This document shows, one piece after another, positions 1 to 64,000 of a stretch of DNA of 64,000 nucleotides. Every line of letters begins with the position of its first letter. The first letter of the stretch is position 1. The translations under genes were made by a program, and so were the position numbers. The notes below the pieces were generated by a model, which saw only the letters and a list, made by a program, of their open reading frames with translations, was not told the DNA's origin and made no database searches. Source of the DNA: Candidatus Omnitrophota bacterium. Lineage in GTDB: Bacteria; CAIJMQ01. The DNA lies in the NCBI GenBank assembly GCA_018812925.1, contig JAHJCU010000004.1, forward strand, positions 101,621 to 165,620, read 5' to 3'.

Positions 1-691
1 TTACGGCGGTTCAGTCGAAGGTAAAGCTAATATAATATTTGGGAAAGATGGCCAGCCTCATTTTTCCACAACATTAAACCTGTCGGGCCTTGAGGCAGGA
101 AATGCTTTGAAACAGTTAGCTGGCAAAGCATTCCTGACAGGAAAAACAGAAGGGAATATACAACTGGCAGGTCAAGGTACAGATATAAATACACTTACAG
201 GCAGTACAGATATCATATTCAAAAACGGTAAATTAGCTACACACCCCATACAGAACCTTTTATCCGTATTTATACCCGCCCTGAAAACAATTAACTTTGT
301 AGCCGCAAAGTTTCTTTCAACAATAGGAGATGGGAAAGTTAATATAACAACCGCCACATTAGAAAATCCGCAACTTTTAATGTATTACGGCAAAGGACAA
401 ATGAAACTCTCAAACCAGAAACTTGCAATACCGTCGCATCTTTTAATGAGATGTGATATGGTTGCAAAAATGCCACTGGTAAGCGGAGCATTTGTCAGAG
501 AAGATGAAAACTGGTGCGGCATAGATTTTAATATACTCGGCACTCTTTCTAACCCAAAATCTGACCTTGGAGACAAACTCAAGGGTCAAGCCATTGGCAG
601 TGCAATTGAACAGATATTCGGCGGCGATAAAGACAAGGAAGATAAAGGCGGTGGTGGAATAGGAGATTTATTGGAAGGTATATTTAAGTAA
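1..691 (+). CDS. Envelope protein C-terminal fragment, possibly AsmA-like; 5' end lies outside the window
   Basis: Frame of ORF 107..691 stays open back to position 2 with no start codon; Gly/Thr-rich repeats and a GGDKDKEDKGGGG tail; family assignment is tentative. Confidence 0.35.
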   Translation, partial: YGGSVEGKANIIFGKDGQPHFSTTLNLSGLEAGNALKQLAGKAFLTGKTEGNIQLAGQGTDINTLTGSTDIIFKNGKLATHPIQNLLSVFIPALKTINFVAAKFLSTIGDGKVNITTATLENPQLLMYYGKGQMKLSNQKLAIPSHLLMRCDMVAKMPLVSGAFVREDENWCGIDFNILGTLSNPKSDLGDKLKGQAIGSAIEQIFGGDKDKEDKGGGGIGDLLEGIFK

Positions 692-702
692 AAAGAAAAT
701 AT

Positions 703-2325
703 ATGCATTTAACTATATTTTTTATTGCCGCAGTAATTTTTTTGTTTGTAGGGTATATTTTTTACGGAAAGATGCTCGGGAAAATATACGAATTAAACGA
801 CAAAAAACCTACTCCTGCGCATACACTTAAAGACGGAATTGACCATGTCCCCACCGGTAAACCTATCCTTTTAGGGCATCATTTCTCTTCAATAGCGGGA
901 GCCGGGCCTATTATCGGCCCAATTTCAGGAGCTATGTTCGGATGGCTTCCCGTACTTTTATGGATAATTATAGGGTCTGTATTCTTGGGCGGCGTTCACG
1001 ATTTTTCTGCACTGGTATCTTCCATAAGAAATAAAGCTCTTTCCTTAGGAGAACTAATAAAAAATCTCATGGGCAAGAGAGGTCGTCTCTTATTCCTGAT
1101 TTTCTCCTGGCTGACTCTTGTTTTAGTTATAGCGGTTTTTTTTGAACTTACAAAAACTGCATTTATTCAATCCCCGGGCATAGCAACCTCATCAATTCTT
1201 TATATTGTATTGGCAGTAGTAATGGGAACAATGCTTTACATAAAGAAAACCCCGTTACTTCACACAACTATAATATCTTTAATCTTCTTGTTTGCCTTTA
1301 TTCATATCGGCCAAAAACTCCCACTTAATCAGGGCGAGAATTTCTGGATATTCGCTCTTGCTTTTTATTGTTTTTGTGCATCTATTCTGCCCGTTTGGCT
1401 TCTACTGCAGCCAAGAGATTATTTGAGCAGTTTTCTGCTTTATGCCTCGGCAATAGGCGGTTTTGTAGGAATAGTAATCGGCGGATACAAAATTACGTAT
1501 CCAATGTATACTGCATTTAATATCAACGGTTCTCACCTATATCCAATACTGTTCGTAACAGTTGCCTGCGGCGCAATTTCAGGTTTTCATTCGCTCGTAT
1601 CTTCGGGAACAACCTCTAAACAATTAAATAAAGAATCCGACGCAAAATTTATAGGTTATGGAAGCATGATTATTGAAGGATTAGTTGCCGTTATTGCTTT
1701 ATCTACCGTCATGATAATTTCAAAAGAAAGATACGCGGAACTTATCAGAAATCCTTTAGCCGTCTATGCCAACGGGATGGGAATATTTTTGAGCAAATTA
1801 GGATTTTCCGTAAAATTTGGGGAAAGTTTCGCAATTTTGGCTTTATCAACATTTATTCTAACAACTCTGGATACCGCCACTAGAATAGGAAGATATACAT
1901 TAAGCGAACTATTGGGAGAATATGCGGCAATATTTAAAAACAAGTATATCTCAACACTGGTTACGATAGGAGCCGCTCTATTTTTGGTTCTTGCAAAATC
2001 CTATGATTTGCAGGGCAATTTGATACCCGCTTGGAAAATCATTTGGCCCGTATTCGGCGCAAGCAACCAACTGCTTGCTTCGCTGGTCCTATTAAGTGCA
2101 ACTTTATATCTCATATCAAAGAAAAAAAGATGCCTTATTACATTGCTCCCTTTGCTCTTTATGTTACCGATGACTATTTTTGCCTTGATATCTATTGCCG
2201 TAAAAAATCTCTGCACACAAGCCCCCAACTATACAATAGGTATTTCTTCAATAGTTCTTATATTATTAGCTTTACTGCTGGTGTTAGAATCAGTTGCTTC
2301 AATATATAAAAAAGAGACCGAATAA
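703..2325 (+). CDS. cstA: Carbon starvation protein A family transporter
   Basis: 540-aa polytopic membrane ORF; CstA-type motif HHFSSIAGAGPIIGPISGA near the N-terminus. Confidence 0.8.
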   Translation: MHLTIFFIAAVIFLFVGYIFYGKMLGKIYELNDKKPTPAHTLKDGIDHVPTGKPILLGHHFSSIAGAGPIIGPISGAMFGWLPVLLWIIIGSVFLGGVHDFSALVSSIRNKALSLGELIKNLMGKRGRLLFLIFSWLTLVLVIAVFFELTKTAFIQSPGIATSSILYIVLAVVMGTMLYIKKTPLLHTTIISLIFLFAFIHIGQKLPLNQGENFWIFALAFYCFCASILPVWLLLQPRDYLSSFLLYASAIGGFVGIVIGGYKITYPMYTAFNINGSHLYPILFVTVACGAISGFHSLVSSGTTSKQLNKESDAKFIGYGSMIIEGLVAVIALSTVMIISKERYAELIRNPLAVYANGMGIFLSKLGFSVKFGESFAILALSTFILTTLDTATRIGRYTLSELLGEYAAIFKNKYISTLVTIGAALFLVLAKSYDLQGNLIPAWKIIWPVFGASNQLLASLVLLSATLYLISKKKRCLITLLPLLFMLPMTIFALISIAVKNLCTQAPNYTIGISSIVLILLALLLVLESVASIYKKETE

Positions 2326-2406
2326 AAGTCGGCCATTATTCGTTTTCAAAATTTCCAAAAGATACTTAATAATATGATTATAAAGTTGAGCCAAATTGGT
2401 TATTTG

Positions 2407-2428
2407 CGTTGCCAAAGTCTTGGCAACG
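2407..2428. other. Perfect 9-bp inverted repeat hairpin (CGTTGCCAA-AGTC-TTGGCAACG) between convergent cstA and the GGDEF gene
   Basis: Read directly from sequence; no U-tract on either strand so terminator function is uncertain. Confidence 0.4.
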
Positions 2429-2440
2429 AAGTGGACGAGT

Positions 2441-4372
2441 TCACAAATACGGATCTACATTTTGCGAATCGATTATCATTACTGGAGATTTTGTTCTTGG
2501 AGAAATCACTTCTTCCTTGATGGTGTTTCTCAAGACTGTTCGCATCAGAACTTTCCCCATACCAACGGGGTTGGTGTTTAAAGTAGCGAATAACTCTCTC
2601 TTTTTAATACTCTGAATAGCGTTTTTATTCCCGTCAAAACCCATTGTGAATATTTTATTTATTTTACCCGCTTCTTTGACTGCCTCTACTGCCCCCAAAG
2701 CCATTTCATCGCTCAAACAGAAAAATGCGTCTAAATGAGGGTATTTTTTAATTAACTCTTTAGCAACTAATTTGGCTTTATCTCTGTTCCAATCCGCAGG
2801 TCTGGACTCCACTATTTTAATTGCAGGATATTTTTTCACTACTTCGATAAATCCTTTTTTCCTGTCAATGGAATCGCTTCCTTCGGAAATACCTTCAATA
2901 ATGGCTACATTTCCTTCTGTTCTTAACAACCTTACCATAAAATGCCCCACCATTCTGCCCGCTTCTTTTTGTTCATAATAAATATAAGAAGCTATTTTGC
3001 CCGGAGGGTTCATCTTCAATGTGTTGAGATTGAAAACAAAAATCGGAATTTTTGCTTTGTTTGCTTTTACGATTATGTCTCCCACATTCTGTTTCGAGCA
3101 CAAACCGATTGCATCCACTTTATCTTCAATTGCTTTTCGCAAAGAACCTAATTGTTTTTCATAACGCCCTCCATAATTCGGGTCATCACTACCTGATAGA
3201 ACAATAACATCTACACTTCCAACTTCTTCTGCGACTTCCTTTACTCCCCGCAAAACATTGGAATAAAACGGACTAAGTGACGAGGAGCAAAATACAAACC
3301 TATTCTTGTCTTTTCTGGTAATTAAAGAAGGACATACTCTATTCCTGCCTTCTTCTTTCGCAAGATATAATGCCTCGTCTGCTTTCTTTACAAGGTCTCC
3401 GTAGAATATTGCATTTTCAGGATAAGATGACAGCCCAATACTGATAGTTAATTGGACTTTTTCTGTGCCTCCGTTTGCGTTAAATACATAATTTTCCACG
3501 CTTTTCCTTATTCTTTCCGCCGCGCATAATGCCTGATGTCTATTAGTATAAGGACAAATTACCGCTATTTCTTCTCCGCCATATCTGAAAGGTATATCAT
3601 ATGCTCTTATGGTATCCCTTATTATTTCCGAAATTACATACAAAACTTTATCTCCAACAAGATGCCCGTATTTGTCATTGAATATTTTAAAATGGTCTAT
3701 ATCAATCATTAATACTGACAGAGGATATTTAAAACGATTTGCTTTTGACACCTCTTTTATTAATGTTTCATAGAAAGACCTATGATTATACAGTGTAGTT
3801 AAACTATCAATATTTGCAGTATTGAGTAATATTGCCACTCTTTCTTTCAAATATTCGTTCTGAATCGTCATCATTTCGGTATAAAATAACTTGTTCAGTT
3901 TGTCTAAACCCAAATTAGAATATTCTTGGTTATATAACAAGATAATACCGATATTTTGTTCCCCTGCTTTCATGGGAATAACAACTGACGAAACCAATTT
4001 GTTATCTTTAACGAATGACAAATTTTTTATTTCCTTGTTTTTATCAATATCAATGGCGCAGATTTTATTTTTCTTTAACAATATTTCCATAACCTGCTTT
4101 TCTTTATTTACCTGCCCTTTTTTATGTTTACCAGCGCCTGTTATAAATTCTATCCTGTTGGTTGCTTCATCTCTTGCCCAGACGGAAAGCATATGTGCTT
4201 TTGAAGATTTTAAAATTTTTGCCAATGCAGATTCTATGGCTTTTTTCTTAAAAAAGTCCCTCAAAACAAGGTTGGTTAATGTAACATTACTTACCTCTAC
4301 AGGTTTCGTCGCACGCTGCAGACTCTTTGTCTTGCTACTTTTGAAAGCAGATTTTGGTTTCTTGGTTTTCAT
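2441..4372 (-). CDS. Diguanylate cyclase: GAF-like N-terminus, GGDEF domain, C-terminal periplasmic-binding-protein-like domain
   Basis: RAYD I-site followed by the GGEEI active-site motif; last ~270 aa resemble a type I sugar-binding PBP fold; ATG at 4372 preferred over the track TTG at 4384. Confidence 0.75.
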   Translation of the reverse strand: MKTKKPKSAFKSSKTKSLQRATKPVEVSNVTLTNLVLRDFFKKKAIESALAKILKSSKAHMLSVWARDEATNRIEFITGAGKHKKGQVNKEKQVMEILLKKNKICAIDIDKNKEIKNLSFVKDNKLVSSVVIPMKAGEQNIGIILLYNQEYSNLGLDKLNKLFYTEMMTIQNEYLKERVAILLNTANIDSLTTLYNHRSFYETLIKEVSKANRFKYPLSVLMIDIDHFKIFNDKYGHLVGDKVLYVISEIIRDTIRAYDIPFRYGGEEIAVICPYTNRHQALCAAERIRKSVENYVFNANGGTEKVQLTISIGLSSYPENAIFYGDLVKKADEALYLAKEEGRNRVCPSLITRKDKNRFVFCSSSLSPFYSNVLRGVKEVAEEVGSVDVIVLSGSDDPNYGGRYEKQLGSLRKAIEDKVDAIGLCSKQNVGDIIVKANKAKIPIFVFNLNTLKMNPPGKIASYIYYEQKEAGRMVGHFMVRLLRTEGNVAIIEGISEGSDSIDRKKGFIEVVKKYPAIKIVESRPADWNRDKAKLVAKELIKKYPHLDAFFCLSDEMALGAVEAVKEAGKINKIFTMGFDGNKNAIQSIKKRELFATLNTNPVGMGKVLMRTVLRNTIKEEVISPRTKSPVMIIDSQNVDPYL

Positions 4373-4459
4373 TGTTAATTCCAACTAGCATACTATCAGA
4401 ATTCTGAAATAAAAAAAAGTAAAACTCTTTTTTAAGAAGAGAACTACCAAAAATTTAAT

Positions 4460-5464
4460 TTACGGATAAAATAGTATTTTGCAGGAATTTTTTGCTTCTA
4501 CGGCAAGTTTCAAGCCCTTCTGGAAATCTTTCAACGACAGACGGTGGCTGATAATAGAGGTTGCATCTTTTAACTTACCACTTACAAACATATCAAAGAC
4601 CTCTTTCTGTTCTATCGGTGTGGACGAATAAGTTCCTAAAATCAGCGTCTCGTGGTATATGAGATTCGGGTCAAGCTGAACCCTGGTATTATCGGGCACT
4701 TGCGCAAATATACTTAGTTTACCCCCTACTCTGACCATATCTAAAGCTTCCTCAACAGCTTCTTTATTACCTACACTGACGATAACTATATCGGATTCTT
4801 TAAATTTATCTATTTTTTTATTCTTTATATTGATAACATCTTCCGCACCTAATTTTTCAGCAAATTCAAGTCTTGAATCTACCACATCAACCAAACGGAT
4901 GCTCTTTACTCCCATTGTTTTTAAAAGAATAAGATGCATAATCCCTGAAGGGCCTGCCCCGATTATAGTCACTACATCTTTGGGTTCAATTTGTATTCTC
5001 TTAATATTTCTCCAAGCGCACGCAAAAGGTTCAATTAGAACTGCTTCTTCATCGCTTAAAGAATCCGGTAAGGGTATAACATTATTTTTTACCAACTCTT
5101 TGGGAACTTTTATAAATTCCGCAAAACCGCCGGGTTTGATATTTGTACTCTTGAAAAGCTCACACAAAGAAAAAGTGCCTTGCTTACAGTATTTACAGGA
5201 AAAACAGGGAGCATGATGGCTTACAAATACTCGCTCGCCAACTTTAAAACTGCCGACATTTCTACCCTGTTTTTCAATGGTTCCGACTACTTCATGGCCC
5301 AAAACAGAACCTGACTGAACCGATTCCTGTTGTATTTTGTAGATATCTGTTCCGCACAGACCGCATATCTTAACTTTTATAAGAAGTTCATCGTCCGTAA
5401 TTGTGGGAACGGGAATATCTTCATATTTGATATGGTAAGAAGAATAAAAAACTTGCGCTTTCAT
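4460..5464 (-). CDS. Zinc-dependent alcohol dehydrogenase family (MDR; threonine/sorbitol dehydrogenase-like)
   Basis: GHEVVGTIE zinc-ligand region, Cys cluster CFSCKYCK, Rossmann motif IIGAGPSG; stop overlaps the recJ start. Confidence 0.8.
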   Translation of the reverse strand: MKAQVFYSSYHIKYEDIPVPTITDDELLIKVKICGLCGTDIYKIQQESVQSGSVLGHEVVGTIEKQGRNVGSFKVGERVFVSHHAPCFSCKYCKQGTFSLCELFKSTNIKPGGFAEFIKVPKELVKNNVIPLPDSLSDEEAVLIEPFACAWRNIKRIQIEPKDVVTIIGAGPSGIMHLILLKTMGVKSIRLVDVVDSRLEFAEKLGAEDVINIKNKKIDKFKESDIVIVSVGNKEAVEEALDMVRVGGKLSIFAQVPDNTRVQLDPNLIYHETLILGTYSSTPIEQKEVFDMFVSGKLKDATSIISHRLSLKDFQKGLKLAVEAKNSCKILFYP

Positions 5465-7179
5465 TGAACATCCTCCATTTTAAGTATAACCGAATTTCTG
5501 TTTTCCCATCCATCAATTTGCGCTGTATAAGCCAAATCTATGATGTCCTGCTTGTTCAAAACATTTAAATAATCCGCTTTACCAAAACCGATAACTTCTC
5601 TATGAAATTTTTCATCTTTTACCCAGAATTTTATATGATTGGAACCGACTTTTTTAGGTTCGGTCATTATTTGAAGATTCTTGGTTATAAAAACCGGTTC
5701 TTCGTTGCTTAAACCAAAAGGAGAAAAAAGTTGAAATTCTTTTACTACCGAATCAGTAAGAATATCCAAAGACATATAAGCATCCGCTACTAACAACGAA
5801 GTGAATTCCTCAATAGGTAACTCTTCGGCTAAGCTATTTATCTTGTTTCTAAATGGCTCTATATTATCCTGCGCAATCTCCAATCCGCAGGCGTGTTTAT
5901 GTCCGCCGAAAGTTACAAGCAATTCTTTTACTTTTCCCAAATTTTCGAATAAATTAAAATCACCTATACTGCGTCCGGAGCCCCTGCCAATACCGTTATT
6001 CAAAGAAATCAAAATCGCGGGTTTAGAGAATTTATCCACAAGACGCGACGCAACTATACCAATTACTCCCGGATGCCATCCTTCATTGGCAAGGACAAGA
6101 ATTCTATTTTCACGGAAATTGACATTTTCTTCCGCCATCTTCATAGCTTCCTGACAAATTTCTTCTTGTATTTTCTGTCTTTGTTTATTATCCGCTTCCA
6201 ATAAAGAAGCAATCTCCAAAGCTTCTTGTTCACACTGGCTCAAAAGCATCTTAACGCATTTATCGGCAGTATCAATCCTTCCACCTGCATTTAAACGCGG
6301 ACCCAAAATAAAACCGATATCGCGCGTCGTAATATTTTTGTTATTAATTTTGGCAGTGTTTTTTAAAGCATTTATGCCAACTTTTTTAGAAGAATCGAGT
6401 TTACTTAAACCATATTTAACTAATATCCTGTTTTCTCCTATAAGCGGAACCACATCACTTACAGTCCCAAGAGCAACTAAGTCAAGATGTTCTTCGAGGA
6501 AATCAAGTTCTTCCCGCCTGCTTGTCCCGATGTTACGTCGGGGCGAGCAGGTTTTCTCCTGCAACACTTGAGCGAACTTAAATACGACCCCAACGCCTGC
6601 GAGTTCTTTAAAAGGATAAGAACAAACTTTTGGGTTTATAACAGCTAATGCCGGAGGGATATGAACGCCTGCTTTATGATGGTCAACAATTATCGTATCT
6701 ATACCTTTTTGTTTGGCTAACAATATTTCTTCGGAACCGTCCATACCGCAATCACATGTGATTATTAATTTTACATTTTCCTTTTCTGCTTGTTTTATGG
6801 CTGTCATGTTTAGACCATAACCATCCTTAACTCTATGCGGCATATAATAAGAAGCATTTGCTCCAAGCTGTTTTAACGTAAGAAGCATAAGACATATTGA
6901 CGTTATTCCATCAACATCGTAATCCCCATAAACAAGAATTTTCTCGTCGTTTTCAATAGCCTGAAAAACTCTGGCAGAGGCTTCCCCAATCCCATTCAAA
7001 AGATACGGAGAATGAAGATCAGACAAGTTGCCGTTTAAAAATGCTTGCGCTTCCTTGGGCGTTTTACTGCCGCGATTTATCAACAGTTGCGCAGTACACG
7101 GAGAAATTCCTAAAACATTAGAAATTTGACCCGAAAGAAACGGTTCAAGTTTTTTTACTTTCCAGCGTTTCGGTTGCAT
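5461..7179 (-). CDS. recJ: Single-stranded-DNA-specific exonuclease RecJ
   Basis: DHH motifs (YGDYDVDGITS, DHH), DHHA1 region, 572 aa. Confidence 0.85.
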   Translation of the reverse strand: MQPKRWKVKKLEPFLSGQISNVLGISPCTAQLLINRGSKTPKEAQAFLNGNLSDLHSPYLLNGIGEASARVFQAIENDEKILVYGDYDVDGITSICLMLLTLKQLGANASYYMPHRVKDGYGLNMTAIKQAEKENVKLIITCDCGMDGSEEILLAKQKGIDTIIVDHHKAGVHIPPALAVINPKVCSYPFKELAGVGVVFKFAQVLQEKTCSPRRNIGTSRREELDFLEEHLDLVALGTVSDVVPLIGENRILVKYGLSKLDSSKKVGINALKNTAKINNKNITTRDIGFILGPRLNAGGRIDTADKCVKMLLSQCEQEALEIASLLEADNKQRQKIQEEICQEAMKMAEENVNFRENRILVLANEGWHPGVIGIVASRLVDKFSKPAILISLNNGIGRGSGRSIGDFNLFENLGKVKELLVTFGGHKHACGLEIAQDNIEPFRNKINSLAEELPIEEFTSLLVADAYMSLDILTDSVVKEFQLFSPFGLSNEEPVFITKNLQIMTEPKKVGSNHIKFWVKDEKFHREVIGFGKADYLNVLNKQDIIDLAYTAQIDGWENRNSVILKMEDVQ

Positions 7180-7196
7180 AAAAAATCAGTTGCAAA

Positions 7197-7285
7197 GGCA
7201 CTAAGGCACATAGGCACAAAGTTTTTTGTTTTTTTTAGATTCTATATATTTCCTCTGTGCCTCTGTTACTTTGTCCCTTTGTGCC
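7197..7285. repeat. GGCAC octamer repeats (three direct copies, GTGCC copies in inverted orientation) flanking a T-rich tract between ksgA and recJ
   Basis: ggcactaa ggcacata ggcacaaa, then gttttttgtttttttt, then gtgcc...gtccc...gtgcc; the right arm overlaps the rsmA stop region. Confidence 0.45.
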
Positions 7286-8153
7286 TATTTTGAATCTTAA
7301 TTTTTGTTATAAAATCTGCCAATAACCCGACTTCTTCCAAAGAAAGCGTTTCCCCCCGTCTTGTTAAATCAATTGGAGATTTCTTGTAAAATTCCAATGG
7401 AAGATTTAAGAATTTGAGAGTGTTCTTAAGATTTTTCCTTCTCATTCTAAACATTGCGTCTGCTATTTTGAAGAAAAGTTCCTCGTCACAAACTTTTACT
7501 CTTGGGCTTTTTAGAGGTTTAAATAAAACAATAGCCGAATCCACATTAGGTGACGGGAAAAACACCCTTCTTGAAACTTTATGAATTATTTCAATGCCCA
7601 TATGAAATTGTGCCTTTATACTTAAAAAAGAATAATTTTCACTGCCGGGACACGCAACGAGACGTTGTGCAAACTCTTTCTGAAGCATAAGCACGATGCA
7701 TGAGAATTTCTTCTTAAAAGAAATCAATTTAAATAGAATCGGAGAAGCTATGCTGTAAGGCGGGTTTGAAACTACTTTCCATTCAGGAGATTCTCTTAGA
7801 ATAATTTCCAGGTCAATTTTTAGGATATCATCATTGATAACTTTCACATTGGGATAGGAAACAGCGGCAAGCTCTTTTAAAGAAGAAGCAGCCCCCCTAT
7901 CCTTTTCTATAGCAAACACTTCAGCGCCTTCGCAAGCCAAAGCAAAAGTAAGCGTCCCTATTCCTGAACCTATCTCAAGAACTTTTTCTCCCTCTTTTAT
8001 TTTTGCGGTTTCAACTATCTTCTTAAGGATATTTTTATCAACCAAAAAATGTTGACCCAGAAATTTTCTGGGACTAAGCCCTCTTTCTATCAAAAGATTT
8101 TTGACTTGAGTAGGCGTAGCCAAATCCAAATCAGGTTTATGTAAATTAGCCAT
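7266..8153 (-). CDS. rsmA: 16S rRNA (adenine1518/1519-N6)-dimethyltransferase
   Basis: FLGQHFLVD and VLEIGSGIGTLT SAM-binding motifs, NPPY-like catalytic motif (SNPPYSI). Confidence 0.85.
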   Translation of the reverse strand: MANLHKPDLDLATPTQVKNLLIERGLSPRKFLGQHFLVDKNILKKIVETAKIKEGEKVLEIGSGIGTLTFALACEGAEVFAIEKDRGAASSLKELAAVSYPNVKVINDDILKIDLEIILRESPEWKVVSNPPYSIASPILFKLISFKKKFSCIVLMLQKEFAQRLVACPGSENYSFLSIKAQFHMGIEIIHKVSRRVFFPSPNVDSAIVLFKPLKSPRVKVCDEELFFKIADAMFRMRRKNLKNTLKFLNLPLEFYKKSPIDLTRRGETLSLEEVGLLADFITKIKIQNRHKGTK

Positions 8154-8247
8154 CAGAGTATAAAATGATGCGTTAAAAAACTAAAAACATAATATCACAA
8201 TATTGACCTGTTTTCTTTTAATCCACGGGAAAATATATTAGCAGTAC

Positions 8248-8997
8248 TTAGTATATATCGCAATAAAGCTCATTTTTAAAAGCACTATCTCTTACAGAAA
8301 TAATTTTATTAAATATATCTCTGATTCCGGTTCCAAAATTATCTTTATAAATATGCTCTTGTAGAATTTTTATAAATTTTGCTTCAAAATCAGAAGACTT
8401 ATGTGTATCTGCCGTATCTGCTATTATGGTTCCTATTTTAATTGTTACGTCACCCTGTATACACAAATAGGTGATATCTGATAGTTTTTTAATTATTTCT
8501 GGTTTGGGATAGGGTTTAATATCTTCTATTTGTTTTCTAATAGAACCAATGCGATCTGATATTTCTTTGTAGAAAGATTTTAGGAATTTAAAATCTTGTT
8601 TATCGAAACTTATTGACTTTTTATGTATTACTTTTAAAATAGCTTCAACATTTGCAGTTTTCTTGAATTCTTCATAGGCATTTGCAAAATCATGATTCTT
8701 ACCACCATTTTGTTCCGATATCAAATTAAACTTTCGCAAAATTCCATACATAAGAAGGTTTAACGAAAGTGTAATAAAATAAGTTTTTTCCCTGTTAATA
8801 TCTTTAATCTTTTTATCTTTTCTTTTCCTAATTAAAGAATCAATTCCCCAAATAGTTAAAGATACTACTACCATCCCGCTGATTAAGTTTATAAAGAAGC
8901 TGTTAATATCGGGGTGAATATCCAATTTGCAAAGTTTAAGAGTGATATATATAACTACCAGAATTAGCAAAATTATAAACACAATAATTTTTTCCAT
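8248..8997 (-). CDS. Hypothetical membrane-anchored protein (two N-terminal TM helices, Lys/Ile-rich)
   Basis: ORF with its own flanking intergenic gaps; no recognisable motif. Confidence 0.4.
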   Translation of the reverse strand: MEKIIVFIILLILVVIYITLKLCKLDIHPDINSFFINLISGMVVVSLTIWGIDSLIRKRKDKKIKDINREKTYFITLSLNLLMYGILRKFNLISEQNGGKNHDFANAYEEFKKTANVEAILKVIHKKSISFDKQDFKFLKSFYKEISDRIGSIRKQIEDIKPYPKPEIIKKLSDITYLCIQGDVTIKIGTIIADTADTHKSSDFEAKFIKILQEHIYKDNFGTGIRDIFNKIISVRDSAFKNELYCDIY

Positions 8998-9044
8998 TTT
9001 AAAGTAGTTTTTTAAACTTAAAACTTATAACTTACCACTTAATA

Positions 9045-10277
9045 CTATTTTCCCAGTGACAATTTATATATTCTCACAATATCGTTTTCCTTAACTTCCA
9101 CTGGGTTGGATTCTATAGGTCCTTGCCCGGTTACCATCGCGCTTTTTACCATATTATTTATACTGCCCGGGTCAACTCCCAATTCTTGCAGCCCTTTATC
9201 CATACCTATTTTTTTTAGTAGTTCTTTTACGGCTTCTACCGATTTCATTGCCTCGTATTTATTTGTTCCAAATGCTCTCTTGCCCATTGCTCCTGATGCA
9301 AGACAATATTTCTGCAAGGTAGTATTGTCACCGTTTTCGATATTGAACTGCATGATGTGAGGGGTTAAGGCAGCAAGTGCGGCGCCGTGTGAAATATTAG
9401 GATAATAAGCGCTGATTGGATGAGACATTGCGTGAGGCAATACAACACGCGAGGTGGTTATCACAAATCCTGCATATGTATCAGCCAAAGCCATTGCGCC
9501 TCTACTTCTTATGTTATCACCGTTTCTATAAGTATCTGTTAAGTAATTGAATACCAGTTCGATACCTTTCAAAGCCATTTCTTCCGTAATGGGATTGCAA
9601 TTTTTTGAAACCAGCCCTTCAAGACAATGTGTTAATACATCAACGCCGCATTCGGCAGTTAAAGCAGGCGGCATATTCGTTAAAATTTCCAAATCCACAA
9701 CGGAAAGTTTTGGGAAAATATGCTGTGAATATATTCCCATCTTTTGTTTAAGCTCAAGATTAGTTATTACGGAAAATCGCGTTACATGAGAACCTGTTCC
9801 CGAACTTGAAGTTATTGCTACTATGGGAAGTGTTTTTGATGTTATAGGTAGCGGAGTACTTTGAGATGGTGAAAAAGCCCATATTGATTGGAATTCTCCC
9901 TGCCCTGAACCAGAACAAGTTCGGTTCAGGGTGGAGCTATGACCTGCGACTATGGCTATAGCTTTTGCGGCATCTATACTTGAACCGCCGCCAAGACCAA
10001 TAATCACATTGCATTTATTTTCCAAAGCAACTTTTGCGCCTTCATCTACTAATTCTGTTGTGGGATTAGGTGTAATTTTGTTGAAAACAGTTACTTTTAT
10101 TACGTGATTTTTCAGATGGTCAATTATTTTTTGAGTAAAACCCAACTGATCCATACTGTTTCTGCCTGTTACTAATAGAACATTATCTCCAAGTTTTTTT
10201 ACTTCTTCGGATATTTTAACCGATACGCCTTTCCCAAAAAGCAGATTTACTTTTGGCAGTTCAAAATTGAAATCCAT
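9045..10277 (-). CDS. Iron-containing alcohol dehydrogenase family protein
   Basis: GGGSSIDAAKAIA motif and His-rich metal site region; GGAGG Shine-Dalgarno upstream of the ATG. Confidence 0.8.
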   Translation of the reverse strand: MDFNFELPKVNLLFGKGVSVKISEEVKKLGDNVLLVTGRNSMDQLGFTQKIIDHLKNHVIKVTVFNKITPNPTTELVDEGAKVALENKCNVIIGLGGGSSIDAAKAIAIVAGHSSTLNRTCSGSGQGEFQSIWAFSPSQSTPLPITSKTLPIVAITSSSGTGSHVTRFSVITNLELKQKMGIYSQHIFPKLSVVDLEILTNMPPALTAECGVDVLTHCLEGLVSKNCNPITEEMALKGIELVFNYLTDTYRNGDNIRSRGAMALADTYAGFVITTSRVVLPHAMSHPISAYYPNISHGAALAALTPHIMQFNIENGDNTTLQKYCLASGAMGKRAFGTNKYEAMKSVEAVKELLKKIGMDKGLQELGVDPGSINNMVKSAMVTGQGPIESNPVEVKENDIVRIYKLSLGK

Positions 10278-10432
10278 AATATTTTCCTCCGTCTAAGATA
10301 GTCGATAGTGTTTAGTAAATAGTTTACAGTGTATAGCGCATGGTTTTGGGATACTTTCTACTATCAACTATACCCTATAGACTATAAACTGTTTTTTGTA
10401 TTTTCATCTATTTTTCTCTTTAGGTCAAATTT

Positions 10433-10440
10433 TGTATAAT
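10433..10440 (+). promoter_or_regulatory. Sigma-70-type extended -10 element (TGTATAAT) upstream of transaldolase
   Basis: TG directly 5' of TATAAT, about 30 nt before the GGGGAGGAG ribosome-binding site. Confidence 0.4.
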
Positions 10441-10469
10441 AAAAAACTTTAAAATCCGGGGAGGAGAAA

Positions 10470-11546
10470 ATTACTAAATTACATGAACTAAAAAAAGCTG
10501 GGCAGTCTGCGTGGTATGACAATATTACAAGACAACTTCTTCTTTCAGGAGAGCTGGATAAACTTATATCTAGCGGTATTTTGGGGTTAACTTCAAATCC
10601 CACTATTTTTCAAAAAGCTTTAACATCTCCGGCATACAAAAAACAATTGGATGAATTAAAATCCAAAAAAATTAGCGTAATTGAGGCGTATGAAAAATTA
10701 GTTTTCAAAGATATATTGGATGCGGCAAAATGTTTTGATGGTGTTTATAAGACAAGTAACGGCGAAGATGGATATGTAAGCATTGAGGTGTCTCCGCAAT
10801 ATGCCTATGACACTCTTAAGACAATAGAAGAAGCAAAACGAACTTTTACGGTTTTGGACAGACCCAACATAATGATAAAGATTCCTGCTACTAAGGAGGG
10901 GATTCCGGCAATAAAAGAAGTTATTGCTTCGGGTATAAATGTAAACGCAACATTGATATTCTCCGTAGAACAATACGAAAAAACGGCTAATGCGTATATA
11001 GAAGGTCTCCAGAAACGCGCATCGGAAGGTAGGGATTTATCAAATATTCATTCTGTAGCAAGCGTATTTATATCCAGAGTTGATACTGATATTGATAAGG
11101 GTTTAGATGCAAAAGGAAATACAGCACTAAGAGGGCTTGCGGCTGTCGCTAATGCAAAGGTAATTTATGCAAAATTCAAAGAAATTTTTTACAGCGAAAG
11201 ATTCGAGAAACTAAAGAAGAAAGGCGCAAATATGCAAAGACCGCTTTGGGCTTCTACTTCTTCTAAAGACCCTGCTTATTCAAAAGTTAAATATGTTGAA
11301 GAATTAATAGGTTCCGAAACGGTAAATACTATGCCTGAAGAAACGGTTAAGACTTTCCTTCAATCCGGCAATATTAAAGTTGTTGTGGAAGAAAACTTAG
11401 AAGATGCAAAAAAAATAATTAAGAGTTTAAATGAGGAAGGTATAAATATCGATTTAGTGTGCAAAAAACTACAAGCTGAAGGAGTCAAGAAATTTGTTGA
11501 ATCATTTGAATTGCTTTTAGATTCAATCTCTAAAAATATTTTATAG
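10470..11546 (+). CDS. tal: Transaldolase; N-terminus extends upstream of the track start, start codon uncertain (possibly ATT at 10470)
   Basis: Conserved motifs GQSAWYDNITRQLL and LGLTSNPTIF; the first lies upstream of TTG 10581 in a frame open to 10443 that has no ATG/GTG/TTG. Confidence 0.7.
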   Translation: MTKLHELKKAGQSAWYDNITRQLLLSGELDKLISSGILGLTSNPTIFQKALTSPAYKKQLDELKSKKISVIEAYEKLVFKDILDAAKCFDGVYKTSNGEDGYVSIEVSPQYAYDTLKTIEEAKRTFTVLDRPNIMIKIPATKEGIPAIKEVIASGINVNATLIFSVEQYEKTANAYIEGLQKRASEGRDLSNIHSVASVFISRVDTDIDKGLDAKGNTALRGLAAVANAKVIYAKFKEIFYSERFEKLKKKGANMQRPLWASTSSKDPAYSKVKYVEELIGSETVNTMPEETVKTFLQSGNIKVVVEENLEDAKKIIKSLNEEGINIDLVCKKLQAEGVKKFVESFELLLDSISKNIL

Positions 11547-11811
11547 AAAAATCTTTAAATTCACCCGTATATTCTTCCCGGGCAACCTCTACATTTTCTA
11601 CCGATGCGCCTGATGGACCATGACGCGACCATTCTATGACCTTTTCTACATTTTCTTTGTTTCCTTCTAATACTGCTTCCACTTTTCCATCAGCTCGATT
11701 TTTTGCCCAACCTACAACATCACAATTAGAAGCTATCTGATACATAGTATAGCGAAAAAATACTCCCTGAACTTTACCTGAGATAATTAAATGTACTCTT
11801 GTTTTTGTCAT
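11530..11811 (-). CDS. acyP: Acylphosphatase
   Basis: 93 aa; VQGVFFR and GWAKN motifs. Confidence 0.8.
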   Translation of the reverse strand: MTKTRVHLIISGKVQGVFFRYTMYQIASNCDVVGWAKNRADGKVEAVLEGNKENVEKVIEWSRHGPSGASVENVEVAREEYTGEFKDFSIKYF

Positions 11812-11877
11812 TTTAATTTCCGATTCACAATATAAATGATTTTGCCATACTAACTCAATTATTATACAATAATCAAA

Positions 11878-13074
11878 ATGAAAAACATTTCACCCGATAC
11901 GCAAGGACACTGGGGAAAATTCGGAGGCAAGTTTGTTTCCGAGACCCTTATGTGCGCGCTTGAAGAATTATCTTCTGCCTATAACGAAGCTATTAAAGAT
12001 AAAAATTTTAAACAAGATTTGAATAATTGTCTTAAGCAATATGCAGGCAGACCTACCCCGCTTTACTACGCAGAAAGATTCAGTAAAAAAACAGGAGTCA
12101 GGGTTTATCTAAAAAGAGAAGACCTTCTGCATACCGGCGCTCATAAAATAAACAATACGATCGGTCAGGCGTTTTTAGCTAAAAGAATGGGCAAAAAACG
12201 GCTGATTGCCGAAACAGGAGCAGGACAGCATGGGGTAGCCACTGCTACCGTTGCGGCTTTATTGGGTATGCCTTGTGATGTATATATGGGAGAAGATGAT
12301 ATAAAAAGACAAAAACTTAATGTATTTAAAATGAAGCTCTTAGGGACGAAAGTTATTCCCGTAAAAACAGGAAGTAAAACCTTGAAAGATGCCATCAATG
12401 AAGCCTTAAGAGATTGGGTAACCAATGTAAAAACCACTTATTACCTTTTAGGTTCTGTGGTTGGACCGCATCCGTATCCTGTTATTGTCCGTGATTTTCA
12501 GTCGGTAATAGGAGAAGAAACGAAAAGACAAATACGAAAACTTGAAGGAAGATTACCTGATTATGTTGTAGCGTGTGTTGGCGGCGGTAGTAATTCAATG
12601 GGTATGTTTTATCCTTTCATAAAAGAAAGAAAAGTTAAACTTATAGGAGTAGAAGCAGGAGGACTTGGTCTTGCATCGGGCAAACACGGAGCTTCCTTAT
12701 GTAAAGGCACCGAAGGTGTCCTTCATGGCGCACGAACTTATATATTGCAGGATAAAGACGGACAAATAGCTTCAACACATTCTGTAGCGCCCGGGCTTGA
12801 TTATTCCGGTGTTGGACCTGAACATGCGCACTTAAAACAAACAGGTAGAACTTCCTATTATACGGTGAAAGATAAAGACGCAATGGATGCGTTCTTTATG
12901 CTTTCGCATCTTGAGGGAATACTTCCTGCATTAGAATCATCTCATGCAATAGCTTGGGTTAAGAATTTCGCGATCAATTTTAAAAAGAATGATTTAGTTG
13001 TTGTTAACCTTTCCGGTCGCGGCGATAAAGATGTCGATATTGTGGAAGATTATATTAACCCCGTTAGAAATTAA
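11878..13074 (+). CDS. trpB: Tryptophan synthase beta chain
   Basis: [12 protein letters not shown]-lysine motif, GGGSNSMG, 398 aa. Confidence 0.9.
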
Positions 13075-13190
13075 ATAAAATATATTGCATATATTACTAA
13101 CAGGGTGGAAAAGTTTACAGATAACAAGTTGGTTCAAGTTGTAATTTGCGGTCGCCAATAGATACAATGGCGACCTATCTCTAACGGGGT
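13058..13190 (+). promoter_or_regulatory. Nested inverted repeats spanning the trpB-trpA junction: 11-bp long-range stem around an inner 8-bp hairpin
   Basis: ACCCCGTTAGA (13058-13068, across the last trpB codons) is the reverse complement of TCTAACGGGGT (13180-13190, just 5' of the trpA SD); inner hairpin GGTCGCCA-N10-TGGCGACC at 13150-13175. Confidence 0.5.
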
Positions 13191-13201
13191 AAAGGAAGAT
13201 A

Positions 13202-14002
13202 ATGAATAGAATAGAAAGTAAATGGAAAGAACTTAAGAAAAAGGGTCTTAAGGCATTTATCGCATTTATTACGGCGGGTGACCCTTGCTTAGAAGATACC
13301 TATAAAATTGTTTTGGAAATGGAGAGACAGGGGGCAGATATTATTGAGTTAGGCATCCCCTTCTCCGACCCTATTGCGGATGGTCCCGTAATTCAAGCTT
13401 CTTCTAATAGAGCCTTGGAGAAAAGAACAAATTTAAATAAAATCTTACTCTTAGTTAAAGACTTAAGAAAAAAGACCGATATCCCGATTGTCTTTTTGTC
13501 ATACTATAATCCCATTTTCCATTATGGTATTGAGAAGTTCGTTGAGGATGCTGTAAAATCGGGTGTTGACGGAGTTATAGTGGCAGACCTGCCGCCTGAA
13601 GAAGCAAAAGAAATAAAAATATTCTCCTCCAAAAAAGGACTTGATACGATTTTCTTGGCAGCACCTACATCTTTAAAAGAAAGATTGCATAAAATAGCAG
13701 AAGCCTCTACCGGATTTATCTATTGTGTTTCTGTTGCAGGAGTCACTGGGGCAAGAAATTCATTAGCACAGAGTTTAAAGAGAAGAGTTGTGGATATTAA
13801 AAAACTTACAGATAGACCCGTAGCAGTAGGTTTTGGTATATCTAATATTCAAACTGCGAAGTGGGTTGCTTCTTTTGCCGATGGCGTAATTGTAGGAAGC
13901 GCAATCGTAAAGGTTATTCAGGATAATTTAGAAAAAAAAGACTTAATTAGTAAAGTTGGTAAATTAGTTAAAGATTTAGCTTCAGCAATCCATAAAGCGT
14001 AA
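13202..14002 (+). CDS. trpA: Tryptophan synthase alpha chain
   Basis: GIPFSDPIADGPVIQ motif, 266 aa. Confidence 0.9.
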   Translation: MNRIESKWKELKKKGLKAFIAFITAGDPCLEDTYKIVLEMERQGADIIELGIPFSDPIADGPVIQASSNRALEKRTNLNKILLLVKDLRKKTDIPIVFLSYYNPIFHYGIEKFVEDAVKSGVDGVIVADLPPEEAKEIKIFSSKKGLDTIFLAAPTSLKERLHKIAEASTGFIYCVSVAGVTGARNSLAQSLKRRVVDIKKLTDRPVAVGFGISNIQTAKWVASFADGVIVGSAIVKVIQDNLEKKDLISKVGKLVKDLASAIHKA

Positions 14003-14010
14003 CTTGGTGT

Positions 14011-15141
14011 ATGATAAAAATATGTCGCATAGCTTATCTCATCACAGAACTTAATATTGGCGGCGCTGAGAATTCTCTATATCAATTAGTAACCCATCTT
14101 AATTCTAAAAGATTCTCTCCTGTAGTTTACTCATTAAGCGGTGAAGGTAAAATTGCAGATAAATTAAGAGATAAAGGTATAGAGGTAATATGTCTTGGCG
14201 CAAAAAATAAATTTGATATCACGGTTTTATTTAAACTGATAAAACTTCTTCACCGCAAAAAGCCATATATCCTCCATACCTATCTTTTCCATGCTAACTT
14301 CATGGGAAGAATCGCAGGCTGTATTGCGGGTATCCCTATTATAATTTCTTCAGTAAGAGTTGCAGAAAAAGAGAAAAATCATCATTTATATTTAGATACG
14401 TTTACACAATGGATGATAAACAAAGAAATATGTGTGTCAAAGGAAGTAGAAAAATTTATGCAGAGGAAAGCAAAGATTTTCCCTTCAAAACTTACAACAA
14501 TTTATAACGGCATAAATACTTCCGATTTTTATTTACTTAATGATAAAGAAAAAAATAAAAAGAAAGAAGAGCTATCCATCTCTGGGTTCAATCTAATTAT
14601 TGGAACGGTTGCCAGACTTACAAACCAGAAAGGAATAAAATATCTTCTTAAAGCATTTCAGCTCGTTTTAAAAGATTTTCCAAAAAGTTGTCTTTTGATA
14701 GTAGGACATGGTCCTCAAGAAAAAAAATTAAAAGAATTGGCTTTGGAATTGGATATCGCTTCTTCAGTTAAATTTCTGGGTTTTAGAGAAGATGCGATGA
14801 AAATCATTAATATAATGGACGTGTTTGTTCTGCCTTCGCTTTGGGAAGGTATGCCTAATGTGGTTCTTGAAGCGTACGCTTTGGGTAAACCTGTAATAGC
14901 AACGCAAGTGGATGGGGCCAAAGAAATAATTCAGGATAACAAAACGGGTTTTTTAGTTCCTCCCCGTGATTGGAAAAATTTAGCTAACGCTATAAAATTA
15001 CTTCTTAAAAACCAAAAAACAAGAGAAAAATTTGGGAAAAAAGGCAAAGAATTTGTAGCCCAAAATTTTTCTTTGGATAGAATGGTAAAAGATACCGAAA
15101 AACTTTATAAACAGTTAATTTCTCAAATATTACTAAAATAA
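14011..15141 (+). CDS. Glycosyltransferase family 4
   Basis: GT-B C-terminal signature EGMPNVVLEAYALGKPVIAT. Confidence 0.8.
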   Translation: MIKICRIAYLITELNIGGAENSLYQLVTHLNSKRFSPVVYSLSGEGKIADKLRDKGIEVICLGAKNKFDITVLFKLIKLLHRKKPYILHTYLFHANFMGRIAGCIAGIPIIISSVRVAEKEKNHHLYLDTFTQWMINKEICVSKEVEKFMQRKAKIFPSKLTTIYNGINTSDFYLLNDKEKNKKKEELSISGFNLIIGTVARLTNQKGIKYLLKAFQLVLKDFPKSCLLIVGHGPQEKKLKELALELDIASSVKFLGFREDAMKIINIMDVFVLPSLWEGMPNVVLEAYALGKPVIATQVDGAKEIIQDNKTGFLVPPRDWKNLANAIKLLLKNQKTREKFGKKGKEFVAQNFSLDRMVKDTEKLYKQLISQILLK

Positions 15142-15160
15142 TTTTTATAATAAGAATGTC

Positions 15161-16123
15161 ATGAATATCAAATTCTATATTGCTTTGGCAAAAGGAATAA
15201 TCGCGGGTTATATTCCTGCCGGATTATATAGACTTGTCTCTAAAGGCACTGGGGGAACAATTTCTGCGCGATATAGTTATTCTATATGGTTGAGACATCT
15301 TGTAATGGCTTACAAAAATAATCTCCCAACTCAACCCGATACTATCGCAGAACTTGGGCCTGGAGATTCTTTAGGCATTGGGTTGGCGGCATTAATATCA
15401 GGAGTGAATAAATATTATGCTTTTGATGTTATTAAATATGCCGATAACCAAAGAAATATTAAAATTTTTGATGACTTGATAGTTCTATTTAGGAAACGCG
15501 AAAAAATCCCGGATGAAACCGAATTTCCAGAAATCAAGCCATACCTTGAATCATATGAGTTTCCAACCCATATCTTAAGTGATGACCATCTTAATTTAAT
15601 GTTGAAAAACGATAGAATCAAATCTATAAAAAACGCGCTTTTAAATACAGGGAAAACTCATAGCGATAAAATACAAATATCCTATTTTGTTCCTTGGCAT
15701 AATTCAAATATAATAAAAGAAGCTTCAGTTGACATGATATACTCCCAAGCAGTATTGGAACACGTTGAATATCTTGAATATATATATGAGACATTATATC
15801 GTTGGCTAAAGCCGGGAGGTTTTATGTCCCATCAAATTGATTTCAAATCTCATGGATTAGCAAGTGAATGGAATGGGCACTGGACATATTCAGATTTTGC
15901 GTGGAAAATAATGAGAGGGAAAAGGTCTTATCTGTTAAATAGAGAGCCTCATTCAAAGCATATTGAACTTATACATAAAGCAGGTTTTGAGATTATTTGT
16001 GATATACAATACAAAAATAAATCGAGAATTCAAAAAAAATACCTTAAATCAAAATTCAAGTACCTCTCTGATGATGATTTAACTACAACAGGAGCCTTTA
16101 TTCAAGCCGTAAAGAAAAGATAA
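15161..16123 (+). CDS. Putative class I SAM-dependent methyltransferase
   Basis: Motif I-like ELGPGDSLG, acidic beta-2 end, WLKPGGF post-II motif. Confidence 0.5.
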   Translation: MNIKFYIALAKGIIAGYIPAGLYRLVSKGTGGTISARYSYSIWLRHLVMAYKNNLPTQPDTIAELGPGDSLGIGLAALISGVNKYYAFDVIKYADNQRNIKIFDDLIVLFRKREKIPDETEFPEIKPYLESYEFPTHILSDDHLNLMLKNDRIKSIKNALLNTGKTHSDKIQISYFVPWHNSNIIKEASVDMIYSQAVLEHVEYLEYIYETLYRWLKPGGFMSHQIDFKSHGLASEWNGHWTYSDFAWKIMRGKRSYLLNREPHSKHIELIHKAGFEIICDIQYKNKSRIQKKYLKSKFKYLSDDDLTTTGAFIQAVKKR

Positions 16124-16254
16124 TAGAGAATGGGAAATACCTACTTTAGAGATAGTCAGTAGGAAAAATAATAAACTAGATAATAAACCTTTACTTTAAT
16201 AGGTTGAATGTTTAATCATGAGAGATTCATAATAAATAAAGAAAAATAAAATTT

Positions 16255-17718
16255 ATGGATATTCTACTAGTAAATCCAGATAGCCAAAGAGTTAACAATT
16301 TCCCTTTAGGGATATTAGCTATCGGGAGTTACCTAAAGAAATTTACCAATTATTCTGTAGAGCTTTTGGACCAAAGTGTATTTATAGATTCCCAAGCATT
16401 TACCGAATCTCTAATTGAGCAATGTAAAAAGACATCCCTAGTAGGAATTAGTTTCATGACAACCCAAGCCTATTTGGCAAGGGATATAATACAAACTATC
16501 AAAAAATACAATCCTCAATGCAAGATTATAACAGGAGGCCCTCACTCTATTTTATACCCGGAACAAACTATCCGCTATCAGGATATTGATTTTGTAGCTT
16601 ATGGAGAAGGCGAAAAGACTGTAGCAAAGTTACTTGAGGTTTTAAGTGAAGAAAACAGGTATACAGAGGTCCTGGGTCTGGTATATAAAAATAATGGGAA
16701 AATTGTTAAGAATCCTCCAGCTTCTTTACTTGAATCAGAAGAAATGCCTAATATTTGCTATGAACTTCTTGATAAAAAAGTAATAGATTCAATGAGAGAT
16801 TATATCGAGGTTATCACTAGTAGAGGGTGTTCATATCATTGTACTTTTTGTATCAATAGCATCTGCAGTTTGAAATGGCGGGGTAAAAATGTAGACCAGA
16901 TTATTGACGAATTAGATAATATTGTTACAAAGTATAATCCTCGGACAATTTCTTTCCAAGATCAGGATTTTTTCCAATCTAAAGAGCGAACCTATAGATT
17001 AATTGAGAAGTTAATTGATAGAAAATTTTATTTCCAATGGCAAGCTGCTGTCCGAGCAAATTATTTTTCTCCCTCGTATATTAATAATGAAATGATCCCA
17101 AAGCTAAAAAAAAGTGGCTGTATCTGTTTGCAAGTTGGAGCTGAATCTGGATCTCAGAGGATTCTAAATAAGTTGAAAAAAGGAATTAAGATAGAGCAAA
17201 TTTTTACCATGGCTAAAGACTGCAAGGAAGCCAATATTGAGTGTGTTTTCTCTTTTATTATCGGATTTCCCCATGAAAAAAAATATGATTATTATTTAAC
17301 ACTAAAGTGCATTGATCAGCTTTTTAAAATGCTCCCTAATTGTACAATTATAGGACCACAGCCCTTGCGAATTTATCCGGGTGGAGAACTATATGAAGAA
17401 ATCAAGCAACTTGGGTACCAAGAACCTAAAAGTTTCGAAGAGTGGACTCAACGTAATCTGAAACAAAAATTTTCAGACTATCCTTTCCAAGTCGAGAACC
17501 ATCACTGGACAGAAGATTCAGACTTTATAAATTATCTACAAGTTTTCGTCCATTTAGTAAGTAGTAAATTTCTTCCCAGACAAAAATTAAAAAGATTGAT
17601 GATACTTCCCTTTCGTATTATAGCTAAGCTACGTTGGAGACTAAGTTTTTTTAATTATCCCTATGATGCAAAGTTTTATAATTTTATGCTTGGAGTTGTA
17701 CGAAAGATTAAAAAATAG
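16255..17718 (+). CDS. B12-binding domain radical SAM protein
   Basis: CSYHCTFC (CxxxCxxC) cluster motif preceded by an N-terminal B12-binding-like domain. Confidence 0.75.
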   Translation: MDILLVNPDSQRVNNFPLGILAIGSYLKKFTNYSVELLDQSVFIDSQAFTESLIEQCKKTSLVGISFMTTQAYLARDIIQTIKKYNPQCKIITGGPHSILYPEQTIRYQDIDFVAYGEGEKTVAKLLEVLSEENRYTEVLGLVYKNNGKIVKNPPASLLESEEMPNICYELLDKKVIDSMRDYIEVITSRGCSYHCTFCINSICSLKWRGKNVDQIIDELDNIVTKYNPRTISFQDQDFFQSKERTYRLIEKLIDRKFYFQWQAAVRANYFSPSYINNEMIPKLKKSGCICLQVGAESGSQRILNKLKKGIKIEQIFTMAKDCKEANIECVFSFIIGFPHEKKYDYYLTLKCIDQLFKMLPNCTIIGPQPLRIYPGGELYEEIKQLGYQEPKSFEEWTQRNLKQKFSDYPFQVENHHWTEDSDFINYLQVFVHLVSSKFLPRQKLKRLMILPFRIIAKLRWRLSFFNYPYDAKFYNFMLGVVRKIKK

Positions 17719-17738
17719 TTATTAAATTACTTACTTAG

Positions 17739-19295
17739 ATGAATGATACTTTAGAAAAAACAGAAAAATGGGGAATTCCCACTTTGGATAATGCTTTAAA
17801 ACATATAACAAAGAGTGGGTTTTTTATCTTTTTTGGTTCTGCTGTAGGAGGAGTAATAGGTTTTTTAACCAGAATATTAGTCATAAAAAATATTAGCGAG
17901 TCAGAATTTGGCGTTCTTTCTATTGCATTGGTGTTTTTGAGTTTAATTGTATGGTTATTTGCTGCAGGGTTAGTCGTGGGACTATCCAGATTGATTTCAT
18001 ATTATAAATCCAGGAATAATCTCGTTAAGGTAGAAACTATTGTCAGGACAGCAGTCTGGAGTTCTTTATGTATGGGGATAGGCATTTCTGTTATATTGCT
18101 TTTTATTGGGAGTAAAATCTTTCATCTTTTTTATTCCGCGAACCTTTTCCCCGTATTTGCCATCTTGGTTGGAGGTGTTCCTTTTCTTATATTTACCGCT
18201 CTTTGTATACAAATATTTTTGGGATTTGGCGTATCTGCGCCCAAAATTTATTTAGACCCTGCCAGTTCTTCTGCTATAAGATTGGCAACGGTTCTAATAG
18301 CAATATTTTTTAGTAACATTTTCGCAAAAGCAATATTTTTAAATATTATTTGGGCTTATTTTTTCTCTTTTCTGATAACAGGTTTAATCGCTTTATTTTA
18401 TACTGCAAAAAACCTTCCGCAATTCATAAAATTTAAGCTTATAGGAAATATGGATAAAGAAATTATTCTTTTTTCATTGCCGCTCCTTGGAGCGGTGATT
18501 TTTTCTTTCACGCTTGGCTGGACAGATACATTATTTATCGGATATTTCTATAGCCCAACTGAAGTAGGTATTTATAACGTTGCGTTTACACTGGCTAACA
18601 TAATCCCTTTTTTGTTGCTTGTTCCGATTGGTTATATCTATACCCCCATAGCCACGCAATACTACGCGGGGAATATGCTTACTAAAGTGAAAGATTTATA
18701 TTCTTCTCTCTCCCGATGGATTTTTGTTTTTACTATCATCCCCACTTTTGTTTTCCTATTATTCCCCAAGCAGGTATTAATTCTTTTCTTTGGTGAACGA
18801 TATATAAATGCTTCTTTTGCTCTGACTTTACTTACCGGCGGATTTTTAGTCCAAATAATTTTTGGACCCATTGTAGCCACTTTGATAGCTTTAGGGAAAA
18901 ATAAAACAATATTATCAGCTAATTTTATAGGCTTAGCAGCAAATATCTCTTTAAATTTTTTTCTTGTTCCTAAATTAGGAATTATAGGAGCAAGTTATGC
19001 GTGTCTGTTTTCTATCATACTTGTAAATGTTGCTTACTTTTTGCCTCTTTACTACAAAGACAAAATTTCACCTTTTAACAAAGATTATCTTAAAGTTATC
19101 CTCCTAGGAACAATTTCAATTTTGTTAGTCTATATTCCCGGTAAATTTTTGTTAAATATAAGCACTTGGATGTTGCCTGCGGTAATTCTTATATTTCTAT
19201 TGATTTTGGGGATATTATTTTTCTTAACTGATAGCATAACAGAAAATGATAAAATGCTTTGGGAAGCAATTGTGCAAAGATTTAAAGGAGATTGA
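17739..19295 (+). CDS. Polysaccharide flippase (Wzx/MOP superfamily)
   Basis: 518-aa polytopic membrane protein inside a glycosyltransferase cluster. Confidence 0.6.
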   Translation: MNDTLEKTEKWGIPTLDNALKHITKSGFFIFFGSAVGGVIGFLTRILVIKNISESEFGVLSIALVFLSLIVWLFAAGLVVGLSRLISYYKSRNNLVKVETIVRTAVWSSLCMGIGISVILLFIGSKIFHLFYSANLFPVFAILVGGVPFLIFTALCIQIFLGFGVSAPKIYLDPASSSAIRLATVLIAIFFSNIFAKAIFLNIIWAYFFSFLITGLIALFYTAKNLPQFIKFKLIGNMDKEIILFSLPLLGAVIFSFTLGWTDTLFIGYFYSPTEVGIYNVAFTLANIIPFLLLVPIGYIYTPIATQYYAGNMLTKVKDLYSSLSRWIFVFTIIPTFVFLLFPKQVLILFFGERYINASFALTLLTGGFLVQIIFGPIVATLIALGKNKTILSANFIGLAANISLNFFLVPKLGIIGASYACLFSIILVNVAYFLPLYYKDKISPFNKDYLKVILLGTISILLVYIPGKFLLNISTWMLPAVILIFLLILGILFFLTDSITENDKMLWEAIVQRFKGD

Positions 19296-19298
19296 AAA

Positions 19299-20051
19299 AT
19301 GTTAAAACTAACTCTAACGCCATCACCATTTTTTAGTAGAAATAAACAATTACCACAATATTACAAAGGTTTGCTTGCGAAATCAGATGTCAATCTCCAT
19401 GCTCAATTATTGGTGCATATAGAAAAGTTGATAGACGCTCATAAAGGAAAAATTTTTAGAGTTTTAGATTGGGGATGCGGAGAGGGTAGTTTTTCTCAAA
19501 GATTACACGATTTAGGTTGTGAAGTCATAGCAGTCGATATGAATAAGAAAGAATTTAAAGCAAGTGGTCCTAAATTCTATAAATTAAATTTTAATGCAAA
19601 GGATGAGGTAATCCAATTTATTAAAGAACATTCAGGGAAATTTGATCTCATTGTTTCCATAGAAGTAATTGAGCATGTTGAAAACCCCTGGGATTTTTTA
19701 CGTACTTTAAAGCAATTATGTTCATACTCGACTTACTTATTAATTACGACGCCCAATATTAGTTGTTGGTGGAGTAGGTTTTGGTTTTTGTTAACAGGGG
19801 AAATTTGGGGGTTTTGTGAGTTTTCCTGGTTAGAAATAGGCCATATTAACGCAATCCCTCAGGTAGAAATGGTTAATATTTTCCGTGAAATAGGATTCTC
19901 GCACATTGAAGTATTCTCCGGAGGCACTCTCCCAATTATTTGGGGATACAACTGGAAAAGATTATTAGTTAGTATTTTTTTCTTACCGTTACAATTCTTA
20001 ATTAAGAAAGAACAACGCGGTCTAGCATCCTGTTATCTTGTAAAAAGATGA
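19299..20051 (+). CDS. Class I SAM-dependent methyltransferase
   Basis: VLDWGCGEGSF motif I; DLIVSIEVIEHV. Confidence 0.7.
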   Translation: MLKLTLTPSPFFSRNKQLPQYYKGLLAKSDVNLHAQLLVHIEKLIDAHKGKIFRVLDWGCGEGSFSQRLHDLGCEVIAVDMNKKEFKASGPKFYKLNFNAKDEVIQFIKEHSGKFDLIVSIEVIEHVENPWDFLRTLKQLCSYSTYLLITTPNISCWWSRFWFLLTGEIWGFCEFSWLEIGHINAIPQVEMVNIFREIGFSHIEVFSGGTLPIIWGYNWKRLLVSIFFLPLQFLIKKEQRGLASCYLVKR

Positions 20052-20105
20052 GGAGAATACGTCTTGAATAAGTATTACCATGTAAAATGAGACGTTTGTA
20101 TTTTT

Positions 20106-21203
20106 ATGCAAAAAATAATGTTTATTATTTCTTCTTTGGGTATAGGAGGAGTAGAAAAAATAGTTATTAATATACTTAAAAATCTAGACGAAAATAAATT
20201 TTCTCCCACTCTTGTTCTACTTGCTTCAGATACAACTTTGCAGGGGGAACTTCCTGACAATATTTCTATTATAAAATTAGGTATAGAAGGCCATTTTGCT
20301 ACTTTACGTCTAATCTTGCCATTGGCAAGAATAATTCAGAGAGAAAAACCTCAAACAATAGTCTCTTTTATGTGGGGAATTAACTTAATTGTTCTGTTAA
20401 CTAAATTTTTTATATGTTCCTCAGTTAAAATAATTCTTTCAGAGCGAATTCATTTGGGGAAGGATATCCCAAATTATAAATTCTCTTTTCTACGTAGGTT
20501 CCTGGTTAAAAAATTTTATCCTCAATCTGGAGCTATTATTGCTATATCTTCAGGTATTAAACAGAATCTTATAGACGAATTTGGAATTCCGGAAGAAAAA
20601 ATAAGGGTTATCCATAATGGAATTGACTTGGGAAATATAGAAACTTTGGCAAAAGCTCTTTTTCAGCCCACTTTTAAAGAATATATTATTGCTGTAGGGA
20701 GATTGGAAAAACAAAAAAATTATTCTCTTCTATTAAAAGTTTTTGCGAAAGTTAATAAAAAACATGATATAGGATTAGTAATCCTCGGGGAAGGTAAAGA
20801 GAGAAAAAACCTTAAGATCCTTATCCGAGAGTTAGGATTAGATGGAAAAGTTTTGATGCCCGGAGTAGTAGATAATCCTTATTCTTGGCTGGCTCATGGA
20901 AAAGTTTTTGTGCTTTGTTCAAAATATGAAGGATTCGGTAATGTAATTATAGAGGCAATGGCTTGTAAAATACCCGTAGTAGCTACAAATTGTCCTTCTG
21001 GACCAGGAGAGATAATAAATGATGGAGTAACCGGTCTTTTAGTGGAAAATAACAATGTTGAAAAATTAGAAGTGGCGATATTAAAATTTTTAAATAATCC
21101 TTCTTTGGTAAAAGAAATAAGTGAAAAGGCTTTCGCGGAAGTCAAACAATGGGATATAAAACAAGTCACTAAAGATTATGAAACAGTGATTCAATCTATT
21201 TAG
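20106..21203 (+). CDS. Glycosyltransferase family 4
   Basis: EGFGNVIIEAMACKIPVVAT signature. Confidence 0.8.
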   Translation: MQKIMFIISSLGIGGVEKIVINILKNLDENKFSPTLVLLASDTTLQGELPDNISIIKLGIEGHFATLRLILPLARIIQREKPQTIVSFMWGINLIVLLTKFFICSSVKIILSERIHLGKDIPNYKFSFLRRFLVKKFYPQSGAIIAISSGIKQNLIDEFGIPEEKIRVIHNGIDLGNIETLAKALFQPTFKEYIIAVGRLEKQKNYSLLLKVFAKVNKKHDIGLVILGEGKERKNLKILIRELGLDGKVLMPGVVDNPYSWLAHGKVFVLCSKYEGFGNVIIEAMACKIPVVATNCPSGPGEIINDGVTGLLVENNNVEKLEVAILKFLNNPSLVKEISEKAFAEVKQWDIKQVTKDYETVIQSI

Positions 21204-21217
21204 GAGGTACATAGAAT

Positions 21218-22018
21218 ATGAAAAAAGAAGAAATTACCTTTTCTTTTGGTAAGAATTGGGAGGAATTTATCAAAAAAAGTTTCAGCCAAGAAAGAATAGA
21301 AATATCCAAAAACTATATTTTAGATTTTCTGGAACTACCTGATTTATCAGATAAATACTTTTTAGACGTTGGTTGCGGCAGTGGACTTTCTTCTTTAGCG
21401 GCATTAGAAGCAGGAGCAAAAAAGATTGTCAGTTTTGATGTTGACTCTTATTCTGTGAAGACTACTGAAAAATTACGTCAAATGAGAGGAAATCCTACAA
21501 ACTGGATTGTTTTAGGAGGGTCTATTCTGAATAAAACTTTCCTTTCGAATATAGAACCCGCAGATATTGTCTACTCATGGGGAGTCCTTCATCATACTGG
21601 GAAAATTTGGGAGGCATTGGAGAATACTTCTAAATTAATGAAAAAAGATGGGTTCTTCTATATTGCTCTCTATACAACAACAAACAAATCAGCCTATTGG
21701 CTTGAAACCAAGAAGAGATACAATAGAGCATCAACATTAGAGAAAAAGTGGATGCAACTCGCATATATTATTCGTTATACAATTATCCCTCAATTATTTA
21801 GACTAAAGAATCCTTTGCCTTATCTTCGTAATTACAAAAAAAGTCGAGGAATGTCCTATTTGACGGATGTCAAAGATTGGCTTGGAGGATATCCTTATGA
21901 GGATGCGAAAATTGAGGAAGTATTGAGATTTTGCCGCAAGAAACTCTCTTTTGAACTTATAAACATCAAGACAGGGGAAGCATGTACTGAATATCTATTC
22001 CAAAAGAGACAAATATAA
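21218..22018 (+). CDS. Class I SAM-dependent methyltransferase
   Basis: FLDVGCGSGLSS motif I. Confidence 0.7.
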   Translation: MKKEEITFSFGKNWEEFIKKSFSQERIEISKNYILDFLELPDLSDKYFLDVGCGSGLSSLAALEAGAKKIVSFDVDSYSVKTTEKLRQMRGNPTNWIVLGGSILNKTFLSNIEPADIVYSWGVLHHTGKIWEALENTSKLMKKDGFFYIALYTTTNKSAYWLETKKRYNRASTLEKKWMQLAYIIRYTIIPQLFRLKNPLPYLRNYKKSRGMSYLTDVKDWLGGYPYEDAKIEEVLRFCRKKLSFELINIKTGEACTEYLFQKRQI

Positions 22019-22020
22019 AA

Positions 22021-23907
22021 ATGTGCGGAATATGCGGATTTTTGAATAAAAAAATTCTTTCCTCTGAAGTTTTGGAGAAAATGAATGACGAGTTGGCTCA
22101 TCGGGGACCTGATGATAGAGGTATATATTTAAATACAATTCCTAATTACCAATTACCAATTACCAATGATACTTTTCAAGTGGGGTTGGGGAATAGGAGG
22201 CTTTCTATTATTGACCTTACGGAACACGGTCATCAGCCAATGTGCAATGAAAAGAGAGATGTCTGGATAGTTTTTAACGGGGAAATCTATAATTTTCAGG
22301 AATTAAAAAAAGAATTAGAGGGCAAAGGACATAAGTTCAAAGGAAGGTCTGATACCGAAGTTATTTTGCATTCTTATGAACAATGGGGTGTAGATTGTTT
22401 GCAAAGATTCAACGGCATGTTTGCTTTTGCTATTTGGGACCAGAAGAAAAAAACACTTTTTATAGCAAGAGACAGAGTTGGTATTAAGCCGCTGTATTAT
22501 TATTTTAAAGACGGGAATTTCGCTTTTTCTTCCGAATTAAAGTCCCTGCTGAAGTATCCCTTATTTGAAAAAGAATTAAACAAAAAGAGTTTATATTATT
22601 ATCTTCTTTTTCAGTATGTTCCAACCCCTTATTCTATATTCGAAAATACTTGGAAACTACTGCCCGGTCATTATTTAATATTAAGAGAAGGTAGGGGTGT
22701 TAAGATTAAGAAATATTGGGATATCTTGGGTAAAAGAGAAGTGATAAGAAAAAAAAATGTTCAAGAATATATGGAAGAATTTGAAAGTTTGCTTAAAAGC
22801 TCTATTAAATATCGACTTATAAGCGATGTCCCTGTAGGCGCATTTTTGTCCGGCGGCACAGATTCTAGCTTAGTAGTAGCTTCAATGGCTCAATTAACAG
22901 ATAAAGTAGAAACATTCACTATCGGTTTCGAAGAAAAAAAATACAATGAAGCTCCATATGCAAAAGAAATAGCTAATTATTTAGGTACAAAACATCACGA
23001 ACTTTATTTTAAAGAGAAAGATATATTCTCGCTTATTAGAGATTTGCCCCAATATTACGATGAACCTTTCGGCGATTCTTCTTCCCTGCCAACGTACTTG
23101 GTTTCCCGTCTTGCAAAAGAAAAAGGTGTTAAGGTGGTTCTTTCCGGAGACGGAGGGGACGAATTATTTTGCGGATATAATCGTTATATATGGATGAATA
23201 GAATGCAAAATATTCTACTATTACCTGCAATTATCAGAGAAAAAGTTGCGCCTTTATTAGGAAACATCCCCTATCTAAAACTGCGGCGAATATCTCAAAT
23301 TTTGCAATACAAAGACCTTCTCCAAATGTATTTGAGCGTAGTAGATATGTGGTCCGAAAAAGAACTTGAAAAACTTTTAGGAGAAAATTATTCCTATGAA
23401 GAATTGCCTTTTTCCAAAGTTTATAAAAAAGTTAATGCATCGCATTTACTTGAAAAATTACAACTTGTAGATTTTCATACATATTTGCCCGAAGATATAC
23501 TTACCAAAGTAGATAGAGCTTCTATGGCGGTATCACTTGAGACAAGAGTGCCATTATTAGACCACAGAATAGCAGAGTTTGCGTATAGCTTGCCTTTGGA
23601 TTTACGCTATAGACAAGGGATAAGAAAGTATCTATTGAAAAAAGTGCTTTACAAAGAACTTCCAGCCAAATTTTTTAGACGACCCAAACAAGGATTTGGG
23701 ATTCCGCTTGATCAATGGTTAAGAGGAGGTGTTAAGCCTTATATTGACGAATATTTGAATACTGGGAGAATAAAAAAAGAAGAGTTGTTTAACCCTGAAT
23801 TTGTGAAAGAACTTATTAAAAAACACTTAAGCGGTAAATATAATTATCAATATCCTATATGGACTTTGCTCCAATTCCAATTGTGGAAAGAAAAATACCT
23901 TACCTGA
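22021..23907 (+). CDS. asnB: Asparagine synthase (glutamine-hydrolysing) family amidotransferase
   Basis: N-terminal MCGI nucleophile; SGGTDSS PP-loop; 628 aa. Confidence 0.85.
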   Translation: MCGICGFLNKKILSSEVLEKMNDELAHRGPDDRGIYLNTIPNYQLPITNDTFQVGLGNRRLSIIDLTEHGHQPMCNEKRDVWIVFNGEIYNFQELKKELEGKGHKFKGRSDTEVILHSYEQWGVDCLQRFNGMFAFAIWDQKKKTLFIARDRVGIKPLYYYFKDGNFAFSSELKSLLKYPLFEKELNKKSLYYYLLFQYVPTPYSIFENTWKLLPGHYLILREGRGVKIKKYWDILGKREVIRKKNVQEYMEEFESLLKSSIKYRLISDVPVGAFLSGGTDSSLVVASMAQLTDKVETFTIGFEEKKYNEAPYAKEIANYLGTKHHELYFKEKDIFSLIRDLPQYYDEPFGDSSSLPTYLVSRLAKEKGVKVVLSGDGGDELFCGYNRYIWMNRMQNILLLPAIIREKVAPLLGNIPYLKLRRISQILQYKDLLQMYLSVVDMWSEKELEKLLGENYSYEELPFSKVYKKVNASHLLEKLQLVDFHTYLPEDILTKVDRASMAVSLETRVPLLDHRIAEFAYSLPLDLRYRQGIRKYLLKKVLYKELPAKFFRRPKQGFGIPLDQWLRGGVKPYIDEYLNTGRIKKEELFNPEFVKELIKKHLSGKYNYQYPIWTLLQFQLWKEKYLT

Positions 23908-23917
23908 TAAGTTAACT

Positions 23918-25042
23918 ATGGATAAAATCAATATTTTATATCTGATTGCCACTTTAGATATCGGTGGAGCAGAGAGACAATTGGTAGAACTTGTAAAGCG
24001 AATTGATAAAAAGAAATTTAATCCGATAGTTTGTTGTTTGACAAGAGGCGGTCCTTTAGAGCAAGAATTAAAAGAAACAAGAGTTGAATATTTTATTTTA
24101 GGTAAAAAATTCAAATTTGATTTCTCGGTAATTTTTAAACTTATTTCTATCTTAAAACAAAAAAATATTCATATTCTGCATACATGGATGTTCACCTCAA
24201 ATTCTTTTGGAAGGATGGCGGGAATTGTTTCTCAAACCCCGATAATGATTGCATCGGAAAGGTGTGTTGACCTTTGGAAAAACGGATTACATCTTCTCAT
24301 AGATAAAACACTGGCAAATTTTACAGACAAGATAATATGTGTCTCTGAAGCGGTAAAAAACTTTTATCATAATGATGCCTATATACCGTTAGACAAAATG
24401 ATAACGATTTATAACGGGATTAAAATAGATGATGAAGTAAATATAGATAAAGAAAAGAAAAAAAAGGAATTCGGTGCTATAGGAAAAGACAATATTGTAA
24501 CTACTGTCGGTCGGCTTGCTCCTCAAAAAGGCATCGAATATTTACTATATGCAGTTCCTAAAATTTTAGAATCTATGTCCAAAATAAAATTTTTAATCGT
24601 TGGGGAAGGCACTGAAAAGAATAAACTAAAGAAATTAGCAGATAAACTGAATATTTCCCGGAATATAATTTTTACAGGATTGAGAAATGATGTTAACGAA
24701 ATTTTAACAATAACGGATATATTCGTTCTACCATCTATTTTTGAAGGACTGCCAAATGTTATTATGGAGGTAATGCTTTCAAAAAAGCCGGTTATTGCAA
24801 CTCGTATACCCGGCACTGATGAATTGGTAGTAGATGGAGAAACAGGGATATTAGTTCCCCCAAAAGACGCCGAATCTTTAGCATCTGCAATTATTAATGT
24901 TTTGAAAAATCCGGCAAAAGCAAAGGAAATGGGAATTAACGGTAGAAAAAGAGTAGAAAAATATTTTTCCATAGATAAAACGGTTAGAAAAACAGAAGAA
25001 TTGTATGAGACGCTAATCAGAACGAAAATTAAACAGCTATAA
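23918..25042 (+). CDS. Glycosyltransferase family 4
   Basis: EGLPNVIMEVMLSKKPVIAT signature. Confidence 0.8.
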   Translation: MDKINILYLIATLDIGGAERQLVELVKRIDKKKFNPIVCCLTRGGPLEQELKETRVEYFILGKKFKFDFSVIFKLISILKQKNIHILHTWMFTSNSFGRMAGIVSQTPIMIASERCVDLWKNGLHLLIDKTLANFTDKIICVSEAVKNFYHNDAYIPLDKMITIYNGIKIDDEVNIDKEKKKKEFGAIGKDNIVTTVGRLAPQKGIEYLLYAVPKILESMSKIKFLIVGEGTEKNKLKKLADKLNISRNIIFTGLRNDVNEILTITDIFVLPSIFEGLPNVIMEVMLSKKPVIATRIPGTDELVVDGETGILVPPKDAESLASAIINVLKNPAKAKEMGINGRKRVEKYFSIDKTVRKTEELYETLIRTKIKQL

Positions 25043-25043
25043 A

Positions 25044-26258
25044 ATGGATAACTTCAAAAAAAAAGAATTAATGTTTCTAATTTTTATTTTCTGTTTTGCT
25101 TTTGCTTTAAGAGTTTCTTATTGTTTCTTTTTCAAAGAAAATATTCTTCATATTCAAACGCATATATTCGGCGATACTCAAGATTATATCCAGATTGCGA
25201 ATAATTTCCTTTCCGGAAAGGGGTTGATAAGCTCTCCTGACAGGATTGCATATCGCCCTCCTCTGTATCCTTTATTTCTCTCGGGGGTTTACTATCTGTT
25301 CGGAAACGGTTATTGGCCTATAAGGATAATTCAATCTATTTTAGATGCCTTGACCTGTGTAATGGTTTATTTTCTGGGGAGAATGGTATTAAATAAGCAA
25401 ACGGGAGAAATAGCTTCCTTTATTTGCGTCATCTATCCTTTCTTTATTTTTTTTACCGGTTTTGAACTGACAGAAACATTATTTATTTTCTTATTGTTGA
25501 CCACTATTTATCTCTTTCAGAGAACCAAAAAAAATCCAAACTGCAGAAATATGATTATTACCGGAATTTCACTTGGGATGTCGATACTTTGTCATCCCTC
25601 ACTTACTATGTTTGTTTTTGTTTTATTAATTACTTTAGCTATCTCTGCTCTTTGGAGAGGATGGGAAAACCGATTTAAAATTATTGGTATTGTCTTAACG
25701 GTAACTATTTTAACCATTTTACCGTGGTCAGTTAGAAATTTTTATCATTTTAAAAAGTTTGTTCCACTAACCACTATGTCGGGTAGAACTTTCTGGGAGG
25801 GCAACAATCCATATTCCTCAGGAGGACCTTGCCAATATTGGCCTGAAGAAATACAAAATCTTTCTGAAGTGGAATCAGATAAATATTTAACAAAGACTAC
25901 TATTAAAGTGATAAAGGAAGATCCAACTAGATTTTTAAAACTTCTAGTAATAAAATTCACCCGTTTCTGGAATGTGAAGCCAAATTACGAAGGTTTTTCT
26001 TCCCCCCTATATAATTTAATTAGTATTTTCTCCTATATTCCGATAATGGTTACATCAATCTGGGGAATGTTTCTTACAAAAAAAATCTGGAGAAGTTTCC
26101 TAATCTTTTATCTATTATTTATTTCTTTTACTTTTACTTCTATGATTTTTGTTGGGTCTATTCGCTATAGAACCCCTATCATGCCTTTCATGATTATCTT
26201 TTCTGCATATACTTTGAAATGGATATATAATAAGACCTTTTCATTAGCAAAAAAATGA
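25044..26258 (+). CDS. GT-C fold membrane glycosyltransferase (family 39/83, ArnT/PMT-like)
   Basis: Polytopic membrane protein with an early loop acidic motif; architecture typical of polyprenyl-phosphate-sugar dependent transferases. Confidence 0.5.
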   Translation: MDNFKKKELMFLIFIFCFAFALRVSYCFFFKENILHIQTHIFGDTQDYIQIANNFLSGKGLISSPDRIAYRPPLYPLFLSGVYYLFGNGYWPIRIIQSILDALTCVMVYFLGRMVLNKQTGEIASFICVIYPFFIFFTGFELTETLFIFLLLTTIYLFQRTKKNPNCRNMIITGISLGMSILCHPSLTMFVFVLLITLAISALWRGWENRFKIIGIVLTVTILTILPWSVRNFYHFKKFVPLTTMSGRTFWEGNNPYSSGGPCQYWPEEIQNLSEVESDKYLTKTTIKVIKEDPTRFLKLLVIKFTRFWNVKPNYEGFSSPLYNLISIFSYIPIMVTSIWGMFLTKKIWRSFLIFYLLFISFTFTSMIFVGSIRYRTPIMPFMIIFSAYTLKWIYNKTFSLAKK

Positions 26259-26944
26259 GACTATCCGTAATTATTCCAACCTTTAATGAACTTGGCACCA
26301 TAGAAGAAGTTATTAATAGGGTTCAACAAGTTTCAGCCCAGAAGGAAATTATAATCGTTGATGATGGTTCCACTGATGGTACAAAAAAGATTCTAAAAAG
26401 CTTTAATATGGATAATATTACGGTTATCTATCACAACCGCAATATGGGTAAAGGACAAGCAATAAGAACAGCATTGCCAGTAACTACGGGAGATATTATT
26501 ATTATTCAAGATGCAGACTTAGAATATAATCCTGAAGAATATCTTAAACTAATTGAACCAATAGAAAAAGGCAAAACAGAAGTTGTTTATGGTTCAAGGA
26601 TATTAGATGGAAAGTTTAAATCTGTATCTTTTCAAAATTTTATCTTTTATCTTGGTGGAAAAAGCTTATCCATGCTTACAAATTTTTTATACAGAGCTAA
26701 TATAACCGATGAGCCAACTTGCTATAAAGTTTTTAAATCAGATATTTTAAAATCATTAAATCTTAAATGCAAGGGCTTTGAGTTTTGTCCTGAAGTTACT
26801 GCAAAAATATTGAGGCAAGGAATAAAAATTCATGAGGTTCCTATATCCTGTAATCCCAGAACAATTAAGGAAGGCAAAAAAATAAGATTGAAGGATTGGT
26901 TCGTTGCTATTTGGATTTTAATAAAATACCGATTCAAGAAATAA
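26255..26944 (+). CDS. Glycosyltransferase family 2 (polyprenyl-phosphate sugar synthase-like, DPM1/ArnC type)
   Basis: LSVIIPTFNE and IIVDDGSTDGT motifs, DAD-like motif QDADLEY; start overlaps the previous gene. Confidence 0.8.
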   Translation: MRLSVIIPTFNELGTIEEVINRVQQVSAQKEIIIVDDGSTDGTKKILKSFNMDNITVIYHNRNMGKGQAIRTALPVTTGDIIIIQDADLEYNPEEYLKLIEPIEKGKTEVVYGSRILDGKFKSVSFQNFIFYLGGKSLSMLTNFLYRANITDEPTCYKVFKSDILKSLNLKCKGFEFCPEVTAKILRQGIKIHEVPISCNPRTIKEGKKIRLKDWFVAIWILIKYRFKK

Positions 26945-26964
26945 CCATTGCTGTTTACTTACAA

Positions 26965-28656
26965 ATGGTCAAGATAAATTATAAAACAATTCTTTTTTTA
27001 ATACTTATATTGTCTCTTTTTTTAAATAGCTGGGGAATTAAATGGGGTCTACCCTCAAAAGAAAGAATTGCCCTGCTTCCGAAATTCGAGGATGTAAGTG
27101 CTTTGCTTCAAGAGAAAGAAGTTTTAACCGATAAAAACACCAGTTTAGTGGGGCTTATATCTAACTATGAGACCCTTCCCAAAATTACAAGAAGATTCTT
27201 GCTATACACACATCATCCAGACGAAATGTTGACAATTATGGCAATTACGAGGATGAATCCTTCTAAGCTTGATTTTAATCCGCATTTTTTCCAATATGGT
27301 GGAGTTTTCATTTATCCAATAGCCGCTAGTTTTAAAATCGGCTCTATTCTCGGCTATTTAGATGTTTCCAAAGGGTTAGATTATTTTTTAGACCATCCAG
27401 ACCAGATAGCTCGTTTTTATATAGTTGGAAGGTGGATAGTTGTTTTTTCTTGTTTATTATCTATTCTGGCTATTTATTTTGTTGTCTCTGCTATTGGAAA
27501 TAAAACCAGTGCCCTATTAGCCGCATTAATACTGACTATTCTTCCCTCGACTGTAATCTGGGCACATACTTTTAAGCCTCATATGTATGGGGTTTTCTTT
27601 GCTTTGATAAGTTTTTATTTTGCATTCAAGATATTAAAAGAGAGGCAATTAAGCCATTATATTTGGTCAGGTATTTTCGCAGGACTTTCAGCAGGGGCAG
27701 TAATAAATTACGGAATAATAATATTCCCATCCTTGCTAGCTGCACTGCTTTATTCTATACAGCATAAAGAAAGAATATATATCAAAGGATTGCTGTTTTT
27801 AGGTATCGGATTTATTTTTGCTTTCTTTATACCCAATTATTATTATCTTTTTTCTTTTAAGGAAGCGTTGAATGAATTCAGAGTACTCTCCGGTATGTGG
27901 GAATTTTCCCCTACTCCTGCTGTGTGGTTTGATTATCTAATTATCATGAAAGAAGTTATAGGAGCTTCTTTATTTTTTCTTATGATGGGTGGATTTATCT
28001 ATTCCCTTTATAAATCAATATGGCATAGGGATAAAATTCACATATTGTTATCTACAACAGCTTGTCTTTATTTTTTTCTTATAGGGTCATTGACCAGTTT
28101 AAACACAGCAGATATTGGAAGAATAAGATTCGGACTACTTCTTATCTCTATTCTCGTAATAATGACCGCACTATTTATAGTTTCTTTTCTAAACAGAATT
28201 CGACATAGACATTTAAAAGTTGTTTTTACGGCTATTCTTCTTGGTATTTTTCTTTTGACGCTCAGTAAAACAATTCTCTATGATTTAAACTTTTTTTATG
28301 ATTCCACCTCTCGTTCTACTCGGATGTTAGCCGGCAAGTGGATAAATAAAAATATTCCAGAGGGAAGTTCTATTCAACTTTGGCATTCTCCTGCTCCTTT
28401 TAATTCGCCTCCATTGAAATTTGATAATTATCAAATAATAGTTGAACCATTAAAAAACGTAGAGTATATTATAAGTTCTTATCAGCCAGAGTGGGATAAT
28501 AATCAAAATGATTATATATTGTTAAAGAGTTTTGAACCTATAACTTCCATATTGGGTTTTAAGCTAATCAACCCTTTTTATTTTTCAAATCACCTAGTTT
28601 CTATTTTTATTCGAAAAGATTTATATCCTGAAATGATAAGAATTTTGGAAGATTAA
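26965..28656 (+). CDS. Large polytopic membrane protein, possibly a second GT-C type glycosyltransferase
   Basis: Many TM helices; HHPDE loop motif; ATG at 26965 preferred over the track start 26896, which overlaps the GT2 gene. Confidence 0.4.
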   Translation: MVKINYKTILFLILILSLFLNSWGIKWGLPSKERIALLPKFEDVSALLQEKEVLTDKNTSLVGLISNYETLPKITRRFLLYTHHPDEMLTIMAITRMNPSKLDFNPHFFQYGGVFIYPIAASFKIGSILGYLDVSKGLDYFLDHPDQIARFYIVGRWIVVFSCLLSILAIYFVVSAIGNKTSALLAALILTILPSTVIWAHTFKPHMYGVFFALISFYFAFKILKERQLSHYIWSGIFAGLSAGAVINYGIIIFPSLLAALLYSIQHKERIYIKGLLFLGIGFIFAFFIPNYYYLFSFKEALNEFRVLSGMWEFSPTPAVWFDYLIIMKEVIGASLFFLMMGGFIYSLYKSIWHRDKIHILLSTTACLYFFLIGSLTSLNTADIGRIRFGLLLISILVIMTALFIVSFLNRIRHRHLKVVFTAILLGIFLLTLSKTILYDLNFFYDSTSRSTRMLAGKWINKNIPEGSSIQLWHSPAPFNSPPLKFDNYQIIVEPLKNVEYIISSYQPEWDNNQNDYILLKSFEPITSILGFKLINPFYFSNHLVSIFIRKDLYPEMIRILED

Positions 28657-28671
28657 TTACAAAAAAGGGTG

Positions 28672-29943
28672 TTATTCAGTTAGTGTTGTCTCGTAGTATT
28701 TTCTCTTTCCGACCGTTATTAAGGTGTTTTTTGATTTCGATAAAGCGATTTCACTTTTATGGTCGGTTATTTTTTCGTTGTCTATATAGACTGCACCTTG
28801 TTCTACCAATCGTCTTGCGTCAGAATTGCTTGCTGTGGCTTTGATGGTTGTCAGGAGACTGCAAATCCAGATTTTTCCTTCTTTTAGTTGGGAAGGCGAT
28901 ATCTTTTTAACTTCCGGTTTTATATGTTTTATTCTATCGTCTAAACTTTTACCAGGCGTATGTTTTGCGTCGAATGTTGTTTTTGCTTCCTCCGCATGTT
29001 TTTTATTATATAAATCTTGGACTATTGTGCAGGCAAGTTTTTCTTTTATTTGCTTTGGATTTTCTTTTTTTAAAGAAATTTCTATATCTTTAATGTCTTC
29101 ACTTTTTAAGAATGTTAAAAGTTTAAAATATCTTAGAATAAGCTCGTCCGGTATCGACATGATTTTGCCGTATATATTTTCAGGCATTTCGGATACTCCT
29201 ACATAATTGCCTAAAGACTTGCTCATTTTTTGTTTTCCGTCTAGTCCTTCCAATATCGGCATGGTAATGACAACTTGGGGTTCTTGCCCATATTTTTTTT
29301 GAAGAGTTCGTCCCATTAAAAGGTTAAACTTTTGTTCTGTTGCGCCGATTTCCACATCTGCTTTAAGAACAACTGAATCGTATCCTTGAATTAACGGATA
29401 TATGAACTCGAGCATTCTTATGTCTTTGCCGTTTTCCATTCTTTTCTTAAATTCATTTCTCTGCAATGTTTGGGATACGGATTGAAAAGAAAATAATTGC
29501 ATTAATCCGTCAAACTTCATGTTTTCAAGCCAAGCTGAGTTGTAAACAACTTCTGTTTTCTGTTTATCCAAAATTTTAAAAACCTGCTCTTTATATGTGG
29601 TGGAATTTTTCTTTATTTCTTCTACGGATAATTTTGGCCGCGTGGTGTCTTTACCGGAAGGGTCGCCTATTCTTGCAGTAAAATCTCCTATGATGAATAT
29701 GACTATATGCCCCAAATCCTGAAACTGGCGCAATTTTCTTAAGACTACGGTATGACCAAGATGAATGTCGGGAGCAGACGGATCAGCGCCCCACTTTATC
29801 CTTAAAGGAGTTTTTGTCTTACTTGATTTTTCCAGTTTCCTCAGGAGTTCGTCTTCAGGAATAACTTCTTCTGTATTTTTTTTAATAGTTTCAAACTGTT
29901 TTTTAATATTCATATTTTCAAAGTTGTAAATTTTTACAATCAT
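28672..29943 (-). CDS. tyrS: Tyrosine--tRNA ligase
   Basis: HIGH-type motif (IHLGH), KMSKS motif, C-terminal S4-like domain. Confidence 0.9.
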   Translation of the reverse strand: MIVKIYNFENMNIKKQFETIKKNTEEVIPEDELLRKLEKSSKTKTPLRIKWGADPSAPDIHLGHTVVLRKLRQFQDLGHIVIFIIGDFTARIGDPSGKDTTRPKLSVEEIKKNSTTYKEQVFKILDKQKTEVVYNSAWLENMKFDGLMQLFSFQSVSQTLQRNEFKKRMENGKDIRMLEFIYPLIQGYDSVVLKADVEIGATEQKFNLLMGRTLQKKYGQEPQVVITMPILEGLDGKQKMSKSLGNYVGVSEMPENIYGKIMSIPDELILRYFKLLTFLKSEDIKDIEISLKKENPKQIKEKLACTIVQDLYNKKHAEEAKTTFDAKHTPGKSLDDRIKHIKPEVKKISPSQLKEGKIWICSLLTTIKATASNSDARRLVEQGAVYIDNEKITDHKSEIALSKSKNTLITVGKRKYYETTLTE

Positions 29944-29959
29944 CTTATATTTTATTTTT

Positions 29960-30247
29960 TCATTTTTCGTTTAATCTCTTAAATAGAAACTTTCCCGATT
30001 TAAATTTAACGACTTTTCGGGAAGAGATGCTTATCTTTTCTCCCGTTTTGGGATTTCTTGCAATTTTGGCTTCTCGCCAACTTATCTTGAAGACTCCGAA
30101 TTTTCTTAACTCCACCCTTTCTCCTCGCGTCATAGCTTCAGTAATATGTTCCAATGTTTCTTCTATTATTCTCTTCACTACTTGCTGACGCTCGCCTGTA
30201 GAATAGGAAATTTTCTTTACAAGGTCTTTTTTTGTAATAGTATTCAT
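29960..30247 (-). CDS. HU/IHF family DNA-binding protein
   Basis: 95 aa; RNPKTGE arm motif. Confidence 0.8.
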   Translation of the reverse strand: MNTITKKDLVKKISYSTGERQQVVKRIIEETLEHITEAMTRGERVELRKFGVFKISWREAKIARNPKTGEKISISSRKVVKFKSGKFLFKRLNEK

Positions 30248-30249
30248 TT

Positions 30250-30846
30250 TTATGTCTTCATTGCTTTGGTGGGCTCTTCTTTTTCTTTATCCTCTTCTTC
30301 AAGTGGTTCTTCGGGTTGCAAGGTGTCTAAAAATTCCTGCCATTTAAAACCGATAAATTTATTATATGTTTTTACATACGCTTCGTCAGCTTTAAAAATT
30401 ATTTTATCTTCTTCGCGCAGATTATATATACTATTGGTTGCTGGTGCGATATATAGGGAAATAATTATGCAACTCATAAGATTTAAGCCCAATATTATTC
30501 CGCAAATTGCGCCGCCTATTTTATCAATAAGTGTGAAAAAATAAATCGTTTTTTCTTTAGTTTTTGAACGAATTTTTGAGAAAAATAATTGTTTTATTGA
30601 CCATAAAGGTAAAAGCGAAAATGTGAATATTGCCCAGAACGCTATAAGAAGAGCATATTGTTCATCCGGAAAAATATATTTGAAAATATAGGGCGCCAAT
30701 GATTGGAAAAGAGTAAAACTCATTCCTGCGCTGAATAAGAAATTTATAAGGTTTACAAACTCGTTTAATAACCCCTCGCTTATTCCTATGTAAATTCTAT
30801 ATGCGATTACGACAACAATCGAAAGATTAAGGATATAGGGAATCAT
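30250..30846 (-). CDS. CvpA family membrane protein with an acidic C-terminal tail
   Basis: Four predicted TM helices, CvpA-like N-terminus; neighbours purine genes as cvpA often does. Confidence 0.5.
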   Translation of the reverse strand: MIPYILNLSIVVVIAYRIYIGISEGLLNEFVNLINFLFSAGMSFTLFQSLAPYIFKYIFPDEQYALLIAFWAIFTFSLLPLWSIKQLFFSKIRSKTKEKTIYFFTLIDKIGGAICGIILGLNLMSCIIISLYIAPATNSIYNLREEDKIIFKADEAYVKTYNKFIGFKWQEFLDTLQPEEPLEEEDKEKEEPTKAMKT

Positions 30847-32255
30847 TTTAAAACTCCTTCAATTTCATCCACACTAGTAAGCCCTTGCCTGATCTTGGTT
30901 AACCCGTCTTCAAGAAGCGTTATCATTCCCTGTTTTTTTGCTTGGGTGAAAATTTCTTGTTCGGACGCCTTATTACTTATTAGTTCTTTGATTGTTTTGT
31001 CAATTACCAAAATTTCGAATAGGCCTGTGCGTTTCCTATACCCCGTATTTGTGCAATAATTGCAGCCCTTTGTTTTATAAACTTGTTCTCCTGCTTTTAA
31101 CTGTATGTTTTCCTGACCAAAAAATTTATCGGAAGGCAGAACGTAAGATATCTTACATTGCGGACATAAAAGACGGACTAATCTCTGACTAATTACCCCT
31201 GAAAGAGAAGACGATATAAGATAACGTTCAAAGCCCATTTCAAAAAGTCGCATAATTGTGCTTATCGAGTCTTTGGTGTGCAAAGTCGAAAAAACCAAAT
31301 GTCCGGTTAAAGAAGCTTCAATGGCTACTTTTGCAGTTTCGACATCTCTTATTTCTCCCACCATTATTATATCCGGGTCCTGTCGCAGTATACTTCTTAA
31401 ACAGTTGGCAAATGTTACCCCTGCACGCACATTTATTGGAATTTGAGTTGTGTTTACAATTTTATATTCAATAGGGTCTTCTATACTTATAATGTTTTTA
31501 CCCAGATTATTTACCTTATTTAAGATAGCATAAAGAGTAGTTGTTTTTCCACATCCTGTAGGTCCAACTATTAGCACAATGCCATCATTACGAAATACCA
31601 AAGAACGGAATTTGTCCTCTGCTTCAGGGAGAACGCCAAGATTTGAAATGTCGACTAATCCTTCACTAGGGTCAAGAATTCTCATTACCATGGTCTCGCC
31701 ATATTGAGATGCGGATACAGAGACTCTAAAATCTATTTTTTTATCTTTTATAGTCGAGGAGAAACTGCCGTCCTGGAAAGAACGTTTTTGCGCTATGTCA
31801 AGGTTACTTAAAACTTTGATAGCGGAAACAATCGCTTTGCACAATTCTACGGGGAAAGTCCTATATTCATAAAGAAATCCGTCTATCCTGAAACGAACGG
31901 TTAGTTTCTCTTTATCCGGGTCCAAATGAATATCCGTTGCTCTATAAGCAACAGCATCTTGAAAAATTTTATTTACAGTTTTTAAAACTTGTCTGTCATC
32001 ATTGATTGTTTTGGAAGATGAAAAATATTTTGACTTGGCATTTTGGGAACCTTTTTGTTGAGAAGTAAAATAAAAAATAGAAGGTAAATAATAGTACAAA
32101 AGTAATGCCAATGGACCCAAGAAAAAAAATAAGCTGTTACAGAGCCTTACATTTCTTCCTTTTTTCCTGGCATCTATGTTGACCCATGCCATCAAAAAAA
32201 ACCAGGCATAGGAAAATGCCAAAAGTGTAATACTAAAAGCTATTTTTCCTGACAA
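30843..32255 (-). CDS. GspE/PilB-family secretion ATPase with an N-terminal membrane anchor
   Basis: Walker A GPTGCGKTT, Asp box, His box, tetracysteine CPQC...CNYC; N-terminal ~60 aa hydrophobic; TTG start with AAGGGAG SD. Confidence 0.75.
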   Translation of the reverse strand: MSGKIAFSITLLAFSYAWFFLMAWVNIDARKKGRNVRLCNSLFFFLGPLALLLYYYLPSIFYFTSQQKGSQNAKSKYFSSSKTINDDRQVLKTVNKIFQDAVAYRATDIHLDPDKEKLTVRFRIDGFLYEYRTFPVELCKAIVSAIKVLSNLDIAQKRSFQDGSFSSTIKDKKIDFRVSVSASQYGETMVMRILDPSEGLVDISNLGVLPEAEDKFRSLVFRNDGIVLIVGPTGCGKTTTLYAILNKVNNLGKNIISIEDPIEYKIVNTTQIPINVRAGVTFANCLRSILRQDPDIIMVGEIRDVETAKVAIEASLTGHLVFSTLHTKDSISTIMRLFEMGFERYLISSSLSGVISQRLVRLLCPQCKISYVLPSDKFFGQENIQLKAGEQVYKTKGCNYCTNTGYRKRTGLFEILVIDKTIKELISNKASEQEIFTQAKKQGMITLLEDGLTKIRQGLTSVDEIEGVLK

Positions 32256-32308
32256 TATTAAAACTCCCTTTTAATTATAGCAAAAGCCTTTAATAATTTT
32301 TAATTGTT

Positions 32309-33094
32309 TTAAAGATTTTCTTTTACGTACTTTACTGCATTTTCAAAAATCGCAAGCCCCACTCCCTTCTCAGGTAATGTTTCTCTTGTATGTTTAGGAT
32401 GGTTTTCTCTATAGATGTAAGCTTCGGGATGCGGCATAAGTCCAAAGATACGGCCGGAAGGGTCGCATATACCCGCAATATTGTCCAAGGAACCGTTTGG
32501 ATTGTGCGGATATTTGGATGCTTTCTCGCCATTAGGATTTGCATATCGAAGAACAATAAGATTTTCTTTTTTCAATTTTGCAAGTGTTTTAGGCTCTGCA
32601 TAAAATTTCCCCTCTCCGTGTCGAATTGGTAGATATAGATTTTTAATGCCTTTTGTAAATACACAAGGAGATTTTTCCACTTTTAAATTTATCCACCTGT
32701 CTTCAAATTTTCCGGAATCGTTAAAAGCTAGGGTCACTTTTTGTGTCCAATAATCGTCGTTTATTCCCGGCAAAAATCCGAGTTTTACCATTATTTGAAA
32801 TCCGTTGCATATTCCGATAATAAGCTTTTTATCGGAAATAAATTTTAAAAGATTTTTCTTTAGTTTATATTTAAACTTAACCGCATGAATTTTTCCAGCC
32901 GCAATATCATCCCCAAAAGAAAATCCTCCCGGAAACGCTAAAATATCGTAACTGTCTAATTTTTTAGAACCTTCTATTAATTCGTTGGTATGCGCTTTTT
33001 CTACGCAAGCTCCTGCCAATTCAAACGCTTTTTTCGTCTCGTTATCACAGTTTATACCATGTCCGTATAAGACCAAAACTTTAACTTTTCTCAT
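32309..33094 (-). CDS. purQ: Phosphoribosylformylglycinamidine synthase, glutaminase subunit PurQ
   Basis: Class I glutamine amidotransferase nucleophile GICNGFQ; 261 aa. Confidence 0.85.
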   Translation of the reverse strand: MRKVKVLVLYGHGINCDNETKKAFELAGACVEKAHTNELIEGSKKLDSYDILAFPGGFSFGDDIAAGKIHAVKFKYKLKKNLLKFISDKKLIIGICNGFQIMVKLGFLPGINDDYWTQKVTLAFNDSGKFEDRWINLKVEKSPCVFTKGIKNLYLPIRHGEGKFYAEPKTLAKLKKENLIVLRYANPNGEKASKYPHNPNGSLDNIAGICDPSGRIFGLMPHPEAYIYRENHPKHTRETLPEKGVGLAIFENAVKYVKENL

Positions 33095-36000
33095 GGTTTA
33101 ATTGTATTAAAAGGTTCTTTCCAAACTCTTTTTAAGACCTCAATATTTTCTTTAAGTATTATTTGCCCTTTCAACCCCTTTAGCGTAAGGATTTTCTTCC
33201 CCACAACTTTCCCCACCAATTTAATATCGTTCCCTTTCATTATCCTTCTGAATTCTTTTTCATATTTTCGGGGCACAGTTACAATAAATCTTGACGCTGA
33301 CTCCGAATAAAGAAGTTTATCTGTATTGTCGACATTTTCTCTTGGAACAAAATCCAGATTTATTTCCAGTCCATATCCGCCGGCAAAGGAAATTTGAGCT
33401 AATGCAACCCCAAGTCCTCCTTTATAGCAACCATGCGCAGAAGCCACGAGTCCGCTTTCGATAACCTCACTTAAAGCTTTATAAAGTTTAATCGCTTTTT
33501 TTGTTCTTACAATGGGAACGTTTAATCCGATTTCGCCAAACATTTCGTAATATTCCGAACCACCACATTCGTCATAAGTTTTCCCCAAAACAAACACCAA
33601 ATCCCCCGGATGTTTTACATCCATCGTTACGCATTTTTTGTAATTGTCTATTATGCCTGCGCTGGAAAACATCACAGTCGGTAATGACGAAATCCTGTGT
33701 TCTTTGCCGTGTGTATCAGGTATAGTTGTATCCATTGACATTGAATCTTTGCCGGATATACAGGGGGTGCCATAGGCAAGAGTATAATCATAAAGCGCTT
33801 GATTGGCTCTTACGAGTTGCGCCATCTTGTATTTTGCGTCGGGGTTGTCTTTTCCAGACAGTGTAGATGGCCAGCAAAAATTGTCGTTTAAGACAATTTT
33901 CTTAAGGTTTCCGCCGATTGCTACAATTCTCCTTATGGCTTCATCAAAAGCATTTGCTGTCATGTGATATGTATCAATTGGGCTATATTTTGGGTTTATA
34001 CCCGATGCAATTGCAATTGCTTTCTTGGATTCAAAATCAGGTCTTATGACTACCGCGTCGGAATGGACATCGCTCTCTTCTCCCACTAAATGTTTTATTA
34101 CACTTGTTGCCTGAACCTCATGATCAAATTGGCGGACTATATATTCCTTGCTTGAGATATTTGGCCTTGCAAGCATTTTTTTAAAAAATTTAGCATGATT
34201 TTTTATTTTGGGTATTTCCGGTTCGCTTAAACCTCTTGACTGGGGTGTAAGCCACTGTGCTTCAAGCCTAAGTTGCGGAACTCCTTCATGAACAAATTCC
34301 ATATCCATAAAAGAAACATGTTTGTTGTTGTATAAACAATGAAATTTCCCGGAGGAGTTAAATGTTCCAATAGCCGTAGCTTCTACTTCGTGTCTTTTTG
34401 CAAGTGCCATAAATTCTTTTATTTTTTTAGGCGACACTGACAATATCATTCTTTCTTGTGATTCAGAAACAAGAATTTGCCAAGGGTCAAGCCCTTTATA
34501 TTTTATAGGGACTTTATCCAAATGAAGTTCAAATCCTTTTGCAACGTCTTTTGGTTTGCTCCTGCCAAAATTGTATCCCATTTCCCCTACACTAGAAGAA
34601 AGACCCCCGGCTCCGCAATCTTGTATGCAAGTATAGAGGTTTTTATCCCTTGCTTCACTTAAAAAATCATGCATTTTTTTCTGCGTATAAGGGTCTCCCA
34701 TTTGCACATGTCCCAAGGTAATATGTTTTCCACCTTCCATTGACGATTCTGTTGCCCCGTGTATACCGTCAATGCCAACTTTGCCGCCACACATTATTAT
34801 TAAATCACCAGGGTCTGTCTGTTTTTCTGAGCCGCCTTCTCCGTTTATTATTTTTGGAATAAGTCCCGCCGCCAGCACATATAGCGCAGGTTTCCCAAGA
34901 TATCCGTTGTCGAAAAAAACGATTCCATAGGGAGTGGGAACTCCATGTTTATTCCCTCCGTCTTGTACCCCTTGTCTTACACCCTCCAAAAGTCTCTTGG
35001 GATGAATTTCAGGTTTTAAATCGCCATCATAGTTAGGCTCTCCTGTACAGAATCCGTATGTTCCATATATAAGTTTGCAACCCTTTCCTGTTCCCATTGG
35101 GTCGCGATACACTCCCACTATGCCCGTAAGTGCTCCTCCATAGGGATATTTTGCAGAAGGCGAATTATGCGTTTCGCATTTGAAAGCGAAAAGATAATTA
35201 TTATTGAATTCTATGACACCCGAATTATCCCATAGCGTAGAAACCATCCATTTCAGCTTTTTCTTTAGTTTTTCCGTTGAGGCACGAATATATGTTTTAA
35301 ACAAACTATTTATATATTTTGTTTTCCCTCCTTCTGTATATTCAACATACGCATTGAATATCTTGTGTTTACAGTGTTCCGACCATGTTTGAGCCAAAAC
35401 TTCTAATTCGGCATCTGTAGGGTTATTGTCCAATCCTATATGTTTACGGTTTTTGATCACATCCGCTCTTAAAAAATATTCTTTGATTTTTTGCATCTCT
35501 TCAATGTTTAAGGCGAGATTTTTTTGTTTACTCAAACTCAATAATTCTTGAACAGAACCCAATTCCAGCTTTGATATTTTAGGTTTGTGCGCTATAAGCA
35601 CTTTGGGAATTTCAGGCATATAGCCTTTTTCTAAATACGTTTTTTTGTCTATAACGTGCCATGACTCAACGGATTCATACGCGAAGACACCTTTTGCAAT
35701 TTTTTCAACGTCTGGTTTATTTAAACAACCTTTTATGAGGAAATATTTTGATGTGTAGACAGCTTCGCCTTTATTGAATTTCGTATGCAGGATGTCTTGA
35801 ATAGCTTCTTGCGCTCTTTCTCCGGTATTGTCCTTTACTCCGGGCAGATTTTTCACATGGATAAGCCAATCCCAAGAAAATTTGCCAATTAGAGACCTAT
35901 CAACCGAAAATTCCTGAATTAATGGATCAGAAAACAGCTCCTGTGCAAGGATATTCAGGTCTTTTTTAGAGAATTTTTTGTCAATAGAATATAAGGTGAC

Positions 36001-36108
36001 TTCTTTAACGAATTTAACCTGAAACCCCAAATCTAATATCTCTCTTTGTTTATGTTCCGCAAAAGCATTTTTTAATCTGGTTTTGAAGGTGACTTCTATA
36101 GTGTGCAT
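33091..36108 (-). CDS. purL: Phosphoribosylformylglycinamidine synthase PurL with a fused PurS-like N-terminal domain
   Basis: ETHNSPSA motif, linker SEHCKHKIF, PurS-like first ~80 aa; 1005 aa with no glutaminase domain. Confidence 0.85.
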   Translation of the reverse strand: MHTIEVTFKTRLKNAFAEHKQREILDLGFQVKFVKEVTLYSIDKKFSKKDLNILAQELFSDPLIQEFSVDRSLIGKFSWDWLIHVKNLPGVKDNTGERAQEAIQDILHTKFNKGEAVYTSKYFLIKGCLNKPDVEKIAKGVFAYESVESWHVIDKKTYLEKGYMPEIPKVLIAHKPKISKLELGSVQELLSLSKQKNLALNIEEMQKIKEYFLRADVIKNRKHIGLDNNPTDAELEVLAQTWSEHCKHKIFNAYVEYTEGGKTKYINSLFKTYIRASTEKLKKKLKWMVSTLWDNSGVIEFNNNYLFAFKCETHNSPSAKYPYGGALTGIVGVYRDPMGTGKGCKLIYGTYGFCTGEPNYDGDLKPEIHPKRLLEGVRQGVQDGGNKHGVPTPYGIVFFDNGYLGKPALYVLAAGLIPKIINGEGGSEKQTDPGDLIIMCGGKVGIDGIHGATESSMEGGKHITLGHVQMGDPYTQKKMHDFLSEARDKNLYTCIQDCGAGGLSSSVGEMGYNFGRSKPKDVAKGFELHLDKVPIKYKGLDPWQILVSESQERMILSVSPKKIKEFMALAKRHEVEATAIGTFNSSGKFHCLYNNKHVSFMDMEFVHEGVPQLRLEAQWLTPQSRGLSEPEIPKIKNHAKFFKKMLARPNISSKEYIVRQFDHEVQATSVIKHLVGEESDVHSDAVVIRPDFESKKAIAIASGINPKYSPIDTYHMTANAFDEAIRRIVAIGGNLKKIVLNDNFCWPSTLSGKDNPDAKYKMAQLVRANQALYDYTLAYGTPCISGKDSMSMDTTIPDTHGKEHRISSLPTVMFSSAGIIDNYKKCVTMDVKHPGDLVFVLGKTYDECGGSEYYEMFGEIGLNVPIVRTKKAIKLYKALSEVIESGLVASAHGCYKGGLGVALAQISFAGGYGLEINLDFVPRENVDNTDKLLYSESASRFIVTVPRKYEKEFRRIMKGNDIKLVGKVVGKKILTLKGLKGQIILKENIEVLKRVWKEPFNTIKP

Positions 36109-36183
36109 AGTATTTTACATCCCATATGATATACCGGATTTTAACGGACAAGTGCGATTTTTTATTTTGTAAATTGAAAAGAT

Positions 36184-36213
36184 ATTATATCCTTAAATTA
36201 TGACTAAAAGCAA
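36184..36213 (-). promoter_or_regulatory. Candidate sigma-70 promoter for purL (TTGCTT, 18-nt spacer, TATAAT on the minus strand)
   Basis: Hexamers read on the reverse complement about 75 nt upstream of the purL ATG. Confidence 0.3.
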
Positions 36214-36376
36214 CGTAACAGGATTGCATTTTCATGATTTTTATGATAATCTGTCGGGACTCTCCCGCATAAAGTATGTGGGTTGAAAATGGTTAATTCC
36301 GGTTAGAGGTTCACTTCGTAGATAGTGCTAAAATCAACGAGATTCGTCTCTGCTCGGATTGTTAAATGACAAGAAA

Positions 36377-37567
36377 ATGAAAAACGAAATTTTGGCAACT
36401 CTTGAATCCTTAGGGAAAGAAAAGGGGTTGAATAAGGAAGTTCTTATAGAAGCAGTAAAAGACGCCGTGCTTTCTGCCGCAAAAAAGAAATTTCGCGGAG
36501 CAAAAGATGTTTCCGTAATCTTTCAACAGGATACGGGAGATATTAAAGTTGTTATCGATGGTCAAGAAAAACCATTGGGAGATTTGGGAAGAATTGCTGC
36601 ACAAAGCGCTAAACATATAATGGTCAAAGAAATTCGCCAACATGTAAGCGAAAAGGTTTATGCTACCTATCAATCTCGCATTGGCCAAATCCTAACAGGC
36701 AGGGTGGAAGCAATGGACGGTCGTGACTTTATTATTGAATTGGGAGAAATCGACGGGTTATTGCCCAGGCAAGAATGTCTTCCACAAGACAATTTTAGGA
36801 TAGGAGACAATGTTAAAGCATACCTATTCGAAATAAAAAGAGAGATAAATTTTGCCCCTTTGCTTTTTTCACGCACTCATCCACGCTTTTTGGATCAATT
36901 ATTTAGAATAGAAGTGCCGGAGATTAAAGAGGGAATAATTGAGATAAAAGCGATAGTGAGAGAAGCTGGCTACAGAGCAAAGATTGCCGTAGAAAGCCAT
37001 ATGAAAAATGTAGACCCGATTGGCACTTGCATTGGGTTAAAAGGTGAAAGAGTCAGGGCTATAACTCAAGAACTCAACGGCGAAAAAATAGATATAATCC
37101 CTTATGACAAAGATATGAAAATATTTATTGCCCGAGCACTGGCTCCGGCAAAGGTTTTGGATATTCAAATCTTCAGCGAAGATAAAAGAGCCCGAATTAT
37201 AGTAGAAGACGACCAACTTTCTTTGGCTATAGGAAAAAAAGGTCAAAATGTAAGATTGGCCGCAAAACTAACAGGGTGGAAATTGGATATAAGGAGCAAG
37301 ACACAAACAGAGAAAGAAAAGAAGTTTACTCCCAAGGGAATAGAAAAGGAACTCACTCAACTTCCCGGCATAGGGATAAAAATGGCTAATTCTTTGGGTA
37401 AAGCCGGATTAATCACCATAGAAGATATAGCCAAATCCACACCAGAAAATTTATTGAATATTCCTGGACTTGGAGAAGCAAAAGCAGTCCAGATAATAAA
37501 CAAAGCTAAAGAGATTATTGGTAATAATCCTCCCGCTAAAGATAAGAAAGGGGAGAAAACCCAATGA
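36377..37567 (+). CDS. nusA: Transcription termination/antitermination factor NusA
   Basis: S1 and KH domain motifs (DPIGTCIGLKGERV); ATG at 36377 matches the canonical N-terminus MKNEILA. Confidence 0.9.
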   Translation: MKNEILATLESLGKEKGLNKEVLIEAVKDAVLSAAKKKFRGAKDVSVIFQQDTGDIKVVIDGQEKPLGDLGRIAAQSAKHIMVKEIRQHVSEKVYATYQSRIGQILTGRVEAMDGRDFIIELGEIDGLLPRQECLPQDNFRIGDNVKAYLFEIKREINFAPLLFSRTHPRFLDQLFRIEVPEIKEGIIEIKAIVREAGYRAKIAVESHMKNVDPIGTCIGLKGERVRAITQELNGEKIDIIPYDKDMKIFIARALAPAKVLDIQIFSEDKRARIIVEDDQLSLAIGKKGQNVRLAAKLTGWKLDIRSKTQTEKEKKFTPKGIEKELTQLPGIGIKMANSLGKAGLITIEDIAKSTPENLLNIPGLGEAKAVQIINKAKEIIGNNPPAKDKKGEKTQ

Positions 37568-39516
37568 AAAGACCTGTTTATGAACTTGCCAAAGAACTCG
37601 GTTTACCTGCAAAGAAGCTCTTAGAAGAAATAAAAGGACTTGGCATTGTCGCAAAAAGCCACATGAGCACATTAAGCAAGGAAGAGTATGAACTCGTAAA
37701 AAATCTTTTCCTTGAAGAGAAGAAAAAATCCTCCAGTTCCCCTGCTTCAAAAACAAGCGAAAAACAGATTTTTAAAATTCCGGAAGGAATAACCGTAGGT
37801 AATTTTGCAGAAAAAATAGGATCAAGTCCGACTGAATTGATACAAAAATTAATTAAAATCGGCATTATGGCTAATCTTAATCAGTCCTTGGGAAAATCAG
37901 AAATAGAAATTATAGGTAAAGAATTAGGATTAGATATAGAGATTACCAAAGCTGAACCCCATTCTGAGAATAAGGAAAAACACAGAAAGAGACATTTGGG
38001 GAAAGGCAAGAAAATACGGCGCCCCCCAGTAGTTGTTGTTATGGGTCATGTTGACCACGGAAAAACAACGTTATTGGATACCATAAGCAAAAAAAATATA
38101 GCAGATAAAGAAAAAGGCAAAATCACACAACATATCGGTGCTTCGACCGTCGAGTTGGAAGACGGAAATAAAATAATTTTCCTTGATACTCCGGGTCATG
38201 AAGCTTTTACCAGCTTAAGAGCCCGCGGCTCTCAAATAACCGATATAGCCGTTTTAGTGGTTGCCGCAGATGACGGGGTTCAACCCCAAACAAAAGAAGC
38301 CATTGACCATGCAAAAGCCGCCCAAATACCGATAGTTGTGGCTATAAATAAAATAGACAAAAAAACCGTAAATCCGGAAAAAGTGAAGATGCAACTGCAA
38401 TCATTGGGACTTATTCCTGACGAAATGGGAGGGACAACTCAATTTGTAAACGTTTCCGCCTTAAATAATTTGGGGATTGACAAACTATTGGAAGCAATAC
38501 TTTTAGAATACGAGATGTTAGAAACTTTTGCCAATATAGAAGGCCCTGCTAAAGGATATGTCATAGAAAACAGAATGGATAAAGGCAGAGGACCTGTAGG
38601 GACTTTATTGATAGAATCCGGAATTCTTAAAATCGGTAATTGTTTTGCATCCGGTAATACCTTCGGCAAAGTAAGGGCAATGATTGATGACCATGGTCGA
38701 AATCTAACCGAAGCACTGCCTTCTTCAATAGTAGAATTATCCGGTTTTTCTTCACTTCCGATATCCGGAGATACTTTCCAAGTGGTAAAAAGTGAAAAAG
38801 AAGCCAGAGAAATTGTTAGCAAGAAAACCAATCAACAACAAAACGCTAAAACAAAAGAAAAAGCTGTTTTCACGCTTGAAGGCTTACAGGAACAGTTGGG
38901 CAAGCAAAAGATAGTCGAATTGCGATGTATCGTAAAGAGTGATGTTCAAGGTTCTCATGAAGCGTTGAAAAAAGTTTTGGAACGATTGAGCAATGAAGAA
39001 ATGAATTTAAATATAATTAATCAAGGGGTAGGCAGTATAAACAGTTCCGATGTGCTTCTTGCCGAGGCTTCCAAGGCTATTATCATAGGTTTTAATCTGG
39101 GAGTTCAAGGCTCTGTGCAAAAAATGGCAATAGAAAAAGGAGTAGAAATACGCCTTTATGATATTATTTACGATGCGATAGACGATATCAAGAAAGCTAT
39201 GGAGGGAATGCTTAGCCCTAAGATTGAAGAAATTCTCATAGGCAAAGCAGAAATAAAACAGGTTTTCTCCAATTCAAAAGGCAAAGTTGCTGCAGGAGCG
39301 CAGGTAACGGAAGGTAGAATCGTAGTCAAAGGCGCAAAAATACGCATTTTAAGAGATAGTGAAGAGCTTTATAAAGGCAGATTAAATTCTCTGCGCAGAT
39401 TTAAAGACAGCGTTGCAGAAGTTAAGCAGGGATATGAATGCGGATTAAGCATTGCCGATTTCAAAGATTTTCAGCCGGGCGATATCATTGAAGTATACAT
39501 GTTACAAAAAAAATAA
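37564..39516 (+). CDS. infB: Translation initiation factor IF-2
   Basis: GTPase motifs GHVDHGKTT, DTPGH, NKID; start overlaps the nusA stop. Confidence 0.9.
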   Translation: MKRPVYELAKELGLPAKKLLEEIKGLGIVAKSHMSTLSKEEYELVKNLFLEEKKKSSSSPASKTSEKQIFKIPEGITVGNFAEKIGSSPTELIQKLIKIGIMANLNQSLGKSEIEIIGKELGLDIEITKAEPHSENKEKHRKRHLGKGKKIRRPPVVVVMGHVDHGKTTLLDTISKKNIADKEKGKITQHIGASTVELEDGNKIIFLDTPGHEAFTSLRARGSQITDIAVLVVAADDGVQPQTKEAIDHAKAAQIPIVVAINKIDKKTVNPEKVKMQLQSLGLIPDEMGGTTQFVNVSALNNLGIDKLLEAILLEYEMLETFANIEGPAKGYVIENRMDKGRGPVGTLLIESGILKIGNCFASGNTFGKVRAMIDDHGRNLTEALPSSIVELSGFSSLPISGDTFQVVKSEKEAREIVSKKTNQQQNAKTKEKAVFTLEGLQEQLGKQKIVELRCIVKSDVQGSHEALKKVLERLSNEEMNLNIINQGVGSINSSDVLLAEASKAIIIGFNLGVQGSVQKMAIEKGVEIRLYDIIYDAIDDIKKAMEGMLSPKIEEILIGKAEIKQVFSNSKGKVAAGAQVTEGRIVVKGAKIRILRDSEELYKGRLNSLRRFKDSVAEVKQGYECGLSIADFKDFQPGDIIEVYMLQKK

Positions 39517-39664
39517 TCACATCGGAAATCAAACATCAATTTGTTTAGTTATTAAACCCTAATTAAAAAATTTATAGAGAAGGAATTGTCTTATATCGTA
39601 GAAATAGTAAAATCTTATCCAAAGGTGGGAATAATAGATTATTCCACTGAGGAAATATATAAAA

Positions 39665-40018
39665 ATGAAAACCAGACGCTCCAGCAGAATATCAGAAGTT
39701 ATAAGAAGAGAAATTTCCAGTATGATTCAACAAAAGGAAATAAGAGACCCGAGGATAGGCTTTGTAACAATCGTTGCTGTGGATGTATCCAACGATTTGA
39801 AAGAGGTTGAAGTATACCTAACTCATTATGGCAGCCAATCCGATAGGGACAAAAGCCTTGCAGGTTTAGAAAGCGCAGCCGGTTTTATTGAAGGGGAAGT
39901 AGGTAGAAGACTTCACTTGCGTCTTGTCCCCAAGATAAAGTTCTCATACGATGAAAAAATAGGAAAGACAATGAATGTTCTCAAAATTATAGATTCTTTT
40001 CATGAAGATGAGAAATAA
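39665..40018 (+). CDS. rbfA: Ribosome-binding factor A
   Basis: 117 aa; R-rich N-terminus and DPRIGFVTI motif. Confidence 0.85.
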   Translation: MKTRRSSRISEVIRREISSMIQQKEIRDPRIGFVTIVAVDVSNDLKEVEVYLTHYGSQSDRDKSLAGLESAAGFIEGEVGRRLHLRLVPKIKFSYDEKIGKTMNVLKIIDSFHEDEK

Positions 40019-41162
40019 AGAAACGAACATTATTGAAAAAGGCGGTAATTTCTATTGGTATTTCTGGCATTCAGGAAATAAAGACCGAAAGCAAGCATTA
40101 GACAATATATTGTTTTTCTTTCTGAAGTGTTTGGTACCTATTTATTATGCCATGTTTTTCTTGCATCGCTGTATAAAGAGAAAAAACGCGCCCCAAAAAG
40201 CTCCTGTCATAAGTGTAGGCAATTTAACATTAGGCGGAACCGGAAAGACTCCTTGTGTGGAATTTCTTATTAAAAAATTTTTGGAGAAAAAAAGGAGAGT
40301 CGGATTGCTGACCAAAGGATATGCAAGAGAAAATAAAGACAGTAAAAAAATTGTTTTTTCCCAAACCAAAGAAGATATTGCTGTCAAAGACATCGGAGAT
40401 GAACCATATCTTTTGTCAAAACACTTTCCGTCAATTCCCATTTTTATTTCCCGTCATAGAGCAAAAAGTTTTTTAGACGCCGAAAAAAAACGAGAATGCG
40501 ACGTATTTATAATGGACGACGGCTTCCAATATCCGCATATTGACAAGGACTTAGAAATTCTTCTTATAAACAAAACAAACCCTTTCGGCAACGGTTTTGT
40601 TTTCCCTGCAGGTTTCCTAAGAGAACCAATTAACTCCATTAAAAGAGCAGACTTAATAATTTTGACTCATGCCGATGAGTGTGTTATATCATCTGATGAA
40701 TGCGAAAATTCAAAAAACGTGTATTCTGTGCTATCCCAAAAAGCTCCAAGAATTCCGATTTTAGAAAGCATTCATGAACCGCTATATTTCCAAGATTATA
40801 TCTCAGATAAAAAATATCAAGCCGAAGAACTTCTAAATAAACGGTTTTTATCGCTTGCTTCTTTAGCTGACCCGCTCTCTTTTGAAGAATCTCTTAAAAA
40901 ATTAAGGCTTAATCCCGTTAAAAAAGTGCGCTTCCCCGACCATTACCCTTATAAATCCGAAAATATAGAATGGGTGTCTTCTCTTGCCACAAAAGAAAAT
41001 ATTGATTTTATTATAACCACTGAAAAGGATTGCGTTAGATTTCCAAAAGGGCCTAAATTTTCAATCCCTGTTTTATATTTAATTATAAATTTTAAAATAA
41101 TTAAATCAGAAGAAGTTATTGATGATATGATTAACAAAGTTTTGGAGAAATATAAAATATGA
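40002..41162 (+). CDS. lpxK: Tetraacyldisaccharide 4'-kinase
   Basis: P-loop VISVGNLTLGGTGKTP. Confidence 0.8.
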   Translation: MKMRNKETNIIEKGGNFYWYFWHSGNKDRKQALDNILFFFLKCLVPIYYAMFFLHRCIKRKNAPQKAPVISVGNLTLGGTGKTPCVEFLIKKFLEKKRRVGLLTKGYARENKDSKKIVFSQTKEDIAVKDIGDEPYLLSKHFPSIPIFISRHRAKSFLDAEKKRECDVFIMDDGFQYPHIDKDLEILLINKTNPFGNGFVFPAGFLREPINSIKRADLIILTHADECVISSDECENSKNVYSVLSQKAPRIPILESIHEPLYFQDYISDKKYQAEELLNKRFLSLASLADPLSFEESLKKLRLNPVKKVRFPDHYPYKSENIEWVSSLATKENIDFIITTEKDCVRFPKGPKFSIPVLYLIINFKIIKSEEVIDDMINKVLEKYKI

Positions 41163-41788
41163 AACTTAAAAAAGGGATATTGGTTACTTTCGAAGGAGGA
41201 GAGGGTTGCGGCAAATCCACTCATGTCAATCTGCTTAAAGATTATCTTGAAGATAAAGGATTTAAAGTTCTTGTGATTAGAGAACCCGGCGGCACAAAAA
41301 CAGGAGAAAAATTACGCAAGATACTGCTTGAAGGAAAGAGTAAAATATCTTCTTTAACCGAACTATTCCTTTTCCTTGCCTCCCGCAGAGAACTTATTAT
41401 TAAAGTTATTGAACCTGCTTTAAAGCAAAATAAAATCATAATCTGCGACCGTTTCATAGATTCTACAGTTGCTTATCAAGGATATGCCAGAGGCATAAAT
41501 ATCGAACTTGTTTCGAAATTGAATGATTTGGTGGTTGGCAAAAAAGCATTGCCTGATATTACGTTTATTCTCGACACTAATAAACATTTGGGATTTAAGT
41601 CGAAAGGCGAAGATAGGATAGAGGTAGAAGATAAATCTTTCCATAAAAGAGTACGAGAAGGATACCTTGAAATTGCTCAAAAAGCTTCAAGTAGAGTCAA
41701 AGTAATTAATGTAGATGATAAAATTGTAGATATTCAGAAGAAAATCAGAATAATAGTGAATGAATCCCTAACGAAATTTAAGGTTTAA
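41159..41788 (+). CDS. tmk: Thymidylate kinase
   Basis: P-loop FEGGEGCGKST; DRF motif. Confidence 0.9.
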   Translation: MKLKKGILVTFEGGEGCGKSTHVNLLKDYLEDKGFKVLVIREPGGTKTGEKLRKILLEGKSKISSLTELFLFLASRRELIIKVIEPALKQNKIIICDRFIDSTVAYQGYARGINIELVSKLNDLVVGKKALPDITFILDTNKHLGFKSKGEDRIEVEDKSFHKRVREGYLEIAQKASSRVKVINVDDKIVDIQKKIRIIVNESLTKFKV

Positions 41789-41831
41789 GATAAGAGATTT
41801 TTAAATTTTTAACGAAAACCGAGTGTAAAAA

Positions 41832-42956
41832 ATGTCTTTCAACGATATTGTTAATCAGGAAATAGCCAAAAAAGTCTTGAAGTCCGCAATAAAAGAGAAC
41901 AAGGTTCATCATTCTTATCTTTTCTTCGGACCTGAAGGCTGCGGGAAAAAAGATACTGCTTTGGAGTTTATAAAAGTCTTGAATTGTCTTGACAAAAAAA
42001 ACGATGAAGCCTGCGACAGTTGCTCTTCTTGCAAGAAAAGCATCAAAAATGTCCATCCCGACGTGATGTGGGTATCTGCGTCCGGAGCCAAACAAGTAAT
42101 CGGGATAAATGCAATAAGACAATTAGAACATTTTACTCAACTCAAATCTCTTGAAGTAAAATATAAGATTGCCCTGATAGAAAGACCGGAAAAATTAACA
42201 AAAGAAGCGGGAAATTGTTTTTTGAAAACACTGGAAGAACCGCCGAGGAATGTTATTATAATTTTATTAACAGCTTTCCCGGATAAGATTCTGCCCACCA
42301 TTGTATCCCGTTGTCAAAAGATTAAATTTCTTGCCCTAAATCCTAAGGAAGGTATAGAGATATTAAAGAAGAAATTTAATCTGGAAGAAAATCAAGCTCA
42401 CATGTTATATTTTGTTTGTTCCGGTAAGACAAAATGGATACAGTTATGGATAGAAGCGGCTCTTTGGAACTTAAGAGACGAAATTTTTGATGTTTTCATA
42501 AATATATTCTCAAAAGAAAAACGAGATTATACTGCGCCTTTAAAGCTGGCTGATTCTATGATGGAAATGGTGTCAAATTTTACTGATAAGGTTAAAAAAG
42601 AAAAACAGGATAGCATAAATGAATTTAAGGAAAATTTATCTTCTTCGCAAATAAAAAATATTAAAGCTTTTAAGCAAGCGGAGACGGAAGAATTAAAAAA
42701 AGAGTTGATAAAGATAATTTTTTCCGTTATAAAAAGTTTTTATGCGGATATTTTTTCTATAAGTTGCGAAACAGGATTTATAATAAATCTAGACAAGGAA
42801 ATTTCCCTTAAGCGGAAAACCGTAAATTTTTCGCATTCGTATTTGAATAATGCAATAAAGGAGATTGAAAATAGCAACACCCTTTTGGATTTAGGGGCAA
42901 ACTTACAACTGATTTTTCAGGTTTTATGTATCAATTTGTTTTGTGGCGAAAAATAA
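41832..42956 (+). CDS. holB: DNA polymerase III subunit delta-prime
   Basis: AAA+ motif FFGPEGCGKKD, zinc-module cysteines, SRC motif. Confidence 0.8.
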   Translation: MSFNDIVNQEIAKKVLKSAIKENKVHHSYLFFGPEGCGKKDTALEFIKVLNCLDKKNDEACDSCSSCKKSIKNVHPDVMWVSASGAKQVIGINAIRQLEHFTQLKSLEVKYKIALIERPEKLTKEAGNCFLKTLEEPPRNVIIILLTAFPDKILPTIVSRCQKIKFLALNPKEGIEILKKKFNLEENQAHMLYFVCSGKTKWIQLWIEAALWNLRDEIFDVFINIFSKEKRDYTAPLKLADSMMEMVSNFTDKVKKEKQDSINEFKENLSSSQIKNIKAFKQAETEELKKELIKIIFSVIKSFYADIFSISCETGFIINLDKEISLKRKTVNFSHSYLNNAIKEIENSNTLLDLGANLQLIFQVLCINLFCGEK

Positions 42957-43040
42957 GATGTTAATTTTTAGTTTTTAGTTTTTTTTCGCAGGATACTATA
43001 TAATTGAGATAATTGAGCTTAATAAAAACGGAGTCAGAAA

Positions 43041-43736
43041 ATGTTGAAATTAGTGCATTTAAAATTTGATAAAGAAGAAGGCAATAGCTGGTTCAGGTCT
43101 TCTTTGTCACAACATCATCTCGGACAGTTATGCGTTGCCGAGACAAAAGATGGGTTTACGGTTGGGAAAGTGGATGCAGTATCGGAAGTTACAAACAGCA
43201 AAATAGCAAGCAAAGTCAAGCCTATTTTAAGAGAAGCTACAAAAGACGATATCAGAAAGATGGAAGCGGGCATAAGGAAAGAAAGACATGCCATTTCGGT
43301 CTTTCAAAACAGAATTCAAAAATATAAACTTCCCATGAAATTGGTAGGCATAGAATCCCACTTTTCCGCAAAAAAAATAACTTTTTATTTTACTTCTCAA
43401 GAAAGAGTGGATTTTGCCGCTTTAGTGAAAGATTTAGCACGAGCTTTTAAATGCCGCATTGAGCTTAGACAGATAGGAGATAGAGAAAAAAGCAAAAGAA
43501 TTGGAGGATATGGTCCATGTGGAAGATTGTTATGTTGCCAAAGCTTCCTTAAAAATTTTGAACCTGTAACAATGAAGATGGCCAAAGAGCAGGAACTGCC
43601 TTTAGATTCTTCAAAACTTGGCGGCATGTGCGGCAAACTACTTTGTTGTTTGAGATACGAACTACCCTTCTATCGGGAAAAGAAAAATAAAACCACAAAA
43701 ACCCCGGACTCTGATACCATATCAAAGCCCGGGTAA
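43041..43736 (+). CDS. PSP1 domain protein (YaaT/RicT-like)
   Basis: Cys-rich region CGRLLCCQSF ... CGKLLCC; conserved position after holB. Confidence 0.65.
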   Translation: MLKLVHLKFDKEEGNSWFRSSLSQHHLGQLCVAETKDGFTVGKVDAVSEVTNSKIASKVKPILREATKDDIRKMEAGIRKERHAISVFQNRIQKYKLPMKLVGIESHFSAKKITFYFTSQERVDFAALVKDLARAFKCRIELRQIGDREKSKRIGGYGPCGRLLCCQSFLKNFEPVTMKMAKEQELPLDSSKLGGMCGKLLCCLRYELPFYREKKNKTTKTPDSDTISKPG

Positions 43737-43783
43737 GATTATATCTGTCAAAAACTCTAAATTTCTATAAAAGGGGTATTATT

Positions 43784-44161
43784 TTAGATTATCGCCCCTT
43801 CTTCCTTTAAAGGCACTGCTTGTTTTGTGGTTTTACATATTAATCTACTACCTCTTATTTCATATTTTATCTCTTCAAAGTCAAAATCATCCGGTAAAAG
43901 CGTAATTGACCTTATCTCTTTTATAGGAATAAGCATTCCTTTAGATTCTTCCTGAACAGTTTCGGCTATTTCCTTTGGTTGGTCAACATAAAAATTCTTT
44001 CCCTCTACAAAGAAACAGTTTTCTTTTATAGAATCGGGCAAAAACCCTTCAGAAGGAAAAGATTTTATTTCCCCTATAATTATTCTGCGATATGTAGTTG
44101 ATCCAGCGCTTCCTTCATCTACTTTAAGCCTTATTTTTGCTTTCATTTTCGGATTGGTCAC
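43784..44161 (-). CDS. Hypothetical protein
   Basis: 125-aa ORF downstream of the Lys/Glu-rich gene; no motif recognised. Confidence 0.4.
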   Translation of the reverse strand: MTNPKMKAKIRLKVDEGSAGSTTYRRIIIGEIKSFPSEGFLPDSIKENCFFVEGKNFYVDQPKEIAETVQEESKGMLIPIKEIRSITLLPDDFDFEEIKYEIRGSRLICKTTKQAVPLKEEGAII

Positions 44162-44202
44162 CTCCCCTATTTTTTAAATTTTATAACTCTACGAATGTTT
44201 TT

Positions 44203-44607
44203 CTACTTTTTATCTTCAGCTTTTGGTTTCTCAACTGGCTTAACTTCTTCTTTTTTGGGCTCTTCTGCCTTCTTTTCTTCCTTAGTTTCTTCTATCTTTT
44301 TTTCTTCTTTCGCAGGTTCAGTTTTCACTTCTTCCTTTACAGACTCGGCTTTCTTCTCTTCTTTCACAGGTTTAGCTTTCTTGTCTTTTCTCTTCTTTGC
44401 CTGCCCACCTGCTAAGATTGCATCCATTCTTTGTTTTTTGGCAACTATTTTTTTCCATTTTCTGCGCATTTTCTTGAGCTGTTTCTTCATCTTCCGTAAA
44501 GCTTTTTTAGCTTCGTCTGTAACTGTCTTTTCTTTTTTGATTTTCTGAACTTCTTTCTTTACGATTTGAATCTGCTTTTTTAATTCTTCCATTGACTCTT
44601 CCTTCAT
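44203..44607 (-). CDS. Lysine/glutamate-rich low-complexity protein (possible histone H1-like or nucleoid-associated protein)
   Basis: N-terminal basic helix then KEEKK-type repeats; start overlaps the def stop, suggesting co-translation. Confidence 0.5.
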   Translation of the reverse strand: MKEESMEELKKQIQIVKKEVQKIKKEKTVTDEAKKALRKMKKQLKKMRRKWKKIVAKKQRMDAILAGGQAKKRKDKKAKPVKEEKKAESVKEEVKTEPAKEEKKIEETKEEKKAEEPKKEEVKPVEKPKAEDKK

Positions 44608-45107
44608 TATAACCTCCTTAATTTTTTCAACTGTTGTTTTACTAACACTTCACTTACAGGCGAAGTGTAATCTATTATTAATACACCATTCAAATGGTCA
44701 ATTTCATGCTGTAGGATTCTAGCTGTTAGTCCTTCAGCCTCAATTATAACAGGTTCCCATTTTTCATTCCTGCCTTCTACCGAAATATATTCAGCTCTTT
44801 TTACGTCAACATAGATATCGGGTAAAGATAGACAACCTTCTTTTGCTTCTTCTTCTCCCTCTTTTTTAAGAATTACAGGGTTAATTAACTTTATTATATC
44901 TTCATCATTTCTGACTACGATTATTTGCTTACCTATACCTATTTGAGGAGCAGCCAACCCTATGCCTTCGTTTGCAAACATAACATCTATCATTGTTTCT
45001 ATTATGCGAAGGCCATCTTCCTTTATTTCTTTGACTTCAGAGGCTTTTTTTCTTAATATAGGCTCTCCGTATATCTTAATCGATAAATTCTCTGTTTTAT
45101 TTTCCAT
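44607..45107 (-). CDS. def: Peptide deformylase
   Basis: GIGLAAPQIG, EGCLSLP and HEIDHLNG metal-site motifs. Confidence 0.9.
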   Translation of the reverse strand: MENKTENLSIKIYGEPILRKKASEVKEIKEDGLRIIETMIDVMFANEGIGLAAPQIGIGKQIIVVRNDEDIIKLINPVILKKEGEEEAKEGCLSLPDIYVDVKRAEYISVEGRNEKWEPVIIEAEGLTARILQHEIDHLNGVLIIDYTSPVSEVLVKQQLKKLRRL

Positions 45108-46371
45108 ATTTAAACCAATCCGCTACTATTTTTATGGCACAGTACTCTCCGCACATAGTACATATACCTTCTTCCGAAGTTGGTTTGCTCTCACTTCTCA
45201 CTCTTCTTGCCGTAGCCGGGTTTATAGATAAACATATCTGTTGCTCCCAATTTCTATCTTTCCTGTATTTAGTCATCTCATTATCCCACCCTCTTGCGCC
45301 CTTTACTTCTTTGGATATATCACCCGCATGCGCGGCAATACGCGCTCCGATTACTCCCAATTTTACATCATCCAGAGTCGGCAGTCTCAAATGTTCAGAA
45401 GGAGTAACATAACATATAAAATCAGCGCCGCAACTTGATGCCACGGCAGCGCCTATACTGGCAGTTATATGGTCGTAACCCATACCTATATCCGTAACAA
45501 GAGGTCCAAGCACATAAAAAGGAGCATTGTGGCAAATCTTTTTTTCCAGTAGGACATTAGCTTCTATTTCGTTTAAAGGCATATGTCCAGGGCCTTCTAT
45601 CATGACTTGGACACCTTCAGCTCTTGCTCTTTGAGTAAGTTCTCCAAGGGTCAAGAGCTCCTGAATTTGGGCTCTATCTGTAGAATCAGCTATGCTTCCC
45701 GGCCTTAATCCGTCACCCAGAGAAAGAACCGCATCGTATTTTTTTACCAATTTCAAAAGTCGGTCGAAATTCTCGTATAAAGGATTTTCTTTCTTATTTG
45801 CAATCATCCATGTCGCATGAAATGCTCCGCCGCGGGAAACTATATCCAGTGCTCTGCCTTCCTCTTTTAAACATTTAAGCACCTTCTGCGTAACGCCGCA
45901 GTGAACCGTGACAAAATCGACTCCGTCTTTTAAGTGTTTTTCTATCACTTCAAAGATTTTGTCCTCCCCCATCTTCACGAGTCCGCCCTTTTCTTTTATG
46001 GTTTCCACCACTGCTTGATAAATGGGGACAGTTCCAAGAGGAATAGTACAGTTTTTTAAGATTTCTTTTCTTATTAAATCTAAATCCCCTGCAGTAGAAA
46101 GATCCATTACAGCGTCTGCGCCTGCTTCTACGGCTATTTTAAGTTTCTTAAGTTCAAAGTCTATGTCGTTTCTTTCGGGAGAAGTTCCTATATTTGCGTT
46201 GACTTTTGTTCTTAACCCTTTGCCTATTCCCACCGGAATAACATTGCTGCGCTTTTTATTTTTTAGGATTACGATTTCGCCTTTTTTAAATCTTTCTTCA
46301 AGGATTTTCAAGTCGATTTTTTCTATTTCAGATATTTTTTTCAGCGTTTCCATGACGGGAAATGGTATCAT
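45097..46371 (-). CDS. thiC: Phosphomethylpyrimidine synthase
   Basis: C-terminal CTMCGEYC cluster motif; NANIGTS region. Confidence 0.9.
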   Translation of the reverse strand: MIPFPVMETLKKISEIEKIDLKILEERFKKGEIVILKNKKRSNVIPVGIGKGLRTKVNANIGTSPERNDIDFELKKLKIAVEAGADAVMDLSTAGDLDLIRKEILKNCTIPLGTVPIYQAVVETIKEKGGLVKMGEDKIFEVIEKHLKDGVDFVTVHCGVTQKVLKCLKEEGRALDIVSRGGAFHATWMIANKKENPLYENFDRLLKLVKKYDAVLSLGDGLRPGSIADSTDRAQIQELLTLGELTQRARAEGVQVMIEGPGHMPLNEIEANVLLEKKICHNAPFYVLGPLVTDIGMGYDHITASIGAAVASSCGADFICYVTPSEHLRLPTLDDVKLGVIGARIAAHAGDISKEVKGARGWDNEMTKYRKDRNWEQQICLSINPATARRVRSESKPTSEEGICTMCGEYCAIKIVADWFKYGK

Positions 46372-46424
46372 AATATAGGGGTATTTTCAATAAAATAAGA
46401 TTGAGGTTTGAAGTACAAAAAACC

Positions 46425-47291
46425 CTATGAAAATTTATAACTTAACAGCTTATAAATCAGTTTTGCGGCAAGAAAATCAGGTGCTTTATTCGTGGAAGGA
46501 CACAGTTCAACTACATCAGTACCTACTATATTTCGTTTACTTGAGACCATTTCCAGTAAATCCGTCACCTGTTCCCAATTAAGTCCTCCGGGTTCAGGTG
46601 TGCCCGTAGATGGCATTATGCTCGGGTCGAAAACATCCAAATCGATGCTCACATAGACATTTTTAGAGAGTTTGTTGGTTACTTTCCTAATCCATCCTTT
46701 AGATTTAAAGATTTCTGAAGCGTAAAACATCTTATTTCTATCGATATTTTTTAATTCAGAAGAATCCATACTTCTTATCCCAACAGAGATGATTTTATCT
46801 GTGATTTCTCTTGCTCTTGCCATAACACAGGCATGGTTATACTTACTTCCTTCGTATGTGTCTCTTCGGTCGGAATGCGCATCTAAATGTAATATAGACA
46901 TATCGGGGGAAAATTCAAAGTGCGCTTTAATCGGAGCCATTGAAATAGAGTGTTCTCCGCCCACAGTTACCACAAATTTTTTGTCTTTTAGAAAACTCCT
47001 GACTTTTTTATAAGTCTGATTAAGCATTGAAACCGAATCTTTGGCGATAACTGCTTTTTCAGTGAATATTCCCATTTTATAGACCTGCGAATCAGTCTCA
47101 ATATCATAAAGTTCCATATTTTGGGAAGCTTCAATAATCGCTTCAGGCCCTTTATCCGAACCTTTAAGCCAGGAAGTGGTTTTATCAAAGGGCACGGGCA
47201 GAATAACTATTTTTGATTTGCCGTAACTTGAAAATTCTTCTGCAAGTCCACAAAAATTATCAGCCCCATTAGAAATTTTATCTTTCAACAT
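46425..47291 (-). CDS. speB: Agmatinase (arginase family)
   Basis: HLDAHSD and SIDLDVFDP manganese-site motifs. Confidence 0.8.
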   Translation of the reverse strand: MLKDKISNGADNFCGLAEEFSSYGKSKIVILPVPFDKTTSWLKGSDKGPEAIIEASQNMELYDIETDSQVYKMGIFTEKAVIAKDSVSMLNQTYKKVRSFLKDKKFVVTVGGEHSISMAPIKAHFEFSPDMSILHLDAHSDRRDTYEGSKYNHACVMARAREITDKIISVGIRSMDSSELKNIDRNKMFYASEIFKSKGWIRKVTNKLSKNVYVSIDLDVFDPSIMPSTGTPEPGGLNWEQVTDLLEMVSSKRNIVGTDVVELCPSTNKAPDFLAAKLIYKLLSYKFS

Positions 47292-47369
47292 AATGCTTTA
47301 TTTTGTTTTGTTAGTTCCCCCGCTCTTCTAATTTCTAACGGGGTGAGAGTTTTATCAGAAATGGTTTCC

Positions 47370-47924
47370 TTATTCAGGAATGAACACTGCCGCAGAAATC
47401 ACCGTAGTCCATAGGCCGTCTTTATTAGCTTCAGCAGATTGGCAGATATGCGTTGTTTTGAATATGTGTCCGCTTGCTTTATATATCTGTTCTCTTTCTT
47501 CCCACGCTTTATCGGAATCAAAAGGAATACCCAGAGTTGTCGCTAACATTGTAGCAGCCAAATCTTCTGCGTAATCGCCCGTTTTTTGCGCTATTGTTCC
47601 AAACGCATGATGTTCGGACAAATACCCGTAACTTTCATCGCCTTTTGGTATGGCAACGCCGATTGCGGCAGAAACCAACCTATTGGGTTCGTTTGTTTCG
47701 TTTTTTGCCATCACGCAATATGTTATCTGTCCCGGTTTTAGAAACGACAAACCTTCATCTTTCGATATCATTTTACAATTGGGCGGTAAGATGCTTGATA
47801 CATAAACAAGATTGAACTTTTCTATTCCCGCATTTCTTAAAGAAAGCTCAAACGATGCTAATTTATCTTTATGAATTCCTACTCCTTTAGTCAAAAACAC
47901 TTTCGCTGGCACCACAATACTCAT
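47370..47924 (-). CDS. pdaD: Pyruvoyl-dependent arginine decarboxylase
   Basis: 184 aa; PdaD-type N-terminus with FLTKGVG and the YVSSILPP self-cleavage region. Confidence 0.8.
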
Positions 47925-48036
47925 TTTTTACAATCTCCTTTCAAGTATTACTTTTCACAATCGTTATTAATTTTATTTCCTAATTACATTTATAACTAAT
48001 CTATTGCCAGATTGCAAGTTTTCTGAAAAATATTTT

Positions 48037-48081
48037 AATTGTCACGACTGCCCGCTTCGCAAGCATGCGGGCGTGACAATT
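48037..48081. repeat. GC-rich palindromic element, copy A
   Basis: AATTGTCACG-ACTGCCCGCTTCGCAAGCATGCGGGCG-TGACAATT; the inner 26-nt core matches the reverse complement of 54087-54114 at 25 of 26 positions. Confidence 0.55.
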
Positions 48082-48178
48082 ATCCCGCAGAGTATCGGAA
48101 AAATATCAAACCCTCTGGAATTTGAAAAATTGCGAGGACCAAAGTCCCGAATTTCTCAGAAGAAATTTTTCCGATGTC

Positions 48179-48814
48179 TTACGTTGCGGGATTAATCAAC
48201 TTGTTAAAAATTTCTGCGCTTAAATTATTATAATTATCTATGACAATATCTGCACTTTTTAGAAAATCTCTTTTATGAGTAGAGCTTACTCCAATACACT
48301 TCATCCCTGCTTTCTTTGCTCCTTCAACTCCAACCGGAGCATCTTCTACAACAATGCATCCGGAGGGCGAAACGCCTAATTTTTTACTTGCAAGAAGAAA
48401 AATGTCGGGATGGGGTTTACTGTGCTGAACTTGATTGCCATATACAAGAGCCGAGAAAAATTCTTTTAATCCGCATTCTTCGGTTATGAGTCCTACGTTC
48501 TCCGGAGTACCGCTACTTGCCACAGCCATTTTAAACCCATCTGCTTTTAGCAAGTTCAATAAGTCAATCAAACCATCAAAGGGTTTTATATACCCCTTTG
48601 CAAATTTGCGAAAAAGAATTCCTTTTTCATCGCTTATCTTTATAATTTCTTCCTTAGTATAACTGCCTCTAATAACCATGGGGATAATTTTGTCATCTCT
48701 CATACCAAAGAAATGAGTAAACTCTTCCCAGGAAAGGTTCACACCTCTTGCTTTAAAGATTTGTTCCCACGCACGATAATGAAACTGGGATGTATCGGCT
48801 AAAACACCATCCAT
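48179..48814 (-). CDS. HAD family hydrolase (beta-phosphoglucomutase-like)
   Basis: N-terminal DGVLADT motif I and the remaining HAD motifs. Confidence 0.75.
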   Translation of the reverse strand: MDGVLADTSQFHYRAWEQIFKARGVNLSWEEFTHFFGMRDDKIIPMVIRGSYTKEEIIKISDEKGILFRKFAKGYIKPFDGLIDLLNLLKADGFKMAVASSGTPENVGLITEECGLKEFFSALVYGNQVQHSKPHPDIFLLASKKLGVSPSGCIVVEDAPVGVEGAKKAGMKCIGVSSTHKRDFLKSADIVIDNYNNLSAEIFNKLINPAT

Positions 48815-48839
48815 ATCCCAGATTACACCTTTAGATATT

Positions 48840-49310
48840 TTATATCCAATAGGGAAAGCAATTACTTGTCACAATCGTCCAAGTAACCATATACGTTAAT
48901 GCCCACAATCCCAGAATTGCGCCTACAGTAAGAAGTAACAACTCGAATAAAAATTCTCCTGACTTGGATAATAGTTGCAACGTTTTTAGGAGTGACCTGA
49001 ATGAAAAAACACTAATCACACCAATTACAAGAAGGAATATAGAAAAGATGATAGAAAGGTAGTCATAGGGTAAACCATAGATAATTGAAATAATAAGGAT
49101 AAATCCAGCTAACCCCGCGAAAAAACAAACAACAGGCGATACCAACATTCCAAACCAAGCCAAGATAAACAGAGGTAATGCTGCAATAAAAACTAAAATA
49201 TAAATCTTTTTTCTCTTACTCTGAAGTAGAAACAGGTTCAAAATATCTACAAGAAGTGACCTGATGTGTATATTTTTACTAAAGATTCGCATTTCGTTTA
49301 ACCTTTGCAT
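48840..49310 (-). CDS. Hypothetical membrane protein
   Basis: 156 aa with four predicted TM helices. Confidence 0.35.
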   Translation of the reverse strand: MQRLNEMRIFSKNIHIRSLLVDILNLFLLQSKRKKIYILVFIAALPLFILAWFGMLVSPVVCFFAGLAGFILIISIIYGLPYDYLSIIFSIFLLVIGVISVFSFRSLLKTLQLLSKSGEFLFELLLLTVGAILGLWALTYMVTWTIVTSNCFPYWI

Positions 49311-49481
49311 GTTATTGCTATCTTCCTTCCAACTCTACCTTCATTTTCTCCAAAGGCAAATTTAATTATAGAAGTAAAAACCTTAATATGTCAAAATCTC
49401 ATACGCAAAATTATTTGACAGAAAAACAGATATTATGTAAAACTACCGTCTTTCGTATAAATTAAAACCTTAAAGAAAATC

Positions 49482-50918
49482 ATGAAAATCATTCGTTGGT
49501 TAATTAATCGGTGGCGCTGTGAAAACGGTTATCGCGATATTTTAGTAGTTGCCATTCCGCTAATATTAAGCACTAGCGCCTGGGCTGTCCAGCATTTCGT
49601 TGACAGAATGTTTCTTACCTGGTATTCGCCCGAAGCAATAGCAGCGGCAATGCCTGCGGGTATGCTTAATTTCACAGTAATGAGTTTGTTTATAGGCACT
49701 GCAAGTTATGCAGGCACTTTTGTCGCGCAATATTACGGCGCAGGAATATATAAAAAAATAGGCCCTTCCGTATGGCAGGGAGCATATATTGCGGTTGTAG
49801 GCGGAATAATTCACCTTTTCCTTATTCCTTTGGCGCGTCCCGTATTCGCTTTTATCGGGCACGACCCCTTAGTCCAAACTAACGAAATAATTTATTTTCA
49901 GGTATTATGTCTGGGAGCAGCGCCGGGTATTGCCGGAGCTGCTATGGCGGGCTTTTTCTCCGGACGCGGCAAAACATGGCCTATTATGTGGATAAACTGC
50001 TCCGCAACTTTTGTAAACTTAGTTCTCGACTATGCAATGATATTCGGCAACTGGGGATTTCCTGAAATGGGCATGAAAGGCGCGGCAATAGCAACAATTA
50101 TTTCCGGATACTTTGCTTTCTTTATATATCTTATTTTATTCTGCAAGCGTTCCTATAATGAAAAATATCATACCCTAAAAGGATTCCGTCTAAACCTAAA
50201 CCTATTTAAACGCCTTATGCATTTCGGTCTGCCCAGCGGAATACAATTTTCCTTAGATATGGTGGGGTTTAGCATATTTATACTTCTTGCAGGACGATTG
50301 GGAACGACAAACTTAGCCGCAACTAATATCGCTTTTAATATAAACACACTCGCTTTTATGCCCATGATTGGCATAGGCATAGCAATTTCCATTCTCGTGG
50401 GACAATCCCTCGGCAAAAATAGACCCGACCTTGCCGAACGAAGCACCTACTCCGGCTTTCATATGACAATAGTTTATACTACGATTATCGCTTTTTTCTA
50501 TATGGTAATGCCCGATATCTTTTTAAAACCATTTGCAGCGCAGGCAAATCCGGAAACTTTCGAATCAATCAGACAAATCGCGCGGGTACTTCTGAGGTTT
50601 GTAGCTATATATGCAATTTTTGATACACTTAATATTGTTTTTTCTTCGGCAATTAAAGGCGCGGGAGATACGCGTTTTGTCCTGAAAATGATTATAGTCT
50701 TATCATCATTATTGCTTGTTATTCCCTCTTATATTGCAGTGATAATTTTTCACAAAGGCGTCTATACCGCCTGGACTATTTTCACCTTCTACGTCATTGC
50801 TCTGGGTTTTGCATTCCTGCTGCGTTTTATACAGGGTAAATGGCGAACAATGCGCGTGATTGAAGAAGTCATCCCTGTTATTCCAACAATGATGTCAGAG
50901 ACACCATCGATGAAATAG
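49482..50918 (+). CDS. MATE family efflux transporter
   Basis: 478 aa, 12-TM organisation with MATE-type repeats. Confidence 0.8.
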   Translation: MKIIRWLINRWRCENGYRDILVVAIPLILSTSAWAVQHFVDRMFLTWYSPEAIAAAMPAGMLNFTVMSLFIGTASYAGTFVAQYYGAGIYKKIGPSVWQGAYIAVVGGIIHLFLIPLARPVFAFIGHDPLVQTNEIIYFQVLCLGAAPGIAGAAMAGFFSGRGKTWPIMWINCSATFVNLVLDYAMIFGNWGFPEMGMKGAAIATIISGYFAFFIYLILFCKRSYNEKYHTLKGFRLNLNLFKRLMHFGLPSGIQFSLDMVGFSIFILLAGRLGTTNLAATNIAFNINTLAFMPMIGIGIAISILVGQSLGKNRPDLAERSTYSGFHMTIVYTTIIAFFYMVMPDIFLKPFAAQANPETFESIRQIARVLLRFVAIYAIFDTLNIVFSSAIKGAGDTRFVLKMIIVLSSLLLVIPSYIAVIIFHKGVYTAWTIFTFYVIALGFAFLLRFIQGKWRTMRVIEEVIPVIPTMMSETPSMK

Positions 50919-50927
50919 AGTATTTGG

Positions 50928-50951
50928 AATTGTCATTGCGAGCGTGGCAAT
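50928..50951. repeat. Short palindrome with arms resembling those of element A (AATTGTCA...GTGGCAAT), lacking the full GC core
   Basis: aattgtcattgcgagcgtggcaat immediately after the MATE stop, between convergent genes. Confidence 0.3.
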
Positions 50952-51017
50952 CTCAAAGTTTACTTTTCTTTCGAATTTTTGTCGGACTTTTCTGGATTCT
51001 TTCCTGAACTTATAAAA

Positions 51018-51227
51018 TTAAAAGAAATCTTTTAAAATTTCTTTCGCTCTTTCGACTTGGTCTTTTTTTACCATAAGGCGTGTAGGAATGGCATATGCAC
51101 AATGCACAAAGTTTTCCCCCTGAAAAAAATAAGTTATATCGCAACTATCCAATATAGATTTTATTACAGCTATATCGCCTGGATTAGAAGTAGATAAAAC
51201 CGCTGTGTAATCAATGAATTCGGTCAA
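51018..51227 (-). CDS. Small DUF2007-like protein (putative signal-transducing protein)
   Basis: 69 aa; size and pattern fit; assignment tentative. Confidence 0.4.
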   Translation of the reverse strand: MTEFIDYTAVLSTSNPGDIAVIKSILDSCDITYFFQGENFVHCAYAIPTRLMVKKDQVERAKEILKDFF

Positions 51228-51246
51228 GGTATCCCCTTACTAATTG

Positions 51247-51804
51247 TTATTTCTGCTCTTTCAAAAATTCTAAAATCGGTTTCCCTGCGATATAGAGTTC
51301 CTCGACTACGGCATCACCGGATTTTACGCGGACCGTTATGTAGGCGTCCTGATTGCCTCTGACGTTGTGTCCTCTGTAAGCTCTTTCTGCGGCGGGAGCA
51401 AGTGTTTCTTCCATATAATACCGGTTAAACGGAAGAATTAGATTTGCTTCATTACGGCTACAATAGCTAACTCTTACTTGAATGTAATCATCTCCTACGG
51501 GACGTTCTATACTTAAACCGGCTATTTTTGCAAAGCCTTTGTCATCTTCTTTAATGAGGGCATAAACCTTTTGAAAATGCCTTAATTTAAGTCCTTCAGG
51601 TAAAGGGGTTTTATTTTCTTCTACGCCCAATGCAACATATCGTCCCCGAAACGCATCGTAGGGGTCTACAGGCTGGGTCTTGAAGCGGAATTGTTTTCCA
51701 TTATTAAGAATAGTTTCATAACGGATAATTGTTGAAATTGGTTTTACAAGCTGCAAGAGAGCCAAACAGAAAAACAATCCTAAAATATAAATAAATTTCT
51801 TCAT
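51247..51804 (-). CDS. Secreted protein, possibly GDYXXLXY family
   Basis: N-terminal signal/anchor; DPYDAFRGRY motif; stop overlaps the upstream membrane-protein gene. Confidence 0.4.
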   Translation of the reverse strand: MKKFIYILGLFFCLALLQLVKPISTIIRYETILNNGKQFRFKTQPVDPYDAFRGRYVALGVEENKTPLPEGLKLRHFQKVYALIKEDDKGFAKIAGLSIERPVGDDYIQVRVSYCSRNEANLILPFNRYYMEETLAPAAERAYRGHNVRGNQDAYITVRVKSGDAVVEELYIAGKPILEFLKEQK

Positions 51805-53090
51805 GTTTTATTCTTCCAACGGTTCATAAGCAGAAGATTTGTTAACAGGAAACCGATTCCGATGATTATAAAAGCTATCCCTCTGGTTATGAAGCTCATA
51901 TCGCTGTCAAAAAATCTTGCAACAACCAGCAGTATTAAAATGACGATGCCTAGATTTATAGTGCCAATATGTTCTTTTTTAACACCTTCAGCTATTGTAT
52001 TTATGCCTAAGGCTGATAGATACAAATTGAATAGGATAACAGGGAAAATAGTATTCGGATTAAATGAATATAAAGCGTGTCCTGCAAGTGTTACTAAAGG
52101 AAGAAAAGCGAACGATATTACTGCTGTCTTGTCCCGCCTGATAAATTCTACGAAAAGAACCAAAGCAATTAGAAAGAGAATTACTGCAAAAATATATTCG
52201 CCTTTAGCTTCGGCAAACTGAGGAAACTTCCAGTAAATTGTTTTCCATATATATCTATAGGTAAGAATATATGAAAGCGTGAAAGCGCCCAATAACCCCA
52301 CAATCTTGAATGGTTCTAACAGGTTTGTTTTAAATTTACCTACCCAAAGGACTCCTATGAGATACAAAATGGCAAAGAAGCTACCATATATTATCATCCA
52401 GTAAGTCGGCAATATATCTAATAGAGTAATGCCTATGGCTACGCAAAGACAGATAGAAATAATCAAACTAAAGAAATTGAAACGGATAAAATATGAATCT
52501 TTTTTTGCAATCTGCAAAAAATGGGGAATTATTAAAGCGGCGAGAGGCCAAAACAGTATGGCGTTTCCATCACCAAATTTCGCGCTGCCAGACCAAAAAG
52601 TAATTCCTATAATATAGAGCATTGCTGGGACGGTAGCCCGCATAAAATATACTAAAGGAAGTCCCAATAACATCCAGAATAATAAAAAGTGGGAGTCATA
52701 GAATGAGATATGGTATGTCTGTTCAATAAGTGCAGCTGAAGCACCTATCATAAGAAATAGAAAAGTTGCAGTCCCTTCTTTCCACGAATCGGATTCATTT
52801 CGCTTTAGTATTGTCCATCCGACAAGCAACTGTGCCAAAATCAAAGGGAGAAGAGAAAGAATAGTTCTTGCGGAACGGGAAAGTTCCTGCCAGTTGTGGG
52901 CTAAAAGGAGAATTATTCCTGACCCGATTAGTAAAGAACCCAAGAGACTGAATATTATTAGAGCAACTCTTGGTCCTTTTCTATCGCTATAGTATTGACG
53001 TAGTTTGTCGGCAGTTTCCGAAGATAATATACCCTTATCTACTAAAATAGGTATTTCTTTATAAAGCCACTGTATAGCTTTTCTGCTCAC
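51801..53090 (-). CDS. Polytopic membrane protein (DUF2157/DUF4401-like)
   Basis: Short soluble N-terminus followed by about 12 TM helices. Confidence 0.45.
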   Translation of the reverse strand: MSRKAIQWLYKEIPILVDKGILSSETADKLRQYYSDRKGPRVALIIFSLLGSLLIGSGIILLLAHNWQELSRSARTILSLLPLILAQLLVGWTILKRNESDSWKEGTATFLFLMIGASAALIEQTYHISFYDSHFLLFWMLLGLPLVYFMRATVPAMLYIIGITFWSGSAKFGDGNAILFWPLAALIIPHFLQIAKKDSYFIRFNFFSLIISICLCVAIGITLLDILPTYWMIIYGSFFAILYLIGVLWVGKFKTNLLEPFKIVGLLGAFTLSYILTYRYIWKTIYWKFPQFAEAKGEYIFAVILFLIALVLFVEFIRRDKTAVISFAFLPLVTLAGHALYSFNPNTIFPVILFNLYLSALGINTIAEGVKKEHIGTINLGIVILILLVVARFFDSDMSFITRGIAFIIIGIGFLLTNLLLMNRWKNKT

Positions 53091-53106
53091 ATTTACACTC
53101 CGTTTG

Positions 53107-53964
53107 TTACTTTACTACTTTTTGATTTAAAAATCCATGTATCATCTCTCTATATTTCTCTCTCAATATTACAGAATATCGTCCAATTTTACCGCGATTG
53201 ATTAATGCGTTCTCTATCTTAATTATCGACATTACTTCTATGAGAGAGGATGTTAGAAAAATTTCGTCGCAGGATTTTAGGAAGTCCACATCCACAAGTT
53301 TTTCTTCCACTTTTAAACCTACAGTAGGAGCCATCTGTAAAATTTTTGCCCTTGTTATGCCGGGCAGTATTCCTGAATCGCTTGGCGCAGTGATAAGTGT
53401 ATCACCACTTATCATAAAGATATTTCTTGTTGTGCCTTCAAGGACAAAACCGTCGGTACTTAAGAGTATTGCTTCATCCACGCCTTTCTCTTTTGCTTCT
53501 TTTTTTGCAAGTATATGAGGCAGGAATGAGAGTGTTTTGTGTGAGTTTATAGAAAGGGATGAATCAATTCTTATTGAAGATATTATTGCGGTATATCCTT
53601 TTTCATAGTCGCTTTCTTTGTAGCGGACTTCGTCTTTTACAATGACTATAAAATTAGCGTTTTTCTCTTCTTCATCTGTTTTGGTGAGATAGATATTAAC
53701 AAGCCCCTTGTTTATTGATGAATCGCTGATTAATTTTTTTATGATTTCGGCAACTTGTTCTAGATTAACAGATAATTTTAAATCAAGCGCCTTGGCGGAA
53801 TCCCTTAATCTCTCAAAATGCTCTTTCAGGAAAATAACTTTGCCTTCTTCTATGCATATTGTTTCAAATATGCCTTCGCCGTATCTGAAACCCCTATCTA
53901 AGATAGAGATTTTAGCATCCTGTAAAGACATGAAATCGCCATTGATATAAGCTAATCCTTTCAT
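53107..53964 (-). CDS. pabC: Class IV aminotransferase, probably aminodeoxychorismate lyase
   Basis: Fold-type IV PLP enzyme motifs; located in a pabB locus. Confidence 0.6.
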   Translation of the reverse strand: MKGLAYINGDFMSLQDAKISILDRGFRYGEGIFETICIEEGKVIFLKEHFERLRDSAKALDLKLSVNLEQVAEIIKKLISDSSINKGLVNIYLTKTDEEEKNANFIVIVKDEVRYKESDYEKGYTAIISSIRIDSSLSINSHKTLSFLPHILAKKEAKEKGVDEAILLSTDGFVLEGTTRNIFMISGDTLITAPSDSGILPGITRAKILQMAPTVGLKVEEKLVDVDFLKSCDEIFLTSSLIEVMSIIKIENALINRGKIGRYSVILREKYREMIHGFLNQKVVK

Positions 53965-53999
53965 AATTATCTTATCTAAGGGTTACGGCCCGTTTTTTC

Positions 54000-54051
54000 G
54001 TAATCAGTAATCTCAATATGTAATTCGTAACTAGTAAATGGTAAATAGTAA
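54000..54051. repeat. Tandem heptad array with GTAA at 7-nt periodicity (seven GTAA copies, one 13-nt gap)
   Basis: cGTAAtcaGTAAtctcaatatGTAAttcGTAActaGTAAatgGTAAataGTAA, in the region upstream of pabC. Confidence 0.55.
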
Positions 54052-54138
54052 TTAATCTAAACTAATTTTTAAAAAATTACGGATTACGCCCGCCTGCTTG
54101 CGAAGCGGGCAGGCTTTACGAGTTACTAATTACGAATT
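54022..54138. repeat. About 23-bp imperfect inverted repeats (20 of 23) flanking GC-rich core copy B; MITE-like or composite structured element
   Basis: AATTCGTAACTAGTAAATGGTAA (54022-54044) against the reverse complement of 54116-54138 (AATTCGTAATTAGTAACTCGTAA). Confidence 0.35.
54071..54114 (-). terminator. GC-rich hairpin (core copy B) with a downstream U-tract; candidate terminator of the RNA-binding-protein gene
   Basis: Minus strand GCCCGC-N11-GCGGGC stem then CGUAAUCCGUAAUUUUUU; the 10-nt gap before the U-run is atypical. Confidence 0.35.
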
Positions 54139-54141
54139 TTA

Positions 54142-54522
54142 TTAATATCCTCTATCTCTTGTTCCTCTGGTTCTTCTATTGTCTCTTTTTTGTCCGCCTC
54201 GTTTGGAATTATAGCCGCCATGTCCACCCGAACCGAAACCGCCTCCTGGTGAGCTGAAACCGCCGCGTGAGGGACCAAAACTTCTTGGTTTGGGAGGACG
54301 AGCTTCATCAATTCTCAATTTGCGTCCTTCAAATTCGCTTTCACTTAATTCTGTTTTTGCTTTTCCGGCTGCTTCCGGAGTAGCCATTTCAATAAATGCA
54401 AAACCTTTGCCTTGGATTAGGTCAACTTTTACAACTTCGCCATACTTAGTGAATAATTCTTTTAACTGTTCACTGGTTACCGCATAATTGAGATTTCCTA
54501 CATACAGCTTGCTACCTTGCAT
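54142..54522 (-). CDS. RRM-type RNA-binding protein with a glycine-rich RGG tail
   Basis: RNP2 LYVGNL and RNP1 KGFAFIEM motifs; C-terminal RGGFSSPGGGFGSGGHGG. Confidence 0.85.
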   Translation of the reverse strand: MQGSKLYVGNLNYAVTSEQLKELFTKYGEVVKVDLIQGKGFAFIEMATPEAAGKAKTELSESEFEGRKLRIDEARPPKPRSFGPSRGGFSSPGGGFGSGGHGGYNSKRGGQKRDNRRTRGTRDRGY

Positions 54523-54660
54523 TCTATTCTCCTTTTTCCGCCGAAGGCGGCTTTTAATGTGCCACAGGTGTTAGTCCGTGGAACTATGTTATTTGTTTTT
54601 CTACATCTGAAAACATTTCTACTAGCTACCTATTAAGTACTCTTCTCACCTCCTTTGAAT
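54523..54660 (-). promoter_or_regulatory. 138-nt structured 5' leader of the RNA-binding-protein gene
   Basis: Minus-strand hairpins CCACGG...CUGUGG and GCCGCC-UUC-GGCGG, the latter 12 nt before the AAGGAG SD. Confidence 0.4.
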
Positions 54661-56073
54661 TTATAACAGCCATTTTAAATCATTATGGTTTAAAACTTTT
54701 TCTTTAGTTCCTGACAACAGTGATTCTGCCAATGCTTTGCCTTTATGCAGTGTTTCTTCATATTCAAGCTCAGGGTTGGAATCAGCTACGATTCCGCCTC
54801 CGACCTGAAAATATGCTGTTTTATTCTTAATGATAATCGTTCGGATTGAGATATTCAAATCCATCCTCCTGTTAAATGATATATAACCGATTGCGCCCGT
54901 ATAAATATTTCTTTTTGTGGGTTCGAGTTCCTCTATTATTTCCATAGAGCGCACTTTAGGAGCCCCTGTTATTGAGCCACCGGGAAATGAGTGTTTCACA
55001 CAATCAACCGGTGTTATACCGTCAACGACTTTCCCTTCTACAGTGCTTACTGTATGAAATACGGTGGGATTTGTTTCAAGCGCTACTAATTCTTTTACGC
55101 CAACACTGCCGTAATAACAGAATTTTCCCAAATCGTTTCTTTCAAGGTCTATAATCATTATAAGTTCAGCGCGGTCTTTTGGGGAATTTAATAATTCTTT
55201 TGCCAATCTTTTATCTTCTTCTTTGTTTTTGCCTCTTGGACGCGTGCCTTTTATGGGACGGGTATGTATTTTGTTTGCTTTAAGATACAGAAATCTTTCG
55301 GGCGAGGCGCTTATTACCGAAACTTCGGGAAAGTTTAAGAAAGCGGAAAAAGGCGCAGGGTTTATGAATGCAAGTTTTTCAAATAATTCAAAAGGCGATG
55401 AATTATATTGACACGAAAAACGCTGTGATAGGTTTACCTGAAAAATATCGCCTTTTTTTATGTAATCTTTCGCCTTCAATATAGCGTTTAAGTATGCATC
55501 TTTCTTGAAATTCGATTTAAGTTCAGACGAGTTGTTATATAAAGATTCATTGCTTTTTTTTAATCGCGTAGGGTTTTTTAGAAGTTCTTTGATTCTATTT
55601 TTTTTATCTTGAGGAGTATTTATCCAAAGTATAAAACTCTCTTTTGTTTTGTGGTCCCAATATAGGACCCAGTCGTAAAAAGGCAGGATACAATCGGGTA
55701 GATTTAAGTCATCTGTTGTTTGTTGATGTATTTTTTCAAGAGTAAAGCCCATATCGTATCCAAAGTAGCCGAGCATTCCGCCCGTAAAAGGAAGTGAAGA
55801 AGGAAGATTTTGTTTACCTGATTGTTCGGTATATATTTCGCGCAGTATGTTAAAGGGATTGCCTGTTTTATGTGTTTCCTGTCCGTTTGTAATTAAAGAT
55901 GTTTTTCTCCCTTTTGCCTTGAATATCATATAGGGAAAAGCGGCCATAAAAGAATATCTACCCCACGAGGAATTTTTTATTCCACTCAAGAGAAGCGACG
56001 AATACGGGTAATCCTTGAAGTTTCTAAATACATCAAGTGGGGAATAAGAATAGGGGAAAGATTCGATAATCAT
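54661..56073 (-). CDS. pabB: Aminodeoxychorismate synthase component I (chorismate-binding enzyme; anthranilate synthase not excluded)
   Basis: Chorismate-binding C-terminal motifs (SPERFL, GGGIVADSNPE). Confidence 0.7.
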   Translation of the reverse strand: MIIESFPYSYSPLDVFRNFKDYPYSSLLLSGIKNSSWGRYSFMAAFPYMIFKAKGRKTSLITNGQETHKTGNPFNILREIYTEQSGKQNLPSSLPFTGGMLGYFGYDMGFTLEKIHQQTTDDLNLPDCILPFYDWVLYWDHKTKESFILWINTPQDKKNRIKELLKNPTRLKKSNESLYNNSSELKSNFKKDAYLNAILKAKDYIKKGDIFQVNLSQRFSCQYNSSPFELFEKLAFINPAPFSAFLNFPEVSVISASPERFLYLKANKIHTRPIKGTRPRGKNKEEDKRLAKELLNSPKDRAELIMIIDLERNDLGKFCYYGSVGVKELVALETNPTVFHTVSTVEGKVVDGITPVDCVKHSFPGGSITGAPKVRSMEIIEELEPTKRNIYTGAIGYISFNRRMDLNISIRTIIIKNKTAYFQVGGGIVADSNPELEYEETLHKGKALAESLLSGTKEKVLNHNDLKWLL

Positions 56074-56086
56074 TGATTACTAAATA

Positions 56087-56893
56087 TTAAAGTCCCAACA
56101 CATCTTCCATGCTATAGAATCCTGGGTTTTTACCAATAACCCACTGTGCTGCTTTTAAAGCTCCGTGTGCTAATGCATCTCGGCTTTCAGCTCGATGGAT
56201 TATTTCTATATGTTCTCCGCCACCTGCAAATATAACTTTGTGTTCACCTATGATGCTACCGGCTCTTACGGAATGCATTCCAACTTCGCCTTTTTGTTTT
56301 GGTCCGGGAGATTTCCTGCCTAAATTGATTATTTCGTCATAACTTTTGCCGTAAGCTTGGGCTATTACCTCGCCCAATTTTTTGGCTGTTCCTGAAGGCG
56401 CATCAATTTTGGCTTTGTGATGAATTTCTACAATTTCGGCATCGTAATCTTCACCTAAAACTTTCGCTACTTTACCGACAGTGTTGAATATAATATTCAT
56501 ACCCGTGCTCATATTGGGAGCTTTAACACATGCAATTTTTTTTGCATATTCTTTTATTTTTATTTCCTGCTCTTTGGTAAATCCTGTTGTGCCTATAATA
56601 AAAGCTTTATCAGGATAAGCTTCTGCAATTTCCAGATGTTTTAAGGTGGTTTCGGGAGTACTGAATTCTATAATTACATCTGCATTTCCTATCACGTCTC
56701 TTAAATCATCAAGTATGGTTACACTTTTTAATTTAGAAGATACAGTGCTGATATCTTGGTCTATTAAAGGATGCCCTTGTTTTTCTATAGCACCTGTAAG
56801 AACTAGGTTTTCATATAAAGGTATTAGCCCGATAATGGCTACACCCATTTTCCCGGCAGCACCTGATACTATTACTTTTATATTTTTATTCAT
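56087..56893 (-). CDS. dapB: 4-hydroxy-tetrahydrodipicolinate reductase
   Basis: GAAGKMG NAD(P) motif and EIHHKAKIDAPSGTA; ATG at 56893 preferred over the track TTG at 56905. Confidence 0.9.
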   Translation of the reverse strand: MNKNIKVIVSGAAGKMGVAIIGLIPLYENLVLTGAIEKQGHPLIDQDISTVSSKLKSVTILDDLRDVIGNADVIIEFSTPETTLKHLEIAEAYPDKAFIIGTTGFTKEQEIKIKEYAKKIACVKAPNMSTGMNIIFNTVGKVAKVLGEDYDAEIVEIHHKAKIDAPSGTAKKLGEVIAQAYGKSYDEIINLGRKSPGPKQKGEVGMHSVRAGSIIGEHKVIFAGGGEHIEIIHRAESRDALAHGALKAAQWVIGKNPGFYSMEDVLGL

Positions 56894-56987
56894 AGTTATT
56901 TCCAACCTATAATAAAATGATTATAACAATATTTTGTTATTTTGTAGAATAAATCCTGCAATTTAAGATATCGGAATACAGTTCCGA

Positions 56988-57953
56988 TTAAATATCCATT
57001 AACCGAACAATATCAAGGTTTTCCAACGAAAGAGATTTCGATTGGGAAATCACTTCACTTAACGGCACGCGAACTATTTCCATGCCTTTCAAGCCAACCA
57101 TAGAACCATGATGTCCTTCATTTAACATTTTAACTGCTTCTACACCAAATTTTGTAGCAAGATTTCTGGTAGCAGAAGTCGGTTTTCCGCCTCTTTGAAT
57201 ATATCCTAAAACCGAAACTCTGATTTCCCGTTTGGGTAATTTTTCCTGCAAACGTTCTGCCACCTCGCGAGCTTTACCTGCGCCTTCGGCAAGGACAATG
57301 AGAGAACTTGATTTGCCTTGTATTTTCTGATTTTCTAATTCCTCGACAATTTTGTCCCAATCTATTGTCATTTCCGGTATTAGAATAATTTCAGCTCCAC
57401 AGGCAAGCCCCACTTCTAATGCAAGATTGCCATGCTCTCTGCCCATTACCTCAACGATAAATGTCCGTTCGTGGCTTGTTGCCGTATCTCTTATCCTGTC
57501 TATTGCGTCTACTGCGGTATTTACTGCGGTATCAAACCCTATAGTTGAATCTGTTCCATATAAATCATTATCGATAGAAGCAGGTATAAGTACAACAGGG
57601 AAATTGAATTCAGAAGACAAAAGACTAGCTGCCTGTGCAGAGCCGTCTCCGCCTATTACCGCAAGACCTTCTATTCTGTTCCCTCTCAAATTCTTATATG
57701 CTTTTTCCCTCGTTTTCTTTTCTTTAAATTCCGGGAACCTTATGGTTTTGAGAATTGTTCCTCCCATATCAATGATTCCGCTTACACTTCTTGAATTCAT
57801 TTGAAAGAGATTATTTTCAGCCAAGCCCCGATAACCTCCTCTTATGCCGAAGACTTCCATACCCAGACAAAGAGCAGTCCTTACTACTGCTCTTATAGCA
57901 GGGTTCATACCGGGAGCATCACCGCCTGAAGTTAAAACACCTATTCTTTTCAT
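56988..57953 (-). CDS. pfkA: ATP-dependent 6-phosphofructokinase
   Basis: GVLTSGGDAPGMN motif; ATG at 57953 with GGAG SD preferred over the track TTG at 57965. Confidence 0.9.
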   Translation of the reverse strand: MKRIGVLTSGGDAPGMNPAIRAVVRTALCLGMEVFGIRGGYRGLAENNLFQMNSRSVSGIIDMGGTILKTIRFPEFKEKKTREKAYKNLRGNRIEGLAVIGGDGSAQAASLLSSEFNFPVVLIPASIDNDLYGTDSTIGFDTAVNTAVDAIDRIRDTATSHERTFIVEVMGREHGNLALEVGLACGAEIILIPEMTIDWDKIVEELENQKIQGKSSSLIVLAEGAGKAREVAERLQEKLPKREIRVSVLGYIQRGGKPTSATRNLATKFGVEAVKMLNEGHHGSMVGLKGMEIVRVPLSEVISQSKSLSLENLDIVRLMDI

Positions 57954-58086
57954 TTCTTTCTCCAATCAACGCCAATTATATAGCAGAAAAGATTAGTCAT
58001 CAAACCAAATGTTCAAAAATTGCATTTTAAATTTAGAGCGGAATAGGTATAATAAAATTTAATAAAGAATATAATCATATAAAAAT

Positions 58087-58115
58087 GGAACTTTTTAGAG
58101 GATAAAACTGTCTAA
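58087..58115 (+). promoter_or_regulatory. ECF sigma-type promoter motif GGAACTT-N16-GTCTAA immediately upstream of the ECF sigma gene
   Basis: ggaactttttagaggataaaactgtctaa; the last base of GTCTAA abuts the ATG at 58116. Confidence 0.5.
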
Positions 58116-58724
58116 ATGATTGAAGAGATAAACAAGCAAGGTGGATTATTCGGGGACGATGAAGTTTTAATTAAGGCTTTTCAATCGGGAGATAAAAAGG
58201 CATTTGATAGGTTGTTGCTTGGACATATGAATAGGGTTTTCAATCTGTGCTACAGATTTATGAGCGACTATGAAGAAGCAAATGACTGTGCTCAAGAAAC
58301 CTTTATAAAAGTTTACCGGTCTTTGAATGGGTTTAAATTTCAGTCGTCCTTTTCAACATGGCTGTATAGAATAGCAGTAAACACATGTAAAAATAGGTTG
58401 AAATCGGCGGAATATAGAAACAGAATGCAAACTTTTAAAATCGGGGAGAATAAAGAACTGAATAACAATTCGTATACGGGTGAAATTGCGGACCAATCAT
58501 TGTCTCCCGTTACGCTTTTAGATAAAAAAGAGACGGAAGCATTAATTCAATCCGCGATAGATTCTTTGCCCGAGGAACAAAAAGAGATTATTGTGCTTCG
58601 CGATATAGAAGGATTTTCTTACGAGGAAATAGCAGATATAACGGACAATGAACTCGGCACAGTAAAATCAAAACTTTCAAGGGCAAGAGGTACACTTAAA
58701 GAAAAACTAAAGGGGTTAATTTAA
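58116..58724 (+). CDS. RNA polymerase sigma-70 factor, ECF subfamily
   Basis: Region 2 motifs (DCAQETFIKVYR, WLYRIAVNTCKN) and a region 4 helix-turn-helix. Confidence 0.85.
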   Translation: MIEEINKQGGLFGDDEVLIKAFQSGDKKAFDRLLLGHMNRVFNLCYRFMSDYEEANDCAQETFIKVYRSLNGFKFQSSFSTWLYRIAVNTCKNRLKSAEYRNRMQTFKIGENKELNNNSYTGEIADQSLSPVTLLDKKETEALIQSAIDSLPEEQKEIIVLRDIEGFSYEEIADITDNELGTVKSKLSRARGTLKEKLKGLI

Positions 58725-59726
58725 ATGGAATGCATAAAAGTTAAGGAGCTTTTGTCTGAGTATATTGACAATGTTCTTGATGAACAGTTAAAAAAATCTG
58801 TAGAAGAACATCTTCTAACCTGCAATAGTTGCGCTGAAGAACTTGCTTCATTAAAAACATATCTGGAGAAAATCAACTCTCTTGAGAAAATAGAAGCTCC
58901 CGTAAATTTTATTAAGAGTTTGAATGAAAAACTGGAAAACGAAAATCCAAAACCGCAGGAACAACCTAATTTTGAACCAAAGCCCGAATTTAAAGATACA
59001 AAACAAAAAGTATTTATGCCTTTCAAAATAAAACTGTCATTTAAATTTGCAGGTGCTTTAGCAATGCTACTATTGGTTGTTTACATTGTAAAGGTAATAC
59101 AACCGTCTGAGGAAATGACAACTGTTATACCGTCATCTCAAGAAAAAATAGTTACAGAAAAACTTATGGATAAAGAAGCCAAACAACTTGCATTAGAGAA
59201 GAGAGAAGAAGACTTGTCTTCTTCCGAAATAATAAAAGGAAATCAAGTTCCTTTATCTTTAGCAATGGAAAAAGAAAAAACTATCTCATCAACTGTTTCA
59301 GCGGCGAAACCTATTGAGTTGGTTCTTTTAATAAAGCCGGATATGCAGGTTAGAGCTTATAGCAGTGTGCGGACTACAAATCTCCAAATGAAATCGGTTG
59401 ACTTGATAGGCAAAGATAAAGACGTATTAGAGAGCGGGAAGCTTAGAGAAGCAGAAAACATTGGAGCAATGATGGATGAAAAAAACAGCGTTGTAATATC
59501 TTCTGAAATTGAAAACCTTGTAAGGTCTTTCGGCGGGAATGTTTTATCAGTAAAATATAGCCAAACTGAAACTCATGTTATATCTGCAGAGATTCCAAAA
59601 GATAAGTATAGTAATTTATTAAAAAGTTTGAATGAATTAAGCCAATTCCAAAAACCTTCTCCTTCAGTTATCGGAACAGAAGGAGACTCCCTTAAAATTC
59701 GCGTAAAGCTTATTCCTTCCAAGTAA
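58725..59726 (+). CDS. Anti-sigma factor (zf-HC2 type) with one TM helix and an extracytoplasmic domain
   Basis: N-terminal H-x3-C-x2-C (HLLTCNSCAEE); start directly follows the sigma stop; TM segment near aa 105-125. Confidence 0.6.
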   Translation: MECIKVKELLSEYIDNVLDEQLKKSVEEHLLTCNSCAEELASLKTYLEKINSLEKIEAPVNFIKSLNEKLENENPKPQEQPNFEPKPEFKDTKQKVFMPFKIKLSFKFAGALAMLLLVVYIVKVIQPSEEMTTVIPSSQEKIVTEKLMDKEAKQLALEKREEDLSSSEIIKGNQVPLSLAMEKEKTISSTVSAAKPIELVLLIKPDMQVRAYSSVRTTNLQMKSVDLIGKDKDVLESGKLREAENIGAMMDEKNSVVISSEIENLVRSFGGNVLSVKYSQTETHVISAEIPKDKYSNLLKSLNELSQFQKPSPSVIGTEGDSLKIRVKLIPSK

Positions 59727-59744
59727 CATTTCAAAAAATTTTCG

Positions 59745-59771
59745 GAACTTTTCTCTCTCTCCTTTGTCTAA
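59745..59771 (+). promoter_or_regulatory. Second ECF sigma-type promoter motif (GGAACTT-N14-GTCTAA) upstream of the VIT-vWA gene
   Basis: cggaacttttctctctctcctttgtctaa, about 40 nt before the AAGGAGGAG SD and the ATG at 59809. Confidence 0.5.
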
Positions 59772-59808
59772 ATAAGTGAAAACTAGAGAACAAACAAAGG
59801 AGGAGAAA

Positions 59809-61947
59809 ATGAAAACGAAAATATTTATATCGGTAATAGTATTGTTTCTATGCTTAGTTTTTGGATTAAAAGATGTGTTCGCAGACGGATTGATAATAGT
59901 TGACCCGCCAGGCGGTTTGCACCGCCCCCACCCAAAACCAGAGGCTTTATCCGTAAAATATCATAGAGTGCAGGTTAATATAGAAAACGGCATTGCTACC
60001 ACATCAATCGACCAAGTATTCATAAATAATTACGACGTGGATTTAGAAGGGACATATATATTCCCTCTACCTGAAGACGCTGCCATTTCGAACTTCACAA
60101 TGTATGTTGATGGCAAAAAAATGAAGGGCGAAATTCTAGATAAGGATAAAGCAAGACAGATTTATGAAGATATAGTAAGAAGGATGAAGGATCCGGCACT
60201 TTTAGAATATGTTGGAAGAAATATGTTTAAGATGCGAGTTTATCCGATACCTAAACGCGGAGAAAAAAGAATCGAATTGGTTTATCAGGAAACTTTAAAA
60301 TACGATGCAGGTATTTACAAGTATATATATCCGCTTAATACAGAAAAATTTTCTCCAAAACCATTAGAAGAAGTCACAATATCTGCAAATATAAAGTCAA
60401 AAATTCCTGTGAAAAACGTTTATTCACCGAGTCATGAAGTAGATATAAAAATTGAAGAATTTGAAGCAACTTGTGGATATGAAGCTGAAGATGTAAAGCC
60501 CGATAAAGACTTTGTTCTTTACTACACTGTATCGGAAAAGGATGTGGGATTAAATCTGCTTTGTTACAGAACTGGAAGCGAGGATGGATATTTTATGATG
60601 CTTCTTTCCCCCGGAGAATTGAAAGAGAAAATTGCAAGTAATAAGGATATTATATTCGTATTAGATACATCCGGAAGCATGAGCGGAGAAAAGATAAAAC
60701 AGGCAAAAGAAGCTTTGAAGTTCTGCATAAATAGTTTAAGTAAAGGTGATAAGTTTAACATACTAAGTTTTGCGACTGGTGTAAATAAGTACAAAGATAG
60801 CTTGGTTTCTGTAAATAATAAAAGTATTAACGAAGCTTTAGATTTTATTGATAACCTTTCAGCGAGAGGAGGCACTGATATCAATGATGCTCTTTCATCA
60901 GCGCTGGCAATGATTACTGATTCACAAAAACCCAAGATGATTATTTTTCTTACAGATGGACAACCTACTGTAGGAGTTACCGATATGAAAACCATCTTAA
61001 AAAATCTTGAGGGTTCTAATACAGCTAACGCAAGAGTTTTTGTATTCGGCGTGGGTAATGATGTAAACACACACCTCTTAGATAGAATTTCCCAAACGCA
61101 TAGAGGTTTAACTGAGTATGTAGTTCCAAGAGAGAATATTGAGATTAAAGTATCTTCTTTTTATCGCAAAATAAGCGAGCCGATTTTAGCAAATATAAGC
61201 TTGGATTTTAGAAAAATCAAAACGAAAGAAATTTATCCTGTTACATTACCTGATATATTTAAGGGTACTCAACTTGTTCTTTTGGGAAGATACGATGGGA
61301 ATGGGCCAACAGCTATTAAATTAACAGGATACCTCAATGGTAAAAAGGAACAAATCATCTATGAAGGCAATTTCCCATCGGAGAATAAAGAGAACGATTT
61401 TATTCCAAGGATATGGGCAATGAGAAAGATTGGATATCTAATGAGTGAAATACGCTTGAGAGGCGATAATAAAGAACTTATTGATGAGATAGTTGCGCTT
61501 AGTAAAGAATACGGCGTAATGACGCAATATACATCGTTTTTAGTCCTGGAAAAGGATGAGGATTATAAACGGTGGGGAATACATTCTAATGAGGCATCGA
61601 AGATGATAAAAGAAGGGAAGTTGTCTGTGGATGCGATGAAACAAACAACCGGAGCAAGAAGTGTATCAAGCTCTATGGATATAAGTGATTTAAAAGGTCA
61701 GTTGGTTGTTGAGGCTCCGAGAAGGGCGACCATTAAACATATAGGAGCAAAAACCTTCTATCAGCAGGAAAACGGTTCTTGGTTGGATTCAAAATTTAGC
61801 AAAGGATTAAGTATAAAAGATATAAAATATCTTAGCAAAGAATACTTTGAGATTCTAAAAGAAAACCCTGAACTTGGTAAATATTTTGCGATAGGAGAAA
61901 AGGTTGTTGTTGTATTTGACGGAATTTGTTATCGTATAACTGAATAA
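59809..61947 (+). CDS. Secreted VIT domain and von Willebrand factor A domain protein
   Basis: Signal peptide after the ATG at 59809 (strong SD; track start GTG 59776 is less likely); vWA MIDAS motif DTSGSMSG; VIT-like N-terminal region. Confidence 0.8.
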   Translation: MKTKIFISVIVLFLCLVFGLKDVFADGLIIVDPPGGLHRPHPKPEALSVKYHRVQVNIENGIATTSIDQVFINNYDVDLEGTYIFPLPEDAAISNFTMYVDGKKMKGEILDKDKARQIYEDIVRRMKDPALLEYVGRNMFKMRVYPIPKRGEKRIELVYQETLKYDAGIYKYIYPLNTEKFSPKPLEEVTISANIKSKIPVKNVYSPSHEVDIKIEEFEATCGYEAEDVKPDKDFVLYYTVSEKDVGLNLLCYRTGSEDGYFMMLLSPGELKEKIASNKDIIFVLDTSGSMSGEKIKQAKEALKFCINSLSKGDKFNILSFATGVNKYKDSLVSVNNKSINEALDFIDNLSARGGTDINDALSSALAMITDSQKPKMIIFLTDGQPTVGVTDMKTILKNLEGSNTANARVFVFGVGNDVNTHLLDRISQTHRGLTEYVVPRENIEIKVSSFYRKISEPILANISLDFRKIKTKEIYPVTLPDIFKGTQLVLLGRYDGNGPTAIKLTGYLNGKKEQIIYEGNFPSENKENDFIPRIWAMRKIGYLMSEIRLRGDNKELIDEIVALSKEYGVMTQYTSFLVLEKDEDYKRWGIHSNEASKMIKEGKLSVDAMKQTTGARSVSSSMDISDLKGQLVVEAPRRATIKHIGAKTFYQQENGSWLDSKFSKGLSIKDIKYLSKEYFEILKENPELGKYFAIGEKVVVVFDGICYRITE

Positions 61948-61970
61948 AAAATTAAAAAGGAGGAGTTGAG

Positions 61971-63383
61971 ATGAAAAGAATAATACTTTTTCTAGTAGTG
62001 AGTTTTTTGGTTGTAGCAGGAGCTTGTTCTGCAGCAGCGCCTCTTAAAAGCACGATTGATGACCAAGAACAGATATATATAACTATATACAACAATAACT
62101 TAGGATTGGTTAAGGATATTAGGGAAATCTATTTGCCGAGAGGCATTTCAGAACTACAGTTTATGGACGTGGCGCAAAAAATAAATCCGACTACAGTTCA
62201 TATAAAATCATTAATTGAACCCGATAGTTTATCTGTTCTGGAACAGAATTATGAATATGATTTACTCAATCCCGCCAAACTTTTGGACAAGTATGTGGGA
62301 CAGAAAGTAAAACTGGTAGGCTATAGTGGAGAGGAAGGATACGATGCAATTCTTTTAAGTACTAACCAAGGGTATATTTATAAAATTAATGATGAGATCC
62401 ATATAAACCCAGGTGGCAGAGTTATTCTGCCTAAGATACCCGAAAACCTGATTGCTAAACCAACTTTGGTATGGATGTTAAACAATACACTTAGAAGCAA
62501 ACAAAAAGTGGAGGCATCATATTTAACGGACGGCATAAACTGGAAAGCCGATTATGTTGCAATTCTGAACAAAGATGATACTAAGGCAGACTTGACCGGT
62601 TGGGTTACCATAGACAATAAAAGCGGAGCCGGTTATAAAGATGCCACTATTCAGTTGATAGCAGGAGATGTAAACAGAGTAACAGATGAAGGAAAATATG
62701 ATAGATCAAGGATTATGATGGAAAAAGCTTCAGTAGGAATGGACTCCTTGGGGTTTGCAGAAAAAGCATTCTTTGAATATCACATATATACTTTGGGAAG
62801 AAAATCAACCATCAAAGAAAACCAGACCAAACAAATAAGTTTACTTGAAGCATCCGATATTCCCATAAAGAAAAATTTAATCTTCTACGGTGCTGAATAT
62901 TATTATCGCAATCGTTATGGTGAACCGATCTCCAATCAAAAGGTAGGTGTTTATATTGATATTGAAAATAAGAAGGAAAACAATTTAGGTATGCCTTTTC
63001 CCAAGGGGATAGTAAGAGTTTACAAGGAAGACCACGAAGGAAGACTGCAGTTTGTAGGAGAAGACCGAATTGACCACACACCAAAAGACGAGACAATAGA
63101 GATAAAGATGGGCGAGGCATTTGATGTTGTGGGAGAGAGAACACAGATGGATTGGAAGAAAATTGCCAGTAATGTTTATGAAGCAGAGTGGGAAATATCT
63201 ATCCGCAATCATAAGGAAGAAGATGCTGAGGTTCAAATTATTGAGCCGATTCCAGGCGATTGGACAATCTTAAAGAGTTCTCATAAATACGAAAAAATAG
63301 AAGCGCATACCTTAAAATACACCGTCAAAGTTCCTAAGGATGGAGAAGTGAAGATAACTTATAGAGTTAGGATGACGTGGTGA
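61971..63383 (+). CDS. Secreted DUF4140/DUF4139-like protein (mucoidy inhibitor MuiA family-like)
   Basis: Signal peptide, beta-rich; N-terminal pattern resembles DUF4140; assignment by recollection only. Confidence 0.5.
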   Translation: MKRIILFLVVSFLVVAGACSAAAPLKSTIDDQEQIYITIYNNNLGLVKDIREIYLPRGISELQFMDVAQKINPTTVHIKSLIEPDSLSVLEQNYEYDLLNPAKLLDKYVGQKVKLVGYSGEEGYDAILLSTNQGYIYKINDEIHINPGGRVILPKIPENLIAKPTLVWMLNNTLRSKQKVEASYLTDGINWKADYVAILNKDDTKADLTGWVTIDNKSGAGYKDATIQLIAGDVNRVTDEGKYDRSRIMMEKASVGMDSLGFAEKAFFEYHIYTLGRKSTIKENQTKQISLLEASDIPIKKNLIFYGAEYYYRNRYGEPISNQKVGVYIDIENKKENNLGMPFPKGIVRVYKEDHEGRLQFVGEDRIDHTPKDETIEIKMGEAFDVVGERTQMDWKKIASNVYEAEWEISIRNHKEEDAEVQIIEPIPGDWTILKSSHKYEKIEAHTLKYTVKVPKDGEVKITYRVRMTW

Positions 63384-63429
63384 GAAATTTTGGTTACAGA
63401 GATTTCCAGGTATAATATTAGACTTTCAG

Positions 63430-64000
63430 TTAGTGGCTTGCGAAGTTGTCTTTTTGCTCTAAACTAATCAACTTGGCAAAAGATGAAATTGCAGACCAGT
63501 ATTTCATTTCTGCGTTAGCAGACATGTAATCGTGAGTTGTGTCGTCCAACCAACAATTCATCTTGGGCTCATTAGCTTTCTGAAAAAGCTTCTCACCGTG
63601 CCAAAAAGGAATTGTTTTGTCGTTTCTACCGTGTATTACAAGTACCGGACAGTTCACCTTATCTATCATCACAATGTTGCGAAACTTGTCGAATGGAAAC
63701 AGGGGCACGCGTGTAAGAACACGGAATACAGTCACGAACGAGCTCTCTACAATCACACCTGCAATATCGTATTTACATGCCAGATAGATAGCTAAACCAC
63801 CTCCTACAGACCTACCGTGAATAATGATACGTTTGAGGGAAATCTTTCCATGTTCAATAAGGTATTTTAAGGCAGCATCAGCATCTCCATAGGCATTTGA
63901 GGTGGTAGGTCTTCCTTCACTTGTTCCATATCCACTGTAGTCATACGAGAAAACAGAGAATCCTTGGCTGCAATAGTAACCAAGGAATTCGTGGATTTCT
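63430..64000 (-). CDS. Alpha/beta hydrolase; 5' end lies outside the window
   Basis: Frame open from the window edge to the stop at 63430; nucleophile elbow GRSVGG and PVLVIHGRND motif. Confidence 0.7.
   Translation of the reverse strand, partial: EIHEFLGYYCSQGFSVFSYDYSGYGTSEGRPTTSNAYGDADAALKYLIEHGKISLKRIIIHGRSVGGGLAIYLACKYDIAGVIVESSFVTVFRVLTRVPLFPFDKFRNIVMIDKVNCPVLVIHGRNDKTIPFWHGEKLFQKANEPKMNCWLDDTTHDYMSANAEMKYWSAISSFAKLISLEQKDNFASH

Follow-up and report, generated by a model that had tools for sequence, protein, structure and literature searches.

A rare GAF-GGDEF-flytrap fusion protein and its possible role as a metabolite-responsive diguanylate cyclase of the cytoplasm

The window analyzed here, a stretch of 64,000 nucleotides from an uncultured Omnitrophota bacterium, carries on its minus strand a gene for a GGDEF protein that ends in a domain resembling a periplasmic binding protein (PBP). 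The gene is flanked in the window by cstA, a Zn-ADH gene, recJ, and ksgA. The features discussed below are as follows.

703-2325, plus strand: cstA, convergent with the GGDEF-PBP gene
2316-2334, minus strand: terminator-like hairpin and T-run at the convergent junction with cstA, about 107 nt past the stop codon
2441-4384, minus strand: whole open reading frame, 647 amino acids from the TTG at 4384, with its stop codon at 2441-2443
2465-3298, minus strand: type I PBP domain (RbsB-like Venus flytrap), residues 363-640 at these coordinates, with the PBP part as a whole spanning about 285 residues (about 361-640)
3299-3337, minus strand: short GGDEF-PBP linker, residues 350-362, with S353-L354 invariant and low pLDDT at 355-358
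3338-3817, minus strand: GGDEF (diguanylate cyclase) domain, residues 190-349 (Pfam E 1.4e-46, TIGR00254 E 2e-54)
3566-3580, minus strand: active-site motif GGEEI, G269-I273
3596-3607, minus strand: I-site RAYD, an allosteric product-inhibition motif (RxxD), R260-D263, invariant in alignment A1
3815-3904, minus strand: long helix that links the GAF and GGDEF domains, residues about 161-190 (modeled by DSSP as 160-190)
3905-4264, minus strand: divergent GAF-fold domain, residues about 41-160, assigned from an AF2 model, Foldseek, and homologs
4271-4384, minus strand: Lys/Ser-rich N-terminal tail, residues 1-38, predicted to be disordered (pLDDT <50)

The order of the parts, from a Lys-rich tail through a GAF fold, a coiled-coil helix, and a GGDEF domain to an RbsB-like type I PBP domain, agrees with the GAF-GGDEF-PBP arrangement given in a preliminary description of this DNA. 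The open reading frame is uninterrupted, and the real coding sequence probably spans 2441-4372 (643 amino acids). A start at the ATG at 4372 (M5) is favored because the NCBI copy is 643 amino acids long and the N termini of homologs align there; that copy (MBU1631440.1) is 100% identical to the window protein. The first 40 residues hold nine K/R and two D/E, and the Lys/Ser-rich tail is confined to close relatives of the Omnitrophota/Ratteibacteria type. As had been noticed earlier, the window protein has no evident signal peptide or transmembrane helix. Its maximum 19-residue Kyte-Doolittle value is 1.15, compared to maxima above 2.4 for CstA and for the signal peptides of free transporter binding proteins (SBPs). 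The PBP domain is internal, following the GGDEF domain, and lacks the export signal expected of a functional SBP. Because there is no hydrophobic segment, whereas the nearest free relatives all have signal or lipoprotein peptides, we conclude that the protein is soluble and cytoplasmic.

The surroundings of the gene were also inspected for hints of function. The proximity of cstA had been pointed out earlier, and a functional link to it is not supported: the two genes are convergent, and their adjacency is common only to close, syntenic relatives. Given that distant members have unrelated neighbors, the adjacency carries no functional weight. Neither ABC transporter genes (permease or ATPase) beside the gene nor a conserved neighbor or partner gene hinting at a ligand were found at the window locus or at four other loci of the family. 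The Zn-dehydrogenases encoded directly upstream of the window gene and of one of the nearest free SBPs (L006) were considered as a sign of a shared substrate and set aside; they are 29% identical and are generic MDR members. The hairpin at the junction with cstA is a single consensus match, and it constitutes weak evidence because shuffled sequences average 1.2 matches. Overall, a scan for promoters and terminators produced no more matches than shuffled sequences would lead one to expect.

The enzymatic part of the protein is readily recognized. Scores of 158.7 bits for PF00990 (cut-off 23.8) and 183.7 bits for TIGR00254 (cut-off 37.4) identify the GGDEF domain, and the stretch RAYDIPFRYGGEEI is the exact translation of 3566-3607, with RxxD five residues ahead of GGEEI. 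This context (RAYD-IPFRY-GGEEI) has the spacing of product-inhibited diguanylate cyclases of the PleD/WspR type. In alignment A1, which comprises 26 family sequences with an intact active site, the motifs DIDHFKxFND and KEEGRNR do not vary, and neither do the A-site (RYGGEEI) and the I-site. These motifs supply the active-site signature and the upstream metal- and GTP-binding residues expected of a GGDEF enzyme. The intact RAYD I-site and GGEEI active site that had been read from the DNA are confirmed. The fifth active-site residue is I rather than F, and the family as a whole ranges over GG[DE]E[IFML]. There is precedent for an aliphatic residue at this position in the GGEEL motif of B. subtilis DgcP, which appears in a list of diguanylate cyclases (PMC5422440). 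The window protein is apparently a catalytically competent c-di-GMP synthase, as we infer from these motifs.

The GAF domain required a less direct route. When residues 1-194 were searched at E<=10, no Pfam GAF model (PF01590, PF13185, or PF13492) matched, and the sole Pfam match was SpoVT_C (E 0.0035). A separate AF2 model of the region reached a pLDDT of 84, and the top Foldseek matches to it were mostly GAF domains (E 4.5e-5, TM about 0.6), among them 3hcy, 3eea, 3p01, DosS, and Lcd1. Profile matches to the PDB are weak and go mainly to GAF domains, and homologs of about 35-40% identity do have Pfam GAF matches. The model and the homologs thus support a GAF fold that is too divergent for Pfam, and the earlier assignment holds at the level of the fold. 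The modeled helix that follows leads into the 'DxLT' start of the GGDEF domain and looks like a coiled-coil signaling helix.

For the C-terminal domain, the fold is clear. Pfam places Peripla_BP_4 (PF13407) at residues 369-619 (E 4.7e-46; 157.9 bits against a cut-off of 35.1), with weaker matches to Peripla_BP_1 and Peripla_BP_3. In the AF2 model (mean pLDDT 82), the domain has the two-lobe α/β fold with hinge of a type I PBP and is matched by Foldseek to 2ioy with a TM of 0.83 (E 5e-26). These results uphold the type I fold proposed in the preliminary description over any unrelated fold, and they extend its estimate of ~270 residues to about 285 (about 361-640). The description had also likened the domain to sugar-binding and LacI-type proteins, which proves only partly correct. 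The fold is of the SBP type, but resemblance to LacI is weak (E 1.7e-6 for LacI cores vs 8e-34 for transport SBPs), no LacI HTH (PF00356) was matched in the window protein, and the pocket is not of the ribose/RbsB kind.

This last point can be followed residue by residue. In the structure of E. coli RBP, the ribose contacts, which we take to be N13, F15, F16, D89, R90, R141, F164, N190, D215, and Q235, correspond in the window protein to S, F, Y, N, L, R, W, S, D, and T (cleft residues S371, F373, Y374, N452, L453, R508, W532, S558, D584, and T604). Half of the ten contacts are replaced in the fusion (N13S, D89N, R90L/V, N190S, and Q235T). R90 is a key sugar-binding arginine of RBP, and its position varies among V, L, and T in the fusion family. 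True RbsB proteins in the same alignment read N/F/F/D/R/R/F/N/D/Q and are canonical at all mapped positions. The NCBIfam scores are 110.8 for RbsB (NF007936; cut-off 337) and 142.9 for AlsB (NF007254; cut-off 335), so the domain is not an equivalog of either. With five of ten contacts changed and both scores far under their cut-offs, the pocket is, to judge from sequence, not that of a ribose-binding protein or RbsB, and 'sugar' is a merely plausible class for the ligand.

A search with the PBP domain alone points to a different ancestry. Beyond the fusion family, the score falls from 241 to 153 bits, and the next matches are free SBPs of 300-350 amino acids. The nearest of these (P0272-P0298, with an 'LPPAMTSP[FY]Y' motif) are 32-38% identical to the domain, and their SBP/ATPase/permease operons also include genes for SDR, DeoC, Zn-ADH, PfkB, and LacI/SorC. 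They share with the fusion S13, [FY]15, Y16, N89, T90, R141, W164, [SC]190, and D215. On this evidence, the PBP domain stems from an uncharacterized subfamily of exported sugar/polyol ABC binding proteins and not from true ribose binders. A PDB search with one of the nearest free SBPs for the same pocket with a known ligand returned canonical ribose/allose binders only, and no solved structure found in the PDB searches matched the pocket signature.

One rival explanation is that the PBP domain is a neutral passenger on an ordinary GAF-GGDEF cyclase, or that the fusion is a product of annotation or assembly. Accretion of domains is frequent among c-di-GMP proteins, and one relative, P0271 (272 amino acids, 66% identity), first taken for a stand-alone PBP, is a frameshifted fragment. 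However, a census of 1.84 billion representatives yielded about 60 sequences with this architecture (~16-25 clusters at 50% identity). These independent sequences come from many samples and keep the same collinear order and the conserved linker (S353-L354), and the PBP domain of the family is under strong purifying selection at identities as low as 34%. With order and linker kept throughout, the fusion is a single conserved family of collinear proteins and no assembly artefact. Together with the uninterrupted reading frame in the window, these sequence data largely refute the passenger or artefact explanation, which we consider scarcely credible.

The architecture is rare and stands outside any named family, consistent with its earlier description as unusual; the census revealed no common annotated family, and the members are annotated solely as "diguanylate cyclase". 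The taxonomic labels for the family are Omnitrophota and Ratteibacteria, and a look-up of the clusters brought no others. A scan of contigs, dominated by generic GGDEF patterns, found a PBP fusion in 0 of 80 loci, and searches of the literature turned up no study of a GGDEF protein that ends in a Peripla_BP domain. Several candidates for further GGDEF/PBP arrangements (P0143, P0146, P0153, and others) were rejected, as they are tandem double Peripla_BP_4 proteins with no GGDEF domain.

Variants within the family help in weighing what the PBP domain might do. Certain members, including P0014, P0126, and P0129, have no GAF domain and consist of a ~45-residue N-terminal helix, an active-looking GGDEF domain, and a PBP domain, which means that the PBP can be the sole sensor-type domain. 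The same proteins could be cited for a ligand-free PBP that serves as a constitutive scaffold, holding two GGDEF domains together much as LacI-type cores dimerize, since GGDEF enzymes need dimerization and these members otherwise have only the short helix. Some conserved PBP residues also lie outside the cleft. Nevertheless, the cleft is the most conserved part of the domain, which is not predicted for a pure scaffold. The ten ribose-contact positions have a mean conservation of 0.84 compared to 0.60 domain-wide, a value reached by 9 of 20,000 random sets. Furthermore, the PBP is far nearer to monomeric transport SBPs than to LacI-family cores by the E values given above. A constitutive scaffold therefore seems distinctly improbable.

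Other variants have lost the enzyme. The GGDEF active site is decayed in about seven representatives, and in these seven, which lack catalytic residues, the cleft residues of the PBP are still conserved. Conservation of the cleft above the domain background, maintained even where the active site has decayed, supports a role for the PBP as a ligand sensor. It also shows a role for the cleft that is independent of c-di-GMP synthesis, because these dead relatives keep an intact PBP, and it leaves room for the PBP to be something other than a simple input to catalysis. One such arrangement would make the PBP an output or partner module: the GGDEF domain would sense c-di-GMP via its I-site and control the flytrap, for metabolite sequestration or partner docking, and the window enzyme would thereby exert feedback on the module at its own C terminus. 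Three degenerate members retain RxxD (P0133 RFED, P0135 RQED, and P0137 RSSD), the classic signature of c-di-GMP receptors of the GGDEF type. Three surface arginines (R488, R615, and R619) reach a conservation of 90% or more among the fusions, whereas the nearest free SBPs have G/N/D or K/E/D at these positions. Through a secondary c-di-GMP site built from these arginines, the GGDEF domain could become cross-linked to the PBP, as it is to the adaptor domain in PleD. Against this proposal, the active site is fully intact in the window protein and most members, the other four degenerate proteins have lost RxxD (P0125 SAYD, P0131 HPYD, P0132 SPYD, and P0134 RAYH), and there is no conserved partner gene at the family loci examined. 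An output role is accordingly held to be unlikely.

The explanation we prefer, with somewhat better than even confidence, is that the protein is a cytoplasmic diguanylate cyclase with two inputs, whose flytrap binds a sugar-like metabolite and modulates c-di-GMP synthesis. The synthesis of c-di-GMP from two molecules of GTP requires two GGDEF domains to come together. The first and conventional input would be the N-terminal GAF domain and coiled-coil helix, which would hold the enzyme as a dimer and determine how its two GGDEF domains are placed. The second and unusual input would be an RbsB-like flytrap that was captured from an exported ABC binding protein, lost its signal peptide, and became attached to the C terminus of the GGDEF domain through the short conserved linker. 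A small polar metabolite, probably a monosaccharide, polyol, or similar compound and not ribose, would be held in the interlobe cleft. Closure of the lobes might then alter the freedom of the adjacent GGDEF domains to form a productive dimer, so that c-di-GMP synthesis would be tied to an intracellular metabolite, with the intact RxxD I-site supplying added product feedback. We infer ligand binding, the class of the ligand, and the direction and mechanism of regulation from the comparisons above. With a pTM of 0.48, the route by which the flytrap would influence the GGDEF domain is conjecture.

A bolder proposal would see a new class of cytoplasmic signaling protein, in which the captured PBP integrates an intracellular metabolite, bound in the conserved cleft, with c-di-GMP, the I-site is bridged to R488, R615, and R619 by c-di-GMP, and the family includes both active cyclases and dead receptors. 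This idea is doubtful, and if true it would provide the first type I flytrap to work together with a GGDEF domain inside the cell.

Enzymes of c-di-GMP metabolism carry many sensor domains, and few direct metabolite inputs have been worked out, with none of the Peripla_BP type studied (PMC8846402). If the flytrap senses an intracellular sugar-like compound, then a single protein would provide a simple link from carbon status to a messenger for biofilm formation and motility. The phyla in which the family occurs (Omnitrophota and relatives) are uncultured and little known. Such a protein would further illustrate how the binding protein of a transporter can be taken over for sensing inside the cell, much as happened when LacI-type repressors arose, and it could be a scaffold for engineered metabolite-to-c-di-GMP switches. 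The arrangement is real and rare, yet it is a variation on the well-known theme of sensor plus cyclase. Modular fusion of sensors to cyclases is the norm among such proteins, and the gain is incremental, not conceptual.

There are several known systems with which the window protein can be compared. Like the GAF-GGDEF cyclases Lcd1 of Leptospira, DgcP of B. subtilis, and the Treponema-type DgcA (NF041606), it has an N-terminal GAF domain, a helical linker, and a GGDEF domain with RxxD, and it shares with DgcP (GGEEL) an aliphatic fifth residue. The NCBIfam DgcA model aligns to residues 87-351 with 166 bits against a cut-off of 370, and thus the protein is not an equivalog. Unlike the window protein, none of these three cyclases has a C-terminal PBP domain.

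The flytrap itself has the fold of CUT2 SBPs of the RbsB/AlsB type (best structure 2ioy, the Thermoanaerobacter RBP; 24-30% identity), with which it shares the hinge and many cleft positions, including the aromatic pair, R141, and D215. It differs from them in being fused to an enzyme and in lacking both a signal peptide and neighboring genes for a permease or an ATPase. The free SBPs P0272-P0298 have most of the same residues in their pocket (S, [FY], Y, N, T, R, W, [SC]-D, D), but they are lipoproteins that are exported, come from real ABC operons that also hold genes of polyol/sugar catabolism, have S-I-G or D-C-G where the fusion has N-T-N (residues 603-605), and lack the three fusion-specific arginines.

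PBP-clan domains are common in GGDEF/EAL proteins, and a review places Peripla_BP only among unstudied putative sensor domains (PMC8846402). In the Bacteroides hybrid two-component sensor BT1754 (2x7x), NspS-MbaA, CdgH, and RmcA, as proposed here, a module of the PBP fold signals to an enzyme, and 2x7x, which is RBP-like and senses fructose, matches the domain directly in both fold and sequence. The PBP modules of those systems are periplasmic, either N-terminal to a membrane anchor or on a separate protein, and are mostly type II (SBP_bac_3), whereas the window PBP is type I, cytoplasmic, and C-terminal to the GGDEF domain. Cytoplasmic type I flytraps that sense a ligand for an output are familiar from the cores of LacI/GalR repressors and from AmiC. 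Compared to LacI/GalR, the window protein has no HTH, only weak core similarity, and a PBP that follows the GGDEF domain. Finally, the natriuretic-peptide receptor guanylyl cyclases of animals couple a type I flytrap sensor to the output of a dimeric nucleotide cyclase; their domain order and topology are different, and the likeness to the window protein would be one of analogy, not membership.

The open reading frame lies at 2441-4384 (minus strand), where the preliminary description had it; it is uninterrupted and encodes 647 amino acids from a TTG codon. Its start must be qualified, because the N-termini of homologues align with an ATG at 4372 and the coding sequence is therefore probably 2441-4372. 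An identical protein of 643 amino acids, labeled "diguanylate cyclase", is present in Candidatus Omnitrophica/Omnitrophota MAGs on contigs of up to 593 kb. Numbered from the TTG, residues 190-349 match the Pfam GGDEF domain (E 1.4e-46) and residues 369-619 match Peripla_BP_4 (E 4.7e-46); an NCBIfam search confirmed the GGDEF domain, whereas its matches to DgcA, AlsB and RbsB all fell below threshold. An AlphaFold2 model built from a 26-sequence family alignment (mean pLDDT 82) is confident inside domains but not in their relative placement (pTM 0.48). Its C-terminal part superposes with ribose- and allose-binding proteins (2ioy, a Thermoanaerobacter ribose-binding protein: TM 0.83, E 5e-26), which confirms the proposed order of GGDEF followed by a type I periplasmic-binding-protein (PBP) domain and leaves no case for an unrelated C-terminal fold. 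Two further regions are as follows.

Residues 1-38 (4271-4384, minus strand): Lys-rich, low-confidence tail (AlphaFold2 model and composition)
Residues 160-190: helix of 30 residues linking GAF to GGDEF (AlphaFold2 model)

The tail is Lys/Ser-rich, predicted to be disordered, confined to close relatives (at least 64% identity) and of differing length among them; it may bind membrane or nucleic acid electrostatically. The N-terminal region of the window protein has no Pfam GAF match, but the GAF fold claimed for it is supported by a separate model (pLDDT 84), whose top structural matches are mostly GAF domains (E 4.5e-5, TM about 0.6). PDB matches of the family profile are likewise mainly GAF domains, albeit weak, and Pfam GAF matches are present in homologues at 35-40% identity. 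In keeping with the lack of a signal peptide or TM helix that had been noticed, there is no hydrophobic segment (19-residue hydropathy maximum 1.15, versus >2.4 in substrate-binding protein [SBP] signal peptides and in CstA), so the entire protein, "periplasmic" binding domain included, is cytoplasmic.

The binding cleft was mapped by aligning the protein with 2ioy and with E. coli ribose-binding protein (RBP) in HMMER.

The ten known ribose contacts of E. coli RBP and the aligned residues of the window protein (HMMER alignment)
N13: S371
F15: F373
F16: Y374
D89: N452
R90: L453
R141: R508
F164: W532
N190: S558
D215: D584
Q235: T604

The mapping is validated by real RbsB proteins, which carry the canonical residues at every mapped position in the same alignment. 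Because five of the ten contacts are replaced in the window protein, its cleft is not a ribose site, and a PDB search found no solved structure with the family's pocket. Nevertheless, judged by its conservation (mean 0.84 at the ten a priori positions versus 0.60 for the domain, a value reached by 9 of 20,000 random sets) and its retention in members with a dead GGDEF domain, the cleft is clearly maintained. This fits poorly with a PBP that serves as a ligand-free scaffold, a reading we consider distinctly unlikely, and a passenger domain or fusion artefact is essentially excluded. The closest free relatives, lipoproteins 300-350 amino acids long, carry a "PPAMTSP[FY]Y" motif and have in common with the fusion's PBP the residues S/[FY]/Y, N-T, R, W, [SC]-D and D. 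Their loci are genuine CUT2 ABC operons with short-chain and Zn dehydrogenases, a DeoC-type aldolase, PfkB kinases and LacI/SorC regulators. Since the free relatives adjoin such catabolic genes, a sugar or polyol is suggested as the ligand class. The operon of the nearest free SBP (L006), predicted to be a sugar/polyol utilization locus, includes a small ASRT-fold (PF07100) protein at 11645-12013 beside SDRs, a DeoC-like aldolase and SorC- and LacI-type regulators. Three arginines, R488, R615 and R619, are conserved among the fusion proteins and not among free SBPs; they might form an inter-domain or second nucleotide-binding surface.

Across 61 family sequences, none has lost the PBP domain or the short linker, in which S353-L354 is invariant. 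Most have intact DIDHFK, RxxD and RYGG[DE]E[IFML], including the window protein (RAYDIPFRYGGEEI, translated from 3566-3607), which bears out the earlier claim of an intact I-site and active site; the aliphatic fifth motif residue has precedent in B. subtilis DgcP, GGEEL (PMC5422440). The N-terminus is variable, with a GAF domain in some members only, nothing but a roughly 45-residue helix in P0014, P0016, P0017, P0126, P0129, P0269 and P0270, and next to no N-terminal region in P0133-P0135. We lean toward a cytoplasmic dual-input diguanylate cyclase. Its architecture, motifs, location, SBP ancestry of the flytrap and conservation of the cleft are established, and from them we infer cyclase activity, PBP ligand and their coupling. 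The GAF domain and coiled coil would set dimer geometry in the usual manner, the C-terminal flytrap would capture an intracellular sugar-like metabolite and, on closing, modulate productive GGDEF pairing, and RxxD would give product inhibition. In about seven representatives (P0125, P0131-P0135 and P0137) essentially none of the catalytic GGDEF residues remains; their PBP cleft is intact, as is RxxD in some, and these proteins may act as receptors for c-di-GMP or a metabolite rather than as enzymes. Catalytically dead members that retain RxxD motivate the main rival, in which control runs the other way: the PBP module would be governed by c-di-GMP bound at the I-site, perhaps with a bridge to R488/R615/R619. 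We regard it as rather improbable.

In the window, ksgA, recJ and a Zn-dehydrogenase gene precede the cyclase gene on the same strand and cstA converges with it. Synteny is identical in a relative at 77% identity, and members at 36-52% identity have unrelated neighbors, with no ABC transporter genes among them. The cstA and dehydrogenase adjacencies are thus read as lineage synteny instead of functional linkage, and the suggested cstA connection finds no support. A shared substrate via the Zn-dehydrogenase was rejected, the window enzyme being 29% identical to one beside a free SBP. Other features of the neighborhood are listed here.

2316-2334 and 2407-2424: two hairpin-forming inverted repeats in the 115-bp convergent cstA/cyclase gap
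5461-5464: 4-base overlap of the Zn-dehydrogenase start (5464) and recJ stop (5461)
8248-8997, minus strand: 249-amino-acid ORF with a hydrophobic N-terminus and no Pfam match
About 14011-25042, plus strand: same-strand glycosyltransferase, methyltransferases, B12-binding radical-SAM enzyme and Wzx-type flippase (Polysacc_synt/MatE)

One hairpin, with a minus-strand T-run after it, may be a bidirectional terminator. The overlap hints that this odd gene pair is translationally coupled; the two genes lie about 158 bp apart in the 77% relative. The 249-amino-acid ORF, within a stretch of markedly low G+C (0.27-0.29 over 8001-9000 versus about 0.37 around), could be foreign or fast-evolving. Rightward of the cyclase gene, housekeeping genes give way from about 14 kb to the polysaccharide-biosynthesis cluster, a possible c-di-GMP target about 10 kb away.

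Far from being a common annotated family, GGDEF with Peripla_BP occurred in 41 proteins when 5.8 billion clusters were searched by word index, and all lower-ranked matches were GGDEF only. A profile search run exhaustively over 1.84 billion representatives (50% identity) gave about 16 collinear representatives, full-length or partial (P0121-P0137 without multi-GGDEF P0130), plus fragments. Searching with the PBP domain alone added a few members before scores fell sharply, from 241 bits to 153, where ordinary free SBPs begin, and revealed no PBP fused to another output domain. From these counts and this fall, the family is small and coherent, without a family name, and probably arose once. Two-stretch matches were rejected as alternative arrangements, being tandem double PBPs without GGDEF; strong examples (P0143, P0146, P0153, P0169, P0177, P0182, P0193, P0202, P0211 and P0215) have about 575-650 amino acids and two tandem Peripla_BP_4 domains. 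P0271 (272 amino acids, 31-kb contig) carries a 66%-identical family PBP region that is frameshifted or truncated, out of frame past "...LQSIK"; it is a pseudogene or the product of a sequencing error.

Literature searches found no published work on a GGDEF protein with a C-terminal Peripla_BP. In a census-type review, Peripla_BP domains of c-di-GMP proteins figure solely as putative sensors that await study, and members of the PBP clan in such proteins are regarded as periplasmic (PMC8846402). Overall, the arrangement is real and rare, and it belongs to a well-known general kind of protein.

Follow-up and report, generated by a model that had tools for sequence, protein, structure and literature searches.

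A membrane-anchored GspE/PilB-class ATPase encoded beside a CvpA-like protein in Omnitrophota and Planctomycetota

Results

An ATPase gene overlaps a CvpA-like gene

The locus lies in a 64-kb stretch of DNA, the whole of which was analysed and is referred to here as the window. It holds the following features:

33091-36108: purL, upstream of the ATPase gene
32309-33094: purQ, upstream of the ATPase gene
32274-32303, minus strand: promoter-like TTAAAA-18-TATAAT with TG, in the 53-nt purQ-ATPase gap (scan score 10/12)
32264-32268, minus strand: Shine-Dalgarno sequence GGGAG, 8 nt before the TTG start (read from the sequence)
30843-32255, minus strand: CDS of a membrane-anchored GspE/PilB-class ATPase, 470 aa, TTG start
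32181-32243, minus strand: hydrophobic helix 1, residues 5-25, ending in a conserved W..(L/V)(A)WV
32136-32180, minus strand: basic loop NIDARKKGRNVRLCN, residues 26-40, with the family motif N.D..KKGRNV.(F/L)WN
32067-32135, minus strand: hydrophobic helix 2 SLFFFLGPLALLLYYYLPSIFYF, residues 41-63; G-P and Y54 nearly conserved
32001-32066, minus strand: variable, probably disordered linker, residues 64-85
30861-32003, minus strand: T2SSE ATPase core (N2 domain and C-terminal ATPase domain), residues 85-465
31539-31565, minus strand: Walker A GPTGCGKTT, residues 231-239
31464-31490, minus strand: Asp box ISIEDPIEY, residues 256-264
31344-31379, minus strand: Walker B DPDIIMVGEIRD, residues 293-304
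31275-31307, minus strand: His box TGHLVFSTLHT, residues 317-327
31155-31166 and 31053-31064, minus strand: tetracysteine site, CPQC 364-367 and CNYC 398-401
30250-30846, minus strand: CDS of a CvpA-family membrane protein, 198 aa, its ATG overlapping the ATPase stop codon (ATGA)
29960-30247, minus strand: gene for an HU-type DNA-binding protein, 2 nt past the CvpA stop codon

The ATPase has an intact catalytic core

Residues 85-465 of the ATPase match Pfam T2SSE (PF00437) at 403.5 bits (cut-off 24.9; E=8.6e-121), and the closest solved structure to this region is Vibrio cholerae EpsE (1p9r; E=1.4e-104), with further PDB matches to 5tsg and 5zfr. Ten public contigs carry a gene call for the identical 470-aa product, and the core is ~48-52% identical to canonical PilB of Omnitrophota. 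The best NCBIfam match is GspE (TIGR02533), at 472.2 bits below the equivalog cut-off of 630.25, and PilB (TIGR02538) reaches 452.2 bits (equivalog cut-off 675.65); the protein stays under every NCBIfam equivalog cut-off (GspE, PilB, TfpB, ComGA). It likewise does not reach the subfamily cut-off of the PilT/PilU model TIGR01420 (194.9 versus 319.1 bits), and it has the tetracysteine zinc site, which these retraction ATPases lack. The AlphaFold2 monomer model has a pLDDT of 67.

An initial annotation of this DNA had claimed the hallmarks of a secretion ATPase, and the Walker A motif, the Asp and His boxes and the tetracysteine motif could all be located. All motifs listed above are invariant in an 18-sequence family alignment, including the Walker A Lys and Thr, the Asp-box Glu, Walker B, both His-box histidines and C364, C367, C398 and C401, and so are the arginines of the N2 and C-terminal domains. 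The protein is predicted to be a catalytically competent, hexamer-type motor of the GspE/PilB class. That it has instead degenerated into a non-catalytic scaffold is very improbable: this idea has no specific support, being prompted solely by the missing canonical partners, and the invariance of nucleotide-binding residues, arginines and cysteines across the family speaks against it. An origin in anti-phage defence was also considered and rejected because PADLOC returned only P-loop-level matches for the ATPase (21-24 bits) and none for the CvpA-like protein.

Two hydrophobic helices occupy the place of the N-terminal domain

A soluble N-terminal domain normally docks ATPases of this class to GspL/PilM-type partners or, in MshE-type proteins, binds c-di-GMP. 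A Pfam scan found no PF05157 (T2SSE_N) in the ATPase; its place is taken by two hydrophobic helices and a linker of ~20 residues. As the initial annotation had proposed, helices thus replace the usual domain, with two kinds of prediction in agreement: Kyte-Doolittle analysis called hydrophobic segments at residues 5-25 and 41-63, and AlphaFold2 placed helices at 2-32 and 42-61 and left residues 61-82 disordered. In this model the linker has a pLDDT of 30-33, and it is variable in the family alignment. The N-terminal motif of the anchor occurs in 20 or more additional clusters at 50% identity and is readily recovered by a local hmmsearch with --max. A profile search of 5.8 billion proteins with the anchor alone gave no match, probably owing to the composition filter, to which a short hydrophobic profile is prone. 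Because the loop between the helices carries a net positive charge (mean +2.7), the positive-inside rule would put it in conflict with a simple two-pass hairpin leading to a cytoplasmic ATPase.

We also considered that the anchor is an annotation artefact and that the true start is an internal Met such as Met22, which would give a soluble, N-terminally truncated PilB. The TTG start codon and the database entries of the relatives P0011, P0012 and P0015 (449 aa), which are called from an internal ATG, could be taken in its favour. However, a strong Shine-Dalgarno sequence lies 8 nt before the TTG and none is positioned for Met22, which falls within helix 1; relatives have TTG or ATG starts at the same position; and codons 1-64 differ from those of the related locus L081 by 19 synonymous and 11 non-synonymous changes, i.e. 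mainly by synonymous ones. The upstream region agrees with this start. A purine-rich site equivalent to the Shine-Dalgarno sequence is present in L081, L001 and L002, and the extended -10 element TGcTATAAT at 32274-32282 recurs at the same place as TGnTATAAT in these three loci. The complete arrangement of TTG, Shine-Dalgarno sequence and TGnTATAAT is common to the window, L081 and L002, while L001 keeps the -10 element and the Shine-Dalgarno sequence and has an ambiguous start codon. From its sequence, the site at 32274-32303 may function as a promoter. Because protein-level conservation of the two helices and their loop extends down to ~42% identity and into Planctomycetota, we conclude that the anchor is not a start-codon artefact, a reading to which we assign next to no probability.

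Anchored ATPases are near-monophyletic and adjoin a CvpA-like gene

In a neighbour-joining tree of the ATPase core, 74 of the 82 anchored sequences fall into one clade of 76, the two unanchored members of which are truncated gene calls. Over 100 bootstraps this clade has a mean best Jaccard index of 0.94 and is reproduced exactly in 13. The phylogeny that the initial annotation had suggested as a check hence places the anchored proteins close to monophyly, and they probably constitute an essentially monophyletic subfamily. Together with the CvpA-like gene they recur in Omnitrophota and Planctomycetota, both of which also carry canonical PilB/GspE with PF05157.

The coupling of the two genes by a 4-bp overlap, likewise pointed out in the initial annotation, is read directly from the sequence as ATGA, and overlaps of this length between stop and start occur in the window, L001, L081, L087 and L089. 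A CvpA-like gene lies directly downstream on the same strand in all ten metagenomic contexts, with otherwise unrelated flanks. Among species-representative genomes, it follows 20 of 24 anchored loci but none of 50 loci encoding canonical unanchored PilB/GspE (Fisher p=1.8e-14, with loci counted regardless of phylogeny), so that the co-occurrence to be checked was found in both samples. The four anchored loci with no detectable CvpA-like gene downstream are L023, L038, L045 and L054. Judged by gene order, the ATPase gene and the CvpA-like gene nearly always form a two-gene module.

The initial annotation had placed this pair in a purine operon. purL and purQ do lie upstream, but the linkage is not conserved, a purine gene being present in only two distinct contexts (the window together with L081, and L085, where purM lies beside the pair). 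Because of the promoter-like site in the purQ-ATPase gap and the restriction of purine neighbours to two contexts, we regard the purine setting as incidental. The HU gene is probably co-transcribed with the CvpA-like gene; it is a neighbour only in the nearer Omnitrophota relatives and lies on the other side in L085, and is therefore probably not a third component. PilZ, PurM, RecO, an SMC_N/AAA_23 protein and DUF368 were similarly discarded as third genes, each being found in one context or one subclade only. Of note, the DUF368/VCA0040-like gene (Pfam: undecaprenyl-phosphate translocase-like) follows the pair in seven Planctomycetaceae loci, and in six Planctomycetota loci a genuine gene of the PilT/PilU family (378-399 bits, cut-off 319) is found directly upstream of the anchored ATPase gene, adjoining it or overlapping with it. 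One N_methyl/LamG gene lies near the ATPase copy of L083.

Among the substantial non-overlapping ORFs (at least 110 aa) of the 64-kb window, there was no T2SSF/PilC, pilin, secretin or second T2SSE, a regular expression for the prepilin motif had no match in the window, and a local HMM of the ATPase core matched only the ORF at 30843-32255. The annotated flanks of ten related contexts were equally devoid of T2SSF/PilC, gspL/gspM, pseudopilin and secretin genes. The statement that no GspF/PilC, pilin or secretin gene is nearby accordingly holds across the window and, in relatives, within +/-6-10 kb.

The partner is a divergent CvpA-family protein

Residues 8-138 of the CvpA-like protein match Pfam Colicin_V (PF02674) at 47.1 bits (cut-off 29.3), and the Planctomycetota partners match more weakly (21.7-30.2 bits). 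The protein has four hydrophobic helices, a conserved C-terminal extension of ~45 aa and an acidic tail. A hydropathy scan at a threshold of 1.6 gave three regions, centred at about residues 10-18, 72-76 and 110-128, and inspection of the sequence supplied the second helix (residues ~30-50); an AlphaFold2 model built with 14 close homologues, with a pLDDT of only 47, has helices at 2-23, 27-58, 63-96 and 102-136. BLASTP detected no significant similarity to Escherichia coli CvpA (best E=3.4), and no NCBIfam model matched. The partner forms a CvpA subfamily of its own, marked by the conserved C-terminal extension. For 8 of the 15 close homologues, which have informative contig sizes, the contigs are of the same sizes as those with ATPase homologues; the rest are on short contigs.

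Discussion

GspE/PilB ATPases are soluble motors that reach the membrane only via partner proteins and act through a GspF/PilC platform. Our best reading of the locus, to which we give a probability of about 0.6, is that it encodes a self-tethered motor ATPase that works with a CvpA-family membrane protein. The earlier proposal of a membrane-tethered ATPase with a non-canonical partner is supported by the conservation of the anchor and by the persistence of the pair while its neighbours change, and synteny and translational coupling point to the partnership itself. In the mechanism that we propose, the anchor of two helices and a basic loop would replace the soluble N-terminal docking domain and keep the ATPase ring at the inner membrane at all times, next to or encircling an oligomeric CvpA-like protein, to which ATP-driven domain movements would be passed. 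The CvpA-like protein would thereby stand in for the GspF/PilC platform (with GspL/M). PilC and GspF put cytoplasmic domains of ~100 aa into the ATPase ring; the CvpA-like protein exposes only short stretches to the cytoplasm, and a platform-like role therefore needs a different contact, probably within the membrane. The output could be a type IV-like filament made from pilins encoded elsewhere or a transport or gating task of CvpA in the envelope; the physical interaction of the two proteins, its stoichiometry and this output are putative. A more far-reaching version, in which the two proteins, joined by PilT in some Planctomycetota, would be an unrecognised minimal branch of type IV filament motors with a CvpA-family platform or ion-conducting stator instead of GspF/PilC, we consider doubtful.

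Could the ATPase be the assembly motor of a conventional type IV pilus or type II secretion system whose platform, pilins and secretin are located at other loci, with an anchor that merely replaces the GspL/PilM tether and CvpA as a co-expressed bystander? The core is most similar to GspE and PilB, its retained tetracysteine site is a typical feature of assembly ATPases, the pilT genes beside the six Planctomycetota loci suggest extension and retraction of a filament, and many pilin-like proteins occur in Omnitrophota and Planctomycetota, as does the N_methyl/LamG gene near the L083 copy. However, canonical PilB/GspE are also present in both phyla, implying at the phylum level that canonical loci are generally not short of an ATPase, and it is the CvpA-like gene that nearly always adjoins, frequently with overlapping stop and start codons, while a platform or pilin gene never does. 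Because this adjacency is nearly constant across ~42% identity and two phyla, it is hard to reconcile with hitch-hiking, and we hold an ordinary motor to be unlikely.

Somewhat unlikely, in our estimate, is that there is no filament machine and that the ATPase, as a subunit, energises or regulates a CvpA channel or transporter serving envelope or ion homeostasis; CvpA in these phyla would then have gained an ATP-driven partner. To our knowledge, no GspE-family ATPase gates a channel, and the adjacency of pilT in some Planctomycetota favours filament dynamics; moreover, the partner is so diverged that phenotypes described in E. coli may not transfer to it. On the other hand, pilus genes are absent nearby, the setting is one of housekeeping genes, which twice include purine genes (purL-purQ here, purM in L085) in an echo of E. 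coli cvpA-purF, the DUF368/VCA0040-like gene follows in Planctomycetaceae, and CvpA, a widespread inner-membrane protein of unknown function, has been connected with envelope stress, with speculation that it acts as an ion channel (bioRxiv 10.1101/2020.09.25.314492).

For a self-tethered ATPase working with CvpA, our literature searches found no account of a pairing of CvpA with GspE/PilB (PF02674 with PF00437) and nothing relevant on membrane-anchored PilB-like ATPases or on PilB/PilT with transmembrane helices in Planctomycetes. The CvpA family has been listed as of unknown function for 35 years, is conserved in many phyla and is important when pathogens colonise the gut. The pairing would for the first time link it, by a conserved gene neighbourhood, to a defined molecular machine, and the ATPase-CvpA unit may give a first handle on its role; if the CvpA protein is indeed a platform or stator, the family would be a membrane coupling element that a secretion-type ATPase can drive. 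A membrane-integral ATPase subfamily with a different, small polytopic partner would also add to the range of architectures known for type IV filament-type motors. Genetic manipulation has been achieved in Planctomycetota, Planctopirus limnophila among them, and the pairing would be directly testable in a tractable member of this phylum if such a strain has the module.

Comparison with known systems

With GspE/EpsE (V. cholerae EpsE, PDB 1p9r/4kss), the anchored ATPase shares the N2 and C-terminal ATPase core, the nucleotide-binding motifs and the tetracysteine zinc site; it differs in having two membrane helices where the GspL-binding N1E domain (PF05157) would be and in being paired with a CvpA-like gene instead of gspF, gspL, gspM and pseudopilin neighbours. 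PilB, PilF and MshE are likewise similar in the core, and pilT adjoins in some Planctomycetota as it does in pilB-pilT-pilC clusters, but the anchored ATPase lacks their PF05157 domain (MshEN/T2SSE_N) and the usual position of pilC is held by the CvpA-like gene.

The layout of the anchor itself is similar to that of the PLDc_N two-helix anchors: in the N-terminus of the cardiolipin synthase ClsA, too, a helix, a short basic loop and a helix with W...P.(L/V)G...Y precede a cytoplasmic enzyme. hhalign pairs the two anchors in this register, albeit without statistical support (probability 4.7%), and membership in PLDc_N (PF13396) is not supported: four N-termini of the family had no Pfam match even at E<=10, while ClsA itself matches PF13396 at 33.7 bits.

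By position, the CvpA-like protein fills the platform slot of GspF/PilC, as a polytopic inner-membrane protein encoded beside the ATPase. The two are unrelated in sequence (Colicin_V, not T2SSF), and GspF/PilC have three helices and two cytoplasmic domains of ~100 aa, in contrast to the four helices and short cytoplasmic loops of the CvpA-like protein; for PulF, a model of a trimeric ion channel beneath the ATPase hexamer has been put forward (PMC10790770). E. coli CvpA (colicin V production protein, b2313) is encoded without an adjacent ATPase and lacks the ~45-aa C-terminal extension and the acidic tail, but it belongs to the same Pfam family as the CvpA-like partner, has four predicted helices and shares a linkage to purine genes (cvpA-purF).

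An anchored ATPase of the GspE/PilB class

Our analysis defines a branch of the GspE/PilB ATPases whose members are membrane-anchored and have a CvpA-family protein as their conserved partner. A full-text literature search found neither a paper linking CvpA with GspE or PilB nor a description of membrane-integral PilB/GspE ATPases. The window genes concerned are:

30843-32255, minus strand: anchored ATPase, a 470-codon ORF with a TTG start
30250-30846, minus strand: CvpA-like gene, Colicin_V/CvpA family
32309-33094: purQ
33091-36108: purL

Residues 85-465 of the ATPase make up a complete T2SSE domain (Pfam, E=8.6e-121), and the secretion-ATPase hallmarks named in the initial annotation were located, together with Walker B, as follows (ATPase residues).

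231-239: Walker A, GPTGCGKTT
256-264: Asp box, ISIEDPIEY
293-304: Walker B, DPDIIMVGEIRD
317-327: His box, TGHLVFSTLHT
364-367 and 398-401: tetracysteine site, CPQC and CNYC

The core is of the intact assembly type. Its nearest solved structures are V. cholerae EpsE (1p9r, E=1.4e-104) and those of PilB/PilF, and the alignment to all of the best solved relatives begins at residue ~80-90. Pfam gave no T2SSE_N/MshEN match in the protein, and two hydrophobic stretches (5-25 and 41-63) occupy residues 1-63, bearing out the proposal that hydrophobic residues replace the N-terminal cytoplasmic domain. In an AlphaFold2 model (mean pLDDT 67) the anchor consists of one helix at 2-32 and a second at 42-61, after which residues 61-82 are disordered.

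We considered whether the anchor could be an artefact of a true start at a downstream Met and dismissed this, because four observations oppose it. A Shine-Dalgarno (SD)-like GGGAG lies 8 nt 5' of the TTG. The start site is conserved: the related loci L081 and L002 (86% and 81% protein identity) likewise start with TTG and carry a purine-rich SD and TGnTATAAT at equivalent positions, L001 (75%) retains the -10 box and SD with an ambiguous start codon, and more distant relatives have ATG at the equivalent position. Of the codons that differ between the window and L081 over codons 1-64, 19 are synonymous and 11 non-synonymous. Finally, gene callers predicted a product of exactly 470 aa on 10 public contigs. 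We conclude that a conserved integral anchor stands in place of the partner-binding N1 domain.

The loop between the anchor helices (window 32136-32180) is net positive in 18/18 family members (mean +2.7), with a neutral N-tail and a weakly positive segment past helix 2. By the positive-inside rule this loop would lie in the cytoplasm, in conflict with a simple hairpin that crosses the membrane twice and leaves the ATPase on the cytoplasmic side; an additional helix in planctomycete relatives removes the conflict. In the Omnitrophota-type anchor, the charge pattern would thus imply either that helix 2 is re-entrant or that the rule is violated. Neither Pfam nor NCBIfam has a model covering the anchor or the anchored subfamily. 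A resemblance to PLDc_N anchors (as in the ClsA N-terminus) fits in register but lacks statistical support.

Anchored ATPases form a subfamily

Searched against 5.8 billion proteins, the window ATPase gave two groups of matches: ~30 proteins of 468-515 aa matching end to end (identity 42-91%), and thousands of PilB/GspE proteins of the canonical kind (~570 aa, containing PF05157) matching residues ~90-470 only. An alignment of 18 family sequences has the N-terminal motif W..LVAWVN.D..KKGRNV.LWNSL.FFLGPLG...Y, in which W24, N40, P48, and Y54 are invariant; in one sub-clade a CxxC...CxxC zinc ribbon is inserted after the anchor. Among 1.84 billion representatives, a profile search turned up the motif in no fewer than 20 additional clusters (50% identity; 470-665 aa). 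Anchored ATPases are encoded at 24/80 species-representative genome loci, the majority from Planctomycetaceae, with proteins of 560-720 aa, 3-4 hydrophobic helices, and the homologous motif LW.....WV..DSR.LK.RPEFWNS.

A neighbour-joining tree built on the ATPase core of 207 sequences places 74/82 anchored proteins within a single 76-member clade, whose two other members, both unanchored, are truncated gene calls. Exact membership recurred in 13/100 bootstraps, but a mean best Jaccard of 0.94 shows that the clade has a stable core. The window ATPase scores below every NCBIfam equivalog cut-off: GspE 472 bits (cut-off 630), PilB 452 (676), TfpB 404 (850), and ComGA 263 (300).

Several related architectures were also seen. 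Zinc-ribbon CxxC...CxxC motifs lie between membrane helices and ATPase core in the homologues P0030, P0056, P0062, P0135, and P0166 and at locus L054 (8696-11293), whose 865-aa BRC1 protein has an extra long, extracytoplasmic-looking N-terminal region and no CvpA neighbour. Highest in the profile search were P0121-P0134, ~1000-aa proteins with two tandem GspE-type ATPase modules and no membrane segment, some having lost one Walker A motif.

The CvpA-like gene is a conserved partner

The gene at 30250-30846 scores 47.1 bits against the Pfam Colicin_V cut-off of 29.3, and its ATG overlaps the ATPase stop as ATGA, the 4-bp overlap initially reported. In precomputed annotations, a Colicin_V gene lies immediately downstream on the same strand in 10/10 independent metagenomic contexts, which span ATPase identities from 86% to ~40%, include three divergent cluster representatives, and have unrelated flanks (GntR/CBM, ExbBD/FecCD, ABC transporters, glutamate dehydrogenase, RecO, toxin-antitoxin, and others). 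Using local HMMs made from the partners on all fetched loci, we found a directly downstream CvpA-like ORF in 20/24 anchored loci but in 0/50 unanchored PilB/GspE loci with sufficient flanking DNA (Fisher p=1.8e-14, uncorrected for relatedness of loci); the other 4/24 anchored loci had no neighbour detectable with these HMMs. Stop/start overlaps of 4 bp recur (window, L001, L081, L087, and L089), and 8 of the 15 close CvpA-like homologues retrievable by sequence are on contigs equal in size to those bearing ATPase homologues. We conclude that the CvpA-like gene is a conserved partner of the ATPase, often translationally coupled.

The partners form a distinct CvpA lineage. BLASTP gave no significant match between the CvpA-like protein and E. 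coli CvpA. Common to the partners is a C-terminal extension of ~45 residues (IFK.DE..LK.Y..F..FDW.EFL), as a rule with an acidic tail after it; E. coli CvpA has neither. The CvpA-like protein of the window is 98% identical to the representative of a cluster whose other members are assigned to Candidatus Omnitrophota bacteria.

Genomic setting

An HU gene starts 2 nt past the CvpA-like gene, followed by tyrS, and purL and purQ lie upstream of the ATPase. The purine setting described initially is therefore real, but it is not a conserved feature: outside the window/L081 lineage (purL-purQ), L085 (purM) is the only context in which the pair adjoins a purine gene. Such linkage resembles the E. coli cvpA-purF arrangement. 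Because the 53-nt purQ-ATPase gap contains a conserved promoter-like site (32303-32274, minus strand; 10/12 with TG), the ATPase-cvpA(-hup) unit probably has its own promoter rather than being merely a purine-operon tail. PurL itself (1005 aa) shares with "large" PurL its characteristic N-terminal region and FGAR-AT linker, and purQ is a separate glutaminase gene overlapping purL by 4 bp, an architecture intermediate between large and small PurL types. Elsewhere in the window are:

2441-4384: GGDEF cyclase fused with a periplasmic sugar-binding domain
51247-53090: GDYXXLXY and DUF2157 membrane-protein pair
54142-54522: bacterial RRM_1 RNA-binding protein
58116-63383, plus strand, one after another: ECF sigma factor, zf-HC2 anti-sigma factor, VIT-VWA protein, and DUF4139 protein

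The 64-kb window yielded no gene for a platform protein, pilin, secretin, or second T2SSE ATPase, so that the description of the ATPase as an orphan holds at the scope of the locus; T2SSF/PilC genes were likewise absent from the ten annotated metagenomic contexts. In seven loci of one Planctomycetaceae subclade (L013, 10768-11751, E=2e-75; also L008, L012, L015, L017, L018, and L021) the gene immediately after the CvpA-like one is DUF368/VCA0040-like (undecaprenyl-phosphate translocase-like in Pfam). At L087, a PilZ-domain protein gene (5972-6721) overlaps the end of the CvpA-like gene, which could be a sign of regulation by c-di-GMP in a family that has lost the c-di-GMP-binding MshEN domain.

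A working model and its possible outputs

The conserved anchor, the clade of 74/82, and the downstream CvpA-like gene in 20/24 loci uphold the suggestion of a membrane-tethered ATPase with a non-canonical partner, and we put the probability of a functional partnership at about 0.8. Because the anchor would make the ATPase hexamer a permanent membrane resident, a GspL/PilM-type tether would be unneeded, and the ATPase would act upon the CvpA-like protein as its membrane component. With somewhat less assurance, we favour the fuller model of a self-anchored motor ATPase working on a CvpA-family membrane protein in the platform position.

The motor could build a type IV-like filament, or its task could concern the envelope or ions. 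A genuine PilT/PilU-family gene lies directly upstream of the ATPase in six Planctomycetota loci (L023, 8109-9293; L034, 8118-9281; L033, 8142-9314; L003, 8386-9492; also L038 and L045; 378-399 bits, cut-off 319), overlapping the ATPase gene start in L023 and L034; these neighbours favour the filament. Housekeeping genes around the pair and a lack of pilus genes nearby point the other way. An ion-channel role and envelope stress links have been discussed for CvpA, the former speculatively (bioRxiv 10.1101/2020.09.25.314492). A more radical reading, which we consider unlikely, has CvpA-like proteins serving as an alternative kind of platform in a minimal motor of the type IV filament type.

In the functional partnership that we favour, the relation of ATPase to CvpA-like protein parallels that of GspE to GspF; PulF has been modelled as a trimeric ion channel beneath the PulE hexamer (PMC10790770). 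Where pilT precedes the pair in Planctomycetota, the gene order is pilT, anchored pilB-like, and cvpA-like, with the CvpA-like gene in the third position, where pilC would be expected.

Follow-up and report, generated by a model that had tools for sequence, protein, structure and literature searches.

A PurS-PurS-linker-PurL protein and a separate PurQ probably form a two-subunit FGAR amidotransferase in a Candidatus Omnitrophota bacterium

The gene pair

FGAM synthetase (FGAR amidotransferase, EC 6.3.5.3) carries out the fourth step of de novo purine synthesis. The gene pair described here very probably encodes a two-subunit form of this enzyme, the large subunit of which is a PurS-PurS-linker-PurL fusion ("PurSL" or "mdPurL") and the small subunit a separate glutaminase, PurQ. 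The window, that is to say the whole stretch of DNA analysed, is 64,000 nucleotides (64 kb) long, and the following features are located by their positions in it.

33091..36108, minus strand: purSL (fused purL) ORF, 1005 aa, ATG start, N-terminus MHTIEVTFK
35881..36108, minus strand: PurS-like repeat 1, aa 1-76, with the Pfam PurS match at aa 3-70
35629..35874, minus strand: PurS-like repeat 2, aa 79-160, from the family profile and the HHalign match to repeat 1
35353..35628, minus strand: linker, aa 161-252 (Pfam FGAR-AT_linker), with a terminal WSEHCKHKIF motif (His245)
33094..35352, minus strand: FGAM synthetase core, aa 253-1005, with duplicated AIRS/AIRS_C (PurM-like) halves
33091..33093, minus strand: purSL stop codon
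33091..33094, minus strand: 4-bp ATGA overlap of the purSL stop and the purQ start, read from the sequence
32309..33094, minus strand: purQ, 261 aa, complete, glutaminase subunit
36109..36358, no strand assigned: intergenic leader, common to the divergent nusA, with no recognisable riboswitch

The junction of purSL and purQ reads ...AAA CCA TGA GAA AAG... on the coding strand. A separate purQ as the next gene, with a 4-bp overlap, had been reported in a preliminary description of this DNA and was found as described; such an ATGA overlap is consistent with translational coupling of the two genes. The operon is conserved: of 80 related loci, found with the single 1005-aa protein as query, 72 have purQ immediately downstream in the same orientation. 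There is no second purL in the 64-kb window. In the leader (36109..36358), the Rfam search for a riboswitch was empty at the gathering threshold and also at E<=1, and a promoter scan gave a number of sites not above that of shuffled sequence.

Two tandem PurS repeats at the N-terminus

Ahead of its linker and synthetase core, the 1005-aa protein carries an N-terminal extension of about 160 aa that is PurS-like and made of two tandem PurS repeats. Whole-protein Pfam and NCBIfam scans found no domain in the N-terminal 190 aa at E<=0.01, and the PurS match surfaced only in a scan restricted to the N-terminus and via the profile of the family. On the 1005-aa protein the Pfam PurS score is 21.2-22.2 bits, to be compared with a gathering score of 22.2, and as this match is borderline the PurS assignment relies on the profile of the family together with the predicted fold. 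Of 23 family N-domains, 22 matched Pfam PurS (best 8.4e-14). Searched against the PDB, the N-domain family profile matched six different solved PurS proteins, through both halves, and nothing else save one weak chance match. Repeat 1 (profile positions 3-70) matched T. maritima PurS (3d54_B/1vq3), repeat 2 (positions 82-152) matched M. jannaschii PurS (2yx5, E 1e-3), and the two repeats matched each other in HHalign with a probability of 98.7% (E 2.5e-16).

The predicted structure of the N-domain (pLDDT 92.1) agrees with these profiles. Repeat 1 is modelled as strand-helix-strand-helix-strand with pLDDT >90, and repeat 2 has the identical order of secondary structure. With this model as query, Foldseek ranked the Salmonella PurL N-domain (1t3t/6jta; prob 1.00, about 170 columns) and that of human PFAS first, followed by PurS chains (TMt 0.54-0.75), the matches to large-PurL N-domains and to PurS having probabilities of 0.87-1.00. 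The preliminary description had proposed a PurS-like N-terminal domain: the likeness to PurS was upheld by the Pfam score, by the relatives, by the solved PurS proteins that the profile matched and by Foldseek, but the single domain has to be replaced by two.

Among the best 150 matches of the N-domain in a representative library there was neither a PurS of about 80 aa nor a large PurL of about 1300 aa; all were PurSL proteins or shortened fragments of them. Matches of 150-300 aa were considered as free-standing PurS-PurS proteins and rejected, since their sequences continue into the linker and are therefore fragments.

Linker, synthetase core and PurQ

Domain boundaries by HMM, a check suggested in the preliminary description, put FGAR-AT_linker at aa 191-249 (Pfam, 7e-17), AIRS at 294-416, two AIRS_C domains in the core and FGAR-AT_PurM_N-like at 653-809, behind the PurS match at 3-70. 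Neither Pfam nor NCBIfam detected a GATase domain on the 1005-aa protein, in line with the earlier claim that this PurL ends without one. Residues 169-227 of the linker align to large PurL only (1t3t from its residue 156, PRK05297 from profile position 167), and the small-PurL models begin at aa 226-228 of the protein. The linker had first been assigned to large PurL by its SEHCKHKIF motif (residues 243-251); the large-PurL character of residues ~169-227 is real, but the motif is not its mark, as WSEHC is also present in the small PurL of Thermus and Thermotoga.

The core itself is closer to small PurL. The small-PurL model TIGR01736 matches aa 228-1001 at 1.3e-138, with 463 bits against 273 bits for large PurL, and the best PDB sequence match of the core is 3viu (1.4e-62). 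Nevertheless, none of the NCBIfam PurL equivalogs scores the 1005-aa protein as high as its curated cutoff (463.4 bits for TIGR01736, cutoff 525.75; 445.7 bits for PRK01213, cutoff 648). TIGR01736 and PRK01213 were built on small PurL; the fused subfamily is divergent and, though aligned full-length, falls short of their cutoffs. The catalytic motifs are invariant, with His245 and His314 unchanged in all of 45 homologues; ETHNSPS occupies residues 312-318, and the motifs align to those of PurL from T. thermophilus and T. maritima. Superposed on large PurL minus its glutaminase, the full-length model (pLDDT 88.3, pTM 0.87) reaches TMq 0.80-0.83 over about 1070 columns, and on small PurL only TMq 0.48-0.62. 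The term intermediate, used in the preliminary description for a form between the three-subunit and single-chain enzymes, is borne out for domain architecture only, not for phylogeny; the core scores as small PurL and not as large PurL.

As judged from its sequence, the purQ product has a Cys-His-Glu triad and the fold of a class I amidotransferase. Its match to Pfam GATase_5 (1e-85) takes in all 260 positions of the profile, and it scores 197.5 bits against the TIGR01737 equivalog (cutoff 177.8). In the glutaminase domain of PurL from Salmonella, its GICNGFQ and MPHPEA motifs are aligned to GVCNGCQ and MPHPEA, and by alignment with the triad motifs of that protein the predicted triad is Cys96, His222 and Glu224.

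Search for a standalone purS

The preliminary description had held that a standalone purS, together with an N-terminus aligning to something other than PurS, would speak against a PurS fusion. The 64-kb window, searched as six-frame segments and small ORFs, yielded no standalone purS. A weak match of PurS from T. maritima at 56948..57100 (E 0.005) was discarded, being short (23 residues) and falling in a 51-aa segment antisense to a pfkA-like gene. Within 10 kb of the gene in the 80 related genomes there was likewise no solo PurS-like ORF, and a spiked PurS used as positive control was recovered. Among archaea, purS is missing in five of six that have mdPurL, and M. marisnigri has both forms (Brown et al. 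2011, PMC3261824).

Alternative explanations

The pair could be seen as a single-chain large purL split by a frameshift or an assembly error, the separate purQ then being the detached glutaminase domain of a pseudogene. The 4-bp overlap of the ORFs would fit this, and so would the 261-aa PurQ, which can be aligned from end to end to the large-PurL glutaminase domain of Salmonella. However, the identical 1005-aa protein occurs as the same pair with the same neighbours on 10 contigs, and the three displayed come from different sequencing runs; the gene pair of the window is therefore not an assembly artefact. The split is moreover kept in 72 of the 80 related genomes with a spacing that varies from overlaps to gaps >100 bp. 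The long protein extends to position 715 of the 718 in the small-PurL model, and PurQ, which passes the TIGR01737 cutoff, matches the standalone PurQ models from their position 1-2 onwards. The connector of PRK05297, about 50 positions (985-1035), has no counterpart in either protein, and the core is, by the bit scores given above, nearer to small PurL. A broken large purL is effectively refuted.

The N-terminal 160 residues might instead have no relation to PurS and be a generic regulatory module of ferredoxin-like or ACT-like type, in which case a free PurS from another place in the genome would still be needed. The borderline Pfam score and the presence of ACT-type proteins in the Foldseek list would allow for this, but these proteins rank low (prob <=0.16, rmsd about 19 A) against 0.87-1.00 for the large-PurL N-domain and PurS, and the N-domain superposes on large PurL together with the remainder of the full-length model. 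The family profile, whose PDB matches are PurS with one chance exception, the match to PurS in 22 of 23 relatives and the lack of a purS beside the operon in 80 genomes, when halobacterial gene clusters keep purS alongside purQ (Brown et al. 2011, PMC3261824), also go against a generic module, which we consider improbable. Still harder to believe is a paralogue of the AIR-synthase superfamily recruited to a reaction besides FGAM synthesis. The protein does miss all the curated NCBIfam PurL cutoffs, and its homologues are labelled "AIR synthase-related protein" in some NCBI records; yet the PurL equivalog models are matched full-length (1e-138), the PurL-specific motifs SEHC.HK, ETHN.PS, SESQERM and SGKDSMS are invariant, a bona fide purQ is coupled to the gene in one operon, and the window has no other purL.

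Proposed mode of action

In a two-subunit FGAR amidotransferase of this kind, the two tandem PurS-like modules on one chain would stand in for the free PurS dimer of PurS2-PurL-PurQ, and the large-PurL-like linker would join them to the small-PurL-like core. PurQ, made from the overlapping downstream ORF, is predicted to hydrolyse glutamine via Cys96-His222-Glu224, and the ammonia released would reach the PurL active site, with its His245 and His314 motifs, where ATP-activated FGAR would be converted to FGAM; the activity expected is thus the ATP- and glutamine-dependent conversion of FGAR. The PurS-PurS domain is expected at the interface of synthetase and glutaminase, in the position of the large-PurL N-domain or of the PurS dimer, and probably contributes there to the docking of PurQ and to the ammonia channel. 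The predicted complex contains one PurSL for one PurQ, and free PurS should be unnecessary. The literature searched contained no biochemical or structural study of any PurSL form; a PurSL structure would reveal how the enzyme makes room for a PurS dimer that is covalently tethered.

Relation to known systems

A PurS-fused PurL with a separate PurQ is an architecture already known, and was described in methanogens as "mdPurL" (Brown et al. 2011, Biol Direct 6:63, PMC3261824). The present protein shares with this class the PurS-homologous N-terminal extension (about 160-200 aa in the class), the absence of a glutaminase on the chain and the separate purQ. It differs in being bacterial, the published mdPurL belonging to methanogenic archaea, and in that two PurS repeats are recognised by profile and fold where Brown et al. 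saw only low identity between the extension and PurS (PMC3261824).

With the PurS2-PurL-PurQ complexes (T. maritima 3D54, in which the PurS dimer contacts PurQ, and B. subtilis), the pair has in common the small-PurL-like core, the separate glutaminase and two PurS units per PurL. By contrast, in the present pair the two PurS units and PurL make up one covalent chain, in which a linker of about 65 residues, absent from small PurL, connects the PurS part to PurL; PurQ is of a long 261-aa form, compared with 213 aa in T. maritima. With large PurL (Salmonella StPurL 1T3T, human PFAS 9N9W) it shares the order N-domain, linker and FGAM synthetase, the global fold (TMq 0.80-0.83) and linker residues 169-227 that can be aligned by sequence. 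Large PurL, of which there are two clades (TIGR01735 and TIGR01857 types), is a single chain of about 1300 aa in total with a fused C-terminal glutaminase, whereas PurSL has 1005 aa, leaves the glutaminase to a separate ORF and lacks the connector of about 50 residues. Its N-domain also still matches the PurS Pfam family, and its core sequence is nearer to small PurL.

PurSL might be a surviving intermediate on the way from PurS2-PurL-PurQ to single-chain large PurL, the order being tandem duplication of purS, fusion through a new linker and capture of a long-form purQ; we regard this as a tentative and rather doubtful proposal. Such an order fits since the PurS repeats are still recognisable in sequence, the linker is large-PurL-like and the 261-aa PurQ aligns with the whole large-PurL glutaminase. 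Were it true, PurSL would be a natural system for the effects of PurS-dimer tethering on assembly and on ammonia channelling.

Distribution and annotation

Lineages with the PurSL architecture number in the hundreds; among them are cultured Desulfobacterales, Omnitrophica, Patescibacteria and DPANN archaea. Desulfosarcina alkanivorans, D. widdelii and D. variabilis, for which complete genomes exist, have this gene too. The closest named relative of the 1005-aa protein is from Candidatus Omnitrophica (73% identity), and a further homologue, P0120, with 48% identity over the full length, is named "phosphoribosylformylglycinamidine synthase subunit PurSL" in JGI/KEGG-style naming. The KEGG identifier K23269 was confirmed by search to be purL, and K23270 is, we presume, purSL.

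Beyond correct annotation the significance of the pair is slight. It should be annotated as purSL and purQ, and a missing purS call in such genomes should not be counted as a gap in the purine pathway. Metabolic reconstructions of Omnitrophota, Patescibacteria, DPANN archaea and Desulfobacterales would benefit from a model dedicated to PurSL. The public names of the subfamily are inconsistent, its members being called "PurS", "AIR synthase-related protein" or "FGAM synthase".

The purSL-purQ gene pair

The features of the pair, with Pfam domains placed on PurSL, are as follows.

33091..36108, minus strand: purSL ORF, 1005 aa
32309..33094, minus strand: purQ ORF, 261 aa
PurSL aa 191-249: FGAR-AT linker (Pfam)
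PurSL aa 294-416: AIRS (Pfam)
PurSL: AIRS_C, two copies (Pfam)
PurSL aa 653-809: FGAR-AT PurM_N-like domain (Pfam)

The preliminary description of a PurL without a glutaminase domain, followed by purQ as the next gene with a 4-bp overlap, was borne out: the Pfam scan places no amidotransferase domain on the 1005-aa PurSL, and the coding-strand junction, AAA CCA TGA GAA AAG, has the purQ ATG and the purSL TGA overlapping by four bases. The domain boundaries proposed there for checking by HMM could be drawn with Pfam, which places the linker, AIRS, AIRS_C and PurM_N-like domains on PurSL and GATase_5 on PurQ alone (1e-85, whole profile covered). The NCBIfam small-PurL equivalog TIGR01736 matches PurSL aa 228-1001 (1.3e-138) and ends at position 715 of 718, and PurQ clears the cutoff set for its own equivalog, TIGR01737. 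As ten contigs carry the identical 1005-aa protein with the same neighbours, at least three of them from different sequencing runs, the gene pair is confirmed and is no artefact.

The N-terminal extension

Whole-protein Pfam and NCBIfam scans placed no domain in the first ~190 residues of PurSL, and the N-terminus scanned alone gave a borderline match to Pfam PurS (21.2-22.2 bits, gathering score 22.2). Using an alignment of 23 N-domains, all from full-length homologues (A1), we found that 22 matched Pfam PurS (best 8.4e-14) and that the A1 profile recovered PurS proteins almost exclusively from PDB sequences, through both halves: positions 3-70 match PurS of T. maritima, B. subtilis, M. thermautotrophicus and T. 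thermophilus, and positions 82-152 that of M. jannaschii (2yx5). The two halves, repeat 1 (aa 1-76) and repeat 2 (aa 79-160), also match each other (HHalign probability 98.7%, E 2.5e-16). The AlphaFold model of aa 1-190 (mean pLDDT 92.1) has two successive strand-helix-strand-helix-strand modules, for which the best Foldseek matches in the PDB were the N-domains of Salmonella large PurL (1t3t, 6jta; probability 1.00, ~170 columns aligned) and of human PFAS; single PurS chains ranked next, covering one half each (TMt 0.54-0.75), and ACT-like proteins reached a probability no higher than 0.16. Given these profile matches, the alignment of the halves and the fold comparison, the extension is a covalent PurS-PurS tandem; the earlier reading of a PurS-like domain therefore stands, but with two repeats instead of one.

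Linker, synthetase core and catalytic motifs

Alignments to small-PurL models start at PurSL residue ~226-228, and those to large-PurL models and to the 1t3t sequence start earlier, at ~169-187, which marks residues ~161-227 as a linker of the large-PurL type, absent in small PurL. The motif SEHCKHKIF (residues 243-251), previously taken as a mark of the large-PurL linker, is not specific to large PurL, since small PurL has WSEHCAYK (T. thermophilus) or WSEHCGYS (T. maritima) at the aligned position. Judged by its scores, the synthetase core is nearer to small PurL (TIGR01736, 463 bits; 3viu, 1.4e-62) than to large PurL (PRK05297, 273 bits; 1t3t, 7e-38). When the full-length model (pLDDT 88.3, pTM 0.87) is superposed on large PurL of Salmonella and human, TMq is 0.80-0.83 over ~1070 alignment columns; with small PurL it is 0.48-0.62, the latter being low because small PurL has neither N-domain nor linker; the predicted three-dimensional layout of PurSL is that of a large PurL minus its glutaminase domain. 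The term "intermediate" between PurSLQ and large PurL is borne out for domain architecture only.

His245 (SEHCKHK), Glu312-Thr-His314-Asn-Ser-Pro (ETHNSPS) and the SESQERM, DNFCWP and SGKDSMS motifs of PurSL show little or no variation among 45 homologues. In the Salmonella glutaminase domain, GVCNGCQ and MPHPEA are the aligned counterparts of GICNGFQ (Cys96) and MPHPEA (His222, Glu224) of PurQ. By analogy with the family, these PurSL motif residues and the three PurQ residues are the predicted catalytic ones. PurQ is of the long, 261-aa form and matches the Salmonella large-PurL glutaminase domain end to end, including the C-terminal tail (E 1e-30), whereas its match to the 213-aa T. maritima PurQ is poorer (E 6e-27).

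Search for a standalone purS and purQ pairing in relatives

All 938 six-frame segments of 30 aa or more in the 64-kb window were scanned with a profile for either repeat and with two real PurS sequences. The fused gene came back and no second purS; the single further hit, a 23-residue match to an antisense segment (E 0.005), was discounted. A Pfam scan of the 57 window ORFs of 70-135 aa identified RbfA, HU, an acylphosphatase and an RRM protein, and no PurS. The window holds no other pur genes, its remaining genes being housekeeping.

We also considered 80 related genomic loci with flanks of up to 10 kb per side. The purQ gene lies just downstream of purSL on the same strand in 72 of them, and at least four of the other eight stop at a contig edge. 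At loci L058 and L067 (Deltaproteobacteria / Desulfonema MAGs) no purQ was found downstream of purSL, within 7.5 kb at L058 and in the remaining 1.3 kb at L067, so the pairing is not universal. None of the flanks contains a solo PurS-like ORF, in a search that recovered spiked real PurS fragments (E 1e-4 and 5e-5).

The pair cannot be read as a frameshifted large purL, because the split recurs and is conserved in relatives, and because of the model boundaries and the missing connector of ~50 residues. Profile and fold evidence likewise exclude an N-domain other than PurS, and a paralogue other than PurL is unlikely, since the motifs are conserved and the gene forms an operon with purQ. The observation of a PurS-PurL fusion with separate PurQ is confirmed and its interpretation supported, with three refinements (two PurS repeats, a SEHC motif that is not diagnostic of large PurL, and "intermediate" for architecture only).

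Proposed mechanism

From the domains observed in the two sequences we infer activity, stoichiometry and the part played by the N-domain at the interface: PurSL and PurQ most likely make up an FGAR amidotransferase of 1:1 composition. PurQ would free ammonia from glutamine, and a channel would carry the ammonia to the PurL site for the amidation of ATP-activated FGAR to FGAM. At the interface, the fused PurS-PurS domain would be the structural stand-in for either the PurS dimer or the N-domain of large PurL. Translational coupling, as suggested by the ATGA overlap, would favour equimolar synthesis of PurSL and PurQ.

Distribution and naming

Exactly this form was described as "mdPurL" in six methanogens, among which only M. 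marisnigri also has a purS candidate; in that species the full-length purQ adjoins the mdPurL gene (Brown et al. 2011, PMC3261824). In a search of 5.8 billion proteins, the best 120 matches, from Omnitrophica, Patescibacteria/Parcubacteria and DPANN archaea, are all of PurSL architecture save a few incomplete proteins, and the closest named relative among them is a Candidatus Omnitrophica MAG (73% identity). The N-domain alone as query gave 519 clusters at 50% identity. A GTDB species scan with PurSL confirmed 567 relatives (closest genome locus, 78% identity), the best 80 of which all cover PurSL residues ~1-1003. Among these 80 are cultured species, namely Desulfosarcina alkanivorans, D. widdelii, D. 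variabilis, Desulfatibacillum alkenivorans and Desulfatitalea alkaliphila. The arrangement is therefore abundant and has been described before; literature searches returned no experiments with a PurSL enzyme.

The remaining interest is practical and lies in annotation. Public records of the subfamily carry clashing names ("subunit PurS", "AIR synthase-related protein", "phosphoribosylformylglycinamidine synthase", "subunit PurSL"), as for homologues P0023, P0110 and P0119, and a full-length homologue of 48% identity bears the JGI label "phosphoribosylformylglycinamidine synthase subunit PurSL". The window PurSL misses the curated cutoffs of all NCBIfam PurL equivalogs, and the NCBIfam scan results include no dedicated PurSL model.

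Surroundings in the window

No match reached the Rfam gathering threshold in the whole 64 kb (tRNA, rRNA and riboswitch all absent), and the purSL leader (36109..36358) gave no riboswitch even at E<=1. Other genes observed are listed below.

30250..30846, minus strand: CvpA / Colicin_V family membrane protein (PF02674), second gene downstream of purQ, same strand
30843..32255, minus strand: GspE/PilB-type T2SSE ATPase, 470 aa, between purQ and cvpA
11530..11811, minus strand: acylphosphatase, 93 aa (PF00708, 1.8e-26), between a transaldolase-like gene and trpB
44203..44607, minus strand: low-complexity protein extremely rich in Lys/Glu, 134 aa
54142..54522, minus strand: RRM_1 RNA-binding protein, 126 aa, with a Gly/Arg-rich C-terminal tail

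In E. coli, cvpA and purF share a transcript, and by analogy cvpA near purQ may point to a loose purine-linked neighbourhood. The T2SSE ATPase has an unusual hydrophobic N-terminal extension of ~60 residues, and its gene overlaps cvpA by 4 bp. The gene of the Lys/Glu-rich protein lies directly upstream of a peptide deformylase-like gene, with a 1-bp overlap.

Follow-up and report, generated by a model that had tools for sequence, protein, structure and literature searches.

The window, by which we mean the whole 64,000-nt stretch of DNA analysed here (35.6% GC), contains two short GC-rich hairpins, each in a spacer between genes on the minus strand. The first, copy A, lies in a 254-nt gap between a HAD hydrolase gene (48179–48814, −) and pdaD (47370–47924, −), 107 nt past the hydrolase stop codon and 122 nt ahead of the pdaD start. 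The second, copy B, lies in a 177-nt gap between the gene for an RRM RNA-binding protein (54142–54522, −) and a class IV aminotransferase gene (53107–53964, −), 28 nt past the stop codon of the former and 124 nt ahead of the latter. We found that the 26-mer CTGCCCGCTTCGCAAGCA[T/G]GCGGGCG matches exactly two places in the window, 48048–48073 on the plus strand and 54087–54112 on the minus strand. The two matches agree at 25 of 26 bases, with K (T/G) as the variable base, and no third match appeared in the window when three mismatches were tolerated. The pattern GCCCGC-N11-GCGGGC was confined to the same two sites, where the expected number in the window was 0, and both sites are among the eight 26-nt stretches of the window with at least 70% GC. 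Both copies fold into hairpins. Exact matching, the gene map, the pattern scan and folding thus bear out what the first-pass annotation had read from the letters: a reverse-complement agreement of 25 of 26 bases, an intergenic GCCCGC-N11-GCGGGC hairpin at both sites and, around copy A, perfect 10-bp arms within the 254-nt gap between the HAD hydrolase gene and pdaD. Its end coordinate for the second copy, 54114, was two bases too long; the true end is 54112.

The same annotation had held that two such copies are unlikely to arise by chance, and the 26-mer indeed had no match in any of 100 dinucleotide-preserving shuffles of the window. Short GC-rich matches do arise by chance in GC-rich genomes, and the matches that our scans returned from sequences of 60–74% GC are of this type, but nothing we found favours chance or an assembly artefact at the two window sites. 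Dozens more copies occur in contigs of equal base composition, which argues against chance, and both spacers are identical across independent ENA, NCBI and Logan assemblies, which argues against an artefact. We consider the probability that either explains the two-site match to be negligible. The Rfam 15 library gave zero matches in the whole window at gathering thresholds and, at E ≤ 1 over 47800–54300, nothing across either copy; a search of the window for tRNA and tmRNA genes also returned none.

The repeated unit proper is 25 nt long, CCCGCCTGCTTGCGAAGCGGGCAGG, and consists of two 9-nt arms and a 7-nt loop. Each strand folds as a 10-bp stem capped by a GCG triloop; the stem contains one C–A mismatch and one G–T wobble, which exchange places between the two strands. 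The arms are made of two overlapping CC(C/T)GC pentamers in swapped order, so that two further pairing registers are possible. Rare variants give these registers mixed support: those at L071:2538 and L088 carry compensatory changes that would preserve the register of the minimum-energy fold, and that at L072:476 carries one that would preserve the CCCGC/GCGGG register. The apex of the two commonest loop types reads GCGAAGC or GCGGAAGC, which is the consensus of an extraordinarily stable DNA mini-hairpin (PMC13037366). Such an apex would fit a single-stranded DNA intermediate.

Copy A (48047–48071, −) is a variant of this unit, CCCGCATGCTTGCGAAGCGGGCAGT, with two substitutions relative to the consensus (C6>A and G25>T) that leave just the CCCGC/GCGGG register paired. 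It caps a 45-nt hairpin (48037–48081, −; aattgtcacg/actgcccgcttcgcaagcatgcgggcg/tgacaatt), the outer stem of which is formed by the perfectly complementary 10-nt arms AATTGTCACG (48037–48046) and CGTGACAATT (48072–48081). As RNA, copy A together with this stem folds with −23.2 kcal/mol (z = −4.5). In a relative (L091; PdaD 91% identical), the outer stem is kept with a compensatory T–A>C–G change (AATCGTCACG/CGTGACGATT) and encloses an AT-rich apex of 35 nt without the core; the same stem-plus-apex module occurs at another locus, L051. The outer stem is older than the core, and copy A is best read as a decayed copy that replaced the 35-nt apex of an older conserved hairpin and not as a simple insertion.

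The remainder of this spacer is also a mosaic. Adjoining copy A is a second hairpin module of about 110 nt (48082–48192, −), a dispersed repeat that overlaps the last codons of the HAD hydrolase gene and folds with −41.7 kcal/mol (z = −4.1). Its arms recur in L051, L008/L018 and L066, and a third module, nested in its apex, recurs in L069 and L065. Directly downstream of the copy A hairpin on the transcribed strand, we read a putative promoter, TTGCAA-17 nt-TTATAA (47990–48018, −), which may serve pdaD. A simple promoter scan did not call this element as such; the promoter-like block AACTTGCAATCT...ATTAGTTATAAATG is kept in L090, L091 and L088.

Copy B (54089–54113, +) is a canonical core, CCCGCCTGCTTGCGAAGCGGGCAGG, antisense to the gene for the RRM protein. 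Its host is a periodic palindromic composite of about 120–140 nt (53997–54138, unstranded), composed of heptad repeats of the GTAAT type and the inverted complement of these repeats; its 24-nt arms are at 54022–54045 and 54115–54138, and copy B lies within the right arm. The composite folds with −45.5 kcal/mol (z = −6.3). The same composite, about 110 nt long and with the core, is found at three other loci (L013, L065:7503 and L067:2012), and GTAAT composites that lack the core occur at L065:5053–5128 and L071:2464–2515, where the junction ATTACG-(C/A)TTTAC is uninterrupted. Contigs from three independent short-read assemblies of the window's population (L082, L083 and L087) end inside copy B, and other short-read contigs of this population start near copy A. 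The breaks in copy B are the usual signature of a repeat. Neither the core nor the copy B composite had a match among viral contigs and plasmids.

We scanned metagenome contigs with the pattern CCCGCNNGCTTGCGAAGCGGG, which requires 19 of the 25 bases to be exact and leaves the last four bases of the 25-mer outside the search. The scan returned 70 loci, about 46 of which have 36–46% GC and all read CCCGCCTGCTTGCGAAGCGGGCAGG. In 422 kb, there are 52 perfect copies, or about 45 distinct copies once duplicate assemblies are removed, all in low-GC contigs and with unrelated flanks. Because 19 bases were fixed in the scan, the invariance of the core is partly so by construction, and we do not take it as evidence of selection. 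The suggestion in the first-pass annotation of a REP-like family of GC-rich hairpin repeats was therefore well founded, and the count of copies and orientations that it had proposed places the core far beyond the two window sites, mostly between genes and in both orientations. A scan of one genome per species gave five matches: one is in a relative of 36.5% GC (L003), between two tRNA genes, and the other four are chance matches in genomes of 61–74% GC.

The family is sparse. The window holds two to three copies, and the most on any one contig among the matches listed is five on 244 kb, two of which loci may overlap. The density is roughly one copy per 30–80 kb, far below that of typical REPs, and a DNA uptake sequence was rejected because of this density. 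Integron attC sites and CRISPR repeats were considered only: we noticed nothing like an attC core site at the ends, and the copies stand singly and not in arrays. Proteins encoded at L046, L051, L060 and L067 are identical to proteins of the accession series of the window's Omnitrophota MAG, which suggests that the window's genome has no fewer than five copies besides those in the window, four of them canonical and the fifth, in L051, with one mismatch. A further four loci of the same metagenome may raise this number. Judged by the names that NCBI assigns to identical proteins, the host is Candidatus Omnitrophota. L089, which comes from the metagenome richest in matches, is a syntenic relative with a PdaD that is 88% identical.

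Comparison of filled and empty sites showed that the 25-nt unit is gained or lost as such. In five comparisons, the difference was 25 nt with no target-site duplication, and in four of these it was exact to the base; such exact pairs are few in number, and because a G stands on both sides, the insertion boundaries are ambiguous by 1 nt. The core is flanked as GGTAACGGTAACG-core-AAGCCCGTATCGGT at L011, L037 and L072 and as GGTAACGGTAAC(A/G)AAGCCCG-core-TATCGGT at L024, L058 and L061; the background GGTAACGGTAACGAAGCCCGTATCGGT holds the core at two positions 7 nt apart and yields the same sequence once 25 nt are taken out. In the RRM-aminotransferase spacer of L088, a GTTAAC-type palindrome corresponds to the L058b and L062 elements minus exactly 25 nt. 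A partial copy of the 5′ half of tRNA-Leu(tag) at L028 contains exactly 25 extra nt relative to intact tRNA-Leu genes (L028 and L066). The GTAAT-type palindromes, which contain the core at four loci (copy B in the window, L013, L065 and L067) and lack it at L065:5053 and L071, form a looser pair because their flanks have diverged. Periodic palindromes of the GAAATAC type hold the core at at least four different positions, and many of them lack it. Orthologous spacers in relatives, which the first-pass annotation had proposed to compare, are polymorphic for presence and absence: L021 and L025 (75–80% nucleotide identity) each carry the core, within a composite, in a spacer that is short and empty in the other.

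Direct-repeat similarity across the core was enriched (6.4 versus 4.3, p < 0.0002). This enrichment reflects residence in periodic repeats and not a fixed duplication, a possibility that we rejected: the direct repeats range in length from 7 to 14 nt and are part of the periodic sequences that host the core, and no duplication is seen in the exact pairs. The arrangement of copy A had suggested that the core always sits in a hairpin apex, an idea that also failed, as the complementarity of the flanks was 4.67 compared with 4.65 for mismatched flanks (p = 0.46) and a flanking stem of at least 9 bp was seen in only about 6 of 43 copies. We found no conserved target tetranucleotide beside the insertions; 5′ flanks end in CG, TG, TT, TC and others, and 3′ flanks begin with TAT, AAG, GTT or TTT.

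The arms CCCGCCTGC...GCGGGCAGG are shared by longer relatives; across the family, the arms are kept and the loops vary, from TTGCGAA and TGCGAA through CTTGCGGAA and CAAATTTTG to nested hairpins of up to 45 nt. One such relative lies in the window within recJ (5461–7179, −). It spans 39 nt (6513–6551, +; CCCGCCTGC-TTGTCCCGATGTTACGTCGGG-GCGAGCAGG) and adds 13 residues, TCSPRRNIGTSRR, in frame. These residues are present in the window and in one 96%-identical homologue only, and are missing in 16 homologues of up to 86% identity. In the DNA alignment of recJ, the 39 nt are filled in the window and in L092 and form an exact gap in L093, and an intergenic copy of the 39-nt type is found at L061:9633. 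The zinc alcohol dehydrogenase gene of L093 contains a 33-nt member (+11 residues) that the orthologues in the window and L092 do not have. The recJ gene of L092 carries a further GC-rich hairpin insert of 45 nt (+15 residues), with different arms and with TTCA on both sides, which is absent from the window and thus separates strains that are 96% identical. The lengths of 39, 33 and 45 nt are all divisible by three, which is what selection against frame-shifting insertions would be expected to leave. The first-pass annotation had not recorded the relative inside recJ, the larger repeat around each copy or the discrete nature of the 25-nt insertion. The 25-nt form itself was found in non-coding DNA only.

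We then considered where the copies lie relative to genes. Among 34 classifiable non-redundant copies, 23 are flanked by tandem genes, 7 by convergent and 4 by divergent ones, so that 30 of 34 are in tandem or convergent spacers. Most lie 10–100 nt after a stop codon, and the nearest stop codon is at a median distance of 59 nt. Orientation matched that of the upstream gene in 23 copies and opposed it in 12, a weak bias that is not significant (p = 0.09). A T-rich tract beside the hairpin was present in 7 of 43 copies, and a terminator scan called neither window copy, except for a weak 5-bp stem overlapping copy B. The hairpins are not general intrinsic terminators, because so few copies have the T-tract, and the terminator role that the first-pass annotation had offered among its readings is not supported for the family as a whole. 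The family is biased towards 3′ spacers but is no set of canonical intrinsic terminators.

One possible explanation for this distribution is that the hairpins are RNA elements selected by the host, as terminators or 3′-end stabilisers, and that function, not mobility, keeps the copies identical. The placement of most copies a short way past stop codons, where the spacers are tandem or convergent, would suit this explanation, as would the strong folding of GC-rich hairpins in an AT-rich genome, the location of copy A between the end of the HAD hydrolase gene and the pdaD promoter, the proximity of copy B to the preceding stop codon and the compensatory change in the copy A outer stem in L091. 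We nevertheless regard it as improbable. Besides the scarcity of T-rich tracts, the copies occur in both orientations, copy B being antisense to its upstream gene; four are in divergent spacers and one is in a tRNA fragment, and relatives lie within the coding sequences of recJ and the alcohol dehydrogenase gene. Moreover, an identical 25-mer at differing positions of one background is hard to obtain by convergent selection, and the orthologous spacers of close relatives lack the core. We find it similarly improbable that the unit is a site for a host DNA-binding protein, of a nucleoid-organising, gyrase/IHF-like or partition type, the recognition of which fixes the sequence. Consistent with such a site, the 25-mer is very uniform across copies and related genomes, its stem mismatch and wobble are conserved and each genome holds a low to moderate number of copies; proteins of these kinds are known to bind REP/BIME elements (PMC2817692). 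The uniformity, however, is partly an artefact of the exact-match scan, and the arms tolerate loops of 6 to 45 nt, so that the spacing of half-sites would change. Copies also come and go between close relatives and land inside genes, and we found no conserved genomic position or neighbouring gene.

What we observed is a discrete unit at many unrelated sites and in both orientations, with exact gain and loss without target duplication and with turnover between relatives and between strains. We consider it probable that each hairpin is a copy of a miniature non-autonomous insertion element of uncultured Candidatus Omnitrophota that moves in a REP- or IS200/IS605-like mode. In such a mode, an enzyme that recognises the hairpin arms would mobilise the unit in trans, and the mobile form would probably be a single-stranded DNA hairpin. 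The best precedent for the enzyme would be the HUH/Y1 transposases (IS200/IS605 TnpA and RAYT), the closest because they also leave no duplication. Selection would then filter the sites that survive: the frame-shifting 25-nt form would persist in non-coding DNA alone, chiefly in short 3′ spacers and in pre-existing palindromic repeats, and forms with lengths that are multiples of three would persist in protein loops. A copy within a transcript would add a stable GC hairpin to the 3′ UTR and, like REPs, may slow 3′ decay or read-through; this would be a side effect and not the reason why the copies are identical.

Our search for the enzyme covered part of this material. Of roughly 430 ORFs, 38 were scanned (20 proteins of the window and 18 of the other loci), and none had a transposase or HUH domain; ten small ORFs in the window had no transposase domain. 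No recurrent protein family lies beside the cores in about 420 kb of flanks, which are genome fragments only; all-against-all clustering of the 432 flanking ORFs gave generic families, such as two-component regulators and pilins. The genes located between two cores are housekeeping genes; their products are a poly(A) polymerase-family nucleotidyltransferase, an isocitrate/isopropylmalate dehydrogenase, a Yip1-domain protein and YajC. A search for a full-length element returned no arm pair enclosing 0.3–3 kb.

A bolder version of the insertion-element interpretation, which seems to us possible but doubtful, is that no smaller self-contained mobile DNA units than these have yet been seen in bacteria. 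They would be hairpins of 25–45 nt set by two 9-nt arms, which a novel Omnitrophota enzyme cuts or copies and then pastes without target duplication; they would land preferentially in periodic palindromic repeats, with occasional in-frame protein remodelling, and would constitute a new system and no offshoot of REP/RAYT or IS200/IS605.

Omnitrophota are abundant, uncultured and mostly very small bacteria. The clean insertion of a 25-nt unit at many sites tests the lower size limit of mobile elements, and the family points to a candidate enzyme that recognises hairpins. It also has practical consequences: short-read assemblies break at predictable places, intergenic spacers are inflated in otherwise compact genomes, and extra peptide segments in housekeeping proteins (RecJ and zinc alcohol dehydrogenase) affect MAG annotation and strain typing. 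Because the presence or absence of copies differs between strains that are 96% identical, the copies can be used as fine-scale population markers. If the unit were only a passive terminator-like hairpin, the finding would be an ordinary one.

Several known systems share some of these features. IS200/IS605 elements insert 3′ of a fixed 4–5-nt target and have distinct left-end and right-end hairpins. Miniature derivatives of this family, known as palindrome-associated transposable elements, resemble the Omnitrophota element in the lack of a target-site duplication, with exact gaps of 25, 33 and 39 nt and at most 1 nt of ambiguity here, and in having a hairpin in place of terminal inverted repeats; single-stranded hairpin chemistry would fit the GCGAAGC apex. 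By contrast, the Omnitrophota element is one 25-nt hairpin without a fixed flanking target, and no TnpA was found in the proteins scanned. The Rickettsia palindromic elements (RPEs) are about 100–150 bp long, AT-rich and alphaproteobacterial. They are likewise palindromic in-frame gene insertions that are tolerated as extra peptide, a likeness that here concerns the longer relatives only; the Omnitrophota units are 25–45 nt long and GC-rich, have no sequence similarity to RPEs and, in the canonical 25-nt form, are non-coding only. A MITE of the terminal-inverted-repeat type, moved by a DDE transposase, was rejected, given the exact filled and empty pairs without a fixed-length target-site duplication. 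Intrinsic terminators share the GC-rich stem-loop soon after a stop codon, but a U-tract directly after the stem is present in only 7 of 43 copies, and both orientations occur.

There is also a likeness to REP, BIME and REPIN sequences, which are short (20–40 nt), GC-rich imperfect palindromes mainly outside genes and often just 3′ of them. As in REPs, the palindrome is preserved around a non-complementary middle, the copies join other motifs in mosaic composites and assemblies break at them; the spacers of copies A and B are mosaics of small modules and are therefore comparable to BIMEs. The REP of Coxiella burnetii, GTAGGTTGGGCTGAGCTTGCGAAGCCCAAC (PMC2817692, Table 1), shares the 11-mer GCTTGCGAAGC with the Omnitrophota unit. 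REPs are defined, however, by features that include a GT(A/G)G head where the palindrome starts at its 5′ end (PMC2817692), whereas the Omnitrophota unit starts with CCCG (CCTG in the reverse complement) and the bases outside the 25-mer vary. The Omnitrophota copies are singletons without inverted doublets or alternating clusters, number tens per genome and not hundreds (>100), and have relatives that are inserted in frame within genes. We saw no rayt gene in the sequences analysed, and RAYT homologues have been reported in Proteobacteria only (Nunvar et al. 2010), whereas the host here belongs to Omnitrophota. Our literature search returned no description of this sequence or of repeat or mobile-element families in Omnitrophota. 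The family works like REP elements but is no member of them as REPs are defined (PMC2817692). By the literature searched, it is a REP-like selfish miniature mobile hairpin that is new to the phylum Omnitrophota, and it stands out by its size, by inserting cleanly, by being nested in periodic palindromes and by having relatives that insert in frame.

At window positions 6513–6551, recJ (5461–7179, minus strand) carries an in-frame insert of 39 nt, a hairpin whose arms are those of the dispersed 25-nt GC-rich core. It adds TCSPRRNIGTSRR to the window RecJ between QVLQEK and EELDF and is missing from all homologues at ≤86% identity. A second in-frame recJ insert, a 45-nt GC-rich hairpin (CCCTGCCCTTCC...GGAAGGGCGGGG) with TTCA on either side, was found at L092:4573–4617, in a 96%-identical strain (L-numbers denote other loci or contigs). 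Its absence from the window recJ indicates a strain-level insertion polymorphism. A 33-nt family member (CCTGCCCGC-TTCGATGCAAAGCAA-GCAGGCGGG) lies in frame at L093:12553–12585, in a zinc alcohol dehydrogenase gene orthologous to window 4460–5464. This insert adds KPARFDAKQAG to the protein, and the orthologues in the window and L092 are without it. Elsewhere in the window, the highest GC content of any short stretch (81%) was found at 59901–59934 (TGACCCGCCAGGCGGTTTGCACCGCCCCCACCCA), within the open reading frame at 59776–61947; its sequence is unrelated to the core.

The variant core designated copy A adjoins a hairpin of approximately 110 nt (window 48082–48192) that is itself a dispersed module, with further sites at L051:12090–12220 and L008:4470–4560. 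The arms of this module, ATCCCGCAACGTAAGACATCGGAAAAATTTC and GATATTTTTCCGATACTCTGCGGGAT, are conserved, and its apex varies from locus to locus. In the window, the apex contains another dispersed module, GGGACTTTGGTCCTCGCAATTTTTCAAATTCCAGAGGGTT, which recurs at L069:1261–1301 and L065:5212–5241, showing that modules are nested in modules. On the other side of copy A is pdaD (47370–47924), a bacterial gene whose closest named homologues (77–81% identity) are assigned by annotation to DPANN archaea (Pacearchaeota, Woesearchaeota and Nanoarchaeia) and Methanolinea. These archaeal annotations suggest either exchange between domains or mis-binned contigs.

Comparison with L028:1348–1432 and L066:637–720 shows that L028:1490–1620 holds a partial copy of the tRNA-Leu(tag) 5′ half, separated by approximately 110 nt from the intact gene; the 25-nt core lies in the D-arm region of this partial copy. 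Pilin-like genes with N_methyl/T2SSG domains form tandem arrays (L061:7678, 8187 and 8954; L035:10240–10284 and 11405–11449), and several of them have beside them a variant core, with CTTGCGGAA or TGCGAA as its loop, set in approximately 70 nt of conserved sequence, so element and gene have apparently been duplicated together.

Intergenic spacers also carry periodic palindromic elements of 80–140 nt, which fold into long bulged hairpins. Each consists of three to five tandem units of approximately 7 or 11 nt, a short centre and then the units inverted; the unit types are GAAATAC, GTTAAC, GGTAAC, GTAAT and TATCTAG. Such elements were found at window 53997–54138, L009:6498–6588 and 7811–7904, L039:5226–5307 and 11322–11403, L032:1232–1349, and L088:418–507 and 2607–2726. 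Most of them lack the GC-rich core, and their sequence type can differ between orthologous spacers of relatives. They appear to be a separate repeat class in Omnitrophota, more abundant than the core.

Assemblies of these Omnitrophota genomes are fragmented by the repeats. Among short-read contigs of the window's population, the 3′ ends of L082, L083 and L087 fall inside copy B, the canonical core, and the 5′ ends of L077 and L080 are near copy A. For many metagenome matches to the core, the nearest contig end is no more than approximately 350 nt away.

A REP published for Coxiella burnetii, GTAGGTTGGGCTGAGCTTGCGAAGCCCAAC (Table 1, PMC2817692), has the 11-mer GCTTGCGAAGC in common with the centre of the Omnitrophota core. 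This likeness in sequence may be fortuitous, or it may stem from convergence towards the GCGAAGC mini-hairpin or from a distant relationship.
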